Shown: positions 1 to 55,001 of the stretch, piece by piece
Numbering within the stretch: position 1 is the first letter of the stretch
Layout of the letters: every line of letters begins with the position of its first letter
IMG/VR virus record: IMGVR_UViG_3300037424_000895
Coordinates: 1-55,001 of that record
Reading direction: 5' to 3' (one strand)
Origin: a virus
Taxonomy: Duplodnaviria; Caudoviricetes
Length of the DNA: 55,001 nt
Notes under the pieces: generated by a model
Databases searched by the model: none
What the model was told of the DNA's origin: nothing
Seen by the model: only the letters and a program-made list of their open reading frames with translations
Translations under genes and position numbers: made by a program

Positions 1-353
1 TAGATCTCTTCGGGCAGAACACAACCGACACAGGTCAAGATTCCACCTAGAGAGTACTCATCTTCATGAAAACATTCAAACGGCATCGGAAAGCTTAACT
101 TGTTAGAGATCAGTTCTAGCAGTGTGTACTTTTCGTTGAGATCTCCACATGCTCCACCACTAAGAACGATCATCGTCTTGTGATTTTGAGCCCAGTCAAA
201 CAGTTGCATCGCGGCAAGGTCATCCCATACGATCGCAGATTCTTCATGATATTTCAAGAAAAGCTCATGTACTAAGTGAGCAGATTGAATTCCAGCTTGG
301 ATGCTAGAAAGATAAATTCCATTGACAAACGTGTACAGACGCAGATCACTCAT
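1..353 (-). CDS. Hypothetical protein, possibly peptidyl-tRNA hydrolase (PTH2)-like; runs off the window
   Basis: Manual translation MSDLRLYTFVNGIYLSSIQAGIQSAHLVHELF...FDWAQNHKTMIVLSGG; the AQxAH-like and W-x4-K-x-IVL pattern recalls PTH2. Confidence 0.45.
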   Translation of the reverse strand, partial: MSDLRLYTFVNGIYLSSIQAGIQSAHLVHELFLKYHEESAIVWDDLAAMQLFDWAQNHKTMIVLSGGACGDLNEKYTLLELISNKLSFPMPFECFHEDEYSLGGILTCVGCVLPEEI

Positions 354-372
354 CTTATTTCCTTATGAAAGT

Positions 373-720
373 TTACAGTTTACTGATTGCTTGTTCGATC
401 AGCATAGAATTTGGTGTAAACGATACATCATGAATTCCAATGAAGCCGTAAGCATGGGTTTGATCAACATATTCAACGATAGGTTGACCGTGATACGTAA
501 CTCTAATGAGATCTCCTCTCACTTGTCGATCATGAGTAATCACGGTTCCATCTCTAAACCACCTTTTAGTGGTAAGACCGATGATCTTTTTCTTACTATC
601 AGGAATTGAATTCTCGATCAGATTCTTGACTTTTTTCATCATCACATTTTCAATTTGAAAAGTGTACTTACGTCTTACACGATCGTTGTACGCATTTGCA
701 ATTCTATCGATAAGTCTCAT
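373..720 (-). CDS. Hypothetical protein
   Basis: 115-aa ORF in a tightly overlapping minus-strand operon. Confidence 0.7.
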   Translation of the reverse strand: MRLIDRIANAYNDRVRRKYTFQIENVMMKKVKNLIENSIPDSKKKIIGLTTKRWFRDGTVITHDRQVRGDLIRVTYHGQPIVEYVDQTHAYGFIGIHDVSFTPNSMLIEQAISKL

Positions 721-956
721 GAAAGTTCTCTTACGAATTCCCAGTTTTCTGGATTTCCATCATACCGATGTGCAGGAATGTGTCCAACCCACTCATCGTC
801 TGACCAAATGACAGTTTTATCAGCTGATCCACTGTAAGTAATTCCAACGTCAGGGCCCCAAAAGCAAAGAATTCCAACTGGATCTAAGAGATAGATCTCA
901 ATTAGCTCATCACTATCAAGATTTCTCCACCAACCCGGACGGTCTGGTAAACTCAC
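717..956 (-). CDS. Hypothetical protein
   Basis: 79-aa ORF with 4-bp overlaps to neighbours. Confidence 0.65.
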   Translation of the reverse strand: MSLPDRPGWWRNLDSDELIEIYLLDPVGILCFWGPDVGITYSGSADKTVIWSDDEWVGHIPAHRYDGNPENWEFVRELS

Positions 957-1255
957 CCGATGATGCCACCGTTATAGGTTACGAAGATTCGATAAGAGAT
1001 TCTCTCACCGATCGCGATCGCTTGCGGTGTTATCTCGAAGATCTCACGCGGCTCTTCAGCTTGCCAGTTGACAAACTCATCGGTTGAATTAAAGACTTTC
1101 ATCGCGATCAGGTTACGTCGTAATTTGGGCTGTTCAAGCATCTTAGATACCTCATTCAAGTCAGTTGTCTCATCGATGGTAAGAACCGTCGGAGGATTGT
1201 GGTCAATGTCAGCTTCTACAAAAGCCATCGTTGGGAGAGGGAGAGTAGTACTCAT
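953..1255 (-). CDS. Hypothetical protein
   Basis: 100-aa ORF, coupled overlaps, GAGG RBS. Confidence 0.7.
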   Translation of the reverse strand: MSTTLPLPTMAFVEADIDHNPPTVLTIDETTDLNEVSKMLEQPKLRRNLIAMKVFNSTDEFVNWQAEEPREIFEITPQAIAIGERISYRIFVTYNGGIIG

Positions 1256-1785
1256 GTATTATCTACCTCAATGATCAAATCAAACCCCTCAGACTTTGAG
1301 GGTGCAACGTATGTGTTGAACATGCTCTTCAACACGAAGGCTGGAATCACTTTACCGGTAGTCGCAGCCCTTTCGTCAAGACGTTGCTGCAAAACCTTGT
1401 CATCAACGGTAAAGTTGAGACAAATCTTGTAGTACGACTCCGGAACAACTGAGAGAACCGATGAGCGCTTCTTGCTGCCCATGTTAGTTTGATCATGGAA
1501 GATTGATCGATGAGTTCGGATCGCGTTCTCAATGTTCTCATTCATTTCGCGATTGATCTTCTTCTGATTTACCTTGTGGAAGGCTTCAGAGTAAGTCAGG
1601 CCCATCTTTATGGCTTCAACCTCGATCAAGTCATCAGTTGAAGCAATGTAGAACTTCTCAGTTAACAGTGGGGTGAACTTCTTCAGAAAAGTGGACTTAC
1701 CTACACCGGGAACACCTACCATCACGACATAAGATGGAGATTGCCACTTTTGGAGCAGATGTTGGAGAGCAATAGAAGTTTTCAT
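1252..1785 (-). CDS. P-loop kinase, polynucleotide-kinase/AAA_33-like
   Basis: Walker A GVPGVGKST, STDD, DQTN and R-x3-R lid, typical of the PNK kinase domain. Confidence 0.8.
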   Translation of the reverse strand: MKTSIALQHLLQKWQSPSYVVMVGVPGVGKSTFLKKFTPLLTEKFYIASTDDLIEVEAIKMGLTYSEAFHKVNQKKINREMNENIENAIRTHRSIFHDQTNMGSKKRSSVLSVVPESYYKICLNFTVDDKVLQQRLDERAATTGKVIPAFVLKSMFNTYVAPSKSEGFDLIIEVDNT

Positions 1786-1811
1786 TTAGTTTCTCTAGTT
1801 TGAACATGACT

Positions 1812-1841
1812 ATTTTATCACAGAGAAACTAAAAAGTAAAC
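1812..1841 (-). promoter_or_regulatory. T4-type early promoter
   Basis: GTTTACTTTT...TGATAAAAT on the minus strand. Confidence 0.75.
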
Positions 1842-1845
1842 TACT

Positions 1846-2094
1846 TTATGCCTGTTGTTTGACTTTTAGATTGTGACTGAAGCCTGTGGCCTTCAGGCGC
1901 TTGTAGCTGTCGGTTGCATTCTTGACAGCTTCCTTGAACTTTCCACCGATGAGTTGTTCGAAGTTAGATCCCTCATCATAGAACTTCCACTTACCGACTG
2001 CATCAGGCTTAGGAAGTTCCAGACCTTGGAACTTGACCGAAGTGTTGGTGTTGAGCTTGTAGGTCAGCTCTTGTTTGATCTCACACAGTTTCAT
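1846..2094 (-). CDS. Late protein, possible internal head protein
   Basis: MKLCEI N-terminus; GATAAATA late promoter at 2101-2108. Confidence 0.65.
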   Translation of the reverse strand: MKLCEIKQELTYKLNTNTSVKFQGLELPKPDAVGKWKFYDEGSNFEQLIGGKFKEAVKNATDSYKRLKATGFSHNLKVKQQA

Positions 2095-2106
2095 GTGATC
2101 TATTTA

Positions 2107-2283
2107 TCACTCTTCTCTCTTGTATACATTACAGAGTACGAGAACCATGTAGACCAGAGAAACAACGGCTACAAGATAGACACCGAGCTTCAGTGACTGA
2201 TTTAAGACAGCTGCCTGAATAATCGCAAATCCACAGACAGTCCAGATCAAAAAAGCAGCTAAGAACATCAGCTTTGCTTTCAC
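2107..2283 (-). CDS. Small membrane protein
   Basis: Manual translation ...MFLAAFLIWTVCGFAIIQAAVLNQSLKLGVYLVAVVSLVYMVLVLC; two hydrophobic segments. Confidence 0.55.
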   Translation of the reverse strand: MKAKLMFLAAFLIWTVCGFAIIQAAVLNQSLKLGVYLVAVVSLVYMVLVLCNVYKREE

Positions 2284-2588
2284 TTGTAGTCACCGGTGTA
2301 GATGAATTGCCGAAAGACTACGCAGCTCTCGATGTAACCTTGGCGGTATACTGGATCACTGGCATAGTGTACTTTGGGTAAACGACCGTTTGCCAAGTTC
2401 TTGAACTGAACATTCATGAGAATGTTTGGTTCATTTTCTTTGAACACAATGCTGCCGCGTTTTCGGCTCGACAGCAAAGCATGACGATAGATCTTGTAGG
2501 TGCGCTTGGCAAATTCGAGTGCTTCCGCTTTACCTCCTCGAGTCTCGAAGAATGCGAGGCGATCACGTTCAGATTGCTTAGAATTCAT
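2280..2588 (-). CDS. Hypothetical protein
   Basis: 102-aa ORF in operon. Confidence 0.7.
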   Translation of the reverse strand: MNSKQSERDRLAFFETRGGKAEALEFAKRTYKIYRHALLSSRKRGSIVFKENEPNILMNVQFKNLANGRLPKVHYASDPVYRQGYIESCVVFRQFIYTGDYK

Positions 2589-2827
2589 ACCGACACCTTA
2601 TTCGTCAAAGCAGTAAGCTCTTGTTTCATTGACTTCAGCTGCAGACGAATCATCGGAGATCGATGAATGTTTCGTTCAATCAACTCAATTTGAGCTTTGA
2701 GTTGATTGATGCGGCTGTATTGGGCTTTCAACTGCCGTTCATAATTCATCAACGGTCGTATCGCTTCTACCATGCTACCGGATGCATCTGGGATGGCACA
2801 AATGTGAATCATGTAAGAATTGCGCAT
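2585..2827 (-). CDS. Hypothetical coiled-coil protein
   Basis: 80-aa ORF in operon. Confidence 0.65.
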   Translation of the reverse strand: MRNSYMIHICAIPDASGSMVEAIRPLMNYERQLKAQYSRINQLKAQIELIERNIHRSPMIRLQLKSMKQELTALTNKVSV

Positions 2828-2829
2828 GA

Positions 2830-3111
2830 TTAGATGTACAGTTCAGCAAATTGTTCACCGTCCTTAGACACCAGCTCCATGTGCTTTGCGATCTGACGAT
2901 CTTCGTAGAAGGTGCCAAAGGGATTGTTCGGGGTTTCCTGCAGAACCGAAATGCTCACCGGAACGTTTTTACCGGCTTCGCGACGCAGTACTTCCAGACG
3001 CATGATCAGTTCGTCGATCATGATGATGTCATTACCACATTCGTTGTCTTGCTTGTCGATGATGTGGTCAACGATTGCATTGATTGTCGGACGAGTAGAA
3101 TGTTGCAGCAT
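2830..3111 (-). CDS. Hypothetical early protein
   Basis: GGAGGT RBS, directly downstream of the early promoter. Confidence 0.75.
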   Translation of the reverse strand: MLQHSTRPTINAIVDHIIDKQDNECGNDIIMIDELIMRLEVLRREAGKNVPVSISVLQETPNNPFGTFYEDRQIAKHMELVSKDGEQFAELYI

Positions 3112-3145
3112 TTGATACCTCCAAGGTTTCGTTTACGATGGAGTA

Positions 3146-3174
3146 ATTATATCAAAGCACTCAAGAAAGTAAAC
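3146..3174 (-). promoter_or_regulatory. T4-type early promoter
   Basis: GTTTACTTTC...TGATATAAT. Confidence 0.8.
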
Positions 3175-3211
3175 ACAATTTTGCTACTTTCGCAACAAAA
3201 TTATGATTTGG

Positions 3212-3364
3212 TTAGATCAAGCCAGACTTCTGCATGAGAAGTTCAATGACTAGATACCAGGAGTAGAACGGCATAAAGATAGCAAGAAGTGTCCACCCAC
3301 CTTTAGCAATAACAACTCCAGCAATCCAACCGATGAAAAGAAATAATTGAACAATATCTTTCAT
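3212..3364 (-). CDS. Small membrane protein
   Basis: Manual translation MKDIVQLFLFIGWIAGVVIAKGGWTLLAIFMPFYSWYLVIELLMQKSGLI. Confidence 0.6.
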   Translation of the reverse strand: MKDIVQLFLFIGWIAGVVIAKGGWTLLAIFMPFYSWYLVIELLMQKSGLI

Positions 3365-3389
3365 GAAATTCTTTCATAGAATCTTAAAT

Positions 3390-3800
3390 TCCTTAGGAGA
3401 AACACACTACGACCCTGCTAGAGGGTCACGTTTAGAGGCTTCACCAAGGAATAAGAGTTCTCATTAGAAAGCGCTTATTCCTTGAGGAGTTTCCACACTT
3501 GGCTAGACTTTCGCAGTTATCGGCTCTACCATCAACGACACCGACTTTTCTCGTATTTCAACTGCATCCCACCGTTCGAGATTCTATCCATGCCCCGGCC
3601 GTAGGTTACCCGAATTGGCTGCATGGACGGAGAACATCGCTCTCAATCTCTTATGACACTTATCTTATTATGAATTGATGAGCTTTGCCCATCACGTACT
3701 TATCTTGTTATGATCTTATTTCAATTAACTTTTCACGGATATGTTGCCCAGCGACCTGATTCTCTAAATCAAAGAAGATACCACTCATGCGAGTGTAGAA
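3390..3800 (-). ncRNA. Candidate large structured ncRNA
   Basis: ~410-nt gap with no credible ORF and many hairpins (GACCCT/AGGGTC, CAAGGAATAAG/CTTATTCCTTG, TCCATGC/GCATGGA). Confidence 0.5.
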
Positions 3801-3808
3801 TCTTGAAT

Positions 3809-4903
3809 TCACCCGTGGATCTCCTTCAGCTTTTCAAACACGCAGTTGGGAATGTAGGATTTTGCTACTCTCTCCCACTCACGAAGCGCTAGCGACCCTT
3901 TGATGAGAGACGAGCTGATCTCGACCAGTTCACGTGGAGTGATCAGGAAGATCGTCTCGATGTCAGGAGCAATCTTCTTCTGGAGTAAATTAAGTTGGTT
4001 CTCATATTCAAAGTCAGGAGTTCCACGCAAGCCACGGAAGATGAACTTGGCATTTACCTGTTGAGCATAGCTGACTAACAGCTCTGAAGCTGGAAGCACA
4101 TTAATCGATACTCTGGTCAATTGTTCAGGAGTAAGGACTTCTGTTAGAGATTGTTGAACCAAGCTTTCTCGGTCCTCTTGAGAGAGGAGATACTTCTTAG
4201 TTGGGTTGTGTGCGACTGCCACAATAACGTGGTCAACGACGTCAAGTGCCTTCTGGATGACCCAAGTATGACCAAGTGTGATTGGGTCAAAGGAACCGGA
4301 CACGATGCCAATCTTCTTATCCTTCAGCATCTTTCGCTTGACAACGTCAACTGCTCTCTTGATTTCATGCTTCAGATAAGACTTATCTTCTGAAGCTCCA
4401 CCGCCGTTGTAAATGATCGCGTCACTGACTGAAACACGATCATCATCATTAGTTTGAGACTTCATGATTGCCAAAATGTGATCGCGATCTTTACCATCAC
4501 GTTCTGCAACACGTAGAATCTGCAGAGAGGGAGATGCAATCACGGTGATGATCGCGTCAAACATGTGGATGTAGTGTTTTCCCTTCTCAACTAGTAAGGG
4601 AAATTCAAAGATGAAGTCATCCATCGTCCAGAACAGCTGATCGATCTCTTGGTTGATGTAGGGAGCAAAGATATGTTCAAGCTGTTCTCGAGCAATTGCA
4701 TCTTGAAAGACGATCTTGCTGATCTCCTTCCGATCTACGGTGCCGAAGTTCTTCTTCAGTTCATCCATGAGCGATGTGGAGTGTGTATACAGCCAGTGAA
4801 CGAGAGAATCAAAACTGTAGTACTTGATCCCCAATTCGTTGGAAAGCATCTCACAGACAGTAGTCTTACCTGATCCGATTCCACCGGTAACGACAATCTT
4901 CAT
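3809..4903 (-). CDS. coaE-coaD: Dephospho-CoA kinase (CoaE) fused to phosphopantetheine adenylyltransferase (CoaD)
   Basis: N-terminal TGGIGSGKTTV, DRK-I-K-VF, RVAERDG, IMKSQ; C-terminal GSFDPITLGH, RGLRG-DFEYE, ISSSLIK. Confidence 0.92.
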   Translation of the reverse strand: MKIVVTGGIGSGKTTVCEMLSNELGIKYYSFDSLVHWLYTHSTSLMDELKKNFGTVDRKEISKIVFQDAIAREQLEHIFAPYINQEIDQLFWTMDDFIFEFPLLVEKGKHYIHMFDAIITVIASPSLQILRVAERDGKDRDHILAIMKSQTNDDDRVSVSDAIIYNGGGASEDKSYLKHEIKRAVDVVKRKMLKDKKIGIVSGSFDPITLGHTWVIQKALDVVDHVIVAVAHNPTKKYLLSQEDRESLVQQSLTEVLTPEQLTRVSINVLPASELLVSYAQQVNAKFIFRGLRGTPDFEYENQLNLLQKKIAPDIETIFLITPRELVEISSSLIKGSLALREWERVAKSYIPNCVFEKLKEIHG

Positions 4904-5088
4904 GATATCTCCACGCTTACGGTAGTCTTAATTAATGCAGGCAATACCTGCATTGCTTTGAACTGTTTGTCAGTTGTGTAGCTAGACGTCAGCCTTCGTT
5001 TGACCTCTGTTTCCCACTCAATGAATCCTTGAGTAGAGCAGGCCTTGACACAGGTCTCATTGCCGTAAGCATGGATCTGCTCTCTCAT
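4900..5088 (-). CDS. Hypothetical protein
   Basis: 62-aa ORF overlapping the coaE start. Confidence 0.4.
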   Translation of the reverse strand: MREQIHAYGNETCVKACSTQGFIEWETEVKRRLTSSYTTDKQFKAMQVLPALIKTTVSVEIS

Positions 5089-5145
5089 CGTGGAGGGGTC
5101 CCACCTCCACGACCTTACCCAATCAATCTTTCGACTTTACGTACA

Positions 5146-6732
5146 TTAGGTCTGAGCCCTTGTACGAACTTCATCCAAGTTCACCTTGTTGAAGATAGGT
5201 TGACCAGTGGTTGACGCAGTAGTCATGTTATGTTCGTACAAGGTTACCATCACATCTTCCCACTCGGAATCCAAGGGCTTGTCGATGTCAACGGTCATGA
5301 ACTCGGTAGGCATTATGCGGCTACGAACCAAGGTCAAGCGCCCTGCCTTGCTCTTCTTACCCGGATCGGTAATCGGATTCTTGAAGATCGCCTTCCAGAC
5401 CCCCATCAAGATTGCCGAGGCTTTCTGTGCAAACTTGTAGGTGTCACGATTGACCTTCTGCAACAATCCGCCCCCGGAGCCGAAGACAATGTTGGAAGAA
5501 GCATAACCCAGGCGAGTCACCATCTCCAAGATCTGAACCATTGCTTCGTAGTCAACTCCGTCGCCTTGCAAGAACCCGATGTGGTTGATCACTCGGTAAC
5601 CTTTGGTGTTCTTGGTAGAACCAAAGCCTGCTTCGATGATCTTGAACAGACGAGGCAACACCTCCATCGGATCGCCGGAATCTGGGCGTAGTACTACGCG
5701 CGCTCCCGAAGCGATGATCACGTCCTTCAGATCAACGATCTGTTGAGCTTCGCGGTAGACGTCATATCCGTCCAACACGATGGAGACGATCTTTCCTTCC
5801 TTCGCAAACGCGGTCAACATTGCCAACAGATACTCGCGCTGTTCCCAAGGCAAGGAACCGAAGGAACATTGTACTGTGTGTTCAGAGGCTGGGACGCTGT
5901 ACGCAGCCATTGGGTTGTCGTAGTAGAAGTTCGCGGCGCGAACGCCTTCAATGGTGTCAGAACCCATGAAGAACACCAAGTGCGCAGCTCCACCGATCTC
6001 AGCCTGTTCACCACAGGTTACACCGCGTCCGCCGAAGTCGTGCAATTGGAAGGGTACTAAGTTCAGATCATCACAGGTCTCTAAGGCGAAGCGACGGATC
6101 GCTCTCCAGCTCTTGTAGTCATTCGACGCGATGGTAGTTGGATACCAGATACCACGCTGCATGTTGGTTTCCAATTGCGAGGACTGCCAGTACACGCCAG
6201 GATCATCACACTCAACGGAAGCGATGATGTTCTGGCTGGGCACGCGCATACCTTCTGGAACGATGCGGATCTTAACCGGCAGATAACCGTTGTAGACGTT
6301 GACGACCTTTTCCCAGCCTGAACGTTGAAACGGTTCACCGTGAGCATTCGCGAATGCTTCTGCCTCGTCGATGTGTGCCATGGTAATGCGTTGCATCAGA
6401 TTTTTCTGTGCCCACATCTGAGCACCGAACGGAACGATGACTTCATCCTTGATGCGAGCTTCCAGGTAGGAGAACATCCCAGTGATACCCTTTCGGTAGA
6501 CGAAGGGGTGCGAAAACTTGTAGGAGTCAGCTCTCATGATTGGGTTGGGAGCCAAGATGGGACTGTTCGAAGTAACGTTGTTTGCTTCTTGAACGTAAGC
6601 CTCATAGTCTTGATTTTGAAAGGTTCCACCGAAATACTCGATATATTCTTCACGAGTTAACTTACGGACCCCACCAACCGCGGTGTTATCTGCGGCCATC
6701 ACGACGATGCCTGGTTTTTGTGTTTGTGACAT
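5146..6732 (-). CDS. nadV: Nicotinamide phosphoribosyltransferase (NAMPT)
   Basis: DSYKFSH, LHDFGGRG, SVPASEH, RPDSGDP, QGDGV, FGSGGGLLQKVNRDT, KNPITDPGKKSKAG motifs. Confidence 0.96.
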   Translation of the reverse strand: MSQTQKPGIVVMAADNTAVGGVRKLTREEYIEYFGGTFQNQDYEAYVQEANNVTSNSPILAPNPIMRADSYKFSHPFVYRKGITGMFSYLEARIKDEVIVPFGAQMWAQKNLMQRITMAHIDEAEAFANAHGEPFQRSGWEKVVNVYNGYLPVKIRIVPEGMRVPSQNIIASVECDDPGVYWQSSQLETNMQRGIWYPTTIASNDYKSWRAIRRFALETCDDLNLVPFQLHDFGGRGVTCGEQAEIGGAAHLVFFMGSDTIEGVRAANFYYDNPMAAYSVPASEHTVQCSFGSLPWEQREYLLAMLTAFAKEGKIVSIVLDGYDVYREAQQIVDLKDVIIASGARVVLRPDSGDPMEVLPRLFKIIEAGFGSTKNTKGYRVINHIGFLQGDGVDYEAMVQILEMVTRLGYASSNIVFGSGGGLLQKVNRDTYKFAQKASAILMGVWKAIFKNPITDPGKKSKAGRLTLVRSRIMPTEFMTVDIDKPLDSEWEDVMVTLYEHNMTTASTTGQPIFNKVNLDEVRTRAQT

Positions 6733-6777
6733 GTCAATCTCCTTGACGTTGGTTGAAAAGTAGAGTCTATCTCTACT
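6733..6777 (-). promoter_or_regulatory. G-ATAGA-C pentaloop hairpin plus RBS-sequestering hairpin upstream of nadV
   Basis: AGTAGAG-ATAGA-CTCTACT, then GTCAA-GGAGA-TTGAC-ATG. Confidence 0.6.
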
Positions 6778-6785
6778 GGTTGATA

Positions 6786-6980
6786 CTACATAAATTTTAA
6801 TGCATCCTGGATTTGATCCCCAACGATGTTTTTCCGAGCGATTGCAGCTGCTAAGATCTCTCTAAACGAGGTTCTTCGGTCCGGTGTTAAAGACTTGAAG
6901 TCATTTAATGCGCCTTGAATGCTACCTGCATTTTCACCCCACCCTACAAAGATCCGGTAATAATCTAGAGCTGTTCTCAC
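6786..6980 (-). CDS. Hypothetical protein
   Basis: 64-aa ORF. Confidence 0.5.
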   Translation of the reverse strand: MRTALDYYRIFVGWGENAGSIQGALNDFKSLTPDRRTSFREILAAAIARKNIVGDQIQDALKFM

Positions 6981-7121
6981 GGAGAATTTCTCTTTTGCAC
7001 CTTGATGTTTGGCGTCTTCAAGAGCTCTTGGAAGTACTTTTTAACCTCCGCAATCTTCTTTGGGTTTTCATAGTAGACGATGTCATAGTATCGTCCGTTT
7101 GCTTTTATTTCATAGAAAGGC

Positions 7122-7151
7122 ATTATATCATTTGTACTTTCAAAAGTAAAC
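7122..7151 (-). promoter_or_regulatory. T4-type early promoter
   Basis: GTTTACTTTT...TGATATAAT. Confidence 0.75.
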
Positions 7152-7378
7152 CTATACTGTCGGCAAGCTTGATTGCATCTTCCTCAGATTCACAAAACCT
7201 CCGATAGAGAGCCCATGAGGTATACCAACATCTTCTAGATTCATAAACCGGTACGAGTCTCACATAAGGAGCATGTTTACCGGTAGCTTCATTGAAGTTC
7301 CAGTAGATCGCGGTCCACTTGCTTGTTCTTCTTCGCAGAGTGACGCATTGAACAGATTTTCTTGCAAAATCCAGTACA

Positions 7379-7765
7379 CTATAATCTCACTTCTTCATTC
7401 CAATAAACCATGCCTGACGCTTCGTGTAAATTTTGCTTCTTTGCGCTGTCATACAATGTAGAAATCCATGAAGGCAACATCTTGTAGTCATAATCTCCAC
7501 GAAGTGCTTTATTAAGGAAGTGTTGTTCTGTTCCGCTAATACGTCTTGAATGTGTGATGACAGATGTCCAGCCTTTTACAACATCTTTATCAATTCTATA
7601 AAAAGTTCCATACTCAGGACCTGTGTATGCCGATGAACAGCATGAAGCTACTAGCTTTCCATGCAAATGCCAATCAACCCAATGATTATGTGTTTGCTTA
7701 GAAGCTCCAAGCTTAACTAAGACCAAAATGGCAGCACGGTAATAGAATTCATTGACATATATCAT
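7379..7765 (-). CDS. Hypothetical protein
   Basis: 128-aa ORF. Confidence 0.65.
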   Translation of the reverse strand: MIYVNEFYYRAAILVLVKLGASKQTHNHWVDWHLHGKLVASCCSSAYTGPEYGTFYRIDKDVVKGWTSVITHSRRISGTEQHFLNKALRGDYDYKMLPSWISTLYDSAKKQNLHEASGMVYWNEEVRL

Positions 7766-8052
7766 ATTGCGCGTGCCGAATCAGGACGACCGATACTTCT
7801 TACTGATATACAGTACCTTCCCTTATTGGTAGGATCAGCATAGAAGGCACGACATCTATCCTGTCGTGCCTTGAGTTCCTTAGCGAATCGTTCTGCCAAT
7901 GCTATTGCTTCTGGATGATTATTGATCTCGTCTCGCAGTGCCACTACACGACTGGTGGTAGTAGTTGCGCCCGGATCACCTACCGCCTCACCCTCGTATT
8001 CCTGTGCCATACGTAGCTCGTCAGTAAGATCCTTCAATGTCTTCGTGGTCAT
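7762..8052 (-). CDS. Hypothetical protein
   Basis: 96-aa ORF, GAGG RBS. Confidence 0.7.
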   Translation of the reverse strand: MTTKTLKDLTDELRMAQEYEGEAVGDPGATTTTSRVVALRDEINNHPEAIALAERFAKELKARQDRCRAFYADPTNKGRYCISVRSIGRPDSARAI

Positions 8053-8136
8053 ATCCTCACCGATTGATTTGTCATCCCATCTTCCTCAAGGTCTTGTTCC
8101 GTCATTGAGCTAAATCTTACTCGAGGAAGAATATAC

Positions 8137-9315
8137 TCAAGACGTAAGTCTTCCTAACATATACTCGAGGATCAGCTCATGATCCTCGAAAAATCTGTTT
8201 TTAAAATCAGAAGAGTTCAAGGCCTCATTCAGCGGTACCCACACTGCCTTCTCAGCGTCATCGTCTCCCTTGATCGGAGGCATCGTGATCTTACCATCCT
8301 GAATGAAGTCAGGTAGCTTGAACAGAAACGCTTTGGTCAAGGTACGACCGCGCAGCGAGCGATCTGGGTGGTCAAAATCTTCCTTGAAGATCATCGAGCT
8401 GCGTAAGATCGGATCTGGAACCTTGAGCCTTGTTTCTTCACGCAACTCGCGAATGCAACCATCAAACAGCCGTTCTCTTGGGTTCAAGAAACCACCGGGT
8501 AGTGCCCACAATCCCTTCCCAGGGAATGCTCTGCGCTTGATCAGAAGGATATGACCAGTTTGAATGACTACTGCATCAACCGTTTGAAACATCACCTCAT
8601 AGGGCAGTCCGGGATCATCGCCATTGGCCCTCCGCACCCGATACGGTTTGCGGTATGCAATGTTGAAGTTGTGCTCAAAGCGCAGATTGTTATACTCCTC
8701 AGTCTTCTCGAATTCACGCAGGAAGTTGATCGTTTCTGTTGGAACGAAAGACTTCAACAGCATCTCGGTTTGTTCTGGAGTGATGTCACCGCCGTTGAAG
8801 CTACGACCGAAGTAGATCTCTCGAACAGCAGTAGCAGTCAGGAACTTACTGACTTCCATGTTCTCATCCACCATGTCAGAAATCCACTCGGGAAAGAACT
8901 TCAGGTAGAAGGTAGACGAGTCACGATCCGCACCGGTGATGTGGATCTCGACGTCTTTGGGATCGACTCTTACCAGCTTATCACCATCCCAGCATGCAAA
9001 ATCTTCAAGATAGCTGCTGACGACGCTGCGTACGTTCGCGATCCACAGTTGGTCATTGTAGAGAAAGTCGCGAATGCCTTTGATCGTTACTGGCTTAAAT
9101 GTACCAGGTACCCAAGTACGATCGGCATACTTTCGAATGATTCCGGCGCGTTCTTCAAACGTCCAGGGATTCTTTGGGTTGCGAGCCCAGTTTGTGGAGC
9201 CAATCAGGACGAGAACTGCATCTGATTTTTCGCGAGCTCTACGCAGTACTTCTGCGTGTCCGTTGTGGAAGGGTGAGAAGCGACCGATGTAAATTGTAAG
9301 AATCTTTTTTGACAT
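8137..9315 (-). CDS. nadM: Bifunctional NMN adenylyltransferase / ADP-ribose pyrophosphatase (NadM-Nudix, NatV-like)
   Basis: IGRFSPFHNGH (HxGH), KNPWTFEER, Nudix box ALPGGF...RELREET, PDRSLRGRTLT, DDAEKA, FFEDH. Confidence 0.95.
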   Translation of the reverse strand: MSKKILTIYIGRFSPFHNGHAEVLRRAREKSDAVLVLIGSTNWARNPKNPWTFEERAGIIRKYADRTWVPGTFKPVTIKGIRDFLYNDQLWIANVRSVVSSYLEDFACWDGDKLVRVDPKDVEIHITGADRDSSTFYLKFFPEWISDMVDENMEVSKFLTATAVREIYFGRSFNGGDITPEQTEMLLKSFVPTETINFLREFEKTEEYNNLRFEHNFNIAYRKPYRVRRANGDDPGLPYEVMFQTVDAVVIQTGHILLIKRRAFPGKGLWALPGGFLNPRERLFDGCIRELREETRLKVPDPILRSSMIFKEDFDHPDRSLRGRTLTKAFLFKLPDFIQDGKITMPPIKGDDDAEKAVWVPLNEALNSSDFKNRFFEDHELILEYMLGRLTS

Positions 9316-9358
9316 AGAGAATCCCTCTGTGCTTTGACGGCTTGAATGTCTATCATTC
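9316..9358 (-). promoter_or_regulatory. G-ATAGA-C pentaloop hairpin plus RBS hairpin upstream of nadM
   Basis: GAATG-ATAGA-CATTC, then AGAG-GGATT-CTCT-ATG. Confidence 0.6.
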
Positions 9359-9380
9359 TTGCCTGATTAGTGTTAGAATA

Positions 9381-9410
9381 ATTGTATCACATAGTCTTAA
9401 AAAAGTAAAC
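9381..9410 (-). promoter_or_regulatory. T4-type early promoter
   Basis: GTTTACTTTT...TGATACAAT. Confidence 0.8.
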
Positions 9411-10252
9411 TACATTTTCAACTGTGCTAATGAGTCAGGAACCTTGAGTCCCTTGTTCTTGATGCCATCAGCTGTTTGCTTGATGATGTCTTCAAACTTT
9501 TCCTTGTGTAAGAACTCAGGTGACTTGATCGCGTTTAACGCTCCGTCAAACGTAGACACTTGCTTAGCAGTCACGTGCTTACCAAAGAACAGCTTGGTGA
9601 TCTTTTCTGGATCGTCAGAGATGACTTTCTTATCTTGAGTAGAGAAGTTCTTTCCTACTTTGCCACTCTTGCTGATGCGTGATTTCTTTCCTAACATTAT
9701 GCCCTTAGAAAGATCATAGAAGTACCGGTCATACTCAACTGGTTCTCCGTCATCGTCCCTCTTGGTGACCTTCTTGGGCATGTACTTGGCGATCGCAAAG
9801 AAGATCTCATTGCGGTGGGCACCCTTCAGACCTTGAGCTAGATCAGCTGTATTTGCTTGATAGGACCACTCTGCAAAGTTGATGTTGCTTACAGGAATCA
9901 TGTCAACCTGTACGAGCTTGTTTCCTACCTCGTAAGCAAACGAGTAGACGTTAATCCCCTTCATTACACGGTGAGCATGACCCTCAGCGAGCTCTTCCAA
10001 TTTCTTCTCGACGTCAGATGCTTCACACTCAACAGCAACGTCTAGGTCGCTTGACGTATCAGAATCATCAGGTTTCTTACCCCCAGATCCAATCAGCTTC
10101 ACCTTGCCGTTAGGTAGGCCTAGCGTTGTTTGAATCTTCTTCAGGAGAGCAGGTGTAGTTTCTCTCACCTCAGATTGAGTGATCGTTGATACTTCTTTGA
10201 TGGCTTTACCGCCCTCAAGTAGGTGTTGTTCGATGAACTCACGGAATCTCAT
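9410..10252 (-). CDS. Late, probably virion-packaged, pol-beta-type nucleotidyltransferase
   Basis: MRFREFIEQHLLEGG N-terminus, GS...SSDLDVAV and VQVD motifs; GATAAATA at 10258-10265. Confidence 0.65.
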   Translation of the reverse strand: MRFREFIEQHLLEGGKAIKEVSTITQSEVRETTPALLKKIQTTLGLPNGKVKLIGSGGKKPDDSDTSSDLDVAVECEASDVEKKLEELAEGHAHRVMKGINVYSFAYEVGNKLVQVDMIPVSNINFAEWSYQANTADLAQGLKGAHRNEIFFAIAKYMPKKVTKRDDDGEPVEYDRYFYDLSKGIMLGKKSRISKSGKVGKNFSTQDKKVISDDPEKITKLFFGKHVTAKQVSTFDGALNAIKSPEFLHKEKFEDIIKQTADGIKNKGLKVPDSLAQLKM

Positions 10253-10263
10253 GCGAGTATTTA

Positions 10264-10572
10264 TCACTTACTGATGTGTTTGCTTATGACCTTCATGGTC
10301 TTACCCAAATACCAAGTTCCACCTTGAGAATCCGGACGATCTATTATGTCTAGAAGTTCGAACTCTACTTTATACCATGCTCGATTTTTCATTGAGAGAT
10401 GAGGGGCTCGTGGTGTTCTGCAGATGTGCCAGCCGGGTCTAAATGCAAATCCCCTCGTACGATGCTCTTCCATCGGGTAAGATACACCGATTTGAATCTT
10501 AAGCTTTCGGTTGATAAAGAGAGGACCGAGTGACCCATCTTTTCTTTCTCTAAAGAGCTTGTAACCGATCAT
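10264..10572 (-). CDS. Hypothetical protein
   Basis: MIGYKLFRERKDGSLGPLFIN...RPGWH, a phage-type ORF; start chosen at the internal Met. Confidence 0.7.
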   Translation of the reverse strand: MIGYKLFRERKDGSLGPLFINRKLKIQIGVSYPMEEHRTRGFAFRPGWHICRTPRAPHLSMKNRAWYKVEFELLDIIDRPDSQGGTWYLGKTMKVISKHISK

Positions 10573-10573
10573 G

Positions 10574-11116
10574 TTATAGCTCGTCCGCACAAATATTGAA
10601 AGCTTGTCCGTAAGGAATCCTGTAAAGCTCACTGACGGTTTTCAGCGCATCTCTGGGAGACATTCCCTCTTCAACATACTCTTTGTAGTCCATGATGATC
10701 TTCTCGGTCGTATCGTGGAGCAGTTGACGATTGTCAGATTCTTCATCACTGACTTTGATAGTCTGATGACCTTCGATCGGCGCAAAGTACTTTCGAGGGC
10801 GTCCACGAGTCTTAGTAACCTTCACCGGATCACGGACGAACGGTACACCCAATATGGTGTCGTAGATCAGTGCTGAGACGTGAGACTTATCAGTGTCAGT
10901 AGCTTTCACGATCTCCACCGTGACTTTCTCTTCGGATGGCTTGTCCTTGAGAATCTCTACCTGATTGATTCCTGCTGCGATGATGGCTGCATGCTTCTGA
11001 TAAACGACGAGATAGTTTAAGTACCCCTTATCCTTTGATTGGACGAGGACTGCCCCATTGGCCATTAATTGATACTTTTGCTTCTCGTCACTCCAAATGA
11101 TGTGTGCTATAGTCAT
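10574..11116 (-). CDS. Hypothetical protein with an AT-hook-like RGRPRK motif
   Basis: ORF track; AAGGAG RBS before MTIAHI. Confidence 0.7.
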   Translation of the reverse strand: MTIAHIIWSDEKQKYQLMANGAVLVQSKDKGYLNYLVVYQKHAAIIAAGINQVEILKDKPSEEKVTVEIVKATDTDKSHVSALIYDTILGVPFVRDPVKVTKTRGRPRKYFAPIEGHQTIKVSDEESDNRQLLHDTTEKIIMDYKEYVEEGMSPRDALKTVSELYRIPYGQAFNICADEL

Positions 11117-11489
11117 TGCTCTCTCCTTGAGTGCAGAATTCTTTCCAAGCATCCCAAATATCAATCTTGGGAGTTTTAGGAACGTCTTCTTTGCTCTTGT
11201 TTATCAAAATGTTGTCTACTGCACAATCATGAATAAAGATAAAGTCATCGATTGAAGATTGTCTTTGGATTGCTGCATTCAACGGTGTGATTCCATAGAA
11301 AGTTTGAATCCCATCATCATGGTCAAATTTCTGACCGAGTGATAGATAAACATCTGACTCAATCGTGCAACTAAAAGATTTTCTACCGACGACTTCATGC
11401 GTGCCGCGCATACCCTGGCGGGCGGCAAATGAACTAAAGCCTAAGTCAATCTTCTCAATCTGAAACTTATAATCGATTATTCTGATCAT
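11088..11489 (-). CDS. Hypothetical protein
   Basis: 133-aa ORF. Confidence 0.6.
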   Translation of the reverse strand: MIRIIDYKFQIEKIDLGFSSFAARQGMRGTHEVVGRKSFSCTIESDVYLSLGQKFDHDDGIQTFYGITPLNAAIQRQSSIDDFIFIHDCAVDNILINKSKEDVPKTPKIDIWDAWKEFCTQGESNDYSTHHLE

Positions 11490-11630
11490 GCTTGGGACAA
11501 TCGAAACTCAGCCGAAGAGAAATGAGGTGCTGCCTGGTGAGTGTACTGCGATGTTGCTACTTAACGTTGAGGCTGTTGAATAACTGCCAACGGTGGTTGA
11601 TGTACGAGTACTACCTGTGCAGTTTCCATC

Positions 11631-12224
11631 TTATTCCTCATCGTAAAGAGTGGTAGGTTTACCGAGTCGTGCAAGCTTCTTACGTGAGCGTTCAACCAGC
11701 TTCTCAGGAGTCGTCTCATCAGTAACGTCAGCTAGCGTGATGTTAGGAATGACCAGCTTTTCATCGACTCGCGCAAGAACATGTCCCCCATCATGACACA
11801 GCATTGTCTCGAAGCCGTCTTGACGTAGCTTGGTAACTACACGTTGTTGTTTCGTCTTCAGTATCTTGACCTGACGTGATCTGCGAGTAATGCTCTTTAA
11901 CTCACCGATGAGAACGTTGGTCATGAGGTTAACGGAAAGTAAATCAGGCATCGGGTGATTACCGCTACCCACATATTGCTCACAATCTAGGAAGTTACTT
12001 CTGACAGTGTTAATCTTTTGGCGCATAAACGCTACAAAGAAGTTTAGAGTCTGAAGTCTGATATGACCATTTTCATGAGCTGACACAATGTCTGAAATCG
12101 CAGCTTGGACTTCATGAATCCTCGAAGAGATTCTTTGTGTATATCTCGGATCATTAAGAACGTTGAGTCGATCTGCGAGGTAGATTGCGGCGGGAGTCTT
12201 ACCAAATGTGTATTTGTCTATCAT
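11631..12224 (-). CDS. Hypothetical protein
   Basis: 197-aa ORF. Confidence 0.75.
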   Translation of the reverse strand: MIDKYTFGKTPAAIYLADRLNVLNDPRYTQRISSRIHEVQAAISDIVSAHENGHIRLQTLNFFVAFMRQKINTVRSNFLDCEQYVGSGNHPMPDLLSVNLMTNVLIGELKSITRRSRQVKILKTKQQRVVTKLRQDGFETMLCHDGGHVLARVDEKLVIPNITLADVTDETTPEKLVERSRKKLARLGKPTTLYDEE

Positions 12225-12544
12225 TTCTCAGCCTTTGGAGGGGTGCGAACAACTCTAAATTCTGCAGTTCGATTCATGAACTCTTGAATCATTGCATCTT
12301 GATTGATGGATACCGTCTCGATCTGCAAGCTACAAACTTCACCAGACTCAGCATCTAACACCGTGTCAACCTTCTTGACGAGACCGCCTTGGGCTTCAAC
12401 AAATTTGAGATATTCGATTAAGACGGTTGAGAATCGAACTCGTTGATCTTCATAGACATCAAAGATGACTACTGGATTTCGATCTGCTCTGGGGTTGAGA
12501 AAAGTAAGTTTAACCTTTCTCACTTCATTTACTTTCCAAGACAT
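12221..12544 (-). CDS. Hypothetical early protein
   Basis: AAGGA RBS before MSWKV; early promoter at 12558-12587. Confidence 0.7.
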   Translation of the reverse strand: MSWKVNEVRKVKLTFLNPRADRNPVVIFDVYEDQRVRFSTVLIEYLKFVEAQGGLVKKVDTVLDAESGEVCSLQIETVSINQDAMIQEFMNRTAEFRVVRTPPKAEK

Positions 12545-12586
12545 TGCATTCCTTTCAATTGTAACATAGTTTACCAAAAAAGTAAA

Positions 12587-13453
12587 CTACTTCTTTGCTT
12601 TTGGGATAGAAACTCGCCGAATTGGACGTGTATTGAACTCTGGTTTGTAGGTACCGAGCCTGATCTCTTCAACTGTAGGATCATCTACACCGAATTGTTC
12701 ACCGGTCTCAAGATCAACCAAAACGTACTTCAGAGGACAATTCGTTACCACCTGAATAGCCACGAAGTGATCGAGAGAATTGACTGTATGACCAGTTAAG
12801 AGGGTACGAACTTTTCCTTCTGACTTCTCTGAAAGATCTGGAAACTTGTAGTTGATGTAGTCGATCGCGTGTTGCACTGTGAAGAGACGCTCGGCGTCTT
12901 CGTCTGGGATGTCATAACCAAAATTTTCCTCGACCTCCATCACAATCTCTATCAGATCAAGAGAGTCTGCACCCAGTTCTTCAAACGTTGATTCATTCTT
13001 AACATCGACTACATTTAGACCGAGCATCTCAGCAACGATCTTCTTGACACGGACTTCAGTAGAATTTTCGCGTATTTTTATGTTGCGCTGCGCAGTTAAG
13101 ATTGTACGAGCAAGACTGTCACTTCCGACTAGCTTGACAGGCTGTGCAATCTTGTCAAGGATCATTCGGGCTTTTGCTTGAGCAACTTCTGGACTTAGAA
13201 CTACCTCAACCTCTTTAGGTTTCTTGAGACAGTCATTGAAGTGTTGTGCGACACGCTTCTTCAGCTCTGTCATCAACTTTTGGTTGGGATTATTGATCGA
13301 GTACTTGTAGATTGGATTCACTAGCGACTGTGCAAGTTTGAATGCCGGCCAATGTTCAAGTACCGAGGATCTTCCGCTTGTCATCAGCCTGAACATCTCT
13401 TTTGAGACACGATTCAGTTCATCTTCGGTCCACTTAAATTTTGGGGTCATCAA
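12587..13453 (-). CDS. Protein with an embedded acyl carrier protein domain
   Basis: [15 protein letters not shown]...[22 protein letters not shown]...IPDEDAE...TVQHAIDYI is an AcpP-like domain with the phosphopantetheine Ser. Confidence 0.88.
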
Positions 13454-13734
13454 TCTTCCTTCAACTCAAATTTGATGATCTCATTTGTCTTAAGATCAAT
13501 TCGATCGAATGAGATGCCGAACAACATTGCAACTTTTACTGGAATTGGGCTGTCAAAGATCCCGTTGTGTTCAGGGATGAAGTCAATCTTGCACTTCTCA
13601 CACCAGACACGGCCCTTAAACTCTGACCATTGTGTATCATGGTTGCCGCACTTACATGGAGCAACATCATAGCGTGATGGGGGTTGAACATAACACCATT
13701 CACGCTTCTCAAGGTTTAAAAGATCTTCAGTCAT
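13450..13734 (-). CDS. Small Zn-ribbon-like protein
   Basis: CKC and CEKC motifs. Confidence 0.65.
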
Positions 13735-13964
13735 CTTGATATAGAAGTACGAGGTGTCAGAGTAACCTTGCCACTCTTTACACAGATCTCACAATGAACG
13801 TTAAACCCCTTCACTGCTACCGGAGAATGAAATCGATAGATCAATCCGCCTGGTGTAGAGTTCAGATCAACCGAATACCCAGACCACAGCGCTGGATATT
13901 CTCCGTCAGGTAATACTGGAAAGTTCAGGTCTTTAGGCTCAAGAGCAATGTCTGGAATACTCAC
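13731..13964 (-). CDS. Hypothetical protein
   Basis: 77-aa ORF in operon. Confidence 0.6.
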   Translation of the reverse strand: MSIPDIALEPKDLNFPVLPDGEYPALWSGYSVDLNSTPGGLIYRFHSPVAVKGFNVHCEICVKSGKVTLTPRTSISR

Positions 13965-14407
13965 GCAACGATCTCCTTTGCGATCTTAGCAGCCGTTCCG
14001 CCGTCGTAAGAACCTTCAAACTTGATCTTGAATGCCTTGAGCAATTCACCCATTCCCTTCGGGCCGGAGATATTCAGCTCGTTTTTCAGCGCCATCAGCT
14101 CAGCCCGGATCTGAGCTTCATCTAGCTGTTTCGGTAAGAAAGAGTTGTAAAGTGACTTCTCGTTGATAAGCTTAACAGCCGTTGGATCCCCATGTGCAAA
14201 TACACGAGCTCCCAAGAATTCGTCGATGTTCTTGATGAACTTCTTGATGACAGCAATCGTCTCAACATCAGTGGTCTCGCGATTGCCGTCATTCTTGCCG
14301 ATCATCGTGACTTCAGAGAGCAGAGTGGTGAGTGATGCTGCGTTATCAGCATCACGCAACTTTCGAGCGGCGAGCGCAGCTTCTTTGATGTTTTGCAAGA
14401 TAGTCAT
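13961..14407 (-). CDS. yqeY: GatB/YqeY domain protein
   Basis: IKEAALAARK, FLPKQLDEAQI, MGELLK, YDGG pattern of YqeY. Confidence 0.85.
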   Translation of the reverse strand: MTILQNIKEAALAARKLRDADNAASLTTLLSEVTMIGKNDGNRETTDVETIAVIKKFIKNIDEFLGARVFAHGDPTAVKLINEKSLYNSFLPKQLDEAQIRAELMALKNELNISGPKGMGELLKAFKIKFEGSYDGGTAAKIAKEIVA

Positions 14408-14446
14408 GGTATTCTTTCAGGTTATTGAAGTTCTTACTGATAGATC

Positions 14447-14476
14447 ATTATAACACATAGAATTCAAAAAGTAAAC
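14447..14476 (-). promoter_or_regulatory. T4-type early promoter
   Basis: GTTTACTTTT...TGTTATAAT. Confidence 0.8.
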
Positions 14477-14492
14477 CCCTTTGCCAGGCTCT

Positions 14493-14500
14493 TATAAATA
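14493..14500 (+). promoter_or_regulatory. T4-type late promoter
   Basis: TATAAATA followed by AAGGAG RBS. Confidence 0.8.
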
Positions 14501-14520
14501 TCATTAAGGAGATACTTACT

Positions 14521-14778
14521 ATGAAATTAGAAGAACTTTATGAACTGAAGTGGTCTGGTTCAGTTAAGACCAAGAAACATCCACCAGAAGATCTATTTGC
14601 AGAAGGATCTGCCGAAGACATCGTCTCTTGGCTAAAAGATTCTCACAAAGATCTAAGAAGTGCAATGTCTGCACTCAATTACTACATCAACCGCGCAGGA
14701 AAGAATCTATCTGCAAAGCGCAGAGCAACTCTCGATTCTGCCAAAGAGAAGTTGAGTAAAGCTTTCGGTAAGAAGTAA
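14521..14778 (+). CDS. DUF3175-like protein with an MKLEEL head-protein-type N-terminus
   Basis: RSAMSALNYYINRAGKNL motif. Confidence 0.75.
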   Translation: MKLEELYELKWSGSVKTKKHPPEDLFAEGSAEDIVSWLKDSHKDLRSAMSALNYYINRAGKNLSAKRRATLDSAKEKLSKAFGKK

Positions 14779-14791
14779 GTTTTAAGAATTA

Positions 14792-14820
14792 GACTAAAGC
14801 GCCTCAAAGGCGCTTTAGTC
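14792..14820. terminator. Hairpin between convergent genes
   Basis: GACTAAAGCGCCT-CAA-AGGCGCTTTAGTC. Confidence 0.7.
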
Positions 14821-15046
14821 ATTTGGGCAGTTGCATACGAAAGAACTTGACATCGGTGATGATCTGACCGTTGAAGGTACTGAAGAGACTTCCGTAACCC
14901 TCATAACGACAGTCACTGAGAATCGTACGACCGCTAGTGATCACGGTGTAGCGAGTATTGCTGTGTGGCCCGTGCTTCTCAAAATCGATCGGGGTACCTG
15001 CTGGATATTCTCGATTGATCTCTAACTCGATGCTCATGTCGTTCAC
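14819..15046 (-). CDS. Hypothetical protein
   Basis: 75-aa ORF. Confidence 0.6.
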   Translation of the reverse strand: MNDMSIELEINREYPAGTPIDFEKHGPHSNTRYTVITSGRTILSDCRYEGYGSLFSTFNGQIITDVKFFRMQLPK

Positions 15047-15309
15047 TTGCTGCAGCTTTGTGCAGCTGCTTCCAATTCAGACTCATAACCCTTGCGCAAA
15101 TCATTTTCTGCAAGAGCCTTTTGAGATTTCACGTAAATGTTGTCCGTGACTTTCCCAGATTCTGTAAGCGGCATCACCGGCTTTTGCGGAACTTGAACCG
15201 TACAAGGTACTGTAACCATCACTTCTCGGTCTACGTAGACAGTTCTTGTAAACCAGTGACACCCTGACAGAAGAGATACCATCACTGCGATGCTGATGAG
15301 CTTAAACAT
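15043..15309 (-). CDS. Outer-membrane spanin (Rz1-like lipoprotein)
   Basis: MFKLISIAVMVSLLSG-C lipobox, Pro-rich, directly after the i-spanin. Confidence 0.8.
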   Translation of the reverse strand: MFKLISIAVMVSLLSGCHWFTRTVYVDREVMVTVPCTVQVPQKPVMPLTESGKVTDNIYVKSQKALAENDLRKGYESELEAAAQSCSK

Positions 15310-15677
15310 TATTTGTCTCCTATGATGTAAGAGTTGAACAGAGCATCTGCTGCTTTGCATGCATCCGGGTCGGTAGGTGGAGCATTGAGAATCTCTTGTG
15401 CTCTCTTTTCATATTCACGTTTTGCTTTTTGAGCAGCTGCGATCGCAGCAGCTGCTGCGGCCTGGCGAGCATCAGAATCTGCTTTGTATTTCTTCACCAA
15501 CTCAGCATCTTGCTTAAGTTTAGCGTCAAGAGAATCGATCTGGTCTTGCAGAACTTTATTTTCTGCTACTTCGGAGTAGTATGACTTGTGGTAGTGATAT
15601 GTACCGTATGCAAGCAGGGCGATCAAGAGAAGCAGAGCTCCAGCTAGATACAGCTTGATGTTATCGATGACTGGCAT
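15309..15677 (-). CDS. Inner-membrane spanin (Rz-like)
   Basis: N-terminal TM helix, Ala-rich coiled coil, C-terminal Cys; late promoter GATAAATA at 15708-15715. Confidence 0.8.
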   Translation of the reverse strand: MPVIDNIKLYLAGALLLLIALLAYGTYHYHKSYYSEVAENKVLQDQIDSLDAKLKQDAELVKKYKADSDARQAAAAAAIAAAQKAKREYEKRAQEILNAPPTDPDACKAADALFNSYIIGDK

Positions 15678-15710
15678 TTTGAATAATCTCCTATGATGTG
15701 ATGGAGATAT

Positions 15711-15947
15711 TTATCTCTTACTTTTTAGACGTTCTACTTGTTCAGCCAGAGTAGGCTTGGGTATCGCGGTGTACTTGATCTCGTCAACGTCACAGCGAAC
15801 GTTGCCAGCTTCTGTTGAACTGTTGGAGTAACTTTCTCTCTTGATCATTTGCATTGAGCACAAATTGTCCAACTTCACCTTCCTTGTAAGGACGGTTTGG
15901 TCTAGAATCACATCTGGTAAAACGCCAGGTGATTGCTCAATAGACAA
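15711..15947 (-). CDS. Hypothetical protein
   Basis: 78-aa ORF. Confidence 0.5.
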   Translation of the reverse strand: MSIEQSPGVLPDVILDQTVLTRKVKLDNLCSMQMIKRESYSNSSTEAGNVRCDVDEIKYTAIPKPTLAEQVERLKSKR

Positions 15948-15976
15948 GACGGTGCAGAACGTCCATCGGTTTAGAG

Positions 15977-16354
15977 TTAGTCTTCACTTGGGCACTTCCC
16001 TTCGCAATACATTCCTCCAGTAGGTTCATGATAGACTAAAACTTCGTTTCTACAGGGGTATGGACATAGCGATTGGACAGAAGCATTAGGGTTGTCAAAT
16101 ATCGACTTGAAGTTTTCAGCTGCTTTTCTACCAGCTTCTTTAAAATTTTCAAGCGCTTTTAAGTCTTTGTAGTTTTTGACTTTAACCGAGATAGGGTTAC
16201 CAGTCTTAGAGTCAATGAGATTGCTAAACGTGATCTTGAGATCGCTTGCAACCTTTTCATCTACAGATGTTACTTGCTTCTTTTTGGAAACTACTTGTGA
16301 AATCTTGGCGATTCCGATCAACGGTTCATCGAACTTTGATTGTTTTAGTGTCAT
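15977..16354 (-). CDS. Hypothetical protein
   Basis: 125-aa ORF. Confidence 0.6.
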   Translation of the reverse strand: MTLKQSKFDEPLIGIAKISQVVSKKKQVTSVDEKVASDLKITFSNLIDSKTGNPISVKVKNYKDLKALENFKEAGRKAAENFKSIFDNPNASVQSLCPYPCRNEVLVYHEPTGGMYCEGKCPSED

Positions 16355-16709
16355 GAGAATCTTTACTTTCCGTTTTACCGTGCACGGTAATCTTACATTG
16401 ACCGATGATCGTGGTTAACAGCTCTTGCCGATGATTGTCAGCATAGAGAAATACAGTACCTCGATAGACGTTGTAATCCTCAACAGTACCGTCATATAAC
16501 TTTGTGCCACTGCCAGTTTCACAGTAAACGTTGAATGTTTTTGATCGTTGTACTTTATCAAAAGCTTCGTTTTGATCAACCAACTTTCGTGTTAAATTTA
16601 AGCCAGATAATACGATGAAGAGTCCAAGAATTATAAGCGAGCCTACGATTAGGTATACGCTGTACTTTTGAAAGAACGCCTTTATAGGTTTCAATTCAGT
16701 TTCTTTCAT
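16326..16709 (-). CDS. Membrane-anchored hypothetical protein
   Basis: N-terminal TM segment. Confidence 0.65.
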   Translation of the reverse strand: MKETELKPIKAFFQKYSVYLIVGSLIILGLFIVLSGLNLTRKLVDQNEAFDKVQRSKTFNVYCETGSGTKLYDGTVEDYNVYRGTVFLYADNHRQELLTTIIGQCKITVHGKTESKDSHDTKTIKVR

Positions 16710-16721
16710 TGAACACTTTCC

Positions 16722-16994
16722 TTAAAGGATTGTCTGTTGAGCATGAGCGATCAGCTCTTCTTGTACGACAAAAGCTTCTTGTTGGGCCTTGAGTGCATAA
16801 CTTCGTTCTACAAGAAGCTTTTTCCTCTTTTCGGTAGTTTCTTGGGTATCTCCCTCGACTTCGCTGGTGAGCTTGCCAAAGTCAGAGAAGATCTTGTTGA
16901 TCGCTTTTGCCTGATATCCCCAGCGGGATTCCTCAAGATCTCGAGGTTTAATACCCGGTACCCAGTTTTTGGGTAGATAAGGGAGATTAATCAT
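16722..16994 (-). CDS. Hypothetical protein
   Basis: 90-aa ORF. Confidence 0.65.
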   Translation of the reverse strand: MINLPYLPKNWVPGIKPRDLEESRWGYQAKAINKIFSDFGKLTSEVEGDTQETTEKRKKLLVERSYALKAQQEAFVVQEELIAHAQQTIL

Positions 16995-17215
16995 GCTTGC
17001 TCTGCTTTTGCTTTATTGATGGCCTCTAGATGCTTGCGGATGTACCTCATGAATAGCATCGCTTTGTCTTCATTTGCGAAGATCCCGTCACCGGTATCTT
17101 CAATGGGTACCGGGAATGAAAAACCACACTCAGTCATGTACCATAGTTCACCCTTTTGATAAAACTGGAAGCGAACTTTCTTGCCGTCTTTCACCATCTC
17201 TTTAATGTTCTTCAT
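16991..17215 (-). CDS. Hypothetical phage protein
   Basis: LWY.TECGF.FPVPIEDTGDG.F...DKA..FMRYIRK, a phage-type ORF. Confidence 0.75.
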   Translation of the reverse strand: MKNIKEMVKDGKKVRFQFYQKGELWYMTECGFSFPVPIEDTGDGIFANEDKAMLFMRYIRKHLEAINKAKAEQA

Positions 17216-17230
17216 CTTTCTCTTTCATTG

Positions 17231-17315
17231 TGGTGCGTCTGGGGAGACTCGAACTCCCAACCCTTTCGGGACATGGACCTCAACCATGCGCGTATACCAA
17301 TTCCGCCACAAACGC
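17231..17315 (-). tRNA. tRNA-Leu(GAG)
   Basis: Type II cloverleaf, CATGG-TTGAGGT-CCATG, encoded CCA. Confidence 0.92.
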
Positions 17316-17323
17316 GTTACGCA

Positions 17324-17521
17324 CTACTCTACCTTCAAGCATTGAGCGGTATAGAAGACGGTTGTCTCAGACTCATAAGAACCGCTGTACTTTACCGATC
17401 GATTGTGAACACCTGAGCTATACTGCTTCTCATAGTGTCTACAATCAACTTCACTCATCGGGATCTGTTGAGAAGAAACCCCGTTACTTACAATGATCGT
17501 CAAGATCAATATCCACTTCAT
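17324..17521 (-). CDS. Small protein with a signal peptide
   Basis: MKWILILTIIV N-terminus. Confidence 0.6.
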   Translation of the reverse strand: MKWILILTIIVSNGVSSQQIPMSEVDCRHYEKQYSSGVHNRSVKYSGSYESETTVFYTAQCLKVE

Positions 17522-17544
17522 GATATGCTTTCATGTATTATCCA

Positions 17545-17670
17545 GGATGACGCGGGTGGAATCGAACCACCGTACCCTCCATAGTCACCGATCTCTCAGC
17601 TAAGTCGGAATCGAACCGACAGTCTCCGAACCTCTTCAGGTCGTGCCTACCCCAACGTAGGACCGCGTCA
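17545..17670 (-). ncRNA. tRNA-like RNA with two T-arms
   Basis: Acceptor TGACGCG/CGCGTCA; GTCGG-TTCGATT-CCGAC and GGTGG-TTCGATT-CCACC. Confidence 0.7.
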
Positions 17671-17678
17671 AAGCAACT

Positions 17679-17918
17679 TCAAAATATTGCTACTGCTAAC
17701 AGCGTAATTCCTATTCCAAAGAGAAAAGATATCACTGCGACGATCAGGTTCACCAACAATAGCTTCGTGTAGAAGAAGTTGCTGATGATTCCAACCGCTT
17801 CTTCACGAATGATGGGAGCTGCTTCCTTAGCTAGCTTAACGGCCGTGTCTTTCATGCTGTCACTCGTATTGGTCAAGAATCGTTTACGGAAGTCGTTGGT
17901 AAGGACTTTGTTAGTCAT
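17679..17918 (-). CDS. Membrane protein
   Basis: C-terminal TM segment. Confidence 0.65.
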   Translation of the reverse strand: MTNKVLTNDFRKRFLTNTSDSMKDTAVKLAKEAAPIIREEAVGIISNFFYTKLLLVNLIVAVISFLFGIGITLLAVAIF

Positions 17919-17929
17919 GATCTTTCTTT

Positions 17930-18367
17930 CTATCTATGCTGCGGTTCCGGCTGGTTTCCATCCAAATGGATGGGACAATTTGCTGCGTGAATTTTGTACG
18001 GTGTTCCGAGACGTTCGGCGTTGTCCATTTTTGGACATGTACAGCCTGGAAAGTCAAAGAACCTGTGATGATTTGGATCTACCGGGAAGTTCCACAGTCG
18101 TTGTTGCTCATTCTCTAGAGCATCGAAAGTCGAAGCAAGCAACTTTAGCTTCAGAGGTTCATCGAGAACTTTCTTTGCAGCTTCGAACAGTTCCCATCGC
18201 AGTTGGTGGGACAGTTTTAGTGCCTCAAGTTGGTCGTCGGTAACTTTCTGCCTAGCCGCCAAAGCTGAATTTAGCACGGTGATGATCGTCTTGCCATCAG
18301 GGGCATACACGATGTATTTTCCCAATCCCATCTTTAGCAGATTTTGCTCGATGTTGTTCTCAGACAT
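17930..18367 (-). CDS. Hypothetical phage protein
   Basis: QQRLWNFP...GCTCPKMDN...CPIH Cys/His motif. Confidence 0.75.
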   Translation of the reverse strand: MSENNIEQNLLKMGLGKYIVYAPDGKTIITVLNSALAARQKVTDDQLEALKLSHQLRWELFEAAKKVLDEPLKLKLLASTFDALENEQQRLWNFPVDPNHHRFFDFPGCTCPKMDNAERLGTPYKIHAANCPIHLDGNQPEPQHR

Positions 18368-18389
18368 TTTGGAGTACCAGATAAAGAAA

Positions 18390-18463
18390 GGAGGGCTAGC
18401 AGGGAATCGAACCCCGGTTCATGGTCTTGGATGACCATCATTCTGCCATTGAATTACCAGCCC
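18390..18463 (-). tRNA. Atypical tRNA with an 8-nt anticodon loop (CATCCAAG; Trp/Gly-like)
   Basis: GGGCTGG/CTAGCCC acceptor, normal D- and T-arms, ATGGT-CATCCAAG-ACCAT. Confidence 0.65.
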
Positions 18464-18465
18464 AT

Positions 18466-18818
18466 GCTGAGGGGAGTCACCCCTCAGGTGATTCAATCCC
18501 TCGCGAATCCACAGGTGGAACGTTGGATTCGTGTATCGTCGCCGTGATAAGTAACATGAACTTGATCGCCCATGTAACCTCTACGAAGGCGCTGCTTTCT
18601 CGGCTCCTCGTGTGTACCTAGTAGTATTGCCAAGCGTTCCCGCTGTACCACAAGAGAAGTTGCGCGTTACAACTTCTCAAGGACCTTGGCTAGGTAGCCT
18701 ATAGCTCAACTGTCGCGTACTTTCAGTAGCACGAACTACTACAACATTCTAGGGTCCGAGCCTAGCGATGGACGCGTCAAGAATGAACCGGCCGATTCAT
18801 CCTCTATAACCGTCATGT
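18466..18818 (-). ncRNA. Candidate structured ncRNA between tRNAs
   Basis: ~350 nt, no credible ORF, several hairpins (CTGAGGGG/CCCCTCAG, GAGAAGTTG/CAACTTCTC, GAATCCA/TGGATTC). Confidence 0.55.
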
Positions 18819-18820
18819 TG

Positions 18821-18904
18821 GGTGCGAGATGAGGGACTCGAACCCTCACACCTTTCGGCGCTGGCTTCTAAGGCCAGTGCGTCTACCAATTCCGCCAACC
18901 TCGC
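18821..18904 (-). tRNA. tRNA-Leu(TAG)
   Basis: CTGGC-CTTAGAA-GCCAG, type II cloverleaf. Confidence 0.92.
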
Positions 18905-18907
18905 ATA

Positions 18908-19298
18908 CTTTGATACACCCCATTGCGCTCTCTTTCAAGTTCACACAATCAAAAGTTAACCTTGACTCAGGCTCTTGAACACTTCCGCGGTTCAAATTAC
19001 GTCCTATCCCTAGCAGTGACGTTATCTCTGCATTACCCGCCGGTACGGAATATCCACCGGAATCAATAGGCTGTGAACTAAGTTCCAGCTGTCACCTGAA
19101 GTGACCCGCGAATCTCAAGGACAGTCCTCGGTTATTTGTTCCCGAGGCACTGCCATGAGCCAGATCCTTCGCAGTAGGACCGGGTTTGTCTAACGATACG
19201 GCGATGCTCTTTACCTCGGCTTCGTATTACTTCCTAGGGAGCAACAGAGGATCGTTCAGGCTCTACCGTCTCAGCTAAGTCCCTTTCAGGCATCGTTA
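18908..19298 (-). ncRNA. Candidate structured ncRNA between tRNAs
   Basis: ~390 nt; closed domain TAACGAT...ATCGTTA, CCTCGG/CCGAGG, GTCAC/GTGAC, TTTGAT/ATCAAA. Confidence 0.55.
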
Positions 19299-19299
19299 C

Positions 19300-19385
19300 G
19301 GCAGAGGGTAACAGAATCGAACTGTCAACCATCGCTGGTTGGGACGGTTTTCAAGACCGTGTCCGCGCCATGCAGCCTACCCTCT
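19300..19385 (-). tRNA. tRNA-Ser(TGA)
   Basis: ACGGT-CTTGAAA-ACCGT, long variable arm, G73. Confidence 0.85.
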
Positions 19386-19389
19386 ATAT

Positions 19390-19615
19390 TCGGTTTCGTA
19401 TTCATCGCATGCGTTTAGCACTTTCCGTAAATCGGAGTTTAGGTTTTCACCATGCTACGATTCCTTGTAGGACTCAAGCTAACGAATACCGCTAGATCTA
19501 AAGTTTGCTAAGCAAGTAATCCACCGAAAGCTTCCTTGCTTTAAATCTCATGAGGCGACAAGATTAACGACCTTTGCTCTTATCTCTGGGACGGTCAAGC
19601 AGAGACCTCATGCTA
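19390..19615 (-). ncRNA. Candidate structured ncRNA
   Basis: No ORF; CATGAGG/CCTCATG, GTATTC/GAATAC and AGCAAG/CTTGCT stems. Confidence 0.45.
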
Positions 19616-19619
19616 GTGT

Positions 19620-19910
19620 TTAGTAATTCTCGCGAGTGATGCTAAACATCTCACGGAACTGTGTCGGTGTCAGATCAATATCCGTACCGAAGTATGTTTG
19701 CCGCAGTGTCTCGATAGACTTTCCCGGAGCAAGCTGTTCGATCAGCTTGGTCAGTTCAGCAGATTCACCAGCAATCAGCAACTTGATCATCTTCAGGAGA
19801 TCATTTGCTTCACCTACGGTCAAACAGCGTTTTGGACCGAATACATTTTTTGTGCAACGCTTGCCTTCAGGTGTGTACAGTTGCAGAACAGAAATGTACC
19901 AGAATTTCAA
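19620..19910 (-). CDS. Hypothetical early protein
   Basis: AAGGAG RBS; early promoter at 19964-19992. Confidence 0.7.
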   Translation of the reverse strand: MKFWYISVLQLYTPEGKRCTKNVFGPKRCLTVGEANDLLKMIKLLIAGESAELTKLIEQLAPGKSIETLRQTYFGTDIDLTPTQFREMFSITRENY

Positions 19911-19992
19911 CTTGTTCTCCTTTGCTTATAAATATCTGACGGATTCAAATATTTGATAAAGTCATTATATCACAGTACTTAAGAAAGTAAAC

Positions 19993-20649
19993 ATGAAAGT
20001 TAATTCTTTTTTCTACACTCACAATAACTTCACAGCTACCGATAGAACTCCGTTTACATATGTCATTCGTTGGAAAAAGACCAACGACATCTACTACGGC
20101 GTCAAGTTTGCAAAAGGCTGTCTTCCATCAGACCTTGGAACAACTTACTTTTCAAGCTCTAGCAGAATTAGAAATTTAATTAAGCAACACGGGGCTGAGA
20201 ACTTTGACTTTGAAGTTCGAAAAGTATTTCAAACTGTTGAAAAGGCAAGAGACTGGGAAACCAAAATTCTTACAAAGTTTCTTGAAAAGCCAAAATTTCT
20301 TAATAAGCACAAGAACGACGGATTCTGCAAGATAGACAACGCTGGAATTCGAAACCCTAGATATGGTACAATTTCAAATAAAGGCAGCCGTTGGTCTCTT
20401 TCAGAAGAAACAAAGCAAAAGATGAGAAAACCAAAGACCAAAGAACATGCTCAGAATGCAGCAAGAGCTAAGATCGGCAAAAGTGTATACCCTTCAGAAG
20501 AGACGAAGAAGAAAATGTCAATCTCTGGGAAAGCTAGAGTCAAAAATATAGTAACTTGTCCTCACTGTGGAAAAATAGGATTTGACAGAGGAATGACAAG
20601 ATATCACTTTGACAACTGCAAGACATTGAAACAACCTAAGATAGACTAG
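19993..20649 (+). mobile_element. GIY-YIG (Seg-like) homing endonuclease, antisense to the tRNA array
   Basis: FTYVI...IYYG, YFSSS, conserved E and N, SEETK.KM NUMOD3 repeats, CPHC; TATAAATA at 19927-19934. Confidence 0.85.
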
Positions 20650-20718
20650 AGTAGGACTTGAACCTACTTTCGCTTACCGAGATGTTTCACTCTGCGTTTT
20701 CCATTACGGGTCTAGTCT
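20642..20718 (-). ncRNA. tRNA-like RNA lacking a canonical anticodon arm
   Basis: AGACTAGA/TCTAGTCT stem, GTAGG-TTCAAGT-CCTAC T-arm, GTGAAAC-capped middle arm. Confidence 0.55.
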
Positions 20719-20719
20719 C

Positions 20720-20809
20720 GGTGGGTGCTGTAGGATTCGAACCTACGTTAGCTCCGCAGAGCCCTGGGGTTAATGCCCCAGTCGGAATCTCCAACTCCAT
20801 CGTACACCC
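20720..20809 (-). tRNA. Atypical type II (Tyr-like body) tRNA with a 6/8-nt anticodon loop (CATTAA)
   Basis: CTGGGG-CATTAA-CCCCAG, variable arm GGCTC/GAGCT, A73. Confidence 0.6.
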
Positions 20810-20895
20810 GGTGCGCGATGTCGGACTCGAACCGACACGCCCCTGAGGACCCGGACTTCTAAGGACCGGAAGACTACCAATTCCATCAATCGCGC
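20810..20895 (-). tRNA. tRNA-Leu(TAG), slightly degenerate
   Basis: CGGTC-CTTAGAA-GTCCG. Confidence 0.8.
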
Positions 20896-20986
20896 GGCGG
20901 AAGAATACGGAATCGAACCGTAAGCAGGTGTTATCCTGCTCGAGCTGCTTTCCAAGCAGACCTCAGCCCAGCTGAGTTAATCTTCC
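20896..20986 (-). tRNA. tRNA-Ser(GGA)
   Basis: CTGC-TTGGAAA-GCAG, long variable arm, G73. Confidence 0.88.
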
Positions 20987-21116
20987 ATGTGTTACTTGAT
21001 TACTTTTTCGTAGATCCTAACCGGAAGAACGATCGGGAACAGACATCCCAAGATAAAGTATGCCCACATCGTGTACAACCAGTTTGGCCATCCGTGCATG
21101 TTGATCTCCTTTAAAT

Positions 21117-21190
21117 TGGTGGACGTGACCGGAATCGAACCGACCAGGCTGCGTGGGTTTCACACAGAGCCTCCTGCCAGGCAGACGCCC
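21117..21190 (-). ncRNA. tRNA-like RNA ending in ACCA with no anticodon loop
   Basis: GGGCGT/ACGTCC acceptor, TTCGATT T-loop, long AGGCT...AGCCT arm capped by TGAAAC. Confidence 0.6.
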
Positions 21191-21193
21191 ATT

Positions 21194-21278
21194 TGGTGCC
21201 TCGAGAGGGACTCGAACCCTCAAGCCCTACGGGCGACGGATTTTAAGTCCGTTGCGTATACCATTCCACCACCGAGGC
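21194..21278 (-). tRNA. tRNA-Leu(TAA)
   Basis: ACGGA-CTTAAAA-TCCGT, type II, CCA. Confidence 0.93.
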
Positions 21279-21289
21279 ATTGTACTACC

Positions 21290-21343
21290 GGTGCGCATGG
21301 AGAGACTCGAACTCCCACGCCCTTTCGGACCCGAGATTCTTAG
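21290..21343 (-). pseudogene. 3' half of tRNA-Leu (apparent AAG anticodon); 5' half missing
   Basis: CTAAGAA-TCTCG, variable arm, T-arm and CATGCGC-ACC present; no D-arm or 5' acceptor strand. Confidence 0.7.
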
Positions 21344-21357
21344 AACTACCACAAATT

Positions 21358-21440
21358 TGGTACCAGCGGAGGGATTCGAACCCTCAATGGACTGAGCTCT
21401 CGACCCAGTAACTTTACCAATTCGTACTATCCACGCTGGC
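21358..21440 (-). tRNA. Atypical tRNA-Leu(GAG)-like with an extended acceptor-D connector
   Basis: GCCAGCG-TGGATAG...CTGGG-TCGAGAG-CTCAG-TCCATT; ACCA. Confidence 0.65.
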
Positions 21441-21450
21441 ATTTCTCTTG

Positions 21451-22020
21451 TTACTTATTGCTTCTGATATCTCTCATTTGCTCTGCTAGCGCCTTAAGTC
21501 GTTTGAACGACGTCGGTAAGCAGTTGTCAGGAACATCTGCAGCCTGTTCGACGACCAATGCAGCAAGTTCTCCAAACATCAAAACTGGGAGGTGTGTCTT
21601 CCGCATCATCTCGTCATGCTTTACATCAGTGATCTTGACACCGTCGATCTCAGTCACGATCTCATTGCAGATTTTCTGAAACATCTCGATGACTTCTTCA
21701 CTACCGGTAGAAGTATGTAAGACCTTCAGTGATAAGGTGACTGGGATACATCCAATGTTTGGACCCAACAGCCCAAAGGAAGGCAGAACCTGTATCGTGA
21801 CTCATACTGTGTTCGCGAATCTCTGAACTGAACAGATGTTCACGAGATGCTGTCCTACATGTTTTGCTGCTACTTCATCAAATGCAGAAACAGGAACCGA
21901 GAGAATCACCACGTCTGCTTCGTCTGAGTTCATTTCTGGAAGAATCTCAACATGAGGGGCAAGCTCTCTTGTTAGAAATGTACCGAAGACTCCTGAGCTG
22001 CCGATGATTGCAACTTTCAT
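21451..22020 (-). pseudogene. tyrA: Prephenate-dehydrogenase (TyrA)-like gene interrupted by an in-frame TGA
   Basis: MKVAIIGSSGVFG Rossmann start, DVVILSVP, CSVQ, xxGP, HDEMM; both ORFs in the same frame, separated by TGA at 21802-21804. Confidence 0.65.
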
Positions 22021-22045
22021 GTTAAGCTCCTGTTTAGTATAAAGA

Positions 22046-22122
22046 TGGTACCCCCGGAGGGACTCGAACCCTCAAAATCTACCTTCTGAAGATAGCATGT
22101 ATACCAATTCCATCACAAGGGC
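22046..22122 (-). tRNA. tRNA-Leu(CAG), short variable loop
   Basis: CTATC-TTCAGAA-GGTAG, ACCA. Confidence 0.88.
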
Positions 22123-22135
22123 ATTTACAAACTAC

Positions 22136-22237
22136 TGGCGGGCCTGCAGGGAATCGAACCCCGCTCAACGGTTTTCCGATGTACCCTCTTTGGAAGGCAC
22201 ATTGGAGACCGCTATATTACCGATATACGACAGACCC
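22136..22237 (-). tRNA. tRNA-Trp(CCA) with a 28-nt insertion after position 37
   Basis: GCGGT-CTCCAA-[28 nt]-A-ACCGT; otherwise canonical, G73-CCA. Confidence 0.8.
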
Positions 22238-22356
22238 GTTGTTACTTTGGGTGACGCAACGAATTGCGTCAATTCTTAGCAGCATAAGTATCTTGCTGCG
22301 TGTGACAATTTGGACATAAGAATCGCAGATTTTCCAATCGATGGTAGGAGTTCAAT

Positions 22357-22440
22357 TGGTGCCCTCGGTCGGATTCGAACCAACAAGAACTGCAGATTTT
22401 AAATCTGCTGGCTGTACCAATTTACCTTAGTCACGAGGGC
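22357..22440 (-). tRNA. Atypical tRNA-Leu(TAA) with an extended connector
   Basis: GCCCTCG-TGACTAA-GGT...GCAGA-TTTAAAA-TCTGC-AGTTCTT; ACCA. Confidence 0.8.
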
Positions 22441-22514
22441 GGCAGTTCATAGAGGAATCGAACCCCTGAGTGGAGATTTGGAGGCTCCCATGTTACCAAC
22501 TACATCAATGACCC
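22441..22514 (-). tRNA. tRNA-Trp(CCA) with some mismatches
   Basis: GGAGC-CTCCAAA-TCTCC, G73. Confidence 0.75.
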
Positions 22515-22587
22515 GGAGGGAAACTACGGAATCGAACCGCAATTTTGGAGGTTGGAGCTCCACGTCTTACCACTAGACCAGTAACCC
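22515..22587 (-). tRNA. CCA-anticodon tRNA with U73 and a mismatched acceptor stem
   Basis: TGGAG-CTCCAAC-CTCCA. Confidence 0.65.
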
Positions 22588-22593
22588 ATTTGA

Positions 22594-22684
22594 TGGCGGA
22601 AGATGGCGGATTTGAACCCCCTAACCCCTTTCAGGATCAAACAGCTTTCAAGGCTGTGCTGCTCTCCAAGACAGTAGATCTTCC
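22594..22684 (-). tRNA. tRNA-Ser(TGA)
   Basis: ACAGC-CTTGAAA-GCTGT, long variable arm, GCCA. Confidence 0.88.
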
Positions 22685-22771
22685 GGCTGAAGTTAAGAGA
22701 ATCGAACTCTCGTCCCTTTCGGGACGGCAACGGTTTTCGAGGCCGTTTGTACTCCATGTACGCTAACTTCC
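22685..22771 (-). tRNA. tRNA-Ser(CGA)
   Basis: ACGGC-CTCGAAA-ACCGT, long variable arm. Confidence 0.82.
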
Positions 22772-22773
22772 AA

Positions 22774-22859
22774 TGGTGGATGCCGAAAGATTCGAACTTT
22801 CTCAGCCAGTGGCAGAAGATTTACAGTCTTCCGAGACTCTCCAACGTCCCCGCGCATCC
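22774..22859 (-). tRNA. tRNA-Tyr(GTA)
   Basis: GAAGA-CTGTAAA-TCTTC, ACCA. Confidence 0.88.
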
Positions 22860-22860
22860 G

Positions 22861-23412
22861 TTACTTGTTGTAAAAGTCCTTCCAATTTGGAAGTTGAATC
22901 AATAAACTTTTACTCGAGAGAGTTTCTCTCTCATATTTCTTTTCACTGTGAATAATTCTATGATGATTTGGGCAAACATAGATCAAATTTGAAATTTCAT
23001 TTGTACCGCCGTTGCTCTTTTCAACAATGTGATGAACATCACCAATAGATTCATTCCATCCACAAATTGCACATCCAATTTTAGCTCTCTTAAAGATTTT
23101 AGAAATTGTTCTTGATGATAAATCCATCAACGAAACAGAACCTTCTTTAAAATGAACTACTTTTCTTTTGCAGTTATCACATACTATTTTTCTACCATTT
23201 TTAATTTTCTTCTTTTGAAAAGAAGTATTGCAATTTACACAAACATAATTAAAAATGACTTCTCTCTCAGGATATTGTCTCCCAGAAAGTTTCTTACTTA
23301 TTTTGTCTAAGGTTTCTTTGCTATGAACTCTTTGGTTTGCGCAAAATCTAGAACAAAATTTACCGCTTCCAAAACTTCCATCATTCTCTTTTCCACATCT
23401 TAAACAAATCAT
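22861..23412 (-). mobile_element. HNH homing endonuclease between two tRNA-Tyr genes
   Basis: CAICGW...DVHHI...GGTNEISNLIYVCPNHH; AT-rich; TATAAATA at 23437-23444. Confidence 0.88.
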
Positions 23413-23461
23413 TTGAGTCCTCTTTGACTAAAAATTTATTTATAGTCTAAGTGAATTCGAT

Positions 23462-23552
23462 TGGTGGATCTCGGGTCGAGTTGAACGCCAGGCCGCGAGG
23501 GAGATGGTTTACAGCCATCCGAGAAGACCGCTTCTCCTTATTGACAAGATCC
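23462..23552 (-). tRNA. Degenerate or atypical tRNA-Tyr(GTA)
   Basis: GATGG-CTGTAAA-CCATC; 8-bp acceptor, long connector, weak T-arm; ACCA. Confidence 0.65.
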
Positions 23553-23563
23553 AATGTTACTTC

Positions 23564-23647
23564 TGGTACCCTCGACCGGATTCGAACCGGTAAGAACTCT
23601 AGTTTTTGAAACTAGTGGCTGTGCCAATTTACCTAAGTCACGAGGGC
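23564..23647 (-). tRNA. Atypical tRNA-Leu(CAA) with an extended connector
   Basis: GCCCTCG-TGACTTA-GGT...CTAGT-TTCAAAA-ACTAG-AGTTCTT; ACCA. Confidence 0.8.
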
Positions 23648-23733
23648 GGCGGAAGATTGAGGGCACGATCCCCAGACCTTTCGGTCCCAACTGTTTAGCA
23701 AACAGCGCCGTCAACCTTGACGGGTAATCTTCC
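23648..23733 (-). tRNA. tRNA-Ser(GCT)
   Basis: GCTGT-TTGCTAA-ACAGT, long variable arm, G73. Confidence 0.85.
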
Positions 23734-23747
23734 AAAGATACTACTCC

Positions 23748-23762
23748 AAATTGTCAAAGATC
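23748..23762 (-). promoter_or_regulatory. boxA-like antitermination site at the head of the tRNA array
   Basis: GATCTTTGACAATTT versus rrn boxA TGCTCTTTAACAATTT. Confidence 0.6.
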
Positions 23763-23772
23763 GTTTACTTCT

Positions 23773-23809
23773 AAAGTAACTAGGGCGATTCCTTAGAATC
23801 GCCCTAGCT
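23773..23809 (-). terminator. Attenuator terminator hairpin
   Basis: AGCTAGGGCGATTC-TAAG-GAATCGCCCTAG followed by TTACTTT. Confidence 0.75.
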
Positions 23810-23836
23810 TAAATTCTTGAACTGAAAACTTGGTAC

Positions 23837-23935
23837 TTACACCTTGTTTATTCCTTCCAAGCAGCTAGGGCTCATCGTCAGCCAATATGACGATGAGAGT
23901 AGCAAACTGAGATAAGATAACAAAGTCGTTTTCAT
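23837..23935 (-). CDS. Leader peptide MKTTLLSYLSLLLSSSYWLTMSPSCLEGINKV (putative attenuator)
   Basis: Codons 5-19 are all Leu/Ser/Tyr/Trp; contains GCCCTAGCT, complementary to the terminator 5' arm; TATAAATA at 23944-23951. Confidence 0.8.
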   Translation of the reverse strand: MKTTLLSYLSLLLSSSYWLTMSPSCLEGINKV

Positions 23936-24016
23936 GATAAAAGTATTTATAGTTGAGCAACAATTTTCAAAACCGCTGGGGAGACTTTCGTCAACAAGAT
24001 CAGCAGGTGTTCCACG

Positions 24017-24071
24017 AGGAAACATTGACGATGATTGTCAGTGTTACGTACAATCATCGTCAATGTTTCCT
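24017..24071. repeat. Perfect 22-bp inverted repeat
   Basis: AGGAAACATTGACGATGATTGT-11 nt-ACAATCATCGTCAATGTTTCCT. Confidence 0.9.
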
Positions 24072-24084
24072 TTACTGTAAGAGA

Positions 24085-24114
24085 ATTGTATCACAAACTC
24101 TTACAAAAGTAAAC
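24085..24114 (-). promoter_or_regulatory. T4-type early promoter upstream of the leader and tRNA array
   Basis: GTTTACTTTT...TGATACAAT. Confidence 0.8.
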
Positions 24115-24128
24115 ATATTTGTTGAGTT

Positions 24129-24260
24129 AGGTGACTGGGCTTGATACCAGCTATAGTTCACGGCTCTCTCGATGTCCGAGCAGGCTACCCTGTGTGCTGT
24201 CATCACACTCGAATACGTGACTACATTTACTTGACGAACCGTGTCCATCCACGGCGCACC
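24129..24260 (-). ncRNA. tRNA-like ncRNA with an expanded central domain
   Basis: GGTG/CACC ends, CCGTG-GATGGA-CACGG D-like arm, GCTGG-TATCAAGC-CCAGT T-like arm. Confidence 0.55.
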
Positions 24261-24261
24261 T

Positions 24262-24336
24262 TGGATTGTCAGGACGGACTTGAACCGTCAGCTTTCACCC
24301 TCTCGGTGGACGTGCTATCATTACACTATCTGACAA
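24262..24336 (-). ncRNA. tRNA-like RNA with a non-canonical anticodon arm
   Basis: TTGTCAG/CTGACAA-T-CCA, GACGG-TTCAAGT-CCGTC, middle loop CGAGAGG. Confidence 0.65.
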
Positions 24337-24479
24337 TGTCGCAGCTGATAATCGACTACATTGACAAACTTTATTGAGATTTACTGTCTGAGCAACTTGG
24401 AACGATCCATTCTGATACTATGGGTACTTTCAAGTTACTACTCGTTGTCTCCATCGACGATTACGATACTAACAGAAGC

Positions 24480-24508
24480 ATTATATCACAGTAGTACAAA
24501 AAGTAAAC
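24480..24508 (-). promoter_or_regulatory. T4-type early promoter
   Basis: GTTTACTTTT...TGATATAAT. Confidence 0.8.
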
Positions 24509-24515
24509 TACTTTG

Positions 24516-24791
24516 TTACGGAATACATCCTGTGACAATCACGAACGCACCCTCACGAATTGCGTCAAGAGCTTTATCAGAGGGAAACTCAGGAAGCTCA
24601 TGTACGTACCATTCATCGACTTCACCCTCAACACAGATCCTCTTGGCCAGCGCATCGATCTCGTCGGTTTCTTTCTCTGTCGTTTCTACGAGGTTGATGT
24701 ACTTGTAGTTCAAGTGACGAAGATCGCCTTCTACGATTCCGTACGTCATGCGGTTTTCACCGAACCCATCAAAGATTACTAGTGTTTTCAT
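24516..24791 (-). CDS. Hypothetical protein
   Basis: 91-aa ORF. Confidence 0.7.
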   Translation of the reverse strand: MKTLVIFDGFGENRMTYGIVEGDLRHLNYKYINLVETTEKETDEIDALAKRICVEGEVDEWYVHELPEFPSDKALDAIREGAFVIVTGCIP

Positions 24792-25018
24792 GGGCGATTA
24801 CCGATAGTCAGTGCATCATCTGCTTTTCCGCCTAACCTACAGATGATCATGCGTGTAGACACGTCAAAATCTTTCAGCATTACGGCAGCTTCACAGGTCT
24901 TTGCTTCAGCAATCAACTTATTTTGATTGCTATAGTATGAAGAAATGATAGATACGATTGATACGATTCCTGCGACGGCTACGACCACGATAAATCCAGT
25001 TAAGAGTTTGTCACTCAT
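24788..25018 (-). CDS. Membrane-anchored protein
   Basis: N-terminal TM segment. Confidence 0.7.
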   Translation of the reverse strand: MSDKLLTGFIVVVAVAGIVSIVSIISSYYSNQNKLIAEAKTCEAAVMLKDFDVSTRMIICRLGGKADDALTIGNRP

Positions 25019-25210
25019 AAATTCCCTTTCAAAAAACTTTTGTCCCAGACTTAGAACTCTTCTCCTATTACCTTACGGACTCCATCAGCGTGATCTCCAA
25101 ACAAATCTAGGTTATGTGAATGATTAAAAATCGCATACAAAGCCTGAGCGTCCTCCCGCGTCTCACAGGTAAGTTTCACACCATTGGTGTGAAACTAAGT
25201 TCTGTAACGT

Positions 25211-25579
25211 TCATTTCAGTTTCTCCTTACTAACAACATATCCAGAGTTTTCAAGCAATTCCTTAGCGGCTTTTAATTCTTCAGATTCGAAATGGCACTT
25301 ATTGTACCACTCCTTGATTATTTCTATGTGGCTATCCGCTGTATCTGGAGTGAATACAACTTTACCATTCATAAATATCACATACTCCTTGAACATTGTT
25401 TCGAAGTCTGTTTTAAAGGCATGTTCGAGATATTGGTTTTTGATATTTACCCATGCATCATAACCAGAACTCCACTTAGCCCAAACTTTATCTCCCTCGA
25501 TACGAGTGACAACCCCAGAATCGGGACAGTCTGGATTGGTGTACACAACTTTATCACCAACTTTAAATTCTTTGCTCAT
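25211..25579 (-). CDS. Hypothetical protein with a KOW/SH3-like N-terminus
   Basis: FKVGDKVVY; AGGAG RBS. Confidence 0.7.
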   Translation of the reverse strand: MSKEFKVGDKVVYTNPDCPDSGVVTRIEGDKVWAKWSSGYDAWVNIKNQYLEHAFKTDFETMFKEYVIFMNGKVVFTPDTADSHIEIIKEWYNKCHFESEELKAAKELLENSGYVVSKEKLK

Positions 25580-25597
25580 TTCCGTTTCTCCTGAAGG

Positions 25598-25852
25598 TTA
25601 GGTGTCTGCATGTGGTACAAGCCGCCTAATCCCACTCAAGCAGTGAGTTATAGCGTTCTCGTATGCTTGGTCACTGTTTTCTATAATTTCCCCAAGCCTC
25701 TCATCTTCGCAGGCACGTAAAGCAGCGTTTAAACCCCAAGCCACCCCAAACCGGAAGGCGTCAGATAGCTGGCTTGGGTTTCTGGTGTCAAGACCGTGAG
25801 CGCGTAACCCAACATCTTCTGTTGGTGTGAGAGGTACTTTATGCATACTCAT
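25598..25852 (-). CDS. Hypothetical protein
   Basis: AGGAG RBS block identical to that of the neighbouring gene. Confidence 0.7.
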   Translation of the reverse strand: MSMHKVPLTPTEDVGLRAHGLDTRNPSQLSDAFRFGVAWGLNAALRACEDERLGEIIENSDQAYENAITHCLSGIRRLVPHADT

Positions 25853-25942
25853 TTCCGTTTCTCCTGAATTTTATCCAATACCCAACCATTCTTTGACTCG
25901 GTTCTGAGCCAGTTTACAGATTCCTCCCACTTCTTTTGGAGG

Positions 25943-26125
25943 CTAGTGCCTCACGTAAGGCATATAGACCCCTACTCCATTGAATGTAGCAGCTGCATGC
26001 GCTGTGATCTGTTTCTCAGTCTTTTCAACTCCGCACTTGGGACATGCTGGAGCTTCAGCGCTGAAGCTCTGTAGCTTCTCAAACTCATGATCACATTTTG
26101 AACACTTGAATACATATAGTGGCAT
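25943..26125 (-). CDS. FmdB-family zinc-ribbon protein
   Basis: MPLYVFKCSKCDHEFE.LQ...CPKCG. Confidence 0.85.
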   Translation of the reverse strand: MPLYVFKCSKCDHEFEKLQSFSAEAPACPKCGVEKTEKQITAHAAATFNGVGVYMPYVRH

Positions 26126-26139
26126 ATTTAAACTCTCCT

Positions 26140-26180
26140 CGATGTACTTGAAGACTCTTTTGAAGTCTTCAAGTACATCG
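26140..26180. repeat. 16-bp perfect inverted repeat downstream of the early promoter at 26231-26260
   Basis: CGATGTACTTGAAGAC...GTCTTCAAGTACATCG. Confidence 0.85.
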
Positions 26181-26262
26181 GCTCACTGAAGAACCGAGTA
26201 CGATAGCCCATTGCAAGCTATGTCAAAGACATTGTATCACAATGTCTCCGGGAAGTAAACAC

Positions 26263-26478
26263 TTACTTGAAACTGCGAACTAACTTGTCGAATTCTAGCT
26301 GAGCCTTATAGGCTGGGCTGCCGACGGTATAAACTTGACCGCTGGCCTTCAGTAGGTCACGTTCGGCTTTTAGTTTACTGCCAGCACGGATGATGGCAGA
26401 TGCGTGCGCCAGTCGTGTATCGATCGTAACACGAGGCTTACGCTTGGTGGTGCGAGTACGGGAAGTAGATGTATTCAT
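26263..26478 (-). CDS. Small basic early protein
   Basis: AAGGAG RBS; promoter at 26532-26561. Confidence 0.7.
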   Translation of the reverse strand: MNTSTSRTRTTKRKPRVTIDTRLAHASAIIRAGSKLKAERDLLKASGQVYTVGSPAYKAQLEFDKLVRSFK

Positions 26479-26574
26479 GTGGGCTCCTTTGATAGTTGAC
26501 TCAAGACGAGATCATTAAACTAGGAAGTTATATTTTAACTTAAGTTGCTAGAAAAGTAAACAATTTTGTTGTAA

Positions 26575-26877
26575 TTAGAAGATGAGGTACACTGAAGATT
26601 CTGCTAATTTAACAAGAACGTCACCATGACAATTGTCAGGATAACACCAGCAACCCAAGCTCTTTCCGCGCAATGTATGAATCTGCGCCATCAGTTCTTG
26701 GTTGCCGAGTAGATAATCACGGTATCTTTTGATCACTTCGGTTCTTGTACCATCTCTCCCGATCTTGTACGGATTCTGCCAGATCGAACCGTGGAATACC
26801 TTATCCCAATAGACCATCTTTCGCCCGATGTAGACGTCATACTCGGTCCTAAGAACGTGGACGACACGAGTCTTCAT
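26575..26877 (-). CDS. DUF4326-family protein
   Basis: YDVYIGR, S.W.NPY.IG.DGTR.EVI, L.GK.LGCWC.P..CHGDVL. Confidence 0.88.
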   Translation of the reverse strand: MKTRVVHVLRTEYDVYIGRKMVYWDKVFHGSIWQNPYKIGRDGTRTEVIKRYRDYLLGNQELMAQIHTLRGKSLGCWCYPDNCHGDVLVKLAESSVYLIF

Positions 26878-28097
26878 CGGTAGAGATAAGACATGTAGAG
26901 TCCGTTCTTAGAAGCCCAAGATGAGAGAAGAGTAAGCTCGCCGTTGGTAGCTGGTCGGTTCGCAACCCCACGAGCTTGGACGATCACGCCATCTTTCGTA
27001 ACTTCAATGGTAAGCTTGCGACGTTCCATTGGAACGCCGTACTCATCCTCGACTTGTAAGAGAGACCAGATCGAAACATCTCCTCGAATGCAGCGATCTT
27101 TATATCCGTACACACAGTGACGTTGAGCATTACCCTCTTGTTGCAGAGCTTTAGCCGTCTTGATCTGACGGAATGACCAGCGAGTGTCTTTGTTGTTCGG
27201 TGTCTTGAGAGTGAAGAACGAGTCTTCCAGATCTCTTCCTTCCCAAGAAGCTTCACCCATCTCCTTAAATCGACGAAGATCATAGTGCCAATCCTTCATC
27301 TTCTTGAAGAGAGAAGCTACAGTGTACCCAGATCCTGCTAGCTCAAACTTTGGGCGAGGAATGAGAGTATACTGTCCCTTGGGTCCTTCTATTCTTTGCA
27401 CTTCATTTTCACGACGTCGGTTGTCGAGATAGTCTACGAGATCATTGATCTCACTGATCGTGATCTTTTCTTCCTTGGCGAAGAAGCGCATCGCGTGCTT
27501 CCAGAACTCGTTAAGCTTCTTTTCAACTAGCTTAGTGCGAGCTACACGAAGAGCTGACCCTTCAGATGCGCCGTCGGCTTTACAGACTGCATACACCAGG
27601 GCTTCAGGGATCGTCAGGTCATGCTTGCAGTTCAGGAAGGTGTGAGTTTCTCTCTTGGTGAAGAATTCTTTGAAGTACTCTTTGTGGAGAGATCCACCAG
27701 TGGCGACGCAGACGAACCAGAGCTCATGCTCAAAGTTACGTCTGAACGGGCGAGTGGTAACTTGCTGTCGATTTCTATTGTAATGACCACCGCCATTCTG
27801 GAACTTTGTTTCAGTGTTCCAGATGTAATTCATGAAGCTTGGTGTCTGATACTTTTGAAAGACGTGTCTAACGAGTTCAAGAGTCTGCTTGAAACGATCA
27901 GACGATTTAGTTTTCAGGATAAAGCTCTTCTCATCGCGAATGAAGAATTCACGAAAGTACAAGATACGATTGATGAGCGGTTCTTCAGGAATCTCTGCCT
28001 TTTGTTTCGCTTGCTGGTTTATTTGAGTCAGCTGATTTTGCCAAGCAGCCTTCTCAGCTTCTGCTTTAGCAACTTTTGTTTTAGTAGATCTTCCCAT
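26874..28097 (-). CDS. PcfJ-like domain protein
   Basis: L..EG..Q.HCV..Y, I.SL, LTIEV, IVQARG..NR; early promoter at 28125-28153. Confidence 0.82.
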   Translation of the reverse strand: MGRSTKTKVAKAEAEKAAWQNQLTQINQQAKQKAEIPEEPLINRILYFREFFIRDEKSFILKTKSSDRFKQTLELVRHVFQKYQTPSFMNYIWNTETKFQNGGGHYNRNRQQVTTRPFRRNFEHELWFVCVATGGSLHKEYFKEFFTKRETHTFLNCKHDLTIPEALVYAVCKADGASEGSALRVARTKLVEKKLNEFWKHAMRFFAKEEKITISEINDLVDYLDNRRRENEVQRIEGPKGQYTLIPRPKFELAGSGYTVASLFKKMKDWHYDLRRFKEMGEASWEGRDLEDSFFTLKTPNNKDTRWSFRQIKTAKALQQEGNAQRHCVYGYKDRCIRGDVSIWSLLQVEDEYGVPMERRKLTIEVTKDGVIVQARGVANRPATNGELTLLSSWASKNGLYMSYLYR

Positions 28098-28213
28098 TAT
28101 GCTCTCTCCCGTTGAAGTAGAGTAATTATATCATGAGCCTCAAGAAAGTAAACAACAATGAACAAAGCCGGAGATCACTCCCCGGCTTGTGCTAAGTACT
28201 GCTGAAGCCAAAC

Positions 28214-28858
28214 CTAATGTTGCTTGAACATCCTTGACTCATGGTTGGTAATGCGGCTCAACAGAAAGGCCATCTGGTCAGCCTTGATGTTGCGGCCCTT
28301 CATGATCAGGTGCTCTGCCTTACATGGTACATAAGGTAGATATAGCGGTTCCATTTTCCCGGTACCTTGTGGGCCCAAGATCTGGTGACCGTTCACCTTC
28401 GGTAACATCTGACCTGGAAGGATGTTGCCCTTCAGGGAGTTGCAGCTCTCACACGACGTGACCACATTCATCCAAACGTCTCTACCCCTAGCAACCTTTG
28501 GGTCTTCTGGGTTCTGTGGATGAACGTGGTCACGAGTCAACTCATGAGTTTTGTACGTCTGGCCACAGTATGCACAGAGGTTCAAGTCACGCTTGAACAG
28601 ATGTTCGTTCGTCAGTGCAGGATCTTTGTACCGACGAGGGTTTGGCTGACCGGTCACTACGATGATAGAGCTCGTCTCGACAACCGACTGTTCACCGGTA
28701 AAGCGATTCTTACCACCATGGTAAACGAAGATGCTCTCCCCAAGATGATCTATGACTTCATCGGTAGCTTCGTGTTGGATCGCTTTCTCAAGGTCAATCC
28801 ACTCTTGGGGTTGCCAGTTGTGGTCTAGCTTCAATATTCTGGTTTCTGCCATGCTCAT
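28214..28858 (-). CDS. HNH endonuclease (McrA-like), late
   Basis: LF.RD..LCAYCG, LTRDHV.P, W.NVVTSC..CN..KG; TATAAATA at 28944-28951. Confidence 0.88.
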   Translation of the reverse strand: MSMAETRILKLDHNWQPQEWIDLEKAIQHEATDEVIDHLGESIFVYHGGKNRFTGEQSVVETSSIIVVTGQPNPRRYKDPALTNEHLFKRDLNLCAYCGQTYKTHELTRDHVHPQNPEDPKVARGRDVWMNVVTSCESCNSLKGNILPGQMLPKVNGHQILGPQGTGKMEPLYLPYVPCKAEHLIMKGRNIKADQMAFLLSRITNHESRMFKQH

Positions 28859-29058
28859 ATAGTTCTCCTTCTTACCCGTTGTTTTCTCACCGGTGTCTGA
28901 GCGGCGGTTTCTAGAGGGTGGGCAATTCCCCTCTTAGATTCTATATTTATAGTTGCAAATGTGACAAAACGCCTTGAGTTTCTCAAGGACGAGCTTGTCC
29001 AAGTTACATCTCAACAAGAATATTGTATCACATTCTTACTGAGATGTAAACAAGAATG

Positions 29059-29286
29059 TTAGGAAGCGAATCCCAGATCAAGCACGATCTGCGTTAGAAC
29101 TTCTTGAGAATTCACGATCGTGTAGTTCTTGTCTTTGCAAGCTTGAAGGATTTGTGCAACAGACCCATCCATGACGCGTACGTTGGGATCGGATGCTTTG
29201 AGCAATTGAGCTTGGAGAACAGGACGTCTGAATTGGTAAGATCCGCGGATGTGGCGGATAACGACGTCGTTAGTAGTTGTAGTCAT
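29059..29286 (-). CDS. Hypothetical protein
   Basis: 75-aa ORF with RBS. Confidence 0.65.
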   Translation of the reverse strand: MTTTTNDVVIRHIRGSYQFRRPVLQAQLLKASDPNVRVMDGSVAQILQACKDKNYTIVNSQEVLTQIVLDLGFAS

Positions 29287-29296
29287 GTATTTTCCT

Positions 29297-29692
29297 TTAG
29301 TACCAAATCGTTGACGAAATGGAAAGTTTTGTTATGTTATTACGACTAAGATCTTTGGTCTTAATCGTGCTGTCTACCGAGAGACAGTTTCTCGGAGAAT
29401 CCGAAGAACCGTCAGGAAGTGATAGATTGCTCTTTGGGTTAACCATGAGAAACAATCTATCACTTCCCATAGATCTATTTAATCGGTAGCGCAAGAGATC
29501 AGTGTAGAAGTCTCGATTTATCTTTGTGATTGGTTCTTGCTTTCTCTTCTTACCTTTTAATCTTTTGATTGGAGGAGCTGAGCAGAAGAGAGCTTGCTCA
29601 ACGTTAATGACTTTTGCTGAATTGGCTGTGAACTTTGCTGCATGAACTGGAAGAGAGACGATTAAAGTTACTACGATTAAAAATCTTTTCAT
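29297..29692 (-). CDS. Secreted or periplasmic hypothetical protein
   Basis: Signal peptide MKRFLIVVTLIVSLPVHA. Confidence 0.7.
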   Translation of the reverse strand: MKRFLIVVTLIVSLPVHAAKFTANSAKVINVEQALFCSAPPIKRLKGKKRKQEPITKINRDFYTDLLRYRLNRSMGSDRLFLMVNPKSNLSLPDGSSDSPRNCLSVDSTIKTKDLSRNNITKLSISSTIWY

Positions 29693-30453
29693 ATTTCTTT
29701 CAATAAACTATTGAGATGATGCTTACACAATTCCCAATTTCTAACTTTTGCTTTCTCAAGCGCCCATTCAGTAAACCACTCTGTTTCAGAATCTTGGAAT
29801 TTCTTGACACCTTCTGCAAACTGTGCATATGTATACTTTGTGTTCCTTTGAACTTCAATCTCATGCTTTAAGCCCACATATTGCTTTGTGAGCTTATAAG
29901 AAGACATCTCATAGGGTTGCATCATGTCCGCGTCTCGAATGATGCGTTCAGTCAGAGTTAGTGGAACGTGCTTGAATGGGTATTCAGTGACCTTGATTGC
30001 GTTTCGAGCGATTTCAAACGCAGAGTGACTTAAAGGTACTAGCCGGGATCTTGCAAAAGCCTGCGCAGTTACCAAACCGCTAAGAGCTTCTTGAACATTC
30101 ACCGTATCACTTTTGCTACCACCTGAGTGATTGAAGTCATGCATCAATGCTCCGACGATTAGGCCTCGAAGGTCATCTTCTGGAAGATTTGAGTACCAAG
30201 CTCCCTCATAGCAGTTCAGGATCATGCACTGTGCATGATAGAAGTTGTGGTAAGGCAAATCGCTGCCGCCGTTGAAGTTACTGTAGAACTCGTAGAATGG
30301 TTCCAGATTTAGCCGATCAATGATAGATTCTACTCCGCTATTTCCGAGCATCTGGAGAGAGTAAGTTTTGATCATACTGAAGATCTCCATATCGATCGCA
30401 AGCGCATCATCAGATGAGAGATCCTTTTTGCACTCAGGAGAAGTGAAGTTCAT
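29689..30453 (-). CDS. HD-domain phosphohydrolase
   Basis: PYHNFYHA, ALMHDFNH, IIRDAD. Confidence 0.88.
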   Translation of the reverse strand: MNFTSPECKKDLSSDDALAIDMEIFSMIKTYSLQMLGNSGVESIIDRLNLEPFYEFYSNFNGGSDLPYHNFYHAQCMILNCYEGAWYSNLPEDDLRGLIVGALMHDFNHSGGSKSDTVNVQEALSGLVTAQAFARSRLVPLSHSAFEIARNAIKVTEYPFKHVPLTLTERIIRDADMMQPYEMSSYKLTKQYVGLKHEIEVQRNTKYTYAQFAEGVKKFQDSETEWFTEWALEKAKVRNWELCKHHLNSLLKEI

Positions 30454-31101
30454 TTAAATCCTTTCTTTCGTCTTGTTAAAACGTCCAAACACGTTTCTGC
30501 GATTGATCACAGACCAGAACGTCATCCACAGAATCTTGATGTCTAGCACGGTAGACATGTTCTCAATATATCTGATGTCTAGCCGGACGGCCTGTTCCTT
30601 TGTTAGTCGGTCGCGACCCGAAATCTTGGACAGGCAGGTGACGCCGGGCTTCACCGACAAATACTGCTGGCGGTATTTGCCGTAGAGCGCGGACACCTCC
30701 GGGATCTCGGGACGCGGGCCAACCAGCGTCATGCTGCCGAGCACGACATTCAGGAAATTGGGCAACTCGTCGATGCTGGTCTTGCGGATGAAACTGCCGA
30801 CGCCAGTGATGCGCGGATCGGTCTCGTAGTGAAAGTGAAAATCCAGGCTCCCATGCTTGCTGTAATCGTAAAGCTCGGGGAAGCGTTCGCGCGCATCGGC
30901 ATACATACCGCGCAGCTTGAATATCCTGAAGGGCTTGCCGTTCAGGCCGACGCGGGTTTGGATGAAGAGGGGCGATCCCTTGCTCTCCAGTCTGATGGCG
31001 ATAGCGGCCGCAATGATGACAGGCAGCGAACAGCACAGCAGTATCGAACCCAGCACGAGGTCCAGCAGTCTCTTCAAGAATCGGTACCGCGCATTCTTCA
31101 T
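30454..31101 (-). CDS. Bacterial sugar transferase (polyprenyl-phosphate phosphoglycosyltransferase, WcaJ/PglC family)
   Basis: [49 protein letters not shown]-rich core. Confidence 0.93.
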
Positions 31102-31664
31102 CTCCAGGTATCCTTGTAGCGTTTCCATTCACCATCTTCAACAAAGTGAGTGTACCCTAACATTGTAAAGAGACTGTGACAAACTTTGAAGGTGAACTCA
31201 AAAACCCGAGCAGAGTTGTTCGTAGAATTGCCTGCAACATTGAGAACAAACGGAGTTCCAAGTTGCTGATTCAGTCTAATTTGGTTACACAATCTAATAA
31301 AATCAGGAGATCTCTCGACTTCTTGGACGCTCAAATTCAAATTTTCTGGATCGAGCATGAAAACTTTATGAGGGATGCAATTCTTTTTGCATTGATTGAT
31401 CGTCAGCTTCGTTCCCGCCGACATCTTCTCGGAACAGATGAGGGTGAAATCAGACTCGGTGAGGTTTTGGGCCGTCCGAGGGGGATATGAAGGAGAATCG
31501 TGCGCCTTGATCCCAAAGGTTTCTGCCATCTCCGGATGAAAACCGTCAAGTGTGCGAAAACCCTTGGGAGCCCAGCCGCCTGTTGGAATTTTGTGCAGCT
31601 TGGCAGCCCACAGACCAGCGACATCTGCGCCGGTCTGAGCTCCAGAGATCACGCGAAGAGTCAT
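31098..31664 (-). CDS. SLOG-family protein (cpYpsA / putative MoCo carrier type)
   Basis: ISGAQTGAD.AGL, TGGWAPKG, Y..RT..N...SD.TL, LNVAGN. Confidence 0.82.
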   Translation of the reverse strand: MTLRVISGAQTGADVAGLWAAKLHKIPTGGWAPKGFRTLDGFHPEMAETFGIKAHDSPSYPPRTAQNLTESDFTLICSEKMSAGTKLTINQCKKNCIPHKVFMLDPENLNLSVQEVERSPDFIRLCNQIRLNQQLGTPFVLNVAGNSTNNSARVFEFTFKVCHSLFTMLGYTHFVEDGEWKRYKDTWR

Positions 31665-31801
31665 TTGCGACGAGATGCCTTCTGACGCAGCTTCTCAAGA
31701 CGCTCTTGATTGTGTTTCAGTTGCATGAAATGCGTATCACGGTATTCTTTCACGTAGTAAGGAATGTGCATGTCATCTTCTCTATTCGTTTAAGATGAGA
31801 C

Positions 31802-31831
31802 ATTATATCACAGTCACCGAAAAAAGTAAAA
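31802..31831 (-). promoter_or_regulatory. T4-type early promoter
   Basis: TTTTACTTTT...TGATATAAT. Confidence 0.7.
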
Positions 31832-31880
31832 TCTTTGTGTGTGTAGAATGGCTGGTGTAAATACTTTGACAACAAATGAG

Positions 31881-32210
31881 ATGAAATATTGGATCAACTC
31901 TCTAAGGGACCTCGTAATGGAAGAAATAGTAACCCAGCTTTTTAATCTCATCTTGACAGAACCGACAAAGATCGGAATGGTAGGGATCTTGATTGCATTT
32001 GCGATCTGGGCTCTTTGGGTCATTGATCGTAAGGATCGTGAGCACAAAGCAGACATCAAAGAGATGATCGAACAAGCTACCAAGGCAAACGAACAAAATC
32101 GCCAAGATCTGATGAACATCATCGAGAAGTATCAGGAAGGGCAGATCAGCGTCATACAGGCGATCAACGAGATCAAAGTATTGCTAGCAACAATCGGGGC
32201 GAAACTCTGA
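31881..32210 (+). CDS. Single-TM coiled-coil protein, possibly holin-like, late
   Basis: One TM helix plus coiled coil; TGTAAATA at 31856-31863; start uncertain. Confidence 0.55.
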   Translation: MKYWINSLRDLVMEEIVTQLFNLILTEPTKIGMVGILIAFAIWALWVIDRKDREHKADIKEMIEQATKANEQNRQDLMNIIEKYQEGQISVIQAINEIKVLLATIGAKL

Positions 32211-32223
32211 TAAGGAGATTGCT

Positions 32224-32946
32224 ATGCTGTCACAATTCATTCCGTCGCTTAAGAACAAAAAGCAGCGCCAACAACGGTTGAAAGAACTTGAAGATAGCGC
32301 GAAGCTGATTCGCGCGGAGATTGACAAGAAACTTGCAGAAGTAAAGGCTGTCGACAAACAGCTTGCTGACGTTTTGACCGATACCCAACACCTCACTCAT
32401 AGCATTCAACAGAAGCTGAACATGAGGTTGAAGATCACCCGAAACTCTCTAAAGACGATCATGCACAGTCTGCGTGATGGAATCGTCATTCTTGACTATT
32501 CTGGAAATGTCGTCGAGATGAATCTTGCTTCTTTCAAGATTACAGATAAAGATCACTTCATCGGAAAGAGCTTCAATGAACTAGCTCAAGAGCTAGAGAT
32601 CACTCTTCCTGGAGATGTGCCGTTTCAGGTCGATCCTAAATTCTTTGAAGAATTTTCAACATATATCTTCGAAAAGACGTGCCCGTCTTTAAGTTGCGAT
32701 GAAGATTGTGCTAACTGCGTCTATCCATTAAGTGAGCTTGAAGCTTATCTTAAGGCCAAGATCCGTCTTCCAAATAGTACAAAGATCAAGATTAGGCATG
32801 ATTCTACTACTAACTGTAATGTCAACTTCAAGATCTTTGATAATTCTCCTGAAGACATTAGAGACGTATCCTACGTGCTCTTCTTCAAGAGAATGCAGAG
32901 AATTGGTGATTCAACACAACGGCAAAGAGCAGTTACGTCTTCGTGA
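32224..32946 (+). CDS. Coiled-coil plus PAS-domain protein
   Basis: LKTIMHSLRDGIVILDYSGNVVEMN...IGKSF PAS signature; AAGGAG RBS. Confidence 0.75.
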   Translation: MLSQFIPSLKNKKQRQQRLKELEDSAKLIRAEIDKKLAEVKAVDKQLADVLTDTQHLTHSIQQKLNMRLKITRNSLKTIMHSLRDGIVILDYSGNVVEMNLASFKITDKDHFIGKSFNELAQELEITLPGDVPFQVDPKFFEEFSTYIFEKTCPSLSCDEDCANCVYPLSELEAYLKAKIRLPNSTKIKIRHDSTTNCNVNFKIFDNSPEDIRDVSYVLFFKRMQRIGDSTQRQRAVTSS

Positions 32947-32957
32947 TCTCCTAAAAG

Positions 32958-32986
32958 AAAAGGGCAGACTTATTAAGTCTGCCCTT
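32958..32986. terminator. Bidirectional terminator
   Basis: AAGGGCAGACTT-ATT-AAGTCTGCCCTT between convergent genes. Confidence 0.8.
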
Positions 32987-33004
32987 ACTTCTTCTTATCT
33001 CTTC

Positions 33005-34042
33005 TTACTTGCTTGCTTTGAACAGCTGTCTTACGATGCTGTCACCCTCACGGCTGAAACGTACGAAGCTGAAGATGCGTTCAGACCATCCAGACAGTTG
33101 AGTCCAACCGCGGATCTCAGAGATCGGTGTAGTACCTCCACCGTTCAAGTTCAACGCGATCTTCACACAGTCCTTCGTGAAGATCTTGGATGGGTCATTG
33201 AACCGCAGAGAGTTCACCTCCATGTCAGAGATCACAATGACGGTGTCTGGTTCGTAGCCCAGGCTTGATTTCATGTTAAGAGCTGCCTGCATGTCAGTAC
33301 CGCCTCCGAAGTTACGCTTCATGATCTGCTGATACATCGTGAAGATGGAGTCAGCCGGATTCAGCGGAACCGATACAGCATAGTCACTGAACATCGTGAA
33401 CGTCATGTTGAACGACTTTGACTTTGCCGAAGCCTTAACCAATGCTGCTCCGAAGATGGAACCCAACTTCATCGGAGAATTGTTGGTAGTGTCTTCACGA
33501 CCACCGCGGTAGCCGCCGTAACCTGAGAAGTTCATCATAGAGCCGGAGCAGTCCAGGATGATCCACACGTTCTTGCTCAGTTCTGGCATGTTCTTGAACG
33601 AGTGCTCGAGAGCATCATTCAGCGCTGTCAGGATGACTTGCGGTACGCTGTTTGCACGAGCCACCTCATATGCGTTCACGAAACCAAACGGCAACTGCTT
33701 GGACTTCTCCACAGCCTTTGGATTGCTGATGCGGTCAGCAACCTTCTGCCAAGTCTCGTTCGAGATGCCGGCTTCCTTCATGTTTCGCAGGTTTCGGATC
33801 AGCGCCATGTAACCCAGAGAGCCAGAACCCTCGCGGTTGATGAGCTCGGTCCACAGTGCAGCCTTTGACTTCTGTTCTTCCTTCGGAAGCTGACCGTTCT
33901 TGGACAGCTCAACTTCCCAAGTGTACGGAGATTCCAGTGTTTCGTCCATGATCTTCTTGAAGATCTCGGTGTGGACTTCATCGATCGGCTTCGGGTGAAC
34001 GATGCGCAGCAGTTGTTTAAACGTTAACTGAGGTGTTGACAT
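33005..34042 (-). CDS. rsr: Ro60/TROVE protein, C-terminal part (TROVE C-half plus vWA domain)
   Basis: LLRIVHPKP, TWEVELS, LGYMALIRNLRNM, SKQLPF, DCSGSM MIDAS, GGT, ISDME; own AAGGA RBS and ATG. Confidence 0.9.
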   Translation of the reverse strand: MSTPQLTFKQLLRIVHPKPIDEVHTEIFKKIMDETLESPYTWEVELSKNGQLPKEEQKSKAALWTELINREGSGSLGYMALIRNLRNMKEAGISNETWQKVADRISNPKAVEKSKQLPFGFVNAYEVARANSVPQVILTALNDALEHSFKNMPELSKNVWIILDCSGSMMNFSGYGGYRGGREDTTNNSPMKLGSIFGAALVKASAKSKSFNMTFTMFSDYAVSVPLNPADSIFTMYQQIMKRNFGGGTDMQAALNMKSSLGYEPDTVIVISDMEVNSLRFNDPSKIFTKDCVKIALNLNGGGTTPISEIRGWTQLSGWSERIFSFVRFSREGDSIVRQLFKASK

Positions 34043-34682
34043 TATTTTCTTCCTTATGAAGGTTCTTATGACATTTGACACAGAGTGTCAACCCATTTTC
34101 CAGATCAAAGATAAGATCTGGAAATTCACTTACTTTCTTGATATGATGAGCTTCTATATATTGCCTACCACGCTTTAAACATTTTTGACAAGTCCAATCG
34201 TCTCTCTTGAAAACTTCAGTTCTCCATTCTTTGTACTCTGGAGAATTTCGAATAAGAGTGTTCTTAGAACTTGTACCACCCTTCCAATTCCAATGAGATT
34301 CTTTACTCTTACCGTATTTGATCCTATCAGGATGTGTTAACTTTGTTAAACCTTTATTCCAAGTTTTTCTTCCCCTTGTGGCAGTAGAAATGTTTTGTTT
34401 TCGTTCTTCTGAAAATTTCATCCCGCTAAGAGAATTAGCAATTTTATACTTATGCTCTACGGTTAGAATTCTATTGCTTGCAGCTTTACTTAAAAGTTCA
34501 AATGTCTGATATCGTTCACGTTCTTTATCTCTTTCAATTCCAAACTTTTTGAATTTATTAGCAATCGCGGTAAAAGAACATTTAAAACGTAATGAAATTT
34601 CATAGATAGAAAGTTTTTGACCCCAATAAAGATCAATTAGTTCTTCTTTACTAACCTTAACTCTCGCATATTTTTCTTTCAT
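34017..34682 (-). mobile_element. Free-standing HNH homing endonuclease inserted in the Ro60 gene
   Basis: WNKG, HWNWKGG, YKEWR..VFKRD..TCQKC, AHHI, NGLTLC..CH; AT-rich; CATAAATA at 34704-34711 plus RBS hairpin. Confidence 0.92.
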
Positions 34683-34718
34683 ACTAGCACCTTTCGATAC
34701 TAGTATTTATGAGAAAGC

Positions 34719-35261
34719 TTAAGTTCTATTCCATTTCGCCATTTGGTATGCGTCAAACTTGTTGAACGCAGTTGCTACACCCTTCTTGATCGACAGCGGA
34801 ACCTTCTGCTTGGAACCGAACACAGTCAACGCATAAGCGTACAGGTCGGTCAGCTCATCCGCGCGCTGGATGAGGTAAGCTACTGCATCCTTGAAACCTT
34901 CCAGGACCAAGTTTCGATCACGGAGGATCTTTGCTAGCTCAACGGTCATCACGATCGGCATCGTGCGGATGAACATCTCCTCACGAGCAAAACGAGCTAC
35001 GTTCAGAGCGTAGCGAGCTCCCTGGAGTCCATGAGATGCAACCACGGTATCAAGAGCCTTGCGCATGCGCACGACCTTGTCATTCGTGGATTCGTAGAAA
35101 GCGTCATTGCCGTAAAGAGTACCGACGACGATTTCAAACAGTTGGTGTTCTGGACCCTTGACGTCTTGTAGGTTACCGTTAGCCGAATAAGCGCGACCGA
35201 ACGGAGCCAGGTGAGTCGGGGAGGTAGATGCAACAACCTTCTTGGCGTTTAACTTTGACAT
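34719..35261 (-). CDS. rsr: Ro60/TROVE protein, N-terminal part
   Basis: FYES, FAREEMFIRTMP, IQRADEL, KKGVA.AFNKFDAYQMAKW; RBS before MSKLN. Confidence 0.9.
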   Translation of the reverse strand: MSKLNAKKVVASTSPTHLAPFGRAYSANGNLQDVKGPEHQLFEIVVGTLYGNDAFYESTNDKVVRMRKALDTVVASHGLQGARYALNVARFAREEMFIRTMPIVMTVELAKILRDRNLVLEGFKDAVAYLIQRADELTDLYAYALTVFGSKQKVPLSIKKGVATAFNKFDAYQMAKWNRT

Positions 35262-35287
35262 AATGTCTTTCCTTTGTGATGATAATC

Positions 35288-35363
35288 TGGTTGAGATGTT
35301 TGTCAGACAGGTTCGAATCGAACCTTTCTCGTTAGGCTTTTCGGCTTTCCTATCGCATCTCAA
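35288..35363 (-). ncRNA. Candidate Y-like / tRNA-mimic RNA immediately upstream of Ro60
   Basis: TGAGATG/CATCTCA stem plus ACCA end, GCCGAA loop, AGGTTCG-ATT-CGAACCT hairpin. Confidence 0.5.
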
Positions 35364-35371
35364 AATTTTTA

Positions 35372-36283
35372 CTAATCTGCGTTGTCACGTGGTGACGGTT
35401 CGCAAAAGATCCAACGGCACTGAGGCATGCGAGTTCTAACTTCTTTCTCGAAGTCAATGATCGCTTGTATTGCCTCAGAGAGGGTCATCTCGACGTTCAG
35501 AGGCTCCAACTTGATCGAAGCCATGATCTCATGACCGTGTTGGATTAAGATCAAATGGTGCGCATAGAAACCGTGCTCATCAGCAATTCCTCGGATAGTG
35601 ATACCGACGTTGTTATCAGCTGCTTCGCCGATGATCAGGTTGTGTATCTCACGAGTGACCATCACCGCAACTATTGCTAGCAGAGTACCAACCATGATAC
35701 CACCGATCGCATCATACAGAGGATTGCCAGTAATCCATGCCAAAAACAGAGCAACAAAAGCAATTGCTAATCCACTCAAGGCAGCAACATCTTCAACGAC
35801 CAACACTAGCATCTCACTGCTTCGTGTATCTCGAAACCACTTCCAGTAAGATCGATTCCCTCGATCGTTCTGGATTGCATCTAACGCGCCTCTTAGTGCC
35901 CAGCCCTCAATCACTGCTGCGATGAATAAGATGCAAACGGCTAAACCGACATGCTTCAACGGTTCTGGATGTAGGATGTGTTCAATTCCTTCATAGATAG
36001 AGAACACACCACCCAGAAAGAACATCAACACTCCGACGAGCAAAGACCAAAAATACGTCTCTCTTGCATATCCCATCGGATTCTTCCGGCTGGGCTCCAA
36101 CTCTGATCGTTTCAGTCCGATCATGAGCAACAGTTGGTTACCACAGTCAGCAAACGAGTGAATCGCTTCTGCCATCAACGTCCCAGATCCGGTAAACACC
36201 GAAGAGACGAGTTTAGTGACGCCGATAGAAAAGTTGGCGATCAGAGACTTCTTGATTGCAGCCGTTGAATTGTGTGATTCCAT
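35372..36283 (-). CDS. Cation diffusion facilitator (CDF) transporter
   Basis: AEAIHSFADCGNQ, GY.RE.Y.W, EDVAAL, DAIG; six TM segments. Confidence 0.92.
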   Translation of the reverse strand: MESHNSTAAIKKSLIANFSIGVTKLVSSVFTGSGTLMAEAIHSFADCGNQLLLMIGLKRSELEPSRKNPMGYARETYFWSLLVGVLMFFLGGVFSIYEGIEHILHPEPLKHVGLAVCILFIAAVIEGWALRGALDAIQNDRGNRSYWKWFRDTRSSEMLVLVVEDVAALSGLAIAFVALFLAWITGNPLYDAIGGIMVGTLLAIVAVMVTREIHNLIIGEAADNNVGITIRGIADEHGFYAHHLILIQHGHEIMASIKLEPLNVEMTLSEAIQAIIDFEKEVRTRMPQCRWIFCEPSPRDNAD

Positions 36284-36297
36284 ATCTGTTTGTTAAT

Positions 36298-36681
36298 TCA
36301 CCTTTTGAAGTTAGTAATGTCTAATAGCTTATCAGCTTCATCCGCCATCCCAGCACTCTTGTTGATCAACGCAATCGCTTTGAGCAGCTCTGAAGCTTCT
36401 TGTAGTTTCTTTTGCAGCTGTGTAACTTGGCTGCTGAGCAAAAGATTGCGTTGAACTTTCTCAGCAAGCTGCTTTCGAAGAGTTTCATTACACTCAACGT
36501 AGTTAGCAGCTTCTTCCATGCTACCATCGAGACATTCGCGCGGATCAAAGACGATCGGTTTGATCGTGACACCGCTCGCGGTCATGTTCAATTGATCATA
36601 GATGAACTCATTACAGGCAGCTTCCATCTCAGCTTCGGAGTTATAACCATCAAGCCAGAGATCAACGAGAAAAATTGTCAT
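36298..36681 (-). CDS. Hypothetical early coiled-coil protein
   Basis: Downstream of the early promoter at 36699-36728. Confidence 0.7.
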   Translation of the reverse strand: MTIFLVDLWLDGYNSEAEMEAACNEFIYDQLNMTASGVTIKPIVFDPRECLDGSMEEAANYVECNETLRKQLAEKVQRNLLLSSQVTQLQKKLQEASELLKAIALINKSAGMADEADKLLDITNFKR

Positions 36682-36884
36682 ATTTCACCAGAAGAGATAT
36701 TGTATCACAAGTTGATATGAAAGTAAACTAATTAAGCGCTGAGTAAGTCCGACAACGAGAATCAGAATCCACAGACCAGATCAAAAACGCAATGTAGATC
36801 TAAAGCATGCTGATCTAACCAAAGCAGAGCGTTTAGCCTTTGCCATGTTTAGCTCGGTTATGATGTTTAGGATGATTTGTTCTT

Positions 36885-37169
36885 TCAAACTTCGCACGGT
36901 AAATCTTTCTTGGTTTCTATTGTGTCTAGTTCTGATAGTGGTTGTATTTTCTTAAGTCTAGTTATCAAAGGATGAAAATTCCTACCATTATTAACTTTGA
37001 TATCGCTAATAACTCTAATTTCACTTCCAGAATTTCCACATATTGGGCACCTTGTAAACGACGATTTAATTTCCTTAACAACGAATATCAACCCAACTGT
37101 GGAAGCATCTCCACAGCATTCTCTTGGCTTAACCACCATCACCAAATCACCGACTTTAATGTTTTCCAT
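36885..37169 (-). CDS. Hypothetical protein
   Basis: IKVGDLV, CC and CxxC motifs; AGGAG RBS. Confidence 0.65.
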   Translation of the reverse strand: MENIKVGDLVMVVKPRECCGDASTVGLIFVVKEIKSSFTRCPICGNSGSEIRVISDIKVNNGRNFHPLITRLKKIQPLSELDTIETKKDLPCEV

Positions 37170-37435
37170 GTTAGCTCCTATGCCAGCCAATACGACCATT
37201 TATTACCAGAACGCTCGCAATCAATCGCAAAACCATTTGCACGAAGCTCTGCAACAGATTGTTAAGAAATCTCATGCTTTGTCTTTCCAGTGCAGGTGAT
37301 AAGTGAGGAAGAGATCTGTCAGCAGTATTGCCAGTGTTGCATAGAGACCGTTTGTACCGAATGAAACGTATAAAACAAAGGCCGTAAAGCAATACATCAC
37401 AAAGATTATGGCAAAGCGGAGAATTTTTTGAATGT

Positions 37436-37690
37436 TCATATGTTCACCAATCCAGTAGACAACAGCTCTTTTTGAGCATTTGTAAAGATCTTGAATCGAC
37501 GGTTGACTTCAGCTTTCTTCAGCTCACCATCACACGTCAGAACTTCGGGAAAGAGATTGCTTTCAAGACGTTGCCAAAGTTTCTTAGCTTGGTCTTCGGT
37601 CAGCTTGTTGATGTCATACTTGTCTTGAGGACGGTTGAAAAGATCACACAGTGCATTTTCTTGATCAATCACGATTTGCAGATTCTTCAT
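37436..37690 (-). CDS. Hypothetical early protein
   Basis: GGAGG RBS before MKNLQ; promoter at 37734-37762. Confidence 0.7.
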   Translation of the reverse strand: MKNLQIVIDQENALCDLFNRPQDKYDINKLTEDQAKKLWQRLESNLFPEVLTCDGELKKAEVNRRFKIFTNAQKELLSTGLVNI

Positions 37691-37799
37691 AACACCTCCA
37701 TTCATTGAAGCCGCGCGATTCGATGACAGAGACATTATATCATGAACTACAAGAAAGTAAACAGGTTTGTTACGATTTTTCTCGTAGAGCTTGCTCAAG

Positions 37800-38196
37800 A
37801 TCAGAACACCCAATCCAATAAAGGGAGAATTCAGTCTTCTGACACCCGCAAAAAGATTTCATTTTCTAATCTCGGTAAACATCAATGGCCTTCAACCAGA
37901 TCAAGAACTCTCTCCAAGGAACAACGTGAGAAGATTAGTGAGTCCCTTATATCACTCACTCTGAAGAAACTAAGCGAAAAATTCACGAAGGTAATCTAAA
38001 GATGAGAGGCGAACAAAATGGATTCTTCGGTAAACACCACTCTCACGAAACTAGAGCAAAGTTTCGTGAGAGAAACCGTGTATATGTTCACAACTCTACG
38101 TCATTCATTTGTGTTAAGAAAGAAGAAGTTGACGCTTATATTGCTCAAGGCTGGATGCGAGGTCGCGGTCAACTTAAAAGACAAGACGTTTCTTAA
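37800..38196 (+). pseudogene. Remnant of a NUMOD3-type homing endonuclease
   Basis: SSDTRKKIS, SKEQREKIS, GEQNGFFGKHHSHETRAK, GWMRGR fragments in broken frames; no nuclease domain. Confidence 0.65.
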
Positions 38197-39880
38197 ACCA
38201 GTCTGGAAGATTATGCTTCCATTCATCGTAAAAATATTTGAAGTTCTGGTCTAAAATATATGTCACTGAGGTATCAGTTTCATGTCTAGTTGATCTGCCG
38301 CTTGCTTGTAAGATATTAAGCCACATTTTGTTTTTGTACCAACTTCCATCAAGCTGAGACTTCTTCTTGACACGTACATCGCCGAGATTTGCCCATGGAA
38401 GTTTGATGATCACCTGGAACTGTGAGAGATCATCGTGTAAGTCAACGCCTTCCATCATGGAGGGAGACAAAAGAACACTCCCATACATCGAACCGTCACG
38501 CTCATGCATCTCGAGCAGTTCGTCGTTCTTGTACTTTTTCGGGTACATGTTCTTCCCGGCATTAGCGTTCTTCAGAACGTCCATATCACGGCAGAGCAGA
38601 CGATTCTGGTTCTTCGGTGAAACTCCGGTGAAGATGTGTTTCTGGATGTCATACGTCACACTGTGAATTATGCCACGTTCATCAGGGTGCATCTTAAGGA
38701 TCTCGTCGATCAAACCTCCGACCTTCTTTACGTTCTGGTCATAGACTTCCTTGCTCAACTTAATCGTTGGCATCACGATCACCGGTGACAGCTCAGGCTT
38801 GAACGGAGAATCGGTCTCCATGAAGAAACACTCACTCTCCTTGATACCTAGTTCTTTGCAAAACTCTTTCTTCGTTCCGAGGGTAGCTGAGAGGAAGACG
38901 AACTTCTTTCCTAGCTTACCAAAGTACTCATGGAATAAGAAATCACCGTAGATGGGTGACAACTTCAGAACGTTCGCGTCAGGTTGTTTAGAGATGATCC
39001 AGCGTCTTGACAGTTCTTCAGGAGTTCCGTGAGTGTTGAAAAAGATCTTCAAGGGTTGGATTGCTTTATCAAGCTGATAGATCTTAGCATTTAGCTTTCT
39101 TACCTTCTCAGCTGTCTTATCTGTGAACCCCTTCGCCCATTCACGAGCACTAGCTCCGAACAGTCGAGCTTGAGGAAACTCCGTCTCCAACTTTACAGCG
39201 AGCTCTTGAGCTTTTCTCTCGAGGATCTCCTTGATCTCGATAACCTTGAAGTAATCTTCTTCTGCCCGTCCGGTGAAGATGATTCCACGCGTCTGCACCC
39301 CGAAGTCTTCATGGTACTTCTCTGGATCAATGTTTGACTCTGCGAAAGAGACAAGGTGATTTTCAATGTTGTGAGCTTCGTCAAAGATCACTGCTGTACG
39401 CTCGACCCAAGGGTTGTCCTCATCCTTCGCGAAACCACAGTGAGTGCTGTAGAGCATGTACACTGGGTTGGTGATCATAGCTTTCGCGGCAAGCGCGGCC
39501 TTCTTTTGATTGATGTAGGGACAAGTACTGTTGCGAACACAGTCTTGGTAGAGATCAGCATTCGCAGAACAGGGTGCTGCATCTACCGTAAAATTGGTAT
39601 TCAGAGCACAGGTGTAGTTTCCTCTACCCTTGAGGTTGATCAACTCGTCCCAAGACTTCATGTACTGATCTTGGAGCTGCAGTGTTGACGTCAACATGTA
39701 AGCGTTGAAGATGCTGTCGGCGATCGATGTTGCGATGTAGGTCTTACCTACACCGGTTGGCAGAGACAGAGCGAAGTACTTATAGTTGTCCCACTCGCGG
39801 TGGATGGCTTCAACTACGTCGATCTGTTGTGGACGAGCCTTGATCTGGTGTGTTTCGAAGAACTTTAAGGGTTGAATCAT
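38174..39880 (-). CDS. DinG/Rad3 (YoaA-like) SF2 helicase
   Basis: PTGVGKT, LKGRGNY.C, Fe-S cysteines, DEAH, SAT, EGVD, QASGR..R. Confidence 0.93.
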   Translation of the reverse strand: MIQPLKFFETHQIKARPQQIDVVEAIHREWDNYKYFALSLPTGVGKTYIATSIADSIFNAYMLTSTLQLQDQYMKSWDELINLKGRGNYTCALNTNFTVDAAPCSANADLYQDCVRNSTCPYINQKKAALAAKAMITNPVYMLYSTHCGFAKDEDNPWVERTAVIFDEAHNIENHLVSFAESNIDPEKYHEDFGVQTRGIIFTGRAEEDYFKVIEIKEILERKAQELAVKLETEFPQARLFGASAREWAKGFTDKTAEKVRKLNAKIYQLDKAIQPLKIFFNTHGTPEELSRRWIISKQPDANVLKLSPIYGDFLFHEYFGKLGKKFVFLSATLGTKKEFCKELGIKESECFFMETDSPFKPELSPVIVMPTIKLSKEVYDQNVKKVGGLIDEILKMHPDERGIIHSVTYDIQKHIFTGVSPKNQNRLLCRDMDVLKNANAGKNMYPKKYKNDELLEMHERDGSMYGSVLLSPSMMEGVDLHDDLSQFQVIIKLPWANLGDVRVKKKSQLDGSWYKNKMWLNILQASGRSTRHETDTSVTYILDQNFKYFYDEWKHNLPDWFKKRLVF

Positions 39881-40069
39881 TTGTGGGTCTCCGTTGAAGA
39901 GACATTATAATCTTCTGCTCTTTAATAGTACATTTGGCTTTCTCAAGCTCAACTTCGATGGAGTTACGGAAGTAACATGAGTCAGAATCTGGGAGCAGCT
40001 CCGGTGGACATAGAGAACTTCTTACTAGATACTGAAGCGCCGGAGAAAAGTCAATTTGATTCTCTCCGC

Positions 40070-40600
40070 TCATAGCTTCAGATCGTACTTGATTGTCTCG
40101 ATCATCTCCATCAGTTCATACATCACCGACCGGAGCATCATGCTCTGATTAGAGAAAAGATTGATGTGGTCTTTTGACGGATCTTGACTCATGATAAATG
40201 CATCAAACGCGAGACGCATACCTTGTGTCAACTCATTAAGAGCAGTTCCCGTTCGAATAATCTTCTTGTTGGGAGGAAAGGCTAACATCGCTTCAGACAG
40301 ATCATGCGAAGTCTTTTCAAGTGTCTCGACGATCTTTGCCAGAGTCTCACTGCTGTATGAGAACTTTTCGCACTCAGCAATGGTATCGATCAGATCACCA
40401 CTAACCTCAATGATCTCCTGTCGAATGCACTTTCCGATCACGAAGCTCCTCAAAGAGACGCCCGGATTCTGGTACATAGCATCTCTTCCCTTGAGACCGT
40501 TCACCAGAGCGTAAAAGTGATCTGGTAGTCGAGAGATTGCCAATAGATAGTTGACGTTATAAGATTTTGATGGTGGTTTCTGTATAGTCCATTCAGACAT
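40070..40600 (-). CDS. Hypothetical protein
   Basis: 176-aa ORF. Confidence 0.7.
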   Translation of the reverse strand: MSEWTIQKPPSKSYNVNYLLAISRLPDHFYALVNGLKGRDAMYQNPGVSLRSFVIGKCIRQEIIEVSGDLIDTIAECEKFSYSSETLAKIVETLEKTSHDLSEAMLAFPPNKKIIRTGTALNELTQGMRLAFDAFIMSQDPSKDHINLFSNQSMMLRSVMYELMEMIETIKYDLKL

Positions 40601-40617
40601 GTATTATCCCTATCTAA

Positions 40618-40650
40618 GATTGAGGGCTTCAAATTGAAGCCCTCAGATTC
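40618..40650 (-). terminator. Hairpin after the AAA ATPase gene
   Basis: TGAGGGCTTCAA/TTGAAGCCCTCA. Confidence 0.6.
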
Positions 40651-40651
40651 A

Positions 40652-43093
40652 TCACTCGTCGTTCCGACGTTCGGCGATCTCTCCACCACCGATGAAGCCC
40701 ATGCCGTTGCGTTCCAGACCGGCCAACTTCGCCTTGGATTCCATCGCGAGACGTTCCAACCAAGTGTCAACTGATAGCTCTTCTTCACACAGCAGATTTG
40801 CCTGGCGACGAACGACGGCAAAATCACCAGGTGTCAAGTGAGGGATCCCATTCAGCGTAGACACCACACGATCATGTTCAGTAGTATCCATTGCGAGGAT
40901 GTCAACCCCTGTCTCATTGATCAGCATCTTCAAGCGTTGCTCGCGAGTCAGAGGCTTGAATTCAAGTTTGAAAGCGAAACGCCGTAGAGCAGCTGCATCT
41001 AGTGAGTTGAACAGGTTGGTAGCGCAGATGAAGATACCATTGAAGTTTTCCATACGCTGCAGCAGCTCGTTGACTTGAGATACTTCCCAGCTCTTGGAGG
41101 CCATTGCACGATCACGGAGGAAGCTGTCGGCTTCATCCAACAGAAGTATCGCACCTTCAGCCTTCGCTTCATCAAACATCGCTGCGATGTTCTTCTCAGA
41201 CTCTCCCACATACTTATCGAGTAGATCAGAAGCACGTTTCTTGATCAGCGGCATGTCCAAAACCATAGCCATGTACTCGACCAGTTGTGTCTTACCGGTT
41301 CCAGGAGGACCGTAGAGACACATCGTACCAGACGGACGCTTTTTCAGGGCCTGGATGATCTTGTCAACCGGGACGTTTCCACTGAGGTTCAACAGATCAA
41401 GGCTGTACTTGGTCACGCTGTCGCGCAGTTCTTCCATCTTCTCACGATTCAACGCGCGTTGGCTGTTAGCGATCACGTGGAACAAGTTGGCTTCGCCCTC
41501 TGGGCCCTTCAGGCCGAGCAGTTGAACAGCACGAGCAGCAGATTTGATCTGCTCGACGTTTAGTTCGACATACTTCGAGAGCTTCATCGCGATCTCAGGA
41601 GAGAAGCCGAGCTCATCGACTACCTTCTGAACTTCTTCACGACGATCAGCACGAGAACCGCCCTTCATCTCGACGTGGAGCAAGAACCTTCCCACATTAT
41701 CGGTCGACACCGAAGATGGTGAGTCTACCAACCAGATCGATGGAACTGGATTCTTGATCATCAGCAGCTCATCGCTTGTTAGATCGTCGTCCTTGTTGCT
41801 ACTGCTGGTACCGTCATTACCGAACATGTCGAGGAACCAAGATGGGCTACTGCTACCGCGAGTCAAAGCCTGGTCAGCTTTCTCGATGATCAGAATGACA
41901 GGCATATCCTTGACGGTAATGTGCTTGGCGCGTTGCTGGGCAACGTAGCAGATCGCCGGGATGTCACTTGATTTAGCATCCTTGGTGCGGATCTTCATCG
42001 GCTTGAAGCCGTGGTGTTCCTTTAGCATGTTGACCACGTAGCTCATCTTATCAAGACGACGACTACCGTAGAACATAACGTTCAGGCCGAGAGATTTCTC
42101 GATCATGTCTGTGACGCGCTCAACGCTGGAATCTGACTTGCTAACGTAAGAAGCATCCTCAGCTGCATCATAGGCTTGCTTCAAGAAGTTGCTGAGCAAG
42201 AGCTCATCAGCGACAGAAGCCTTCGCGATCGACCCGGAAGAAGATTTCTTCTTCTCCCTCAACGGCTCCAGGAAGCGCTCGAAGAATTTATCTTCATTGT
42301 CAGTGTAATGGGACAGAGCATAGACCCAGAAATCAGACATGTTTGGCAGTCGCTTAGACTTCGCGTCATAGTTGACGATACCCAAAGCGATCGGCTTGCT
42401 GCGGTCGCTCAAACAATCATTAATACCGTCTACCGACTGGTTTATGCCGAGCATCACCTTGTAGAAGTGCTCGAGCAGAGAAGAGTTACGGTTGATCGCG
42501 AACAAGAAGTCACGGAAGATCGCAGCACGAATGTCGACTGAGAACAGAAGATTCATCTCCATCAGTTTTCCCTCGGCGACAGATAGCTTGATTGCGTCGG
42601 TCAATCGTTGGATGTTGATCGTGATCGAGGAGATACGACCAGCAAAGTTGTCACGCATCACGTCAAACATCGCGTTCACGATCTTCTTCAATGCTTCACT
42701 TGACTCATTGTTCGTCTTGTATGTGGACAGCAGGGTGCGGTAGATCTCCGATGACAATACGAAGTCACGCACGTAGGTTGTGGTGATGTTCTCAGAGAAT
42801 TGATGGCGCAGGTTGTTTACGATCTGCATCAGCTTCTCTTGCTTCTCGAGGTTATTGATAGAGTCAAGAGTCTCGAAGGCCTCTAGATCGAAACCTGGAA
42901 TGATGTCGGCGAGGATCTTTGACAGAGCTTCATTGCTGCTGTCAACAGGCAGACCTTGTAGCAACGCGGTGAAGTAGGTTGAGAAAACGTACTCGTCCAT
43001 CAAGATGAACGGGGTGCAGAGGGGGTCTTCCGACAGGTTGACCAAGTATTCCAGCAATTGTACTGGATATTCATTGGCAGTGTTTTGAGTCAT
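40652..43093 (-). CDS. AAA+ ATPase (degenerate first and intact second AAA domain)
   Basis: GPPGTGKT, KYVGESEKN, LLLDEADS, ATN, LDAAALRRF. Confidence 0.92.
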   Translation of the reverse strand: MTQNTANEYPVQLLEYLVNLSEDPLCTPFILMDEYVFSTYFTALLQGLPVDSSNEALSKILADIIPGFDLEAFETLDSINNLEKQEKLMQIVNNLRHQFSENITTTYVRDFVLSSEIYRTLLSTYKTNNESSEALKKIVNAMFDVMRDNFAGRISSITINIQRLTDAIKLSVAEGKLMEMNLLFSVDIRAAIFRDFLFAINRNSSLLEHFYKVMLGINQSVDGINDCLSDRSKPIALGIVNYDAKSKRLPNMSDFWVYALSHYTDNEDKFFERFLEPLREKKKSSSGSIAKASVADELLLSNFLKQAYDAAEDASYVSKSDSSVERVTDMIEKSLGLNVMFYGSRRLDKMSYVVNMLKEHHGFKPMKIRTKDAKSSDIPAICYVAQQRAKHITVKDMPVILIIEKADQALTRGSSSPSWFLDMFGNDGTSSSNKDDDLTSDELLMIKNPVPSIWLVDSPSSVSTDNVGRFLLHVEMKGGSRADRREEVQKVVDELGFSPEIAMKLSKYVELNVEQIKSAARAVQLLGLKGPEGEANLFHVIANSQRALNREKMEELRDSVTKYSLDLLNLSGNVPVDKIIQALKKRPSGTMCLYGPPGTGKTQLVEYMAMVLDMPLIKKRASDLLDKYVGESEKNIAAMFDEAKAEGAILLLDEADSFLRDRAMASKSWEVSQVNELLQRMENFNGIFICATNLFNSLDAAALRRFAFKLEFKPLTREQRLKMLINETGVDILAMDTTEHDRVVSTLNGIPHLTPGDFAVVRRQANLLCEEELSVDTWLERLAMESKAKLAGLERNGMGFIGGGEIAERRNDE

Positions 43094-43110
43094 CTCTTTT
43101 CCTCAGCTAG

Positions 43111-43323
43111 TTAGATAAAAATTTGTGATACACATGATGCTTCGATCTTCACCTTCCCCTTCACTTCTGGATGAGTCTTGATGAAGGTTTTGATCAATCT
43201 TTCGCGATCGTCCAGCGCGATCATACATGCTGTGATCGTGGGAAATGACTGTACATTAACTCGCTCAGGGAATTGTCCTGGAGTTGAGAATGACATGACT
43301 AGAACCCATGTTGTCAAAAGCAT
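43111..43323 (-). CDS. Small hypothetical protein
   Basis: 70-aa ORF. Confidence 0.55.
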   Translation of the reverse strand: MLLTTWVLVMSFSTPGQFPERVNVQSFPTITACMIALDDRERLIKTFIKTHPEVKGKVKIEASCVSQIFI

Positions 43324-43326
43324 AGG

Positions 43327-43830
43327 CTAGACCTTGTATGAACGACGCAGTTCTTCTACCAACTCGATCGTCTCCCAGACGTTACCTTTGTGGAAGATGC
43401 TATGACCACCTTTGGCTGCCCACTCATTGACGTTAGAGTGAGTATCGTCGATCAGGACCTTATTTGGTCCCGAGTGCAGTTGCTTGTCCTTCTTTGGCAG
43501 CACGATGGTTGTGTGCTCAGGACCAAACTTCTTGGCAACCCACTCAACCTTTTGCATGCGAGAGCGCTCTCCGGGAGGAGCTCCTGTCAAGAAGATTGGG
43601 TTGAATTGTTTAGTGTATGTCCAGAGATGCTCGGCGTCAGGCATGAATTCCAGCGAACCGAAGAACTGCTTGTCGGCCATGACGATCTTCCAGAGGCCTT
43701 TGCCCAGTTCATGTGGGTGCTTCCCGGAAAGTTTGAAGACGCGTCCTTCAAAGTCAGCAAAGACTCCGTCAAGGTCAAGGTAGAATCCCTCGAAGGGGTT
43801 GAAGTCGATTGTGGGAACTTTCTTTGCCAT
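43327..43830 (-). CDS. 5'(3')-deoxyribonucleotidase-like HAD hydrolase
   Basis: DLDGVFADF, LT, K..W, LIDD, W...GG. Confidence 0.88.
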   Translation of the reverse strand: MAKKVPTIDFNPFEGFYLDLDGVFADFEGRVFKLSGKHPHELGKGLWKIVMADKQFFGSLEFMPDAEHLWTYTKQFNPIFLTGAPPGERSRMQKVEWVAKKFGPEHTTIVLPKKDKQLHSGPNKVLIDDTHSNVNEWAAKGGHSIFHKGNVWETIELVEELRRSYKV

Positions 43831-43873
43831 CTTTTTCTTTCTATCACAGATACTACTTGTTAAATTACCAGGT

Positions 43874-44075
43874 TGGCTGATCTGGGTTGGATTCGAACCA
43901 ACCTACCTCTAGCTTAGAAAGCTAGCGCTCTACGATGTGCTCTAAAATTGCTTACCTTCAAGGAGATGGCCTATCTCGTTCCGGTTTGGTCCTAGAAGTA
44001 CACGCCACTAACGTACCGGATGCTAGAGCTTAAGTTAGATCCGGGTTGCTCGTGAGTCCAATGAGCTACAGACCA
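43874..44075 (-). tRNA. tRNA-Arg(TCT) with a 124-nt insertion in the D-loop
   Basis: TGGTCTG-TA-GCTC-ATTGGA-[43933-44056]-TA-GAGC-G-CTAGC-TTTCTAA-GCTAG...TTCGAAT...CAGATCA-G-CCA. Confidence 0.82.
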
Positions 44076-44079
44076 ATTG

Positions 44080-44490
44080 TTACTTTTTCAACAGCTTGAA
44101 TGCACCTTCTAATTTAACGATACCGCGGATCAATTCAACCTTATCTTGAAGGTTGTTTGATTCGACCGGTTTATGAGGCGGTTCAACTGACAGTGTGATG
44201 TGGTAGAAACTTCCGTCAGAACGAACCGCATCCTTACCGATCGTGATCGCAATGCACTCTACCCCGTCACCGCGAGCGATGCCTCTCGCGAAGACCGGCG
44301 GAGCAGAATCAAGCAATGTTACGAAGTTTTTCAGCTTTTCTGGAGTCAGGTTGAACTCGATTGTGACGTGGTGACAGATCACCTTAGAGAACTGAGGCCG
44401 AAACAACCGCAGAAGGTGTGCACGACTCTTTTCCGAGATTTCATACGCGAGATAGTGACCGGGCTGAAAATTCATAACATTCCTCATCAA
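44080..44490 (-). CDS. 2H phosphoesterase (tRNA-ligase CPDase-like)
   Basis: Two HxT motifs (HHVTI and YHITL), KPVESN; early promoter at 44499-44528. Confidence 0.75.
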   Translation of the reverse strand: MMRNVMNFQPGHYLAYEISEKSRAHLLRLFRPQFSKVICHHVTIEFNLTPEKLKNFVTLLDSAPPVFARGIARGDGVECIAITIGKDAVRSDGSFYHITLSVEPPHKPVESNNLQDKVELIRGIVKLEGAFKLLKK

Positions 44491-44538
44491 GATGATGCAT
44501 TATATCACGGTAGTCATCAAAAGTAAACTGTTACTTGA

Positions 44539-44949
44539 TCATTCACTTTCGCTTACTGGATTGCCACTGACAGTGACAGCAGCAGCAACTGCATGTTGAC
44601 GCTGACCTGACAGGAGCAGGTCAGCGATGTTTTCAGGCAGACGCTCACGTTTGATCTTCTTGAGTGAGCGGTGAGCAGCTTTTGCCGCATCGTCGACAGA
44701 GCCAGACTTTTCCACCAAACCCTGCAACAGTTCATTGCGAGATTGTTTCGAGAGGAACCTGAACAGATTGTCATCACGTAGACGCGCGATGCGTTCTACA
44801 ATGAAGACCAGATCTTCGATCTGGATGATTAGATCCTGCAGTACGACGTCATTAATGAAGACCAGATCTTCGATCTGGATGATTAGATCCTGCAGTACGA
44901 CGTCATTGTCGATCACTTGAGTTGGGACGGTTGCTGTTACATCGGTCAT
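44539..44949 (-). CDS. Hypothetical protein with an 18-aa tandem duplication
   Basis: NDVVLQDLIIQIEDLVFI occurs twice. Confidence 0.7.
   Translation of the reverse strand: MTDVTATVPTQVIDNDVVLQDLIIQIEDLVFINDVVLQDLIIQIEDLVFIVERIARLRDDNLFRFLSKQSRNELLQGLVEKSGSVDDAAKAAHRSLKKIKRERLPENIADLLLSGQRQHAVAAAVTVSGNPVSESE
44800..44907. repeat. Perfect 54-bp tandem duplication
   Basis: 44800-44853 is identical to 44854-44907. Confidence 0.95.
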
Positions 44950-45458
44950 TTTGATTCTCCTTTGAGGCCGGGTAGATCTTCTACTGCCAATGGTCCCTCT
45001 CCGTAGAGAGAAGTTCCATAGACTCGCAGAAGGGTTGAAAATACATGTCGATTGTACACGTCATAACTTGGAGGAAAGTCCAAGTTATAGATACGTGCGA
45101 TGAACTTTGCCACCGCAGCAGATCTTGAGATGCCAGCTTCACAGTGACAGATTGCGTGTAGAGTATCATCTTGATGTTGTTTCAAGAACTTCAAGATCTT
45201 GACCGCGTCATCTTCGTTAAAGAGTCGGTAATGTTTAACATCTGCAGCGTTCATGAGACCAGGATCGCGATCATCATACTCGAGTCTCAGGACTGCCTTC
45301 CAAGTATCATCATGCAACTTTGCTGGCGAGCAGTTCCACGAGACGGTGTCAGGAATCGCGGGTGTCGTCATGGAGATCAAGACACGCGTGTCTTGTCCGC
45401 TGGGTTCCCAGAAGATTTCAGCTCGTTGTTTTGAGACGAAGTTAGTGATCGTGAACAT
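44946..45458 (-). CDS. Cys-based (PTP/dual-specificity) phosphatase
   Basis: HCEAGISRSAA (CX5R). Confidence 0.9.
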   Translation of the reverse strand: MFTITNFVSKQRAEIFWEPSGQDTRVLISMTTPAIPDTVSWNCSPAKLHDDTWKAVLRLEYDDRDPGLMNAADVKHYRLFNEDDAVKILKFLKQHQDDTLHAICHCEAGISRSAAVAKFIARIYNLDFPPSYDVYNRHVFSTLLRVYGTSLYGEGPLAVEDLPGLKGESK

Positions 45459-46285
45459 CAGCAGCTTTCAGTTCGAGTTGAAAACTCTTTTGAGATCTTG
45501 GTGAAGTTGGAATGGTACCCAGGAATCTTGTAATAACCTTCACCCAAACATCCCCAATACAACTCTTGCACAGCATTATCTGTCATCTTAGGCAAGATCT
45601 CCTTGATCACTTCTGGGGTCTGTCCGAGAATGTACTTGATCGGTCTGATGATCGTGTGATGGCCAGGCTCTTGAGCGAGTTTCAGGTAGTCCTCGATCGA
45701 GGAGATCGCGGCAAAATTCAGCTTAGCCTCGATGTCAGGAGAGTCTCCTACGTAGTTTGCGTAATATAGGAAGAACACATCGTTATCGATGTTGTCACGA
45801 TCGAGGATGTCTACGAGTTTTTCTTCGTGTGTACCGGTGATGCGAACATCGTCTATGAAGATGAGAGTCTTCCCCTCGATGAAGTCGCGGTTGAGATAGA
45901 ATGAGTCATTGTCGATGAGACTCTTACGTTTGTCTTTTGACAAGAATCCGTAGTCATTCGTGTAGCTGACCTTGCGGTGGATGATCGAGTAGTCCAAGTG
46001 ACTGCCGTTTGAACTGACCAGCAATTCATTGAGCTTGTTCGCGAAGTGCATCGTCAGCACAGTAGCAGCATTCTTGATGAAGTTGTACGGCGACGGAATG
46101 ACGACACAGTTGTTAGCGAGAAGATGATCAGAGTGTGCCTCAAAGAACTTGATCGCTAGCTCTCGTCCTAACTTCTTTGCTGCAGAATCACTACCGAACT
46201 TTAGCCTGGAGTACTCATGGGCAGAAAACCCAGAAGATTGCAGATCACAAAAGGAGTGAACGAAAAAGCGTTGATGGTTACCCAT
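45458..46285 (-). CDS. Phosphoribosyltransferase-like protein (PRTase_2 type)
   Basis: YSRLKFGS, IFIDDVRITGTHE PRPP loop. Confidence 0.85.
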   Translation of the reverse strand: MGNHQRFFVHSFCDLQSSGFSAHEYSRLKFGSDSAAKKLGRELAIKFFEAHSDHLLANNCVVIPSPYNFIKNAATVLTMHFANKLNELLVSSNGSHLDYSIIHRKVSYTNDYGFLSKDKRKSLIDNDSFYLNRDFIEGKTLIFIDDVRITGTHEEKLVDILDRDNIDNDVFFLYYANYVGDSPDIEAKLNFAAISSIEDYLKLAQEPGHHTIIRPIKYILGQTPEVIKEILPKMTDNAVQELYWGCLGEGYYKIPGYHSNFTKISKEFSTRTESC

Positions 46286-46928
46286 GATAAATTTCCTTGA
46301 CGACGTTGAACAAAGTTTCTGGATTCTTGATCAGCTCGAACTTGAAACCAACTGCTTCAGCACCACCGTCACAGACTTCATGATCGCCGATATGAGTTAC
46401 ATTGATCGTGTTAGCTTGCTTCAAGATGTTCTTGAAGAACTCAGGATTCGGTTTAGCTGTACCGCAGAGATCAGAGTATACTCCAAAGTCAAACTTGACT
46501 CCTAGAGTTTTCTCCAAGAACGGATGCATGATCTTTCCAGAGATGAAGTTAGAATTGCTTCCAATTCCGATCAAAAAGCCATTTTCCTGTGCAAAGTTGA
46601 CAGCTTTGATCACTTGCAATGGGACTTTTGGAGAATATACAAGAAACAACTCGTTGACTTTATGTATCAAGTCAAAAAGATCACTCTCATCAAGCTGTAC
46701 TTGTAGCTCACTTAAGAGAGTACGATATACAGCAGGGGTATTAAAGCCAATGCCGTATATTTCGGCCTTAGTATCAACTTGACGTTTCACCTTGGTGTAA
46801 GCTTTGCTTGCCGATTCTTCATCAACTCCAAGCGTTGATGCGATCAGCTGTTTACGATGAGCAGCAAACACAGGATTTGGAATGATGAGCGTGTTCCAAA
46901 CATCAAATGAGATAGCTTTCATCATCAA
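46278..46928 (-). CDS. HAD hydrolase
   Basis: FDVWNTL, SNS, KPNP, HIGD...DGG. Confidence 0.88.
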   Translation of the reverse strand: MMMKAISFDVWNTLIIPNPVFAAHRKQLIASTLGVDEESASKAYTKVKRQVDTKAEIYGIGFNTPAVYRTLLSELQVQLDESDLFDLIHKVNELFLVYSPKVPLQVIKAVNFAQENGFLIGIGSNSNFISGKIMHPFLEKTLGVKFDFGVYSDLCGTAKPNPEFFKNILKQANTINVTHIGDHEVCDGGAEAVGFKFELIKNPETLFNVVKEIYHG

Positions 46929-47194
46929 TCCAGAATAGATCCTGCAACTTCGGCGATTCCAGATACAATCCCTCCGACTGCTTCGGCAGTGCCTGATGCA
47001 ACTTCACCGATCAAGTTACATGCGGGTTTGATCAAGTCGATTGGGCTTGGAGTAAGAGCTTCTTCAGCTACTTCTTTGAGAGCCGAAACGGTTCTGGAAT
47101 CAGAGTTACTATTATCCCCTCTGCGTCGTTGATATTCGTCGCAGGTTCCAGCGCAGCAAAATTCTGGATTACTGTGAATGGGGCATTTGCTCAT
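46925..47194 (-). CDS. Hypothetical protein
   Basis: 89-aa ORF. Confidence 0.6.
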   Translation of the reverse strand: MSKCPIHSNPEFCCAGTCDEYQRRRGDNSNSDSRTVSALKEVAEEALTPSPIDLIKPACNLIGEVASGTAEAVGGIVSGIAEVAGSILD

Positions 47195-47373
47195 CGGTAG
47201 CTCCCCACTTTTGCAAATTTATCAGGCATGTTCCATTCAGTAGGAAATTCGCCTTCTTCAAGAGTAGTGACATCAATACCTGTCACTCCATAATGGTCTT
47301 CGTCGAAGACTGTCAGATCACCATGTTCTGCTATCGCAGCTTCTATCGCTAACTTCAACTCAGATAGTTTCAT
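47191..47373 (-). CDS. Hypothetical early protein
   Basis: Downstream of the early promoter at 47400-47428. Confidence 0.65.
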   Translation of the reverse strand: MKLSELKLAIEAAIAEHGDLTVFDEDHYGVTGIDVTTLEEGEFPTEWNMPDKFAKVGSYR

Positions 47374-47476
47374 CTCAATTCCCTCATATTTGAGGATACA
47401 TTATATCATGTACATCAAGAAAGTAAACACGTTATTGTAGAGATCAATAAATACTTAACACATAGAGGAGATTGTC

Positions 47477-48043
47477 ATGCGCTTGAAAGAATTTCTCATC
47501 GAATCTTCGATAAACAAAGCTTCAAATTTCATCAGTCAGAACTTGAACGAGAGCGTAGTAGACTACCTTCAATTAGTCTATGCTAAGCTGAAGAACAAGA
47601 AGCCTGAAGAACTCTTCAAGCAAGGATCTCGTGATGCTCTTGACCTTGATCACCTAGCGATGATCATCACAGGTCTGAAAATCATCGCCGAACCTGACTA
47701 TCGTGCGAGCATTACAAAGCAAGACGTAGGGGTAAACATCAATGATGCAAAAGAGCTCTTTAACCTGTTGAATCAAGTAAACAAGCTAGGCGATGATCCA
47801 GCAAGCATCGTAAATGTTTTCAAGGCTCTCACCAAGCTAGCAATGCCATCTCTCAAGAGACAGCGACAGGAGCTAGAGATTCTGAAGGTGGGAGACGATG
47901 CTGAGCGTGATCACATGGCTCAAAACATCCAAAAACTGACGCTCAAGACTACACAACTATTCAACAAAGTCCGGGCAGCTTCAACAGGGACTCGAGGAGT
48001 AGACGTCCCCACTCTCGGTGACGTGGGACGTCTAACACCTTAA
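47477..48043 (+). CDS. Late protein, possible internal head protein
   Basis: MRLKEFLIE N-terminus; AATAAATA at 47446-47453; GAGGAG RBS. Confidence 0.7.
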   Translation: MRLKEFLIESSINKASNFISQNLNESVVDYLQLVYAKLKNKKPEELFKQGSRDALDLDHLAMIITGLKIIAEPDYRASITKQDVGVNINDAKELFNLLNQVNKLGDDPASIVNVFKALTKLAMPSLKRQRQELEILKVGDDAERDHMAQNIQKLTLKTTQLFNKVRAASTGTRGVDVPTLGDVGRLTP

Positions 48044-48280
48044 TACTCTAAAGGCTTTTGCGAAAGTCCTCCGGCTGCTGCCTGGGCATCATTGATTGTT
48101 AGATCAACTCCACAGTCCATGCGCCAGGGACAGTGAGACAACATCCAGGACGAGCAGTCATCTTCTCCGAAGCAACAGGGTGACTCAGGATTCCGCAACT
48201 CACGAATGAGCTTCTCGACGTGAACTGCGTCTTTTCCTGAGTTCTTCAAGTTAGCTTCTTCATCAAGAAGCCGTTGTATG

Positions 48281-48541
48281 TCAGTCATCAAACTCTCCAC
48301 CACAGTCCTTGCACACTTGAGAATCGTCAAGCTCGCAAGGTTCAAACCACCAGTTGCAGGCAACACACTCCATCGTGATTTCGTCAAGCTCATGTAGCAG
48401 TTCGATTGGAACTTCCTCGAGCGTTAAGTCTTCAACTTCGAAGACCTGAGAAAGAATTGTATCGACTGACTGGCATGTGCCTAGAAGGTCTTCACCTACC
48501 CTGCGGATCTTATCGTATCCGTCGGTGTCAGCACTGATCAT
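48281..48541 (-). CDS. Small Zn-finger protein
   Basis: CVACNWW...CKDC. Confidence 0.65.
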
Positions 48542-49143
48542 GACTTATCCCTTGAAAGAACCTTGTCGATCAGCCCATAGTTGACTGCCCCCTCAGCGTT
48601 CAGGAAGTTGTCACGATCGGTGTCGCGCTCAAGCTCTTCCACCGTACGACCGCAGTGCTTTGCCATGATCTCATTCAGCATCCGCTTCATGGACAGAATT
48701 TCCTTCGCGTGGATCTCGATATCCGAAGCTTGACCGCGGAATCCACCCAGAGGTTGGTGAATCATCACGCGAGAGTGCGGTAGTGCAAACCGGCTACCCT
48801 TGGCACCCGCGGCCAACAGCAGTGCACCCATACTTGCGGCTTGACCGATGCACAGTGTGATGATCTTAGGCCTGATGTACTGCATCGTGTCATAGATCGC
48901 CATTCCAGCGGTGACTGAACCGCCGGGTGAGTTGATGTAGAGATTGATGGGTTTGTCAGGGTCTTCAGACTCCAGAAACAACATCTGGGCAACCACCACG
49001 TTGGCTGTGTAGTCATCGATCTCCCCGACAAGAAAGATTACGCGCTCTTTCAACAGTCGTGAGTAGATGTCATAAGCACGCTCGCCGTGCTGCCCAGAAT
49101 CCACGACCATCGGAACTAGATTCATCGCTTTTGCTTCTTTCAT
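48538..49143 (-). CDS. clpP: ATP-dependent Clp protease proteolytic subunit
   Basis: [45 protein letters not shown] before MKEAKAM. Confidence 0.97.
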
Positions 49144-49363
49144 TCTTCTCTCCTGTTTATGCACTGCCAAATTTGTAAGACTTGAATCTCGGTTCACCTT
49201 CATCTTTGTGAACGAAGAACCCAAGGTCATCTAGTTCTTTCTTGTCTTCCTCAGACACATCTTCTGGGTTGATCCCTACGATGTACATGACGTCATGCTC
49301 ACAGTGTGGGCCATGACGGATTTCCATACTTTAGGAAGATCGTGAGAGCTTTGATCAGATCTT

Positions 49364-49888
49364 TCATTCTTCTCCTATTGTAATCAGTTTGTGTGTTGTC
49401 TCATCAAAGTAGACGATCATGTAGTCAGGCAGATCTTTCTTGATCGCCTCTGATACTTGTAAACCTTGTTCAGAGAAGGTCTTGATGTCGAAGGTCGGTT
49501 GCTTCCGTTGATTAGGATCTAGATAGTCATCGTTGTACTCGTAGAGATCACACCAAGCCATCAAGAGCTTCAACGTTTCAGCTGAGAGATTGTAGTTCTC
49601 TGGATCAACGTTGCAACCGTCAGCTCTCCACAGACCTGTAGAGCTGTAGTCTGCCATCACCTTCAGGTATTTGGGTTTGAATAGCCGATTGAATTCTTGC
49701 TTGCAAGTTTCCTGATCATTCAACAGGTGATCATCGTCCCAGTCGCCAATCTCTTTGACTTCAGCCGACATCACTTGAGGTGAGATGCAATGGTTTGGGT
49801 ATCTTGTGTTCTCGATGACACTCTTGATTTCTTCAAGATCTAACCCGTCGAAGTTGACGATCAACAGCTCTATCTTAATTGCCTGCAT
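49364..49888 (-). CDS. Hypothetical protein
   Basis: 174-aa ORF. Confidence 0.7.
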   Translation of the reverse strand: MQAIKIELLIVNFDGLDLEEIKSVIENTRYPNHCISPQVMSAEVKEIGDWDDDHLLNDQETCKQEFNRLFKPKYLKVMADYSSTGLWRADGCNVDPENYNLSAETLKLLMAWCDLYEYNDDYLDPNQRKQPTFDIKTFSEQGLQVSEAIKKDLPDYMIVYFDETTHKLITIGEE

Positions 49889-50007
49889 TCTTTTTCTCCA
49901 GAGTTAGATGTACAGTTTTGCCAGTCCTTTCGCAGTAGGACTTGATCCATTGCTTGTCACTGATGCGCAATACAACTTGCTTACAATGCTTGCATACATA
50001 GCGTCTC

Positions 50008-50268
50008 TTACGAATTTTCACTATCACTTTCTTCTCCGGTGAAAGCAAGATAATCTTCCTTGCACTTGAACTCATTCCACCCAGTGATCACAACAATGAC
50101 GTCGCTGTCGTGAATTTGACTCCGTGCAGATTCTTTCAAGAATTTATATGACGGGAAATTATCACTTGAAATCCAAAGGTTCCCATCACCGACTCGGTAT
50201 CGATTCTGCCACGTGTAAGTGAATAGAAAGTATCTCATCTTCTTCATTGTGTAGGATCCTTTGCCCAC
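50008..50268 (-). CDS. Hypothetical protein
   Basis: 86-aa ORF. Confidence 0.55.
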   Translation of the reverse strand: MGKGSYTMKKMRYFLFTYTWQNRYRVGDGNLWISSDNFPSYKFLKESARSQIHDSDVIVVITGWNEFKCKEDYLAFTGEESDSENS

Positions 50269-50690
50269 TCATAGTAATCACGAACACCTATCGAGCAAGG
50301 ACGATCAGAATCACTACCAAGCTCAAAGAAAACGTGGTAGATCTTGCCTTGATAGTGATATTGCCGTTCTCCGACGTGAAAAGAACAAGTTTCATGGAAA
50401 GGCTTTAGACCCTTCAAGTTTGCCCATACACCGTCGGCTTCAGATTCCAAGAGATCAACGACTCGATAGTCTCCGAGAACTTCTTTCAAGATGTTGAAGT
50501 TTCGATCTTCTGCTGCTTTCTTCTTGTCCGCAGGGCAGCCGCAGCGTGAACGTGGCTTGTCATGGTCTGTGCACCAACCGCAAAACTGATGACTTGGTTT
50601 CCCAGCATCCGGACAGTTGCAGCGCTCCAGATCATCGTGGATCGGATCTTCACCGGTCTTCTGCTTGAAGATTTCCGCGGTGATCTTCAT
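50244..50690 (-). CDS. Cys-rich hypothetical protein
   Basis: DDLERCNC...H..CGWC..H.KPR..CGC. Confidence 0.7.
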   Translation of the reverse strand: MKITAEIFKQKTGEDPIHDDLERCNCPDAGKPSHQFCGWCTDHDKPRSRCGCPADKKKAAEDRNFNILKEVLGDYRVVDLLESEADGVWANLKGLKPFHETCSFHVGERQYHYQGKIYHVFFELGSDSDRPCSIGVRDYYEWAKDPTQ

Positions 50691-51319
50691 GTATTCTCCT
50701 TCAATTTGTTCGGAATGACTGCTCTAGACATCCAGTGTTCATCTGTCTGTACATGACCCTTGCGAACCCACTTGGCTACCTTCATCCCAAAGTCATCAAA
50801 CGGAATAGCATCAGTGACCCGAACAACAAAACCTTCTACCTTATGAGGGTCGAGGTTCACAGCAAGATCATGAAGTACTTTCTCGTCAAAGATGCCGCGA
50901 TAGAAACGTTTTGGCTGAACGATACCTAGCTCTTTGAACAGTTCATCTTGAGCACGTACACTGATAGCCACGTTTCGCTCTGTCCAAATCGAGAAGCCGT
51001 AGAAGTAGCTCTCGAGGTCATCATAGGCAATCGAGTGTTGGGCGTACATGTTCTCACCGCAGATTCTCCAACCATCAGGAATCTGATACGCGATATTGCC
51101 GTGAAAGCGCTTTAGCCAATCACGCGACGGGTGATGTCTTGAGTCGAGGCTTCGAGCATGAAAACCATCACGGTAGAGGCTTGAGTTCTCTCCGTCCATC
51201 TTCTCGGTGACGATGACTTCATGGCCTAGAAGGCCAGAAAGAGACTCGATGAGACGATCATCGTTCTGAAGCCCAGGTGAAAAATCAAGATGCATCGTGC
51301 GAGGATATTTGATCTTCAT
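50687..51319 (-). CDS. ATP-dependent RNA ligase (Rnl-type adenylyltransferase domain)
   Basis: KYPRT.HL..SPG...DD, TEKMDGEN (motif I), CGEN, EGFVVR, AKWVR. Confidence 0.88.
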   Translation of the reverse strand: MKIKYPRTMHLDFSPGLQNDDRLIESLSGLLGHEVIVTEKMDGENSSLYRDGFHARSLDSRHHPSRDWLKRFHGNIAYQIPDGWRICGENMYAQHSIAYDDLESYFYGFSIWTERNVAISVRAQDELFKELGIVQPKRFYRGIFDEKVLHDLAVNLDPHKVEGFVVRVTDAIPFDDFGMKVAKWVRKGHVQTDEHWMSRAVIPNKLKENT

Positions 51320-51906
51320 ATTGCTTCTTCTAAGAATGGTATAAAATATTTACAGCTCACATTTAGCTGGCTGTTCCAGTATTCAAATCCACTTTTTAAC
51401 CAATCGGAGTAGTCGAGAACCTTCTTGTTGCTGCCCGAACGAGCGAGGTAATCCGCTCTCATGTTATCGATTATGAAGCTATGCCCCTTTACCTTATGAA
51501 GAGACATGTTCATCAGCCAGTAGATCATCTTCTCCACCAGATAATCATCTTCATTAAAGAAGAACTTCTTGAACCTCTTGATTCGGTCGATAGTGTCTCC
51601 GCGCAGCTTACTAAAGTTCTCAGGAGTGACGTTGAATCCACTGTTAGCAACCCACTGACAGTCTGTGAAAATCGTCACTTCACTTGGCTTGAATCCATGC
51701 ATCTCAGCATATTCGATCGCACGGTGCAAAGCTGTCATCTCATGATAGCCGGTTTGGCCATGTTCTACTTCAAAAGACCCAGCAAACTCTTGCCGACCGT
51801 GTACTGGATGAAGAGCGACTACTCCCCAGCCTAGAAGCGTCTTCTTCAATTTAGTATGTTTTGTGAAGAATTCGCTACCGTCGATGTACATGACGAGGTT
51901 GCTCAT
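51316..51906 (-). CDS. rnhA: RNase H-like protein
   Basis: YIDGS, GWGVV, E..AL..AI, IFTD, VKGHS...N.RAD.LA. Confidence 0.85.
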   Translation of the reverse strand: MSNLVMYIDGSEFFTKHTKLKKTLLGWGVVALHPVHGRQEFAGSFEVEHGQTGYHEMTALHRAIEYAEMHGFKPSEVTIFTDCQWVANSGFNVTPENFSKLRGDTIDRIKRFKKFFFNEDDYLVEKMIYWLMNMSLHKVKGHSFIIDNMRADYLARSGSNKKVLDYSDWLKSGFEYWNSQLNVSCKYFIPFLEEAI

Positions 51907-52190
51907 CAGAACTTCTCCGCGGCTAGCAATGCGCGGCGCATCGTTCCGTTCATGTAACCTTCCCCAGGCTCTCTGAGCAAAGCAACGTGATCAATGTCCT
52001 TGTCCAGACACTCAATAACTAGTTGACTGAACTCCATCCCCGCAAGTTGCGTTGCTCGCGAATGATGTTTGATTAGACGAGTGAAGGCATGGAGATTGAT
52101 CGCTCCAGTCTTAGTCCACTCATAGATCAACTTCAGCTGATCTTCGAGAGCCCTTCCTGTGAGTTTTTCTTGTGCTTCGTCGAATTTCAT
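51906..52190 (-). CDS. Hypothetical early protein
   Basis: GGAGGT RBS within the promoter cassette. Confidence 0.7.
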   Translation of the reverse strand: MKFDEAQEKLTGRALEDQLKLIYEWTKTGAINLHAFTRLIKHHSRATQLAGMEFSQLVIECLDKDIDHVALLREPGEGYMNGTMRRALLAAEKF

Positions 52191-52272
52191 GAATTACCTC
52201 CATTTGTTTGATGGAGTAATTATATCATGAGCATCAAAAAAGTAAACTCTTATTTGAGTCTTAGTGAAGCTT
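52187..52272 (-). repeat. 86-bp early-promoter/stem-loop/RBS cassette, copy 1
   Basis: Identical to 54311-54396. Confidence 0.95.
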
Positions 52273-52564
52273 TCACTGCGTTCTCATGTGAGCTGAAGAT
52301 CTTCTTGTAGAGATCAGCCGGTAAGAATCCCTCCGGGCAGTTCTTACCTCCAGAAGAATGCCACTCTTCAGCATCGGCATGGTGCTTTTCGCATAGAGTG
52401 ATGCCGTTTTCCTTCACGTAACCACCGTTCGGCATCTCATTCCTGTCGGTGATGTGGTGCGCATCAAGATTTTCAGTACGTTCACAAAATTTACACTTGT
52501 AGCCGTCTCGCTTGAATACCGCGTCACGAAAGTTCTCACGAACCTGCTTTTTCTTTGTGCTCAT
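52250..52564 (-). CDS. Small HNH-family protein
   Basis: VFKRDGYKC.FC, LDAHHI, NGITLC..HH. Confidence 0.82.
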   Translation of the reverse strand: MSTKKKQVRENFRDAVFKRDGYKCKFCERTENLDAHHITDRNEMPNGGYVKENGITLCEKHHADAEEWHSSGGKNCPEGFLPADLYKKIFSSHENAVKASLRLK

Positions 52565-52874
52565 AAGTTAACGTTCCATGCTTATCTTTGGCTTGAATGA
52601 CTCGACCATAGATGATTCTTGTCCAGCCATTGTCATGACCGTGATTGTTGCTGATCAAGTACCGTTCTCCATCTTTCTTCGTGATCTTGTGAGCATCGAT
52701 GTAACGCCCGTTTACCTTGCAGAACACGATGTCACCAATCTTGTACTCGACTGATCTCTCATAGTCACAAGTAGACGGGTTTGGTAAGATCGGAAGCATG
52801 GAGCTTCCGAAACACTTCATTGTCCCGACACCTGTCTCAGTAAGAGACTTCTTCAGCATCTCATACTTGTTCAC
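52536..52874 (-). CDS. Peptidase S24/S26-like protein
   Basis: GSSM.P.L, IGDIVFC, AHKI. Confidence 0.6.
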   Translation of the reverse strand: MNKYEMLKKSLTETGVGTMKCFGSSMLPILPNPSTCDYERSVEYKIGDIVFCKVNGRYIDAHKITKKDGERYLISNNHGHDNGWTRIIYGRVIQAKDKHGTLTYEHKEKAGS

Positions 52875-53188
52875 TCGATCACTCCTGACTCCAATATACT
52901 CTTCACTTTATAGTACAGTTCTGGTTGGAATCTGGCTAGGATTGGGCGACCCATAAGCTTTGTCAGGTACCCAACCTTAGCTCTCTTTGCTGAGGGTAAA
53001 GTGTAGAACGCAGTTGCTCCCAGTAAGTAACGGTGCCCCTTGAATTGAGCCCAGGTAAACTTTCGTTGGATGACGTGAGCCTGTACTACCTTGATCTTTC
53101 GCCAAGGATGTTTAGCTGACACGAGGTAGACTGTAGCTACCATCACGTTCTTCTTAGGCTCTGGCCAGAAAGAATACTGGTAGTTCAT
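52871..53188 (-). CDS. Hypothetical protein
   Basis: 105-aa ORF. Confidence 0.65.
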   Translation of the reverse strand: MNYQYSFWPEPKKNVMVATVYLVSAKHPWRKIKVVQAHVIQRKFTWAQFKGHRYLLGATAFYTLPSAKRAKVGYLTKLMGRPILARFQPELYYKVKSILESGVIE

Positions 53189-53402
53189 ATCTTCTTTGCA
53201 ACTGCTTCGCCAGAGGGAGGCATCGGTTTAGGAAAGATACTCGATGTCGACGTTGTCTCCCTGTACTTGAAAGATCATTCCACCGTTGCCGTAGACCCGC
53301 ACGGTACCGTCAGCATGCATGTTCACTTCAACCCACGTATACTTTTCCATGATAATGGTATCCTATAAGACTTTTGTTTTAAGGAAGCTCAGGACCTTGT
53401 GG

Positions 53403-54314
53403 TTAATCTTTCACCACGATAGGCACATGACTGACTTTCTTTTGTTGTTCAAAGAACTGATTCTTGTACCCTACACAGTTGTTGATCAGCGTCGTCTCGC
53501 CTACTGTTGTCACGTTCTGGTAATGCGTGTGGCCGTAGAACCAGTATTTGACATGAGGGTTGTCCAAGATCAATTCACTTAGGTCGCTCGCATAGTAACC
53601 GCTGATGAAAGATGGGGGAAATTCAGGATTTCCTAGAGTTAACAGCGGGACGTGGTGGGTCATCACGACGATCTTCTTGTCACGATTCTGTTCAAAGATC
53701 AGCTTCAAGTAAGCTTTATGACGATTATGAGTCTCCAACCAACGTTCGGGAGTGAACCTCGAGAACCCGCTCGCATGCGGAATTTCAGATGGCCACATCA
53801 CGTCAACCCCCGGTCCATCTTCATAGACCGCAGACATGTCAGCATCTTTCATGAAAGTTGGTAGATTGAACACGGTCAAAGTCTCGCGCTTGTTCAGATC
53901 TGTCCACAGAGTGCACCCAACGAACAGATACTCTCCGTCCTCGTAGGTATCACAGTCAAGAACCTTGACGTTGTAGATTCCCATCTGAGTCAAGCGATCA
54001 TTGCACTTGCGAGCTCCATCCTTGATGGTCAGATACTCTTTACAAGCCCAGTAGTCATGGTTACCCAGCACGATCAAGACCATCTTAAAGCGATTTGCGA
54101 TCCCCTGAATCCATGACATACCGTTGCTGAAGATGAAGTGACTTCCGATCCACAGATCACCTGTCAGGAGTAAGGTTGTCTCCTTGTCATCTGCGCGGAA
54201 GGGTGGATACCAGAGCTCACCCCAGTGACCTTCTTCAAAGAAGGTACCGTTGTACTTTCCTGGGATCCAGTAACTGTCCAGATGGAGATCAGAGTATTGG
54301 CGAAGCTTAATCAT
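53403..54314 (-). CDS. Calcineurin-like metallophosphoesterase
   Basis: SDLH, GD, GNHD, THH.P, GHTH. Confidence 0.92.
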   Translation of the reverse strand: MIKLRQYSDLHLDSYWIPGKYNGTFFEEGHWGELWYPPFRADDKETTLLLTGDLWIGSHFIFSNGMSWIQGIANRFKMVLIVLGNHDYWACKEYLTIKDGARKCNDRLTQMGIYNVKVLDCDTYEDGEYLFVGCTLWTDLNKRETLTVFNLPTFMKDADMSAVYEDGPGVDVMWPSEIPHASGFSRFTPERWLETHNRHKAYLKLIFEQNRDKKIVVMTHHVPLLTLGNPEFPPSFISGYYASDLSELILDNPHVKYWFYGHTHYQNVTTVGETTLINNCVGYKNQFFEQQKKVSHVPIVVKD

Positions 54315-54396
54315 GAATTACCTCCATTTGTTTGATGGAGTAATTATATCATGAGCATCAAAAAAGTAAACTCTTATTTGAGTCTTAGTGAAGCTT
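54311..54396 (-). repeat. 86-bp early-promoter cassette, copy 2 (inserted copy)
   Basis: Identical to 52187-52272; bracketed by the 13-bp repeat GAAGCTTAATCAT. Confidence 0.95.
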
Positions 54397-54646
54397 AATC
54401 ATATTCGTTAGTGGAGTTGACAGGTTGAAATCTCGGTCGATTTGGGTTACAGGCATGGATCTTACCTTCTAGGCTTCCGTGAGAGTACACTAATCTCCAG
54501 CCGAACTTGGTCATCTTCCACGCGACGCCGGAACAGCAACAGATGCTGCAGTGAGTTCTCTTTTCTCTGTAAGAACTAGGCTCTTCATCATGATCCATCG
54601 AGTCAAACGCCTGAGCTGCATGAAATGGGCTACCGAAGATGTACAT
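54395..54646 (-). CDS. Small Cys-rich protein
   Basis: 83-aa ORF. Confidence 0.6.
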   Translation of the reverse strand: MYIFGSPFHAAQAFDSMDHDEEPSSYREKRTHCSICCCSGVAWKMTKFGWRLVYSHGSLEGKIHACNPNRPRFQPVNSTNEYD

Positions 54647-55001
54647 TACAGTGCAAACCCTTCTTTTACAGTGTCACGGGTAGGGCCCCAGCTTTCTAGG
54701 AAGCAAGGCATTCCAACTTCTCGAGCGATCGAAGCAGCTAGGTTTTCACGTTTGACACTTACAACGGTTCCACCAACGCGATACTTTGAAAGATCATCGG
54801 CTTGATCTAAGCAGGTAATTGCCAGATTTGGGAAGACCTTGACCTTCGAGTCAAAGCTCTCCAGGTCAGTCTTGATGCGTTCACGAACCTTGCTGACGTT
54901 AAGCTGTCCCATGCGGAACTTGCCTTGGAACTCGTTTTCTTTGTTAGACAGTTCCACTGCATTCTTGAACGGCTTGTCTCTTTCGTTCTCCATCGGTCCC
55001 A
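54646..55001 (-). CDS. C-terminal part of an adenylosuccinate-synthetase (PurA)-like protein; runs off the window
   Basis: Frame is open to the window edge: GPMENE (cf. GPFPTE), FQG.FR.G.L, LAITCLDQ, SWGPT. Confidence 0.65.
   Translation of the reverse strand, partial: GPMENERDKPFKNAVELSNKENEFQGKFRMGQLNVSKVRERIKTDLESFDSKVKVFPNLAITCLDQADDLSKYRVGGTVVSVKRENLAASIAREVGMPCFLESWGPTRDTVKEGFAL

Follow-up and report, generated by a model that had tools for sequence, protein, structure and literature searches.

Three genes on the minus strand of a giant-phage fragment are tRNA-shaped and bear leucine anticodons (CAA, UAA and GAG), and in each of them the connector that follows the acceptor stem is complementary to the variable region, which would add a fifth helix (helix X) to the molecule. 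We refer to these genes as X-type and to the 55,001-nt stretch of DNA that was analysed as the window. On the strength of what was observed, namely the genes and their family, covariation across the helix, anticodons restricted to leucine, conservation of identity positions and the place of the genes in phage tRNA sets, we consider it likely that X-type genes encode working leucine tRNAs of large phages, which follow a non-cloverleaf plan derived from type I tRNA-Leu, are charged by host LeuRS and decode. With more reserve, we lean towards the broader claim that they represent a natural class of non-cloverleaf five-helix elongator tRNA-Leu that occurs across large phages of distant hosts and is charged by unmodified host LeuRS. 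Type I, type II and allo-tRNAs were already known. No description of a non-cloverleaf five-helix tRNA-Leu was found in literature searches of openly accessible papers.

Each window gene begins with a 7-bp acceptor stem, a 7-nt connector where 2 nt is normal, a Leu-type D arm and A26. The anticodon arm has a 5-bp stem and a 7-nt loop and is followed by a variable region of 7, 7 and 6 nt in the CAA, UAA and GAG genes, respectively, and then by a 5-bp T stem with the loop UUCGAAU, the acceptor 3' strand, A73 and CCA. This reading upheld the original prediction on the positions of the three Leu-anticodon genes (Table 1), their missing long variable arm, the length of the connector, its complementarity to the variable region (GACU/AGUU in the CAA and UAA genes, UGGA/UCCA in the GAG gene) and the A73-CCA 3' end. 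In the CAA gene, the 3' strand of helix X lies directly 3' of the anticodon stem and is followed by CUU and the T stem; the first A of AGUU is the extra variable nucleotide and the partner of U12. The UAA gene is 82% identical to the CAA gene. The GAG gene is a divergent member with an A-U rather than a G-C pair at D-stem position 16:30 and with C33, which is atypical of an elongator tRNA. Its helix X comprises an A-U pair at 11:50, G-C pairs at 10:51 and 9:52, and an added U8:A53 pair. Helix X has 4 bp in the window genes, where the fourth pair extends the core at either end. Taken alone, a four-base complementarity between two 7-mers in three genes would be little above chance; it is the family data that make the case for helix X.

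Table 1. Coordinates of the X-type tRNA-Leu genes, their parts and other tRNA-Leu genes in the window. R1 denotes a covariance model.
Feature	Position	Strand	Basis
X-type tRNA-Leu(CAA), 84 nt including encoded CCA	23564..23647	-	sequence; R1 85.0 bits
CAA gene, U8	23640	-	
CAA gene, helix X 5' strand, GACU, RNA positions 9-12	23636..23639	-	R1 register, family covariation
CAA gene, linker UA	23635-23634	-	
CAA gene, anticodon CAA, loop UUCAAAA	23606..23608	-	sequence
CAA gene, helix X 3' strand, AGUU, RNA positions 50-53	23595..23598	-	sequence and R1 alignment
X-type tRNA-Leu(UAA), 84 nt including encoded CCA	22357..22440	-	sequence; R1 85.0 bits
UAA gene, helix X 5' strand, GACU	22429..22432	-	sequence and R1 alignment
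UAA gene, helix X 3' strand, AGUU	22388..22391	-	sequence and R1 alignment
X-type tRNA-Leu(GAG), 83 nt including encoded CCA	21358..21440	-	sequence; R1 81.0 bits
GAG gene, helix X 5' strand, UGGA, RNA positions 8-11	21430..21433	-	80-nt family register
GAG gene, helix X 3' strand, UCCA, RNA positions 50-53	21388..21391	-	sequence and family alignment
Type I tRNA-Leu(CAG), 2-nt connector, 5-nt variable loop	22046..22122	-	ARAGORN; Rfam 51.9 bits, R1 56.6 bits
Type II tRNA-Leu(UAA), canonical	21194-21278	-	ARAGORN
Type II tRNA-Leu(UAG), canonical	20810-20895	-	ARAGORN
Type II tRNA-Leu(UAG), canonical	18819-18905	-	ARAGORN
Type II tRNA-Leu(GAG), canonical	17231-17315	-	ARAGORN

None of the three genes was among the 13 tRNAs that ARAGORN called in the window. 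The Rfam tRNA model (RF00005) scored them at 28.7 (CAA), 27.7 (UAA) and 23.8 bits (GAG), all below the gathering score of 29, and the matches of the CAA and UAA genes spanned only model positions 8/9-63. When 15 X-type genes were examined, ARAGORN called two, one of them with wrong ends, and in the records of three cultured phages the genes were either unannotated or buried under 'hypothetical protein'. Because ARAGORN and annotations miss X-type genes, phage tRNA censuses and analyses of codon supply undercount leucine tRNAs. Four tRNA-Leu genes in the window are of canonical type II; the long variable arm is shown by Rfam alignment in three of them and is indicated for the fourth, at 20810-20895, by its ARAGORN length of 86 nt alone. 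The nearest ordinary relative of the X-type genes within the window is the type I tRNA-Leu(CAG). Megablast of the tRNA region against phage records returned only two short matches, both to canonical tRNA-Leu.

The window genes belong to a widespread and mostly unannotated phage tRNA family, of which we gathered 72 distinct members. These come from 46 viral records of IMG/VR, from the cultured phages Synechococcus BUCT-ZZ01, Rhizobium RHph_I1_18 and Pseudomonas PHB09, and from two contigs that binning had assigned to bacterial MAGs. The connector is 7 nt in 68 of the 72 members and 9 nt in the other four, and the variable region ranges from 6 to 9 nt. The T loop starts with UUCGA in 71 members, A37 is present in 69, and U33 in 71 (70 by script and one by eye), with the window GAG gene as the sole exception. 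A relative of the GAG gene that does have U33 occurs in a 345-kb phage syntenic with the window (G004; L278:6927-7007). The DNA of this phage and that of the window are otherwise diverged, but genes of the X-type CAA/UAA type are 94.5% identical between them, and the GAG gene together with a neighbouring ORF is about 73% identical. A scan of genome contigs matched at least 120 loci; among the matches listed, three passed a crude filter and two were true members. One of the two MAG-binned contigs is phage-like, with PHROGs matches for all eight ORFs examined and a dense tRNA array, and a search of 25 related genomes for each MAG, limited to 150 first-look candidates per genome, gave no family-level match. 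What looks like a divergent relative in a Bacteroidota phage, Cellulophaga phage Calle_1 (L235; 47.5 bits), was kept out of the 72, and a weak match in Aeromonas phage Aeh1 (L232) was not counted because of its 6-nt anticodon loop and poor acceptor stem.

To count covariation, we used a gap-free alignment of 53 distinct 80-nt members (A2); an earlier MAFFT alignment (A1) was excluded because of a wrongly placed gap where the anticodon stem ends. Most members have a helix X of 3 bp, and this core joins connector positions 9-11 to variable positions 1-3. Pairs 9:52 (GU 29, GC 24) and 10:51 (GC 30, AU 23) are standard in all 53 sequences, and 11:50 is standard in 51 (CG 28, UA 17, AU 5, GC 1), where all four Watson-Crick types occur. 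Counted without correction for phylogeny, 157 of the 159 cells of the three core pairs form a pair (98.7%), as compared to 77.7 +/- 1.7% in shuffled alignments, none of which matched this level in 500 trials; sliding the partner by 1-3 columns reduced pairing to at most 69.2%. All IMG/VR members can be recovered by a scan pattern that left the connector and variable bases free. When the remaining 67 columns are used to build a tree, eight changes fall on each of columns 10 and 51 and eight on their pair state; for columns 11 and 50 the counts are 16 each, and 17 for the pair state. The few independent contrasts on well-supported branches (3, 5, 5 and 3 pairs) went in the expected direction wherever the members of a pair differed, with no single test reaching p < 0.05 and with a weak underlying 67-column tree. 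Length variants retain the pairing in a shifted register, with U-A, G-C or C-G between position 12 and the extra variable nucleotide. The acceptor, anticodon and T stems are paired in 99.7%, 96.6% and 100% of A2 cells, respectively, with two-sided changes at 7, 5 and 4 pairs, which indicates a true tRNA body. The covariation of helix X matches that of these classical stems. This analysis was in substance a covariance test on phage homologues, and both the 53 homologues and the length variants support the claim that the architecture is distinct and that a real helix links the connector to the variable region.

The conserved positions point to leucine identity. All 72 members have A73, and a script assigned leucine anticodons to 71 of them (UAG 40, CAA 11, UAA 10, GAG 6, CAG 2, AAG 2); the script misread the remaining member, whose anticodon is UAA on inspection by eye. 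In A2, A35, A37, a D-loop run with A14, A15 and G18G19, and the last two U's of the variable region are invariant, where standard tRNA numbers were given to X-type columns by alignment. These positions agree with the determinants for E. coli LeuRS given by Fan et al. (2019; PMC6614811). Relative to that identity set, X-type members have A73, A14, A15-U48, G18G19, U54-A58 and a leucine anticodon, and they lack the long variable arm of type II.

Near-complete phage records show where these genes stand among other tRNAs, as X-type occupies the leucine slots in sets of unique anticodons that hold roughly one tRNA per amino acid. In one record (G040), both Leu(UAG) and Leu(CAA) are X-type, and the 20 kb examined there contain no further Leu tRNA. 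Two records (G044 and G002) combine an X-type UAG with a type II UAA; another (G016) has a Pro tRNA, a type I UAA and an X-type UAG; and one (G036) has only a Pro tRNA and an X-type UAG. A fifth arrangement (L288) is a 23-gene ARAGORN array of 22 tRNAs and one tmRNA with a type I UAA and an X-type UAG. Of the roles offered by the original prediction (functional, nuclease-evading or decoy), the functional one is favoured by the leucine-only anticodons, the conserved A73, A14, A15, G18G19 and U48, and the filled leucine slots. The window also has canonical type II UAA and GAG isoacceptors; as decoders its X-type copies would be redundant, so that they might serve some other role here. A search of 12 phage records (11 of them at least 90% complete) detected no LeuRS gene, with the control positive in 14 of 14 genomes, which suggests that charging of X-type would depend on the host enzyme. 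According to PMC6614811, E. coli LeuRS was unable to charge the type I tRNA-Leu of S. coelicolor, and host charging of a short-arm Leu tRNA is therefore not safely assumed.

We also compared X-type with known tRNAs. The type I set comprised S. coelicolor tRNA-Leu(CAA), as described in PMC6614811, genes of Salmonella phage STG2, Myxococcus phage Mx1 and Vibrio phage VH1_2019, and the type I gene of the window. Like X-type, type I tRNA-Leu has a leucine anticodon, A73, a Leu-type D loop with G18G19, a 7/5 acceptor/T branch and a short variable region. The G1-U72 wobble pair, present in 36 of the 72 X-type members, also occurs in the type I genes of the window, STG2 and Mx1 and in the CAA gene of G004. 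R1 aligned type I genes to the X-type family end to end at 56-64 bits, but only with five nucleotides deleted from the connector and one from the variable region. Type I, which is found by ARAGORN and Rfam, has a 2-nt connector and a 5-nt variable loop that do not pair, whereas X-type has five more connector nucleotides and one or two more variable nucleotides that form the covarying helix. Type II tRNA-Leu genes scored 31-46 bits with R1. They share with X-type the anticodons, A73, a 3-bp D stem (13/22 unpaired), the D-loop layout and the T loop, and the two types are probably served by the same synthetase. In contrast to the type II variable arm, a self-contained hairpin of more than 10 nt, helix X borrows one strand from the 8/9 connector and encloses the D and anticodon arms.

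Two other kinds of unusual tRNA bear comparison. Allo-tRNAs and other irregular bacterial or phage tRNAs (Mukai et al., 2017, PMC5389517; Krahn et al., 2020, PMC7609411) resemble X-type in being natural and non-canonical, partly in phage clusters, and missed or mis-annotated by standard tools. These papers report 8/4 and 9/3 acceptor/T arrangements and an 'extra loop between acceptor stem and D stem', that is, a changed acceptor/T split or an extra hairpin, along with long variable arms and mostly serine identity. Unlike allo-tRNA, X-type has a 7/5 branch in all A2 members and no added hairpin. In D-armless mitochondrial tRNA-Ser(AGY), as in X-type, the connector between acceptor and anticodon contacts the variable region and steadies the core; that tRNA has neither a D arm nor elbow contacts, whereas X-type has a complete D arm and T loop.

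The alignments suggest how such a molecule may have arisen. The invariant U that follows the X-type acceptor stem corresponds in the alignment to U8 of an ordinary type I tRNA-Leu, so that X-type departs from type I by five nucleotides placed between U8 and A9 and by one more variable nucleotide. Through these additions, X-type would have originated from the short-variable-loop (type I) tRNA-Leu carried by the same phages. Watson-Crick or G-U pairs would join three of the five new connector bases to the first three variable bases, with a fourth pair in the window genes. The resulting helix X would enclose the D and anticodon arms as a three-way junction, a second junction would join the acceptor stem, helix X and the T arm, and the helix would replace the base triples normally formed by positions 9, 45 and 46. 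As a second short helix beside the D stem, it may also take over the stacking of the D stem on the anticodon stem. Because U8, A14, A15, U48, G18G19 and the T loop are retained, the L shape and elbow could survive this three-dimensional rearrangement. We infer that the genes are expressed and processed, and host LeuRS would then leucylate the products, which would decode UUR or CUN codons during infection. The hosts of X-type phages include a cyanobacterium, an alpha-proteobacterium and a gamma-proteobacterium. Helix X could make a short-arm tRNA-Leu acceptable to a LeuRS that would otherwise require the type II form, or it could hide the tRNA from a tRNA-directed defence. An alternative reading of the five inserted bases as a mini-intron was dropped, since such splicing is not known in bacteria and covariation with the variable region would not be expected of an intron.

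If X-type tRNAs are used during infection, this conserved and covariation-backed exception would widen the known tolerance of LeuRS, EF-Tu, RNase P, modification enzymes and the ribosome. The family also lends itself as a natural experiment on tRNA core recognition by LeuRS and as a possible scaffold for engineered tRNAs. Furthermore, the presence of three tRNA-Leu architectures in one phage raises the question of defence and counter-defence. In a working leucine tRNA, the altered core might have been selected mainly to evade, or to avoid triggering, a host tRNA-directed defence or a phage-made nuclease that recognises canonical long-arm tRNA-Leu, with the helix as a disguise rather than a structural need. 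Both in the window and in G004, one and the same anticodon is found in type II, type I and X-type form, or in two of these forms, a redundancy that suits back-up copies, and phage tRNAs that evade retron and other tRNA-targeting defences are documented (PMC11555353). However, no defence that cleaves tRNA-Leu or reads its variable arm was found in the literature examined, and in small phages that have X-type as their sole CUN decoder a plain supply role explains the genes equally well. We therefore regard evasion as an unlikely main purpose.

It is more doubtful still that X-type RNAs are non-decoding tRNA mimics, such as decoys or sponges for a tRNA-binding enzyme, primers or regulators, which keep Leu features for recognition only. 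The architecture is unlike a cloverleaf, half of the members begin with the G1-U72 wobble, the arrays also hold other irregular tRNA-like genes, and canonical isoacceptors are duplicated in the window, all of which would be consistent with mimicry. In contrast, the family maintains six leucine anticodons within a 7-nt loop and conserves U33 and A37 at the frequencies given above, single genomes combine different isoacceptors, and several phages have no candidate but X-type for one leucine codon box. Nothing in the role of a decoy would call for such a pattern.

Energy-based folding was also applied. Single-sequence folding gave the window genes ordinary z-scores of -2.3 to -3.5, with helix X in the minimum free energy fold of the GAG gene only, and RNAalifold on A2 predicted neither helix X nor the D stem. 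When helix X was added, the evaluated energy of the window genes shifted by +1.7, +1.6 and -0.5 kcal/mol, which suggests that the helix is neutral to slightly unfavourable in nearest-neighbour thermodynamics. The conserved helix is short, at 3 bp, and one of its pairs is G-U in 29 of the 53 members. This shortness, its absence from energy-based predictions and covariation counts uncorrected for phylogeny would suit a reading in which the covarying bases are unpaired in the mature tRNA and their complementarity reflects a transient precursor fold, processing or shared ancestry, but we give that reading very little credence, as the mature tRNA body contains both strands, the 80-nt members show ten connector/variable triplet combinations that are complementary and only two that carry one mismatch, the two strands change state together on the tree, and register-shifted variants still pair. 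RNAalifold proposed a conserved hairpin in the D region that shows no two-sided change. We dropped this candidate because PHB09 and L269 break the hairpin and keep D-stem pair 17:29 as G-C, and the GAG gene and L271 also contradict it, with 16:30 kept as A-U.

The original prediction described three leucine tRNA genes with a short variable region, an A73-CCA end and a 7-nt connector behind the acceptor stem, and each of these elements, together with the complementarity of connector and variable region, was found as written, on the minus strand. From 5' to 3', the CAA, UAA and GAG genes encode a 7-bp acceptor stem, seven unpaired-looking nucleotides, a D arm (3-bp stem, 9-nt loop with AAUUGG), one A, an anticodon arm (5-bp stem, 7-nt loop), the variable region, a 5-bp T stem with the loop UUCGAAU, the acceptor 3' strand, A73 and an encoded CCA. 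The complementary segments are GACU/AGUU in the CAA and UAA genes and UGGA/UCCA in the GAG gene, and the claim of different sequence with preserved pairing holds in a common register: the GAG gene has the 80-nt register, with A-U at RNA positions 11:50, the second rarest of four types at that pair, and an extra pair, U8:A53, besides the core. ARAGORN called 13 tRNAs in the window, none of them one of these genes, and the Rfam tRNA model scored the genes at 28.7 (CAA), 27.7 (UAA) and 23.8 (GAG) bits, which does not reach the 29-bit threshold; its alignments of the CAA and UAA genes start at position 8/9 and leave out the acceptor stem and five extra bases. Within three genes alone, such complementarity would not be more than chance, and relatives were therefore sought.

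Features of the window (positions in nt unless stated otherwise)
Feature	Position	Strand	Remarks
X-type tRNA-Leu(CAA)	23647-23564	-	7 variable nt
X-type tRNA-Leu(UAA)	22440-22357	-	7 variable nt
X-type tRNA-Leu(GAG)	21440-21358	-	6 variable nt
Type I tRNA-Leu(CAG)	22046-22122	-	2-nt connector, 5-nt variable loop, G1-U72 pair
tRNA cluster	~17.2-24.4 kb
HNH homing-endonuclease-like ORF	22861-23412		interspersed in tRNA cluster
SegE-type GIY-YIG homing-endonuclease-like ORF	19993-20649		interspersed in tRNA cluster
tRNA with UCCA in anticodon loop	18390-18463	-	Rfam 50 bits
tRNA with anticodon-loop insert	22139-22237	-	Rfam 41.8 bits
Tandem tRNA-Trp(CCA) pair	22441-22587	
Long-arm tRNA-like gene	23648-23735	-
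Long-arm tRNA-like gene	22689-22770	-
Long-arm tRNA-like gene	20723-20809	-	UUA within odd anticodon loop
Long-arm tRNA-like gene	22594-22684	-
Long-arm tRNA-like gene	20896-20986	-
Long-arm tRNA-like gene	19300-19385	-
TROVE-domain ORF	33005-34081	-	Ro60-like; Pfam E = 1.9e-19
CoaE-cytidylyltransferase-like fusion	3809-4903	-	cofactor metabolism
Nicotinamide phosphoribosyltransferase	5146-6732	-	cofactor metabolism
Nucleotidyltransferase-NUDIX fusion	8137-9315	-	cofactor metabolism
ComF-like PRTase	45458-46285	-	cofactor metabolism

Among phage records, blastn returned a full-length unannotated match in Synechococcus phage BUCT-ZZ01 and matched eleven Rhizobium phage records, of which RHph_I1_18 was inspected and carries a 5' match. 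In IMG/VR, 36 loci matched a first pattern. The second pattern, which fixed part of the D arm, the T-loop start and their spacing and left connector and variable bases unconstrained, gave 71 loci; its spacing cannot reach tRNAs with a 5-nt variable loop, and every tRNA-like match has a connector of 7 or 9 nt. Using a covariance model trained on 80-nt members (R1), we recovered more copies, and more divergent ones, from full viral records, as well as a gene in Pseudomonas phage PHB09 located under a 'hypothetical protein'. R1 scores were 65-99 bits for members of this family, here called X-type (with helix X as its connector-variable helix), 52-64 bits for short-variable-loop (type I) tRNA-Leu and 31-46 bits for long-arm (type II) tRNA-Leu. 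The family comprises 72 distinct sequences (59 of 80 nt, the others 78-83 nt). Besides those of the window, they come from 46 IMG/VR records, three cultured phages and two bacterial MAG contigs. A divergent relative with a UAG anticodon (47.5 bits; L235:44-126, a locus of Cellulophaga phage Calle_1, MT732432.1) has a 4-bp connector-variable pairing and a different D arm; the tRNA features of that record match its sequence only after a 52-nt shift, upon which the gene is 'tRNA-OTHER, Undet'. Aeromonas phage Aeh1 (AY266303.2, 104667-104841) contains an unannotated tRNA-like sequence between two ORFs, with a good T arm, a 6-nt anticodon loop and an imperfect acceptor stem.

RNAalifold predicts neither helix X nor the D stem, and adding helix X to the fold changes the evaluated energy by +1.7 (CAA), +1.6 (UAA) and -0.5 (GAG) kcal/mol. 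We give these values little weight because the energy model penalizes a 3-bp helix that closes a multiloop; with helix X unseen by energy-based methods, the case depends on covariation. Alignment A2, made from the 53 distinct 80-nt members known by then, has zero gaps, which frees the test from alignment bias. Standard pairs occur in 53/53 members at 9:52 (GU 29, GC 24), 53/53 at 10:51 (GC 30, AU 23) and 51/53 at 11:50 (CG 28, UA 17, AU 5, GC 1), and in 5/53 at the adjacent 8:53, where U mostly faces U or C. The extra helix that had been proposed is thus borne out in homologues as three pairs with 98.7% of 159 cells paired, as good as the acceptor (99.7%), anticodon (96.6%) and T (100%) stems of the same alignment. 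Shuffles of these pairs gave 77.7 +/- 1.7%, none of 500 matched the observed pairing or covariation score, and slid registers reached at most 69.2%. The 80-nt members contain ten complementary connector/variable triplet combinations (e.g., GAC/GUU, GGC/GCU, GGU/ACC, GGA/UCC, GAG/CUU and GAU/AUU) and two with a single mismatch. On a quick maximum-likelihood tree built from 67 other columns, columns 10 and 51 change 8 times each and their pair state 8 times, and columns 11 and 50 change 16 times each and their pair state 17 times, which indicates that both strands change together. Independent contrasts on supported branches of this tree were few (3, 5, 5 and 3); all differing ones lie in the expected direction, but no single test gave p < 0.05. 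The 81-83-nt members, including the CAA and UAA genes of the window, have one added variable nucleotide right behind the anticodon stem. Read by eye against connector position 12, the two form U-A, G-C or C-G in eight cases and are U/U in three.

R1 aligns ordinary type I tRNA-Leu to the family over the whole length, with two deletions, one of 5 nt directly behind the invariant U that borders the acceptor stem and one of 1 nt in the variable region; this identifies the U as U8. In the aligned type I genes the connector measures 2 nt and the variable loop 5 nt; they are carried by Salmonella phage STG2, Myxococcus phage Mx1, Vibrio phage VH1_2019, the window and several X-type-bearing viral records. 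The alignment also places the nearly invariant A that precedes the D stem at position 9, and the novelty is an insertion between U8 and A9. In standard tRNA numbering, D-stem pair 10:25 is U/U in 49/53 members and G-C or G-U in 4, 11:24 is G-C in 52, the exception being the A-U of the window GAG gene, and 12:23 is C-G or U-G, with G-C in PHB09 and one other member locus (L269). A G-U wobble as first acceptor pair occurs in 36/72 X-type members (in the window at 23647/23568 and 21440/21362) and likewise in type I genes of the window (CAG), the viral record G004 (CAA), STG2 and Mx1, which fits common descent.

In the proposed structure, the single four-way junction would become two three-way junctions, one joining acceptor stem, helix X and T arm and the other lying where helix X meets the D and anticodon arms. 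In the 80-nt form, the anticodon-stem 3' strand leads with zero nucleotides between into the variable strand of helix X; the opposite end of this helix is separated from the acceptor stem by one nucleotide (U8) and from the T stem by three, so helix X must span the D-stem distance and sit beside the D stem. In an ordinary tRNA, positions 9 and 44-48 run along the D stem and form base triples. Conservation of U8, A14, A15, U48, G18G19 and the T loop suggests that the elbow and L shape are retained. Helix X may restore variable-region bulk or rigidity, such that a host LeuRS tuned to type II accepts a short tRNA; alternatively, the altered core may escape tRNA-directed defence.

A73 is present in 72/72 members, A37 in 69/72 and an encoded CCA in 57/72. 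A script read a leucine anticodon in 71/72 (UAG 40, CAA 11, UAA 10, GAG 6, CAG 2, AAG 2) and mis-parsed the remaining locus, L051, which reads UAA by eye. U33 occurs in 71/72 (70 by script, L051 by eye), the exception being the window GAG gene with C33. A2 shows no variation in the D-loop run that includes A14, A15 and G18G19 or in the final two variable U's. The determinants listed for E. coli LeuRS by Fan et al. (PMC6614811) include A73, A14, A15-U48, G18G19 with U55/C56, and U54-A58, and the conserved X-type positions are, by alignment, those listed there.

The most telling evidence for a working leucine tRNA is placement in phage tRNA sets. In the 20 kb examined of one 94%-complete viral record (G040) there are 14 tRNAs (13 by ARAGORN, one by R1), and the only two leucine tRNAs among them, UAG and CAA, are both X-type. 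A type II UAA accompanies an X-type UAG in G044 (complete) and G002, Pro and type I UAA tRNAs do so in G016, and in G036 (complete) the 20 kb examined contain Pro and X-type UAG tRNAs. On a phage-like MAG contig, ARAGORN lists 23 genes in one array, of which 22 are tRNAs and one is a tmRNA; this array holds a UAA tRNA of type I and a UAG tRNA of X-type. X-type genes thus fill codon-box slots, which would not be expected if they were decoys, as the original prediction had allowed, and we read them as decoding tRNAs charged by a host enzyme. No LeuRS gene was found in 12 X-type-carrying records, 11 of them at least 90% complete, and control genomes were positive in 14/14 cases. From sequence, X-type genes are likely leucine decoders. 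Caution comes from the type I tRNA-Leu of S. coelicolor, which E. coli LeuRS did not charge (PMC6614811), and from the redundant isoacceptors of the window and G004; a search of sequencing runs listed none of RNA with the sequence. ARAGORN also places permuted tmRNA genes within the tRNA arrays of BUCT-ZZ01 (L003:5367-5785) and the phage-like MAG contig (L288:5410-5746).

The nearest described systems are type I tRNA-Leu (Fan et al. 2019, PMC6614811), canonical type II tRNA-Leu, the allo-tRNAs and irregular tRNAs (Mukai et al. 2017, PMC5389517), one class of which has an extra loop between acceptor and D stems, and D-armless mitochondrial tRNAs, whose connector touches the variable region. In none of them does an extended 8/9 connector form a Watson-Crick helix with the variable region, and a full-text search outside subscription-only literature found no description of this architecture. 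A scan of prokaryote genomes gave at least 120 loci, with two members among the matches listed, both on MAG contigs, of which the one examined is phage-like; none of 25 relatives of either MAG gave a family-level match. X-type genes seem confined to phage DNA. Taken together, we conclude that the architecture is genuine and conserved: it is a new structural form of tRNA-Leu, occurs widely in large phages and mostly escapes routine annotation.

The window, a fragment of 55 kb from an IMG/VR viral record estimated at ~15% complete, has a gene-dense minus strand. Its tRNA-Leu genes have three architectures (four long-arm, three X-type, one type I), and the same mixture occurs in G004, a related, syntenic 345-kb phage; in both, redundant isoacceptors come in two or three architectures. 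The well-scoring tRNA at 18390-18463 holds UCCA in an anticodon loop of 8 nt (6 nt if the stem is read as 6 bp), and ARAGORN gives it a two-base anticodon and no determined type. The tRNA at 22139-22237, near a tandem tRNA-Trp pair, has a 30-nt hairpin-forming insert in its anticodon loop beside CCA, too short for a group I intron. All six long-arm tRNA-like genes have 8- to 9-bp acceptor helices and score higher, though still under the threshold, with the Rfam tRNA-Sec than the tRNA model; ARAGORN leaves three of the six uncalled. The six may be serine tRNAs of the 8/4 type, which Mukai et al. 2017 (PMC5389517) described in phages. Outside the cluster, the minus strand encodes four cofactor-metabolism genes and an ORF with a TROVE domain; bacterial Ro proteins act with Y RNAs that bear tRNA-like modules.

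What the first reader, a model, noticed from the sequence alone, without database searches (positions are those of the whole stretch)
22136..22237. tRNA-Trp with a 28-nt intron-like insert at the canonical 37/38 position
Seen: removing 22174-22201 restores the exact arm GCGGT-CTCCAAA-ACCGT. The insert forms a hairpin that also pairs with the anticodon (CCAATGTGCCTTC/GAGGGTACATCGG), and its tip re-displays TTCCAAA. Established: 37/38 is where archaeal and eukaryotic protein-spliced introns lie, while bacterial tRNA introns are large self-splicing ones. Inference: either a protein-spliced mini-intron, possibly removed only after nuclease cleavage and repair, or an elongated-arm decoy.
Basis: partly seen in the sequence, partly recalled or inferred. 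Interest (0 to 1): 0.72.

Follow-up and report, generated by a model that had tools for sequence, protein, structure and literature searches.

The report
Phage tRNA-Trp gene with hairpin insert
A giant bacteriophage carries a tryptophan tRNA gene whose anticodon loop is interrupted by a 28-base hairpin, an intron-like insert of a kind seen before in other huge phages, with no sign yet of how, or whether, it is removed.

Summary
A minus-strand tRNA-Trp(CCA) gene lies at 22136-22237. It scores 41.8 bits on Rfam tRNA (cut-off 29). ARAGORN calls it only in intron mode, with a 28-nt insert.

The insert can be placed at 35/36, 36/37 or 37/38, because AA flanks both ends. So "canonical 37/38" is one of three equal readings.

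The insert folds into a 10-bp hairpin with a CAAA loop. It stacks on three pairs with U33-C34-C35, giving an 18-bp rod (arm -25 kcal/mol; 0 of 2000 insert shuffles reach that).

Both complete relatives, a 345-kb IMG/VR phage and Ralstonia phage RsoM2USA, carry a homologous insert-less tRNA-Trp; in the 345-kb phage it lies at the syntenic spot. The insert is therefore a derived gain. One short contig from another study holds the arm plus insert with 1 mismatch in 46.

There is no bulge-helix-bulge. Neither the window nor the complete 345-kb relative encodes an EndA or RtcB homologue. The insert is far too small for a group I intron. No RNA data were available.

My leading reading is an unspliced, non-decoding tRNA-shaped RNA, either a tolerated copy or a decoy. 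A protein-spliced mini-intron stays open at about 0.25. Lak megaphages already have "enigmatic" tRNA introns in print, so this is a new member of a known, unexplained kind.

The parts
22136..22237 (-). tRNA-Trp(CCA) gene with insert, 102 nt, including the encoded 3' CCA (22136-22138)
   Evidence: Rfam RF00005 41.8 bits, model 1-71; ARAGORN -i tRNA-Trp(cca) with a 28-nt intron
22202..22237 (-). 5' exon: tRNA positions 1-37 (acceptor 5' strand, D arm, anticodon stem 5' strand, C32 U33 C34 C35 A36 A37)
   Evidence: Sequence; alignment to insert-less orthologues
22174..22201 (-). 28-nt insert. It can equally be placed at 22175-22202 or 22176-22203, because AA flanks both ends
   Evidence: Exact 28-column gap against G001 and RsoM2USA tRNA-Trp; ARAGORN places it at 22176-22203
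22179..22202 (-). 10-bp hairpin (A37-U plus 9 pairs inside the insert, two of them G.U) closed by the tetraloop CAAA (22189-22192)
   Evidence: MFE and centroid folds agree; 0 of 2000 insert shuffles are as stable
22175..22177 (-). Insert bases G-G-A that pair with C35-C34-U33 (22204-22206), locking two anticodon bases in a 3-bp helix. A36 (22203) faces C (22178)
   Evidence: Folds. This pairing is not beyond chance for this composition (991 of 2000 shuffles)
22136..22173 (-). 3' exon: A38, anticodon stem 3' strand, variable loop, T arm, acceptor 3' strand, G73, CCA
   Evidence: The last 29 nt are identical to the G001 orthologue
22046..22122 (-). tRNA-Leu(CAG), 13 nt downstream of the Trp gene in the same tRNA array
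   Evidence: ARAGORN; Rfam 51.9 bits
22441..22587 (-). Two tandem insert-less tRNA-Trp(CCA) paralogues (22515-22587, 22441-22514). Both have imperfect stems
   Evidence: ARAGORN and Rfam 51.6 and 43.5 bits; structures
18390..18463 (-). Fourth Trp-like tRNA with an 8-nt anticodon loop (read as 'tcca', or as 'cc' in a 6-nt loop). Its 3' part resembles the insert-bearing gene
   Evidence: ARAGORN; 89% identity over 27 nt; Rfam 50 bits
50687..51319 (-). ATP-dependent RNA ligase. Context only; any link to the insert is inferred
   Evidence: Pfam PF09414 9.6e-30; phrog_24030 RNA ligase 2.9e-66
1252..1785 (-). P-loop kinase of the polynucleotide-kinase type. Context only; any link to the insert is inferred
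   Evidence: Pfam AAA_33; phrog_505 polynucleotide kinase; weak PDB matches to Pnkp1 and PSTK, E about 1e-4

Best explanation
This is a lineage-specific 28-nt hairpin insertion in the anticodon loop of the phage's otherwise intact, ancestral tRNA-Trp gene.

I infer that the gene is transcribed with the surrounding tRNA array. Its ends would be processed like those of any tRNA, since the acceptor stem, T arm, G73 and CCA are all intact.

I then infer that the insert is not removed. The 102-nt product would carry an 18-bp rod in place of the anticodon stem-loop, with C34 and C35 base-paired. It could not read UGG.

On this reading it is either a disabled copy, tolerated because the array holds three more Trp-type genes, or a tRNA-body look-alike that tRNA-targeting enzymes bind but cannot process. 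Shown here: the gene, the insert, its derived state and its fold. Inferred: expression, lack of splicing, and any decoy role.
For: 1. The insert is derived and rare.
- The homologous tRNA-Trp of the complete 345-kb relative G001 lies directly upstream of the same Rossmann-fold gene. It has no insert and the same CTCCAAA loop.
- The only tRNA-Trp of Ralstonia phage RsoM2USA has none either. That makes 0 of 2 complete relatives.
- 6 of 6 IMG/VR matches to the arm pattern allowing 0-30 nt are insert-less.
- A wider IMG/VR scan for 15-45-nt inserts gave 4 hits and 0 real ones.
- Scans of metagenome and genome contigs found no other copy.

2. No known removal route fits.
- The fold shows a 1x2 loop, a 3-bp helix and a 1x1 mismatch. 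A bulge-helix-bulge needs two 3-nt bulges around 4 bp.
- PF01974 (EndA) and PF01139 (RtcB) gave no match at E<=1 in the window or in the complete G001.
- No ribozyme or group I family matched at E<=1.

3. G001 has a different tRNA (Leu CAA, ARAGORN only) with a 31-nt insert of similar build. It sits on the other side of the anticodon, with mirrored site geometry. One structure-specific splicing enzyme would not fit both.

4. There is redundancy and general oddity. The window has four Trp-type genes. About 11 further tRNA-like T-arm elements lie in 17.5-23.6 kb that ARAGORN does not call. The adjacent Rossmann gene is broken by an inverted segment.
Against: 1. The insert sits in the Trp gene with the best tRNA body. 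It alone has a fully paired acceptor stem, G73 and an encoded CCA. The paralogues have U.U, G.A or C.U mismatches, U73 or an 8-nt loop. It is also the orthologue of the single tRNA-Trp of RsoM2USA. Losing it may therefore not be free.

2. A 197-nt contig from a different study (X3, record 15, depth 2.2) matches 22168-22213, the anticodon arm plus the whole insert, with 1 mismatch in 46. Its flanks do not align at 80%. If that contig is a diverged relative, the insert is under constraint or was recently transferred. That does not fit an inert scar. I could not see the contig itself.

3. A stable helix that continues the anticodon stem and hides the anticodon is what genuine tRNA introns look like.

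4. The phage encodes an RNA ligase and a polynucleotide-kinase-like protein. These could seal cut halves.

5. No expression data of any kind were available.
Confidence: 0.45

Rival explanations
1. It is a genuine protein-spliced mini-intron. An unidentified phage or host endonuclease cuts on either side of the 3-bp helix, near 35-37 and near the 3' AA. The phage polynucleotide kinase and ATP-dependent RNA ligase then heal and seal the anticodon loop, giving a normal tRNA-Trp.
For: - The tRNA body is intact, and this is the principal Trp orthologue.
- The two possible junctions lie on opposite strands, each 3' of a short central helix. That is the same handedness as a bulge-helix-bulge.
- The insert appears nearly unchanged in a second lineage with diverged flanks (X3 record 15).
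- The window holds an RNA ligase and a Pnkp1-like kinase.
- Lak megaphages carry conserved intron-like inserts of 23-141 nt at the same region of their tRNAs. These were called 'enigmatic' and have insert-less alleles (PMC6784885: abstract, passages and Table S6).
Against: - There is no bulge-helix-bulge: 3 bp instead of 4, and no 3-nt bulges.
- No EndA or RtcB homologue is in the window or in the complete relative. No 2H enzyme is in the window.
- Bacteria have no known tRNA-splicing endonuclease (established knowledge).
- There is only one such insert in the window. The one candidate in G001 sits at another position with mirrored geometry.
- RNase III-type staggered cuts in this helix would not regenerate a 7-nt loop (my inference from the fold).
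- There are no RNA data.
Confidence: 0.25
2. It is a functional unspliced RNA. The tRNA-shaped body is recognised by a host tRNA-targeting defence nuclease or another tRNA-binding factor. The anticodon loop, the usual cleavage site, is replaced by a closed helix, so the RNA acts as a competitive decoy or sponge during infection.
For: - The tRNA body elements are intact while the anticodon is masked.
- The arm plus insert is conserved in a second lineage.
- The array looks like a set of anticodon-arm variants. It holds a Trp-type gene with an 8-nt loop, many non-canonical tRNA-like elements, and homing endonucleases.
- Phage tRNA variants are known to counter tRNA-cleaving defences. I saw the abstract of PMC10264068 in a search listing, and passages of PMC13096335 and PMC13056530.
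Against: - No decoy tRNA with a closed anticodon arm is known to me, and my searches found none.
- The 're-displayed' CCA loop is not supported by the fold.
- The insert is absent from both complete relatives, so any such role is not a clade feature.
- No host, nuclease or expression data exist.
Confidence: 0.2
3. It is an assembly or chimera artefact: the hairpin is not present in the phage DNA.
For: Run X1's contigs break at 22074 and do not cover the gene. Short palindromes can disturb assemblers.
Against: A 7183-nt contig of run X2 at depth 39 covers 22046-23000 with 0 differences. A contig from a different study carries the arm plus insert with 1 mismatch. The insert fits the alignment to the orthologues as one clean 28-column gap.
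Confidence: 0.03

Closest known systems
'Enigmatic' intron-like inserts in tRNA genes of Lak megaphages (Devoto et al. 2019, PMC6784885)
   Same: Both are huge phages of bacteria. In both, the tRNA genes are recognised only with intron-permitting settings, and the inserts lie at or next to position 37/38. Related genomes hold insert-less alleles, and the insert sequence is highly conserved where present. No mechanism is known. The paper's Table S6 lists 'possible introns' of 23-141 nt.
   Different: This is a different phage lineage; its nearest cultured relative is Ralstonia phage RsoM2USA. The tRNA is Trp rather than Tyr, Thr and others. This insert is a simple 28-nt hairpin, whereas most Lak inserts are about 80-140 nt and one may itself encode a tRNA. 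There is no homology between the inserts.
Archaeal and eukaryal protein-spliced tRNA introns (bulge-helix-bulge, EndA/Sen endonuclease, RtcB or Trl1 ligase)
   Same: The size is short. The insert extends the anticodon stem and pairs with anticodon bases. The two junctions lie on opposite strands, each 3' of a short central helix.
   Different: The central helix is 3 bp rather than 4. The flanks are 1x2 and 1x1 internal loops rather than 3-nt bulges. No EndA or RtcB was found. The host is bacterial: the relative encodes a permuted tmRNA.
Bacterial and phage group I introns in tRNA anticodon loops
   Same: They interrupt a bacterial-type tRNA gene in the anticodon loop. Intron-less alleles occur in relatives.
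   Different: Group I introns are mostly over 200 nt with a catalytic core (passage of PMC8450103). This insert is 28 nt and matches no Rfam ribozyme family.
Intervening sequences (IVS) of bacterial 23S rRNA
   Same: Both are lineage-specific extra hairpins inserted into a loop of a stable RNA in bacteria. This comparison is recalled from my own knowledge and rests on no call.
   Different: An IVS is excised by RNase III without religation, and the ribosome tolerates the break. A tRNA broken in its anticodon loop cannot decode.
Phage tRNA variants that evade or absorb host tRNA nucleases (T5 and T6 tRNA-Tyr, T5 anticodon-loop variants)
   Same: Both involve a phage tRNA array with homing endonucleases and altered anticodon or variable arms (PMC10264068, abstract in listing; PMC13096335, passages).
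   Different: Those variants remain decoding tRNAs with point changes. Here the loop is replaced by a closed helix.

Membership tests
tRNA (Rfam RF00005) | Covariance-model score above the gathering threshold over the full model | tested here: met
   41.8 bits against 29, model 1-71, with a 30-nt insertion at the anticodon loop
tRNA (Rfam RF00005) | 7-nt anticodon loop able to present the anticodon | tested here: not met
   The unspliced RNA has C34 and C35 paired in an 18-bp rod. The feature is met only if the 28 nt are removed
BHB-type protein-spliced tRNA intron | Insert in the anticodon loop at 37/38 | tested here: inconclusive
   37/38, 36/37 and 35/36 are equivalent because of the flanking AA
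BHB-type protein-spliced tRNA intron | Bulge-helix-bulge: two 3-nt bulges separated by a 4-bp helix, with the junctions inside the bulges | tested here: not met
   MFE and centroid show a 1x2 loop, 3 bp and a 1x1 mismatch. C32 cannot pair with the A opposite to give a fourth pair
BHB-type protein-spliced tRNA intron | EndA/Sen-family splicing endonuclease available | tested here: not met
   PF01974 gave 0 matches at E<=1 in the window and in the complete relative G001. The archaeal controls were found. The host genome is unknown and not testable
BHB-type protein-spliced tRNA intron | RNA ligase for the exon halves | tested here: inconclusive
   RtcB is absent. An ATP-dependent RNA ligase and a polynucleotide-kinase-like protein are present. 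Their substrates are unknown
BHB-type protein-spliced tRNA intron | Spliced mature RNA exists | not testable with these tools
   No RNA run holds the stretch
Group I self-splicing tRNA intron | Catalytic core (P3-P9), typically over 200 nt | tested here: not met
   The insert is 28 nt. No group I or other ribozyme family matched at E<=1
Lak-type 'enigmatic' phage tRNA intron (descriptive class, Devoto 2019) | Phage tRNA recognisable only when an anticodon-loop insert is allowed; insert-less allele in related genomes | tested here: met
   ARAGORN finds it only with -i. Insert-less orthologues are in G001 and RsoM2USA
Lak-type 'enigmatic' phage tRNA intron (descriptive class, Devoto 2019) | Insert sequence conserved across samples where present | tested here: inconclusive
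   One 197-nt contig of another study has 1 mismatch in 46 over the arm plus insert. The contig sequence was not seen
Bacterial Y RNA / YrlA tRNA-like RNA (partner of Ro/TROVE) | Match to Rfam Y-RNA families; ends form the Ro-binding stem | tested here: not met
   No Y-RNA family hit at E<=1 in 15000-27000, nor at gathering score in the whole window. Here the ends form an acceptor stem

The most novel reading that the evidence does not exclude
The insert is a real, protein-spliced mini-intron in a tRNA of a virus of bacteria. A nuclease unrelated to EndA cuts at a degenerate helix-loop motif, and the phage's own kinase and ligase repair enzymes reseal the loop. The phage would then keep its main tRNA-Trp in a form whose anticodon loop is hidden from host anticodon nucleases until it is matured.
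Probability: 0.2. Interest if true: 0.85.

Novelty: new member of a known kind. Interest (0 to 1): 0.45.

Why it matters
Bacteria and their viruses are thought to lack protein-dependent tRNA splicing. The only prior hint is the unexplained set of intron-like inserts in Lak megaphage tRNAs.

This window adds a second, unrelated huge-phage lineage, and the case is very clean. The insert is one 28-nt gap against two insert-less orthologues, and it sits in the best-preserved Trp tRNA of the array. That makes a compact test object. A 102-nt gene can be cloned, expressed and probed for a 74-nt product, with or without the neighbouring phage kinase and ligase.

If it is spliced, a new RNA-processing pathway in phage-infected bacteria follows. 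If it is a stable unspliced RNA, it may be a new type of tRNA decoy in the arms race over tRNA-cleaving defences. If it is neither, it shows how redundant phage tRNA arrays decay.

Tried and rejected
RNA evidence. The look-up of sequencing runs listed 5 runs, and no RNA holder was listed. Splicing and expression therefore could not be examined. X1's contigs do not cover 22210-22425. I draw nothing from that hole.

More copies of the insert.
- Exact 20-21-mers of the insert or its junctions gave 0 hits in viral contigs and 0 in genome contigs.
- The gapped tRNA-anchored pattern gave 0 hits in metagenome contigs.
- A degenerate hairpin pattern gave 0 hits in viral contigs and 14 in metagenome contigs.
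- All 14 were unrelated. 13 are copies of a long palindromic repeat family and 1 is a terminator-like hairpin, none in a tRNA. I treat the resemblance as a product of searching with a palindromic pattern.

Other searches for relatives.
- The last IMG/VR scan for any 15-45-nt insert in similar Trp tRNAs gave 4 hits. All were the pattern bridging two neighbouring tRNAs.
- The 3' half of the tRNA gave 0 hits in genome contigs, so there is no host clue.
- Megablast against GenBank phages found no match. The distant mode found only generic tRNA and HNH similarity.
- A search with the neighbouring Rossmann protein gave one further partial relative (L029) with no tRNAs nearby.
- A second conserved tRNA pattern found only G001 again.

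Ideas considered and dropped.
- RNase III plus ligase as the splicing route: a 2-nt staggered cut in this helix would leave a loop about 5 nt too long (my inference).
- The tip as a second anticodon loop: no 7-nt loop fits the helix register.
- Ro/Y-RNA link to the TROVE gene 11 kb away: no Rfam support.
- ARAGORN's large 'introns' in G001 (629 and 1177 nt): no group I match at gathering score, so they are probably joins of separate tRNA halves.

The search of earlier findings was not open.

Full report
WHAT THE WINDOW IS

The window is an IMG/VR virus record of 55,001 bases with no terminal repeats, estimated at about 15% of a genome.

Its genes are those of a huge phage of bacteria. They include NAMPT and NMNAT-Nudix NAD salvage, CoaE, ClpP, a DEAD_2-type helicase, an AAA ATPase, a TROVE/Ro-like protein, an RNA ligase, RNase H and several HNH and GIY-YIG endonucleases.

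The nearest relatives I could find are two:
- A complete 345,069-bp IMG/VR phage with direct terminal repeats, called G001 here.
- Ralstonia phage RsoM2USA, 343.8 kb, among cultured phages. Its helicase is 43.7% identical over the full length.

G001 encodes a permuted tmRNA (Rfam RF04321, 84.5 bits). The hosts of this group are therefore bacteria, not archaea.

THE OBSERVATION

The minus strand of 22136-22237 is a complete tRNA-Trp(CCA) apart from an insert in its anticodon loop. It has a 7-bp acceptor stem with one U.G, U8, A14, G18G19, a TTCGATT T-loop, G73 and an encoded CCA.

Rfam's tRNA model matches it end to end at 41.8 bits (cut-off 29). The model shows 30 nt where it has two positions, between A36 and A39. 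ARAGORN misses the gene in default mode. In intron mode it calls tRNA-Trp(cca) with a 28-nt intron.

The boundaries are not unique. The anticodon CC is followed by AA, and the insert also ends in AA before the 3' exon's AA. The insert can therefore be placed at 37/38 (22174-22201), 36/37 (22175-22202) or 35/36 (22176-22203, ARAGORN's choice). "Canonical 37/38" is allowed but not shown.

THE FOLD

The whole RNA folds at -44.8 kcal/mol (z -5.0; 0 of 200 shuffles as stable). The isolated 49-nt arm folds at -25.0 kcal/mol (z -6.7). MFE and centroid agree.

From the tRNA body outward, the arm consists of:
- the normal 5-bp anticodon stem;
- C32 unpaired, opposite two A;
- a 3-bp helix, U33-A, C34-G and C35-G;
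- an A36xC mismatch;
- a 10-bp helix, A37-U plus nine pairs inside the insert, two of them G.U;
- a CAAA tetraloop.

I ran two controls of my own.
- Shuffling only the 28 nt gives no arm as stable (0 of 2000), so the hairpin is real.
- At least two anticodon bases pair with the insert in 991 of 2000 shuffles. This is because the insert is G-rich and the anticodon is CC, so that feature alone carries no weight.

The motif TTCCAAA at the tip matches the true loop CTCCAAA at 6 of 7 positions. That happens in 470 of 20000 shuffles, which is mildly unusual. In the fold, however, UUC is paired, and no 7-nt loop is compatible with the helix register. The tip does not re-present an anticodon loop.

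THE INSERT IS A DERIVED GAIN

In G001 the homologous tRNA-Trp lies directly upstream of the same Rossmann-fold gene. It has no insert and the same CTCCAAA loop, and its last 29 nt are identical. The 27-43 pair differs on both sides (G.U against U-A).

RsoM2USA has a single tRNA-Trp. It is also homologous and insert-less. The alignment shows one clean 28-column gap. So the insert is absent from 2 of 2 complete relatives.

Wider searches found no other copy:
- 6 of 6 IMG/VR matches to the arm pattern with 0-30 nt allowed are insert-less.
- Exact junction or insert words gave nothing in IMG/VR or in GTDB genomes.
- A tRNA-anchored gapped pattern gave nothing in JGI metagenomes.
- A degenerate hairpin pattern gave nothing in IMG/VR.
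- A general scan for 15-45-nt inserts in similar Trp tRNAs gave 4 hits, none real.
- The degenerate hairpin pattern found 14 metagenome loci, all unrelated palindromes outside tRNAs.

THE ONE HINT OF A SECOND CARRIER

Logan contigs of four runs were laid on 21400-23000.
- Run X2, possibly the source sample, has a 7183-nt contig at depth 39 covering 22046-23000 without a difference.
- Run X3 is a different study. Its 197-nt contig (record 15, depth 2.2) matches 22168-22213 with one mismatch. That stretch is exactly the anticodon arm with the whole insert.
- The same contig matches the 3' end of the next tRNA-Leu 81 nt further on, against 95 nt in the window.
- Its other parts do not align at 80%.
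- Other contigs of X3 and X5 match only 22136/22141-22175. Their alignments stop at the insert boundary, just as the insert-less G001 gene does.

If record 15 is a diverged relative, 28 neutral positions would not stay this similar. The insert would then be under constraint or recently transferred. I could not see the contig, so this is suggestive only.

TESTS OF KNOWN REMOVAL ROUTES

A bulge-helix-bulge needs two 3-nt bulges separated by 4 bp. Here there is a 1x2 loop, 3 bp and a 1x1 mismatch, and C32 faces an A, so a fourth pair cannot form. The two possible junctions do lie on opposite strands, each 3' of the short helix. The handedness thus matches a BHB, but the motif does not.

- EndA (PF01974) gave no match at E<=1 in the window or in the complete G001. 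The archaeal controls were found.
- RtcB (PF01139) gave none either.
- A 2H family (PF13563) gave nothing in the window and one weak sub-threshold hit in G001.
- No group I or other ribozyme family matched. 28 nt is far below the size of bacterial tRNA group I introns (passage of PMC8450103).

The window does hold an ATP-dependent RNA ligase (PF09414 9.6e-30; phrog_24030). It also holds a P-loop kinase that weakly resembles Pnkp1 and PSTK. Sealing of cut halves is therefore conceivable, but no cutter is in sight.

CONTEXT IN THE tRNA ARRAY

The gene lies in a minus-strand array at 17.2-24.4 kb that holds Leu, Ser, Tyr and Trp tRNAs only.

In G001 the main tRNA cluster holds no Leu or Trp. It holds Ser and Tyr only as dubious ARAGORN calls. 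The syntenic second cluster supplies Leu, Ser, Tyr and Trp. So this array is part of the working set, not a dump.

It is nevertheless full of oddities.
- About 11 further T-arm-bearing tRNA-like elements in 17.5-23.6 kb go uncalled by ARAGORN.
- There are four Trp-type genes. Two have mismatched stems: 22515-22587 has two U.U and U73, and 22441-22514 has G.A and C.U. One, 18390-18463, has an 8-nt loop read as 'tcca'.
- The insert-bearing gene is the only one of the four with a fully paired acceptor stem, G73 and an encoded CCA.

In G001 the gene just upstream of tRNA-Trp is an ARAGORN-only tRNA-Leu(CAA) with a 31-nt insert. Its build is alike: stem, small loop, 3 bp, loop, 10-bp hairpin, tetraloop (z -3.4). 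Rfam does not match it at E<=1. Its insert lies 5' of the anticodon, so the junctions fall 5' of the short helix. That is the mirror image of the Trp case.

Hairpin inserts thus recur in this clade. One structure-specific splicing enzyme would not fit both.

WHAT IT MOST LIKELY IS

The insert is real, strongly structured, derived and rare, and no known splicing route fits. On that basis I put about 0.45 on an unspliced, end-processed 102-nt RNA that cannot decode. It would be a tolerated disabled copy, possibly with a decoy effect as a by-product.

I put about 0.25 on a true protein-spliced mini-intron using an unknown nuclease plus the phage kinase and ligase. Three things keep that figure high: the intact principal Trp body, the X3 contig and the Lak precedent.

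I put about 0.2 on a selected decoy role. That leans on the published arms race over tRNA-cleaving defences:
- PMC10264068, abstract in a search listing;
- PMC13096335, passages;
- PMC13056530, passages.

I put about 0.03 on an assembly artefact.

COMPARISON WITH WHAT IS KNOWN

Devoto et al. 2019 (PMC6784885; abstract, passages and Table S6 seen) reported Lak megaphage tRNAs with "enigmatic" introns. These were found by re-running tRNAscan with eukaryotic settings. They are listed as 'possible introns' of 23-141 nt starting at positions 37-41, have insert-less alleles, and are typically identical in sequence across cohorts.

That is the same descriptive class. Here it appears in a different phage lineage and a different tRNA, with a much simpler insert.

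The library covers open-access papers and bioRxiv only.

I therefore file this as a new member of a known but unexplained kind.

Noticed in passing
window 21454-22020 (-), inverted part 21710-21808: The Rossmann-fold (prephenate-dehydrogenase-like) gene just downstream of the tRNAs is broken. Compared with the intact 207-aa G001 homologue, residues 81-113 are encoded on the opposite strand (85% identity), and the minus-strand frame has a stop there. This looks like an in-place inversion of about 100 bp. Only weak flanking inverted repeats were found (16 nt, 75%).
   Followed up: partly
window 18390-18463 (-): A Trp-type tRNA has an 8-nt anticodon loop (CAUCCAAG). ARAGORN reads it either as a 2-base or as a 4-base anticodon 'tcca'. 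Such loops are typical of +1 frameshift-suppressor tRNAs. Rfam scores it at 50 bits.
   Followed up: partly
window 17500-23650 (-), and 43878-43949 (-): About 11 extra tRNA-like elements have good T arms and often an encoded CCA, yet ARAGORN does not call them. Their T arms lie near 23587, 23486, 22707, 22380, 21381, 21312, 21140, 20742, 20663, 17616 and 17567. Some are 94% identical to G001 counterparts, for example 23557-23647, a Leu-like tRNA without a long variable arm. A lone weak tRNA lies at 43878-43949 (31.1 bits).
   Followed up: partly
L027 11731-11844 (-) = G001 316730-316843: ARAGORN-only tRNA-Leu(CAA) with a 31-nt insert 5' of the anticodon. The insert forms a 10-bp hairpin with a TAAC loop. 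The gene abuts the insert-less tRNA-Trp. Rfam tRNA does not match it at E<=1.
   Followed up: partly
L025 (G001 220000-239999): 9501-9593, 11919-12012, 4883-4982: Class I tRNAs (Lys UUU, Asn GUU, Ile UAU) of 87-94 nt carry long extra variable arms. Rfam scores them well (63.6, 40.3 and 54.9 bits).
   Followed up: no
L024 2918-2993 (-) and L027 1647-1906 (-) in G001: G001 has a tRNA with anticodon CUA (amber-suppressor type; ARAGORN labels it 'Pyl'). It also has a permuted tmRNA (RF04321, 84.5 bits).
   Followed up: no
window 33005-35363 (-): A TROVE/Ro60-like RNA-binding protein (33005-34081) matches only the C-terminal two-thirds of its profiles. It is followed upstream by an HNH endonuclease ORF (34017-34682) and a 214-aa ORF without matches (34719-35363). 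The Ro gene may be split by a homing-endonuclease insertion. No Y-RNA family was found in the window.
   Followed up: no
G001 main cluster (about 223-241 kb) against second cluster (about 313-319 kb); window 17.2-24.4 kb: The two tRNA clusters divide the amino acids between them. Leu, Ser, Tyr and Trp tRNAs are confined to the second cluster, which is interspersed with HNH and GIY-YIG endonuclease genes. RsoM2USA has a similar Leu/Ser/Tyr/Trp-rich stretch.
   Followed up: partly
L010-L015, L017-L023 (metagenome contigs): A long palindromic repeat family is present in many copies in a few metagenomes. Its central hairpin resembles the tRNA insert only because the search pattern forced that resemblance. 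It has no link to tRNAs.
   Followed up: no

Follow-up and report, generated by a model that had tools for sequence, protein, structure and literature searches.

Phage tRNA genes have been known for more than 50 years, their purpose is still debated, and the control of their expression has received little attention. We addressed this question at one locus of a 55,001-nt stretch of phage DNA (from here on referred to as the window), in which a promoter, a short Leu- and Ser-rich ORF and a hairpin precede an array of tRNA genes on the same strand. The original prediction had read this layout as that of a leader-peptide attenuator. The anatomy of the locus, its conservation, covariation and a match between leader codons and array content in six phage records support this reading, and we consider it probable that the leader is a ribosome-mediated transcription attenuator of the phage tRNA operon, which would sense the codons read by the operon's own tRNAs.

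A Leu/Ser/Tyr/Trp leader precedes the tRNA array

The features of the locus are collected in Table 1. A 32-codon minus-strand ORF, described before as lying at 23935-23837 and 8 nt after TATAAATA, is present with exactly these coordinates and this spacing, its ATG being at 23935-23933 and its TAA at 23839-23837; the frame stays open upstream to an ATG at 24025, an extension that is not conserved. Leader codons 5-19 (TTG TTA TCT TAT CTC AGT TTG CTA CTC TCA TCG TCA TAT TGG CTG) were recounted and gave the 15 straight Leu/Ser/Tyr/Trp codons, spread over many synonymous codons, that had been reported. As judged from all six frames, this is the longest run of these four amino acids in the window, the runner-up having 8 codons, and the counts of such runs drop ∼4-fold with each extra codon. 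All 11 anticodon classes are hit by the 15 codons (p = 0.003-0.008 for the window), and the probability per leader of sampling all classes is 0.0015-0.008 for the window and G001, a complete 345-kb relative, under uniform or phage codon usage.

Table 1. Features of the putative attenuator and of the tRNA genes behind it, in window coordinates
Feature	Position	Strand	Remarks
Sigma70-like promoter, TTTACT-17-TACAAT with TG extension	24085..24113	(-)	Motif scan
Perfect 21-bp palindromic hairpin, transcript 5' end	24019..24071	(-)	Window-specific
TATAAATA box, conserved, 8 nt before ATG	23944..23951	(-)	Same box and spacing in G001
Leader ORF, ATG to stop	23837..23935	(-)	MKTT[LLSYLSLLLSSSYWL]TMSPSCLEGINKV; 32 sense codons
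Putative sensor run, 15 Leu/Ser/Tyr/Trp codons	23879..23923	(-)	11 distinct codons, 1-2 per anticodon class
Hairpin P1, perfect 10 bp, 7-nt loop	23871..23897	(-)	5' arm inside run
Putative antiterminator strand GCCCTAGCT	23863..23871	(-)	Exact complement of 23809-23801 (AGCTAGGGC)
Putative terminator hairpin, 14 bp, loop TAAG	23778..23809	(-)	Followed by ACTTTAG (23777-23771)
boxA GATCTTTGACAATTTGG, 17-mer	23746..23762	(-)	Putative host-type antitermination site
tRNA-Ser(GCU)-like gene, first behind leader	23647..23733	(-)	Long variable arm, non-canonical T loop
tRNA-Leu(CAA)	23568..23644	(-)	Relaxed ARAGORN; Rfam tRNA 28.7 bits versus cut-off 29
Rest of array, Tyr to Leu(GAG)	17231..22859	(-)	ARAGORN default and relaxed, Rfam

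The array behind the leader had been said to carry only Leu, Ser, Tyr and Trp genes matching the sensor codons. ARAGORN at its default setting typed 11 genes downstream of the leader, all of which (11/11) belong to this set, and left one further gene untyped; the remainder of the match comes from relaxed or manual calls. Leu(CAA), Ser(CGA) and the second Leu(TAA) were found by ARAGORN at the relaxed threshold only, Leu(CAA) also showing a 78% match to a cyanophage tRNA, and the Ser(GCU)-like gene, missed by both ARAGORN and Rfam, was identified by manual reading, its cloverleaf fold and a homologue in G001. The distal part of the array holds Tyr, Ser(CGA), Ser(UGA), two Trp, two Leu(UAA), Leu(CAG), Ser(GGA), two Leu(UAG), a further Ser(UGA), a Trp-like gene with an 8-nt anticodon loop and Leu(GAG), interspersed with ORFs, some of them for homing endonucleases, and with an internal promoter (19991-19964). 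Relaxed ARAGORN also returned three doubtful calls outside the Leu/Ser/Tyr/Trp set in the array, one of them inside an ORF and two ambiguous. Further, the leader is not ahead of every tRNA-like gene: upstream of it, at 24336-24262, is one of 75 nt that has a promoter to itself (ARAGORN “Ser aga,” Rfam 34 bits). Genes for an RNA ligase and for a Ro-like TROVE protein are also present in these phages.

The early promoter proposed upstream of the leader corresponds to a sigma70-like motif at 24113-24085. The motif is also found at 24507-24480 and 19991-19964, with a BLAST copy at 9410-9367; overall, the promoter scan did not exceed shuffled sequences (15 sites versus 12.1 ± 3.6). We detected no promoter between the terminator and the first tRNA gene in the window, so the tRNAs would depend on read-through of the hairpin. 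The 21-bp hairpin at the 5' end of the transcript is missing in G001 and in the X3 variant and therefore lies outside the conserved switch. The TATAAATA box, being A/U-rich, may serve for ribosome entry, or it may act as a second -10 element. We note that no Shine-Dalgarno sequence precedes the leader ATG in the window or G001, AGGAG being present at neighboring phage genes, and that GGA-type Shine-Dalgarno-like sites occur 5-9 nt upstream of the leaders in the related records G002, L307, L372, and L387.

The leader RNA is predicted to form mutually exclusive structures

The leader RNA folds far more stably than shuffled sequences (z = -6.3 and -7.5). Three structural elements of the original prediction were recovered. 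First, the perfect 10-bp leader hairpin (P1) is found at 23897-23871, where it caps a longer imperfect hairpin joining the run to the remainder of the ORF. Second, the leader segment GCCCTAGCT is exactly complementary to the 5' arm AGCTAGGGC of the downstream hairpin, giving the antiterminator pairing GCCCUAGCU:AGCUAGGGC; of 5000 dinucleotide shuffles, 3 gave an ORF with at least 9 nt complementary to the terminator 5' arm. Third, the strong hairpin with a short T-rich tail before the tRNAs is a 14-bp hairpin with a weak T-tract, which reads ACTTTAG or, when counted from the 12-bp core, TTACTTTAG. This tail contains too few T residues for the hairpin to be listed in a terminator scan.

Folding with and without a ribosome footprint had been proposed as a check of the switch. 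The folding model is thermodynamic, assumes a ribosome footprint, and ignores kinetics. As predicted by this model, the antiterminator of the window has a probability of 0.02 without a ribosome, of 0.96-0.97 with the ribosome A site on codons 2-18, and of ∼0 from codon 19, the last codon of the run. A boundary at the end of the run, or at most one codon from it, is also predicted for G001, L307, and L372. In G002, the predicted boundary falls 5 codons ahead of the run end, and in G005 (L387), the modeled antiterminator only declines from 0.7 to 0.45, without a clear switch. The G001 antiterminator should, according to the model, also form on ribosome-free RNA (P = 0.95), which indicates that the untranslated state differs between relatives. 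Rfam returned 22 matches at E ≤ 1 over positions 15000-27000, with none to the leader and none to a T-box.

Leader codon content tracks array content in related phages

The layout of promoter, short ORF with a run of 14-16 codons, terminator, and tRNA array is common to five other huge-phage records, and the six leaders comprise 32 (window), 30 (G001), 24 (G002), 25 (L307), 26 (L372), and 26 (L387) codons. The leaders are probably homologous and hence do not represent six independent events. A comparison of leader codons with array anticodons in related phages, suggested earlier, gave a match in all six records, the run codons being cognate to the tRNAs that the operon would supply. In G001, the leader encodes Leu, Ser, Tyr, and Trp, as do 10 of the 10 ARAGORN tRNAs behind it, and the other array of this phage has 41 tRNAs, none of them for these four amino acids, and contains both Phe genes. 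In G002, a complete 527-kb phage, the leader encodes Phe, Leu, Ser, and Tyr; all 12 tRNAs behind it are of this set, and the other 47 tRNAs include the sole Trp gene and none for Phe, Leu, Ser, or Tyr. The identity of leader set and array set in these two phages indicates that codon content tracks array content. The tRNAs of the remaining three records likewise stay within Phe, Leu, Ser, and Tyr, with no Trp (7/7 in L307, 10/10 in L372, and 12/12 in L387), and the Trp and Phe codons of the run agree with the Trp and Phe genes of the array behind it in 6/6 records.

The G001 run of 14 Leu/Ser/Tyr/Trp codons is the longest in its six frames (next, 9), and the G002 run of 15 Phe/Leu/Ser/Tyr codons is the longest of the 527-kb genome (next, 13). 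Coverage of the 11 anticodon classes is complete in the window, G001, L307, and L372, and amounts to 10 of 11 in G005/L387 (manual count) and 9 of 11 in G002. The ORF that separates the promoter from the first tRNA gene is conserved in start and frame and, in G001, approximately in length: G001 differs from the window by a 3-nt in-frame deletion that keeps the ATG, the frame, and the stop position, and the CTA codon lost from its run is compensated by a change of CTC to CTA elsewhere. The tails of the leader peptides diverge in sequence and length between relatives. Among variants taken from low-depth read contigs, X7 has a single change within the run, which is synonymous, and three changed codons outside it, all three of which alter the amino acid; the X3 contig shows six differences over codons 1-14.

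Compensatory changes in the antiterminator/terminator pair had also been anticipated, and the window and G001 do change in a coordinated way at three positions (leader C to T, terminator 5' arm G to A, and 3' arm C to T; pairs read by eye). The G001 antiterminator AGCCTTAGC pairs with GCTAAGGCT, a result reached by 13 of 5000 shuffles, and the G001 terminator hairpin lies at the same place with its upper stem rewritten by three compensatory pairs, followed by a T-rich tail. The top pair of P1 covaries in G001 (A:U to C:G), and one of its middle pairs is broken by an A.A or C.A mismatch in G001, X3, X6, and X7. The antiterminator pairing is 9 bp and exact in the window and G001, and a pairing of 8 bp is predicted in L307 and L372. 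An intrinsic-terminator-like hairpin is found at the same place in 6/6 leaders, with tails of T7-T8 in G002, L307, L372, and L387 and the weak tail in the window. The terminators of L307 and L372 differ by two compensatory pairs, with 96% of cells paired versus at most 60% when the partner is slid; the corresponding shuffle control (130 of 500) is uninformative for two sequences.

A host-type boxA lies between the terminator and the first tRNA gene

The boxA-like site noted before the first tRNA proved to be an exact Planctomycetota rRNA-leader boxA, which points to Planctomycetota as the host of this group of uncultured 345-527-kb phages. The exact 17-mer is present in at least 120 bacterial loci, and Planctomycetota account for 65 of the 80 listed. 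Of eight loci examined, four have the 17-mer 216-364 nt upstream of 16S/23S rRNA genes, and four have it within tRNA arrays. By this identity and by its place between promoter and structural RNA genes, the site qualifies as an rrn-type boxA, and it is kept in G001, X7, G002, L307, L372, and L387. A tRNA begins within 150 nt downstream at 13 of 120 viral boxA sites. No attenuator-like leaders were found at 120 bacterial boxA loci.

A model for the control of the tRNA array, and alternatives to it

We propose that host RNA polymerase would start at the promoter and that a ribosome would translate the 32-codon leader. If any charged Leu, Ser, Tyr, or Trp isoacceptor were scarce, then the ribosome would stall within the 15-codon run and keep open the hairpin between the run and the remaining ORF; GCCCUAGCU, thereby freed, would pair with the terminator 5' arm, and the polymerase reading through would be turned termination-resistant at boxA and transcribe the array. 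With plentiful tRNAs, the ribosome would pass the run and cover or block GCCCUAGCU, the terminator would form, and transcription would end. As a net outcome, the supply of precisely these tRNAs would be under negative feedback. In this scheme, we infer that the ORF is translated, that transcription terminates at the hairpin, and in which direction the switch works, as well as its physiological trigger; the host itself is inferred, and its transcription-translation coupling is assumed.

Negative feedback on tRNA supply is the simpler reading and fits equally well as a trigger by anticodon nucleases, and host anticodon nucleases in that role are speculation. The same attenuator could serve as an infection timer or general meter of translation capacity, with no defense system involved, an account to which we give somewhat less than an even chance. 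Codons ending in A or T and rare in the host would stall the ribosome early and the array would open; as phage tRNAs accumulate, the array would shut. Many codons of the run do end in A or T, the phage G+C content is 42-49%, and feedback follows directly from the architecture. The RNA ligase and Ro-like protein, on the other hand, hint at RNA damage and repair. This account is a sub-case of the attenuator that we prefer, and the evidence does not separate it from a defense-triggered version.

Such a version, which we offer tentatively and regard as rather unlikely, is that the leader takes a codon-by-codon census of the isoacceptors of the array, detects selective tRNA loss, and prompts replacement, forming a sense-and-replace counter-defense circuit built from attenuator, terminator, and a borrowed host boxA. 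The monitored set would be the long-variable-arm Leu, Ser, and Tyr tRNAs plus Trp or Phe, lost, for example, to a host tRNA-cleaving defense, and the huge phages would divide their tRNAs between two arrays for the reason that no other tRNAs are under such surveillance. In the one study considered for a tRNA nuclease specific to this set, a bacterial Schlafen protein cleaves Lys, Ala, and Met tRNAs and not the set of the leader (PMC13056530), which favors the timer. As a separate explanation for this set of tRNAs, we considered modification of A37; MiaA (PF01715) is absent from G000-G002, and the link is thus unsupported.

We consider it improbable that the leader is a structured untranslated RNA, i.e. 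an element for RNA processing or stability, a module that acts with boxA in pausing or antitermination, or a small RNA, with the open frame as a by-product of a pyrimidine-rich hairpin arm. The run does form the 5' arm of a long predicted hairpin in the window, L307, L372, and L387, and the fold is very stable; however, in the predicted fold of G001, the first seven codons of the run are unpaired and yet all encode Leu, Ser, Tyr, or Trp. A pyrimidine-rich arm would, moreover, yield Phe and Pro, whereas there is no Pro in the run of any leader, and Phe appears only where the array carries tRNA-Phe. The missing Shine-Dalgarno sequence in the window and G001 would fit an untranslated RNA. In the four other leaders, a Shine-Dalgarno-like site is suitably spaced from the start codon, and the ATG, the frame across the 3-nt deletion, and the stop position are kept. 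The leader also matches no Rfam family.

It is more improbable still that the product of the ORF is a working Leu/Ser-rich micro-protein, for instance a small peptide of the membrane, that the terminator belongs to this gene alone, and that tRNA adjacency and codon content are incidental. A Leu/Ser-rich core is present in 6/6 leaders, and the run is hydrophobic like a signal or transmembrane segment, but it is about half Ser and lacks Ile, Val, Ala, Gly, and Met. The tails are conserved in neither sequence nor length, codon changes outside the run alter the amino acid, the Phe/Trp content shifts along with that of the array, and the near-complete use of synonymous codon classes would be unexpected in a micro-protein. 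Although a promoter of its own precedes the ORF and a hairpin follows it, the tRNAs have no promoter after that hairpin and therefore need read-through, and the antiterminator complement and its covariation would be left without a role. Finally, an accidental ORF with accidental complementarity in a T-rich spacer, with features picked after the sequence was seen, has a negligible probability and is already refuted by the comparative data, given the small probabilities for run length, class coverage, and complementarity, the retention of the element in G001 at 28-79% protein identity to the window, and the recurrence of the layout in further records.

Relation to known systems

Leader-peptide attenuators are known from trpL, hisL, leuL, and pheL, from the multivalent thrL and ilvL, and from pheST (pheM). 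As in the attenuators of amino acid operons, a short ORF with many regulatory codons separates the promoter of the phage element from the genes behind it, and an intrinsic-terminator-like hairpin follows this ORF; an upstream segment can pair with the terminator 5' arm, and the regulatory codons take part in a hairpin. Like thrL and ilvL, the phage leader would sense more than one amino acid, namely four. It differs from them in several respects. First, the regulated genes are the sensed tRNAs themselves, and behind the terminator we found tRNA genes instead of genes for biosynthetic enzymes or aminoacyl-tRNA synthetases. Second, almost all synonymous codon classes appear once or twice in the run, in place of a repeat of one codon. 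Third, the stop codon of the leader lies after the antiterminator strand and not before it. Fourth, the element is phage-borne, with a boxA after the terminator. To our knowledge, no other case of leader-peptide attenuation of tRNA genes is known, the known cases being amino acid biosynthesis or aminoacyl-tRNA synthetase genes. For pheL, attenuation of an amino acid operon by a leader peptide is described in PMC3082878.

The phage element would resemble T-box riboswitches in reading tRNA status and in choosing between terminator and antiterminator ahead of translation-related genes. A T-box riboswitch, however, binds uncharged tRNA directly through a specifier codon and the T-box, independently of the ribosome, whereas the phage element has a conserved ORF. 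Antitermination at rrn-type boxA sites depends on NusB/S10, and the boxA of lambda nut is a related case. As in rrn operons, the phage boxA (23762-23746) lies between a promoter and untranslated structural RNA genes; unlike the rrn site, it belongs to a phage and stands directly behind a putatively regulated terminator, and it is recognized here by sequence identity.

Phage tRNA arrays have been described as supplementing the codons that can be read or as replacing tRNAs that host defenses have cleaved (PMC10264068). Our phages share with those described a large set of phage-encoded tRNAs, accompanied by an RNA ligase and a Ro-like protein in the genome. The work considered here deals with the purpose of phage tRNAs and contains no sensing device that controls their transcription. 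In the open-access literature and bioRxiv, we came across no account of leader-peptide attenuation upstream of tRNA genes, in line with the earlier statement that none was known for phage tRNA arrays.

If the model is true, then the element would be a self-sensing circuit in which tRNA is gauged by translation of a test peptide and the gauge sets tRNA transcription. The sensor design, with one or two codons per isoacceptor rather than one repeated codon, would be new. The amino acid set of the leader would state which tRNAs the phage treats as limiting and so give a handle on the purpose of phage tRNAs, and, as a synthetic biology part, the leader could be a compact natural reporter of the availability of many tRNAs at once. 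The boxA identity further offers a host assignment for phages that are uncultured.

Searches for further leaders

Among short ORFs near the 124 ARAGORN tRNAs of G000-G002 (up to 450 nt upstream; 14-residue window with at most four amino acid types), the only low-diversity ORFs were the leaders of G001 and G002; the window leader lies more than 450 nt from any default-called tRNA and hence outside this survey. No leader was found upstream of G001 array A. The phage collection contained no close relative, the best protein match being one of 26% identity to a 595-kb uncultured phage, and the single match in its DNA search was a tRNA. As queries for related loci, the PcfJ-like neighbor gave no relative and the HNH neighbor alignment gave G001 only. 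An exact scan for the terminator palindrome had no match, and pattern scans with the ORF start, the post-terminator spacer, and, in metagenomes, the ORF pattern returned G001 or its metagenome twin and otherwise chance matches. The ∼50 chance matches to the 15-mer start of the leader had runs of at most 6. A scan of 119 viral boxA loci for Phe/Leu/Ser/Tyr/Trp runs of at least 11 listed 21, of which L307, L372, and L387 were taken as leaders. The others listed include L291 (20 residues, 8 codons), L309 (14 residues), and L384 (14 residues), the remaining runs being shorter or of low complexity.

The leader ORF and its codon run

The original prediction described a 32-codon leader ORF that would act, through an attenuator, as a sensor of the tRNAs encoded downstream, and all of its coordinates and sequence statements proved correct when we checked them again (see the table below). 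Conceptual translation of the ORF gives MKTT[LLSYLSLLLSSSYWL]TMSPSCLEGINKV, and its codons 5–19 form a run of 15 Leu, Ser, Tyr, or Trp codons. This run is the longest of its kind across the six frames of the window, where the runner-up has 8 codons and the number of such runs drops ~4-fold with each extra codon. Its 11 distinct codons represent every one of the 11 standard anticodon classes of this amino-acid set (Leu CAA, UAA, GAG, UAG, and CAG; Ser GGA, UGA, CGA, and GCU; Tyr GUA; Trp CCA), an outcome seen in 0.3–0.8% of trials when 15 such codons were drawn at random. Further, when the window ORF was dinucleotide-shuffled, 3 of 5000 sequences had a complement of at least 9 nt to the 5′ arm of the 14-bp hairpin, and the leader RNA is far more stable (z = −6.3 and −7.5) than its own shuffles. 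Folding predicts that the entire run makes up the 5′ side of a long, imperfect hairpin, topped by the perfect 10-bp hairpin of the original prediction.

The layout of a leader upstream of its array stood insofar as tRNA genes follow the leader, but one tRNA-like gene with its own promoter also precedes it. The T-tract in the window is poor, and the 14-bp hairpin is absent from the terminator-scan list. The palindrome directly after the leader promoter may be an inserted element or an RNase III site. The parent record, of an uncultured virus, has a CheckV completeness of 15%, and the window, a 55-kb fragment of it, thus derives from a huge phage.

Features of the leader region, its tRNA array, and related loci (window positions unless a genome or locus is named)
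Feature	Position	Strand
tRNA-like gene, 75 nt, own promoter, upstream of leader	24336–24262	minus
σ70-like promoter, TTTACT-17-TACAAT, TG-extended	24113–24085	minus
Perfect palindromic 21-bp hairpin (inverted repeat)	24071–24019	minus
TATAAATA box	23951–23944	minus
Leader ORF, 32 codons (ATG at 23935, end at 23837)	23935–23837	minus
14-bp hairpin, then ACTTTAG	23809–23778	minus
17-mer GATCTTTGACAATTTGG	23762–23746	minus
tRNA genes	from 23733 on	minus
HNH endonuclease gene (Pfam HNH)	22861–23412	minus
Short ORF between two tRNAs	22269–22355	minus
Adjacent small ORFs within array	21451–21768, 21802–22020	minus
218-aa ORF, strand opposite to array	19993–20649	plus
Non-coding stretches among array tRNA genes	18470–18810, 18910–19290	minus
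Untyped tRNA gene	18390–18463	minus
TROVE-domain (Ro60-like) protein and RNA ligase	33005–34081 and 50687–51319	minus
Cofactor metabolism genes	3809–4903, 5146–6732, 8137–9315	minus
Tandem promoter-like copies	G002:C1:404400–405600	minus
Small ORFs between leader terminator and tRNAs	L163 (G002) 9443–9700	minus
Lys-rich ORF between terminator and tRNAs	L372 5300–5415	plus
Suppressor-type tRNAs	G001:C1:202917–202992; G002:C1:167265–167425	
tmRNA gene	G001, near 306.5 kb	

Conservation of the leader in a complete relative

A scan for unusual tRNA-Leu led to G001, a genome of 345,069 bp with terminal repeats and a completeness rating of 100%, which is syntenic with the window at protein identities of 28–79%. 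The leader regions can be aligned (mean column identity 80%), and the G001 leader has the same TATAAATA-N8-ATG followed by MKTT[SSLYLSLLSSSYLW]TKSLSDCEKPGI. From window to G001, TTG TTA TCT becomes TCC TCT TTA, TGG CTG becomes CTG TGG, one CTA codon is lost in frame, and a CTC elsewhere becomes CTA, so that the substitutions in the run remain inside the Leu/Ser/Tyr/Trp set; the tails of the two leaders differ in both sequence and length. The G001 run is the longest in its 345 kb (14 codons; runner-up 9) and covers 11 of 11 classes within these 14 codons (P = 0.15–0.4%).

In the upper stem of the putative terminator hairpin, a G:C pair has become U:A and two U:A pairs have become C:G, all of them compensatory, and the tail of the G001 hairpin is T-rich. 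The predicted antiterminator pairs GCCCTAGCT with AGCTAGGGC in the window and AGCCTTAGC with GCTAAGGCT in G001, through coordinated changes in the leader (C>T) and in the 5′ (G>A) and 3′ (C>T) arms of the terminator. Compensatory changes of this kind, for which a search of relatives had been proposed, are thus found; 13 of 5000 shuffles gave the G001 antiterminator complement. G001 lacks the 21-bp palindrome.

Near-identical leaders are also present in other metagenomes, from sediment and wetland, in contigs with a depth below 5, so that single differences are possibly errors. The only change within the run of variant X7 is synonymous (TCA>TCC), and its three changed codons outside the run all alter the amino acid (ATG>AAG, TGC>TAC, and GTG>ATC); a 1-nt deletion lies immediately past its stop codon. 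The ATG>AAG change, common to X7, G001, X3, and X6, disrupts one pair of the 10-bp hairpin, so that only the window has this stem in perfect form. In variant X3, which lacks the palindrome, tRNA-Ser(GCU) also follows the leader.

A planctomycete boxA follows the putative terminator

The 17-mer behind the hairpin is kept in G001 with two differences and in X7 with one. Exact copies occur at at least 120 bacterial genome loci. Going by record title, 65 of the 80 listed exact matches belong to Planctomycetota, most of them to Pirellulales, and the scattering of other phyla is accounted for by chance, which should give about 70 hits across the whole collection. At four of eight loci examined, a 16S or 23S gene follows 216–364 nt downstream of the 17-mer, and at the other four it lies within large chromosomal tRNA arrays. 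By this placement and taxonomic bias, the 17-mer is the boxA of planctomycete rRNA and tRNA genes, bearing out the suggestion of a boxA-like site, and hence the host is likely a member of the Planctomycetota. In viral contigs, a tRNA starts within 150 nt downstream at 13 of 120 sites of the 17-mer with one variable position allowed. We note that four planctomycete loci (L192, L208, L229, and L235, in Stieleria, Rubripirellula, and Pirellulaceae chromosomes) are dense arrays of 13–27 tRNA genes per 8 kb with the 17-mer inside.

Codon content follows the array in six leaders

Four more huge-phage records with leaders were reached via boxA.

Leaders reached via boxA
Record	Size	Leader	tRNAs behind leader
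G002	527,112 bp, 100% complete	MGI[FSSSLSFLFLSLYLS]DRWRCA	12/12 Phe, Leu, Ser, or Tyr (309–321 kb)
L307		MRN[LLSSLFSLLSSSLYS]DGRGGPV	7/7 Phe, Leu, Ser, or Tyr; no Trp
L372		MRT[LLSSLFSLSLLSSLYS]DGIGGSV	10/10 Phe, Leu, Ser, or Tyr; no Trp
L387	436 kb	MHA[LLSYSLSSLSSLFS]EPGETAAVA	12/12 Phe, Leu, Ser, or Tyr; no Trp

In the window and G001, run and array both contain Trp and lack Phe; in these four, both contain Phe and lack Trp. The correspondence of codon content with array anticodons, proposed originally as a refutation test, thus holds in six of six. The runs of L307 and L372 cover 11 of 11 classes of their own set, that of L387 covers 10, and that of G002 covers 9; L307 uses all six Leu codons, once each, and the G002 run is the longest Phe/Leu/Ser/Tyr run in its genome. 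The six leaders share a Leu/Ser-rich core, G001 and G002 share a AGCCUUAG/CUAAGGCU motif, and the six are likely homologous and not independent inventions. In L387, tRNA-Ser(GCU), 7 nt past the terminator T8, is the first gene behind the leader, as in the window and G001.

The G002 leader has a promoter (TTGAAA-17-TATAAT) and a ribosome site of GGA type, and its 17-bp terminator carries a T7 tail. L307 and L372 share the order ORF, long terminator with T7–T8, tRNA-Phe, boxA, and Tyr/Leu/Ser genes. A Shine-Dalgarno-like site precedes all four of these leaders, and none was found before the ATG of the window or G001. Between terminator and tRNAs, G002 has ORFs of 49 and ~80 aa, one with its stop codon inside boxA, and L372 has one of ~33 aa, indicating that the regulated unit is not tRNA alone. 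About 20 tandem promoter-like copies, spaced ~60–75 nt, resemble the G002 leader promoter elsewhere in that genome.

As controls for specificity, some 50 sequences that match the opening 15 bases of the leader ORF by chance had runs of at most 6. Of the short ORFs lying no more than 450 nt upstream of the 124 ARAGORN tRNAs in the window, G001, and G002, only the G001 and G002 leaders had a 14-residue stretch of at most four amino-acid types; the window leader was missed because its first two tRNAs are uncalled at the default threshold. None of 120 bacterial boxA loci had a comparable ORF, and the 119 viral boxA loci gave leader-like ORFs in L307, L372, and L387, with other Leu/Phe/Ser-rich runs in L291, L309, and L384.

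The tRNA arrays behind the leaders

Throughout the G001 genome, ARAGORN places the tRNAs in two arrays. None of the 41 genes at ~221–241 kb is for Leu, Ser, Tyr, or Trp (they serve Arg, Val, Thr, His, Gly, Met, Cys, Phe, Gln, Ile, Lys, Pro, Glu, Ala, Asp, and Asn), and this array begins straight from a promoter, without a leader. Immediately behind the leader (313–319 kb), 10 of 10 genes are for Leu, Ser, Tyr, or Trp, and relaxed settings add three, all Leu or Ser. Similarly, the other 47 tRNAs of G002 (55–168 kb) include its sole Trp and none for Phe, Leu, Ser, or Tyr. The set behind the leaders consists of the tRNAs with long variable arms (Leu, Ser, and Tyr) and, in addition, Trp or Phe. 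Two ideas on why this set is singled out found no support: Schlafen-type nucleases, of which a bacterial one is reported to cleave Lys, Ala, and Met tRNAs (PMC13056530), and a phage MiaA, which is absent from the window, G001, and G002. In the window, both of the first tRNAs behind the leader are weakly called. Leu(CAA) appears with relaxed ARAGORN only (Rfam 28.7 bits), and Ser(GCU), called by neither ARAGORN nor Rfam, was assigned by manual reading, by a cloverleaf fold in which the variable arm is long, and by its G001 homologue.

The window array holds further elements. Its untyped tRNA gene (Rfam 50 bits; ARAGORN "cc") is Trp-like with an expanded loop, since by manual reading its 8-base anticodon loop contains CCA; G001 and G002 also have untyped tRNAs of this sort. 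Two stretches of ~340–380 nt, with neither an ORF nor an Rfam hit at E ≤ 1, may be structured RNAs of a new type or intron remnants. The two adjacent small ORFs (60–67% identity in G001; no Pfam hit) may be a single gene split by a frame change. An HNH gene between tRNA-Leu(CAA) and tRNA-Tyr and a short ORF with a CxxC...H segment, read as an HNH-like remnant, point to mobile endonucleases colonizing the array, which also carries a 218-aa ORF.

A model of the proposed switch

We infer the whole switch mechanism from sequence and a crude thermodynamic model, in which RNA was folded at the stage when the 5′ arm of the terminator has emerged and the 3′ arm has not, with a ribosome masking −15 to +11 nt around the A-site codon. 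Without a ribosome, the window's long hairpin is predicted to hold the antiterminator strand (P(antiterminator) = 0.02). With the A site on codons 2–18, P would be 0.96–0.97, falling to ~0 from codon 19, the last of the run; the run thus appears to end where the ribosome starts masking the antiterminator strand, and at the stop codon the pairing would need to enclose the ribosome. For G001, the model gives 0.94–0.99 to codon 17 and then 0 under a no-enclosure rule, with an untranslated state unlike that of the window (P = 0.95). In L307 and L372, the modeled 5′-arm sequestration falls from 0.73 to 0.26 no more than one codon from the run end. Footprint-constrained folding, as originally suggested, thus places a switch near the run end in four leaders, but five codons early in G002 and without a clear switch in L387.

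A ribosome stalled in the run would leave the antiterminator free to form, allowing read-through, and one past the run would block it, causing termination. Because boxA lies beyond the terminator, only polymerases past this decision point would become termination-resistant for the long untranslated array.

Relation to known attenuators

The attenuator-type layout was confirmed: the element would work like the trp, his, leu, thr, ilv, and phe attenuators and has their structural hallmarks, apart from a doubtful ribosome site in the window. Unlike them, it controls tRNA genes, its sensor has nearly one codon per isoacceptor for four amino acids, and it is phage-borne and linked to a boxA of the host. 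Nor is it a T-box, as Rfam at E ≤ 1 gave no T-box match over positions 15000–27000, and we found no description of such a leader before tRNA genes in open-access papers and bioRxiv. We consider it probable that the leader works as an attenuator whose codons match its array; that it serves as a sense-and-replace circuit of counter-defence seems rather unlikely.

Elsewhere in the window, a TROVE-domain protein and an RNA ligase, kept in G001 at 67% and 79% identity, are an RNA quality-control/repair set sharing the genome with the regulated array. Suppressor-type tRNAs (anticodon CTA in G001 and G002, TTA in G002) and the G001 tmRNA hint at recoding, or at read-through of stop codons, in these phages. 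The cofactor genes of the window encode a CoaE-cytidylyltransferase fusion, a nicotinamide/nicotinate phosphoribosyltransferase, and an NMN-adenylyltransferase-like protein fused to Nudix.
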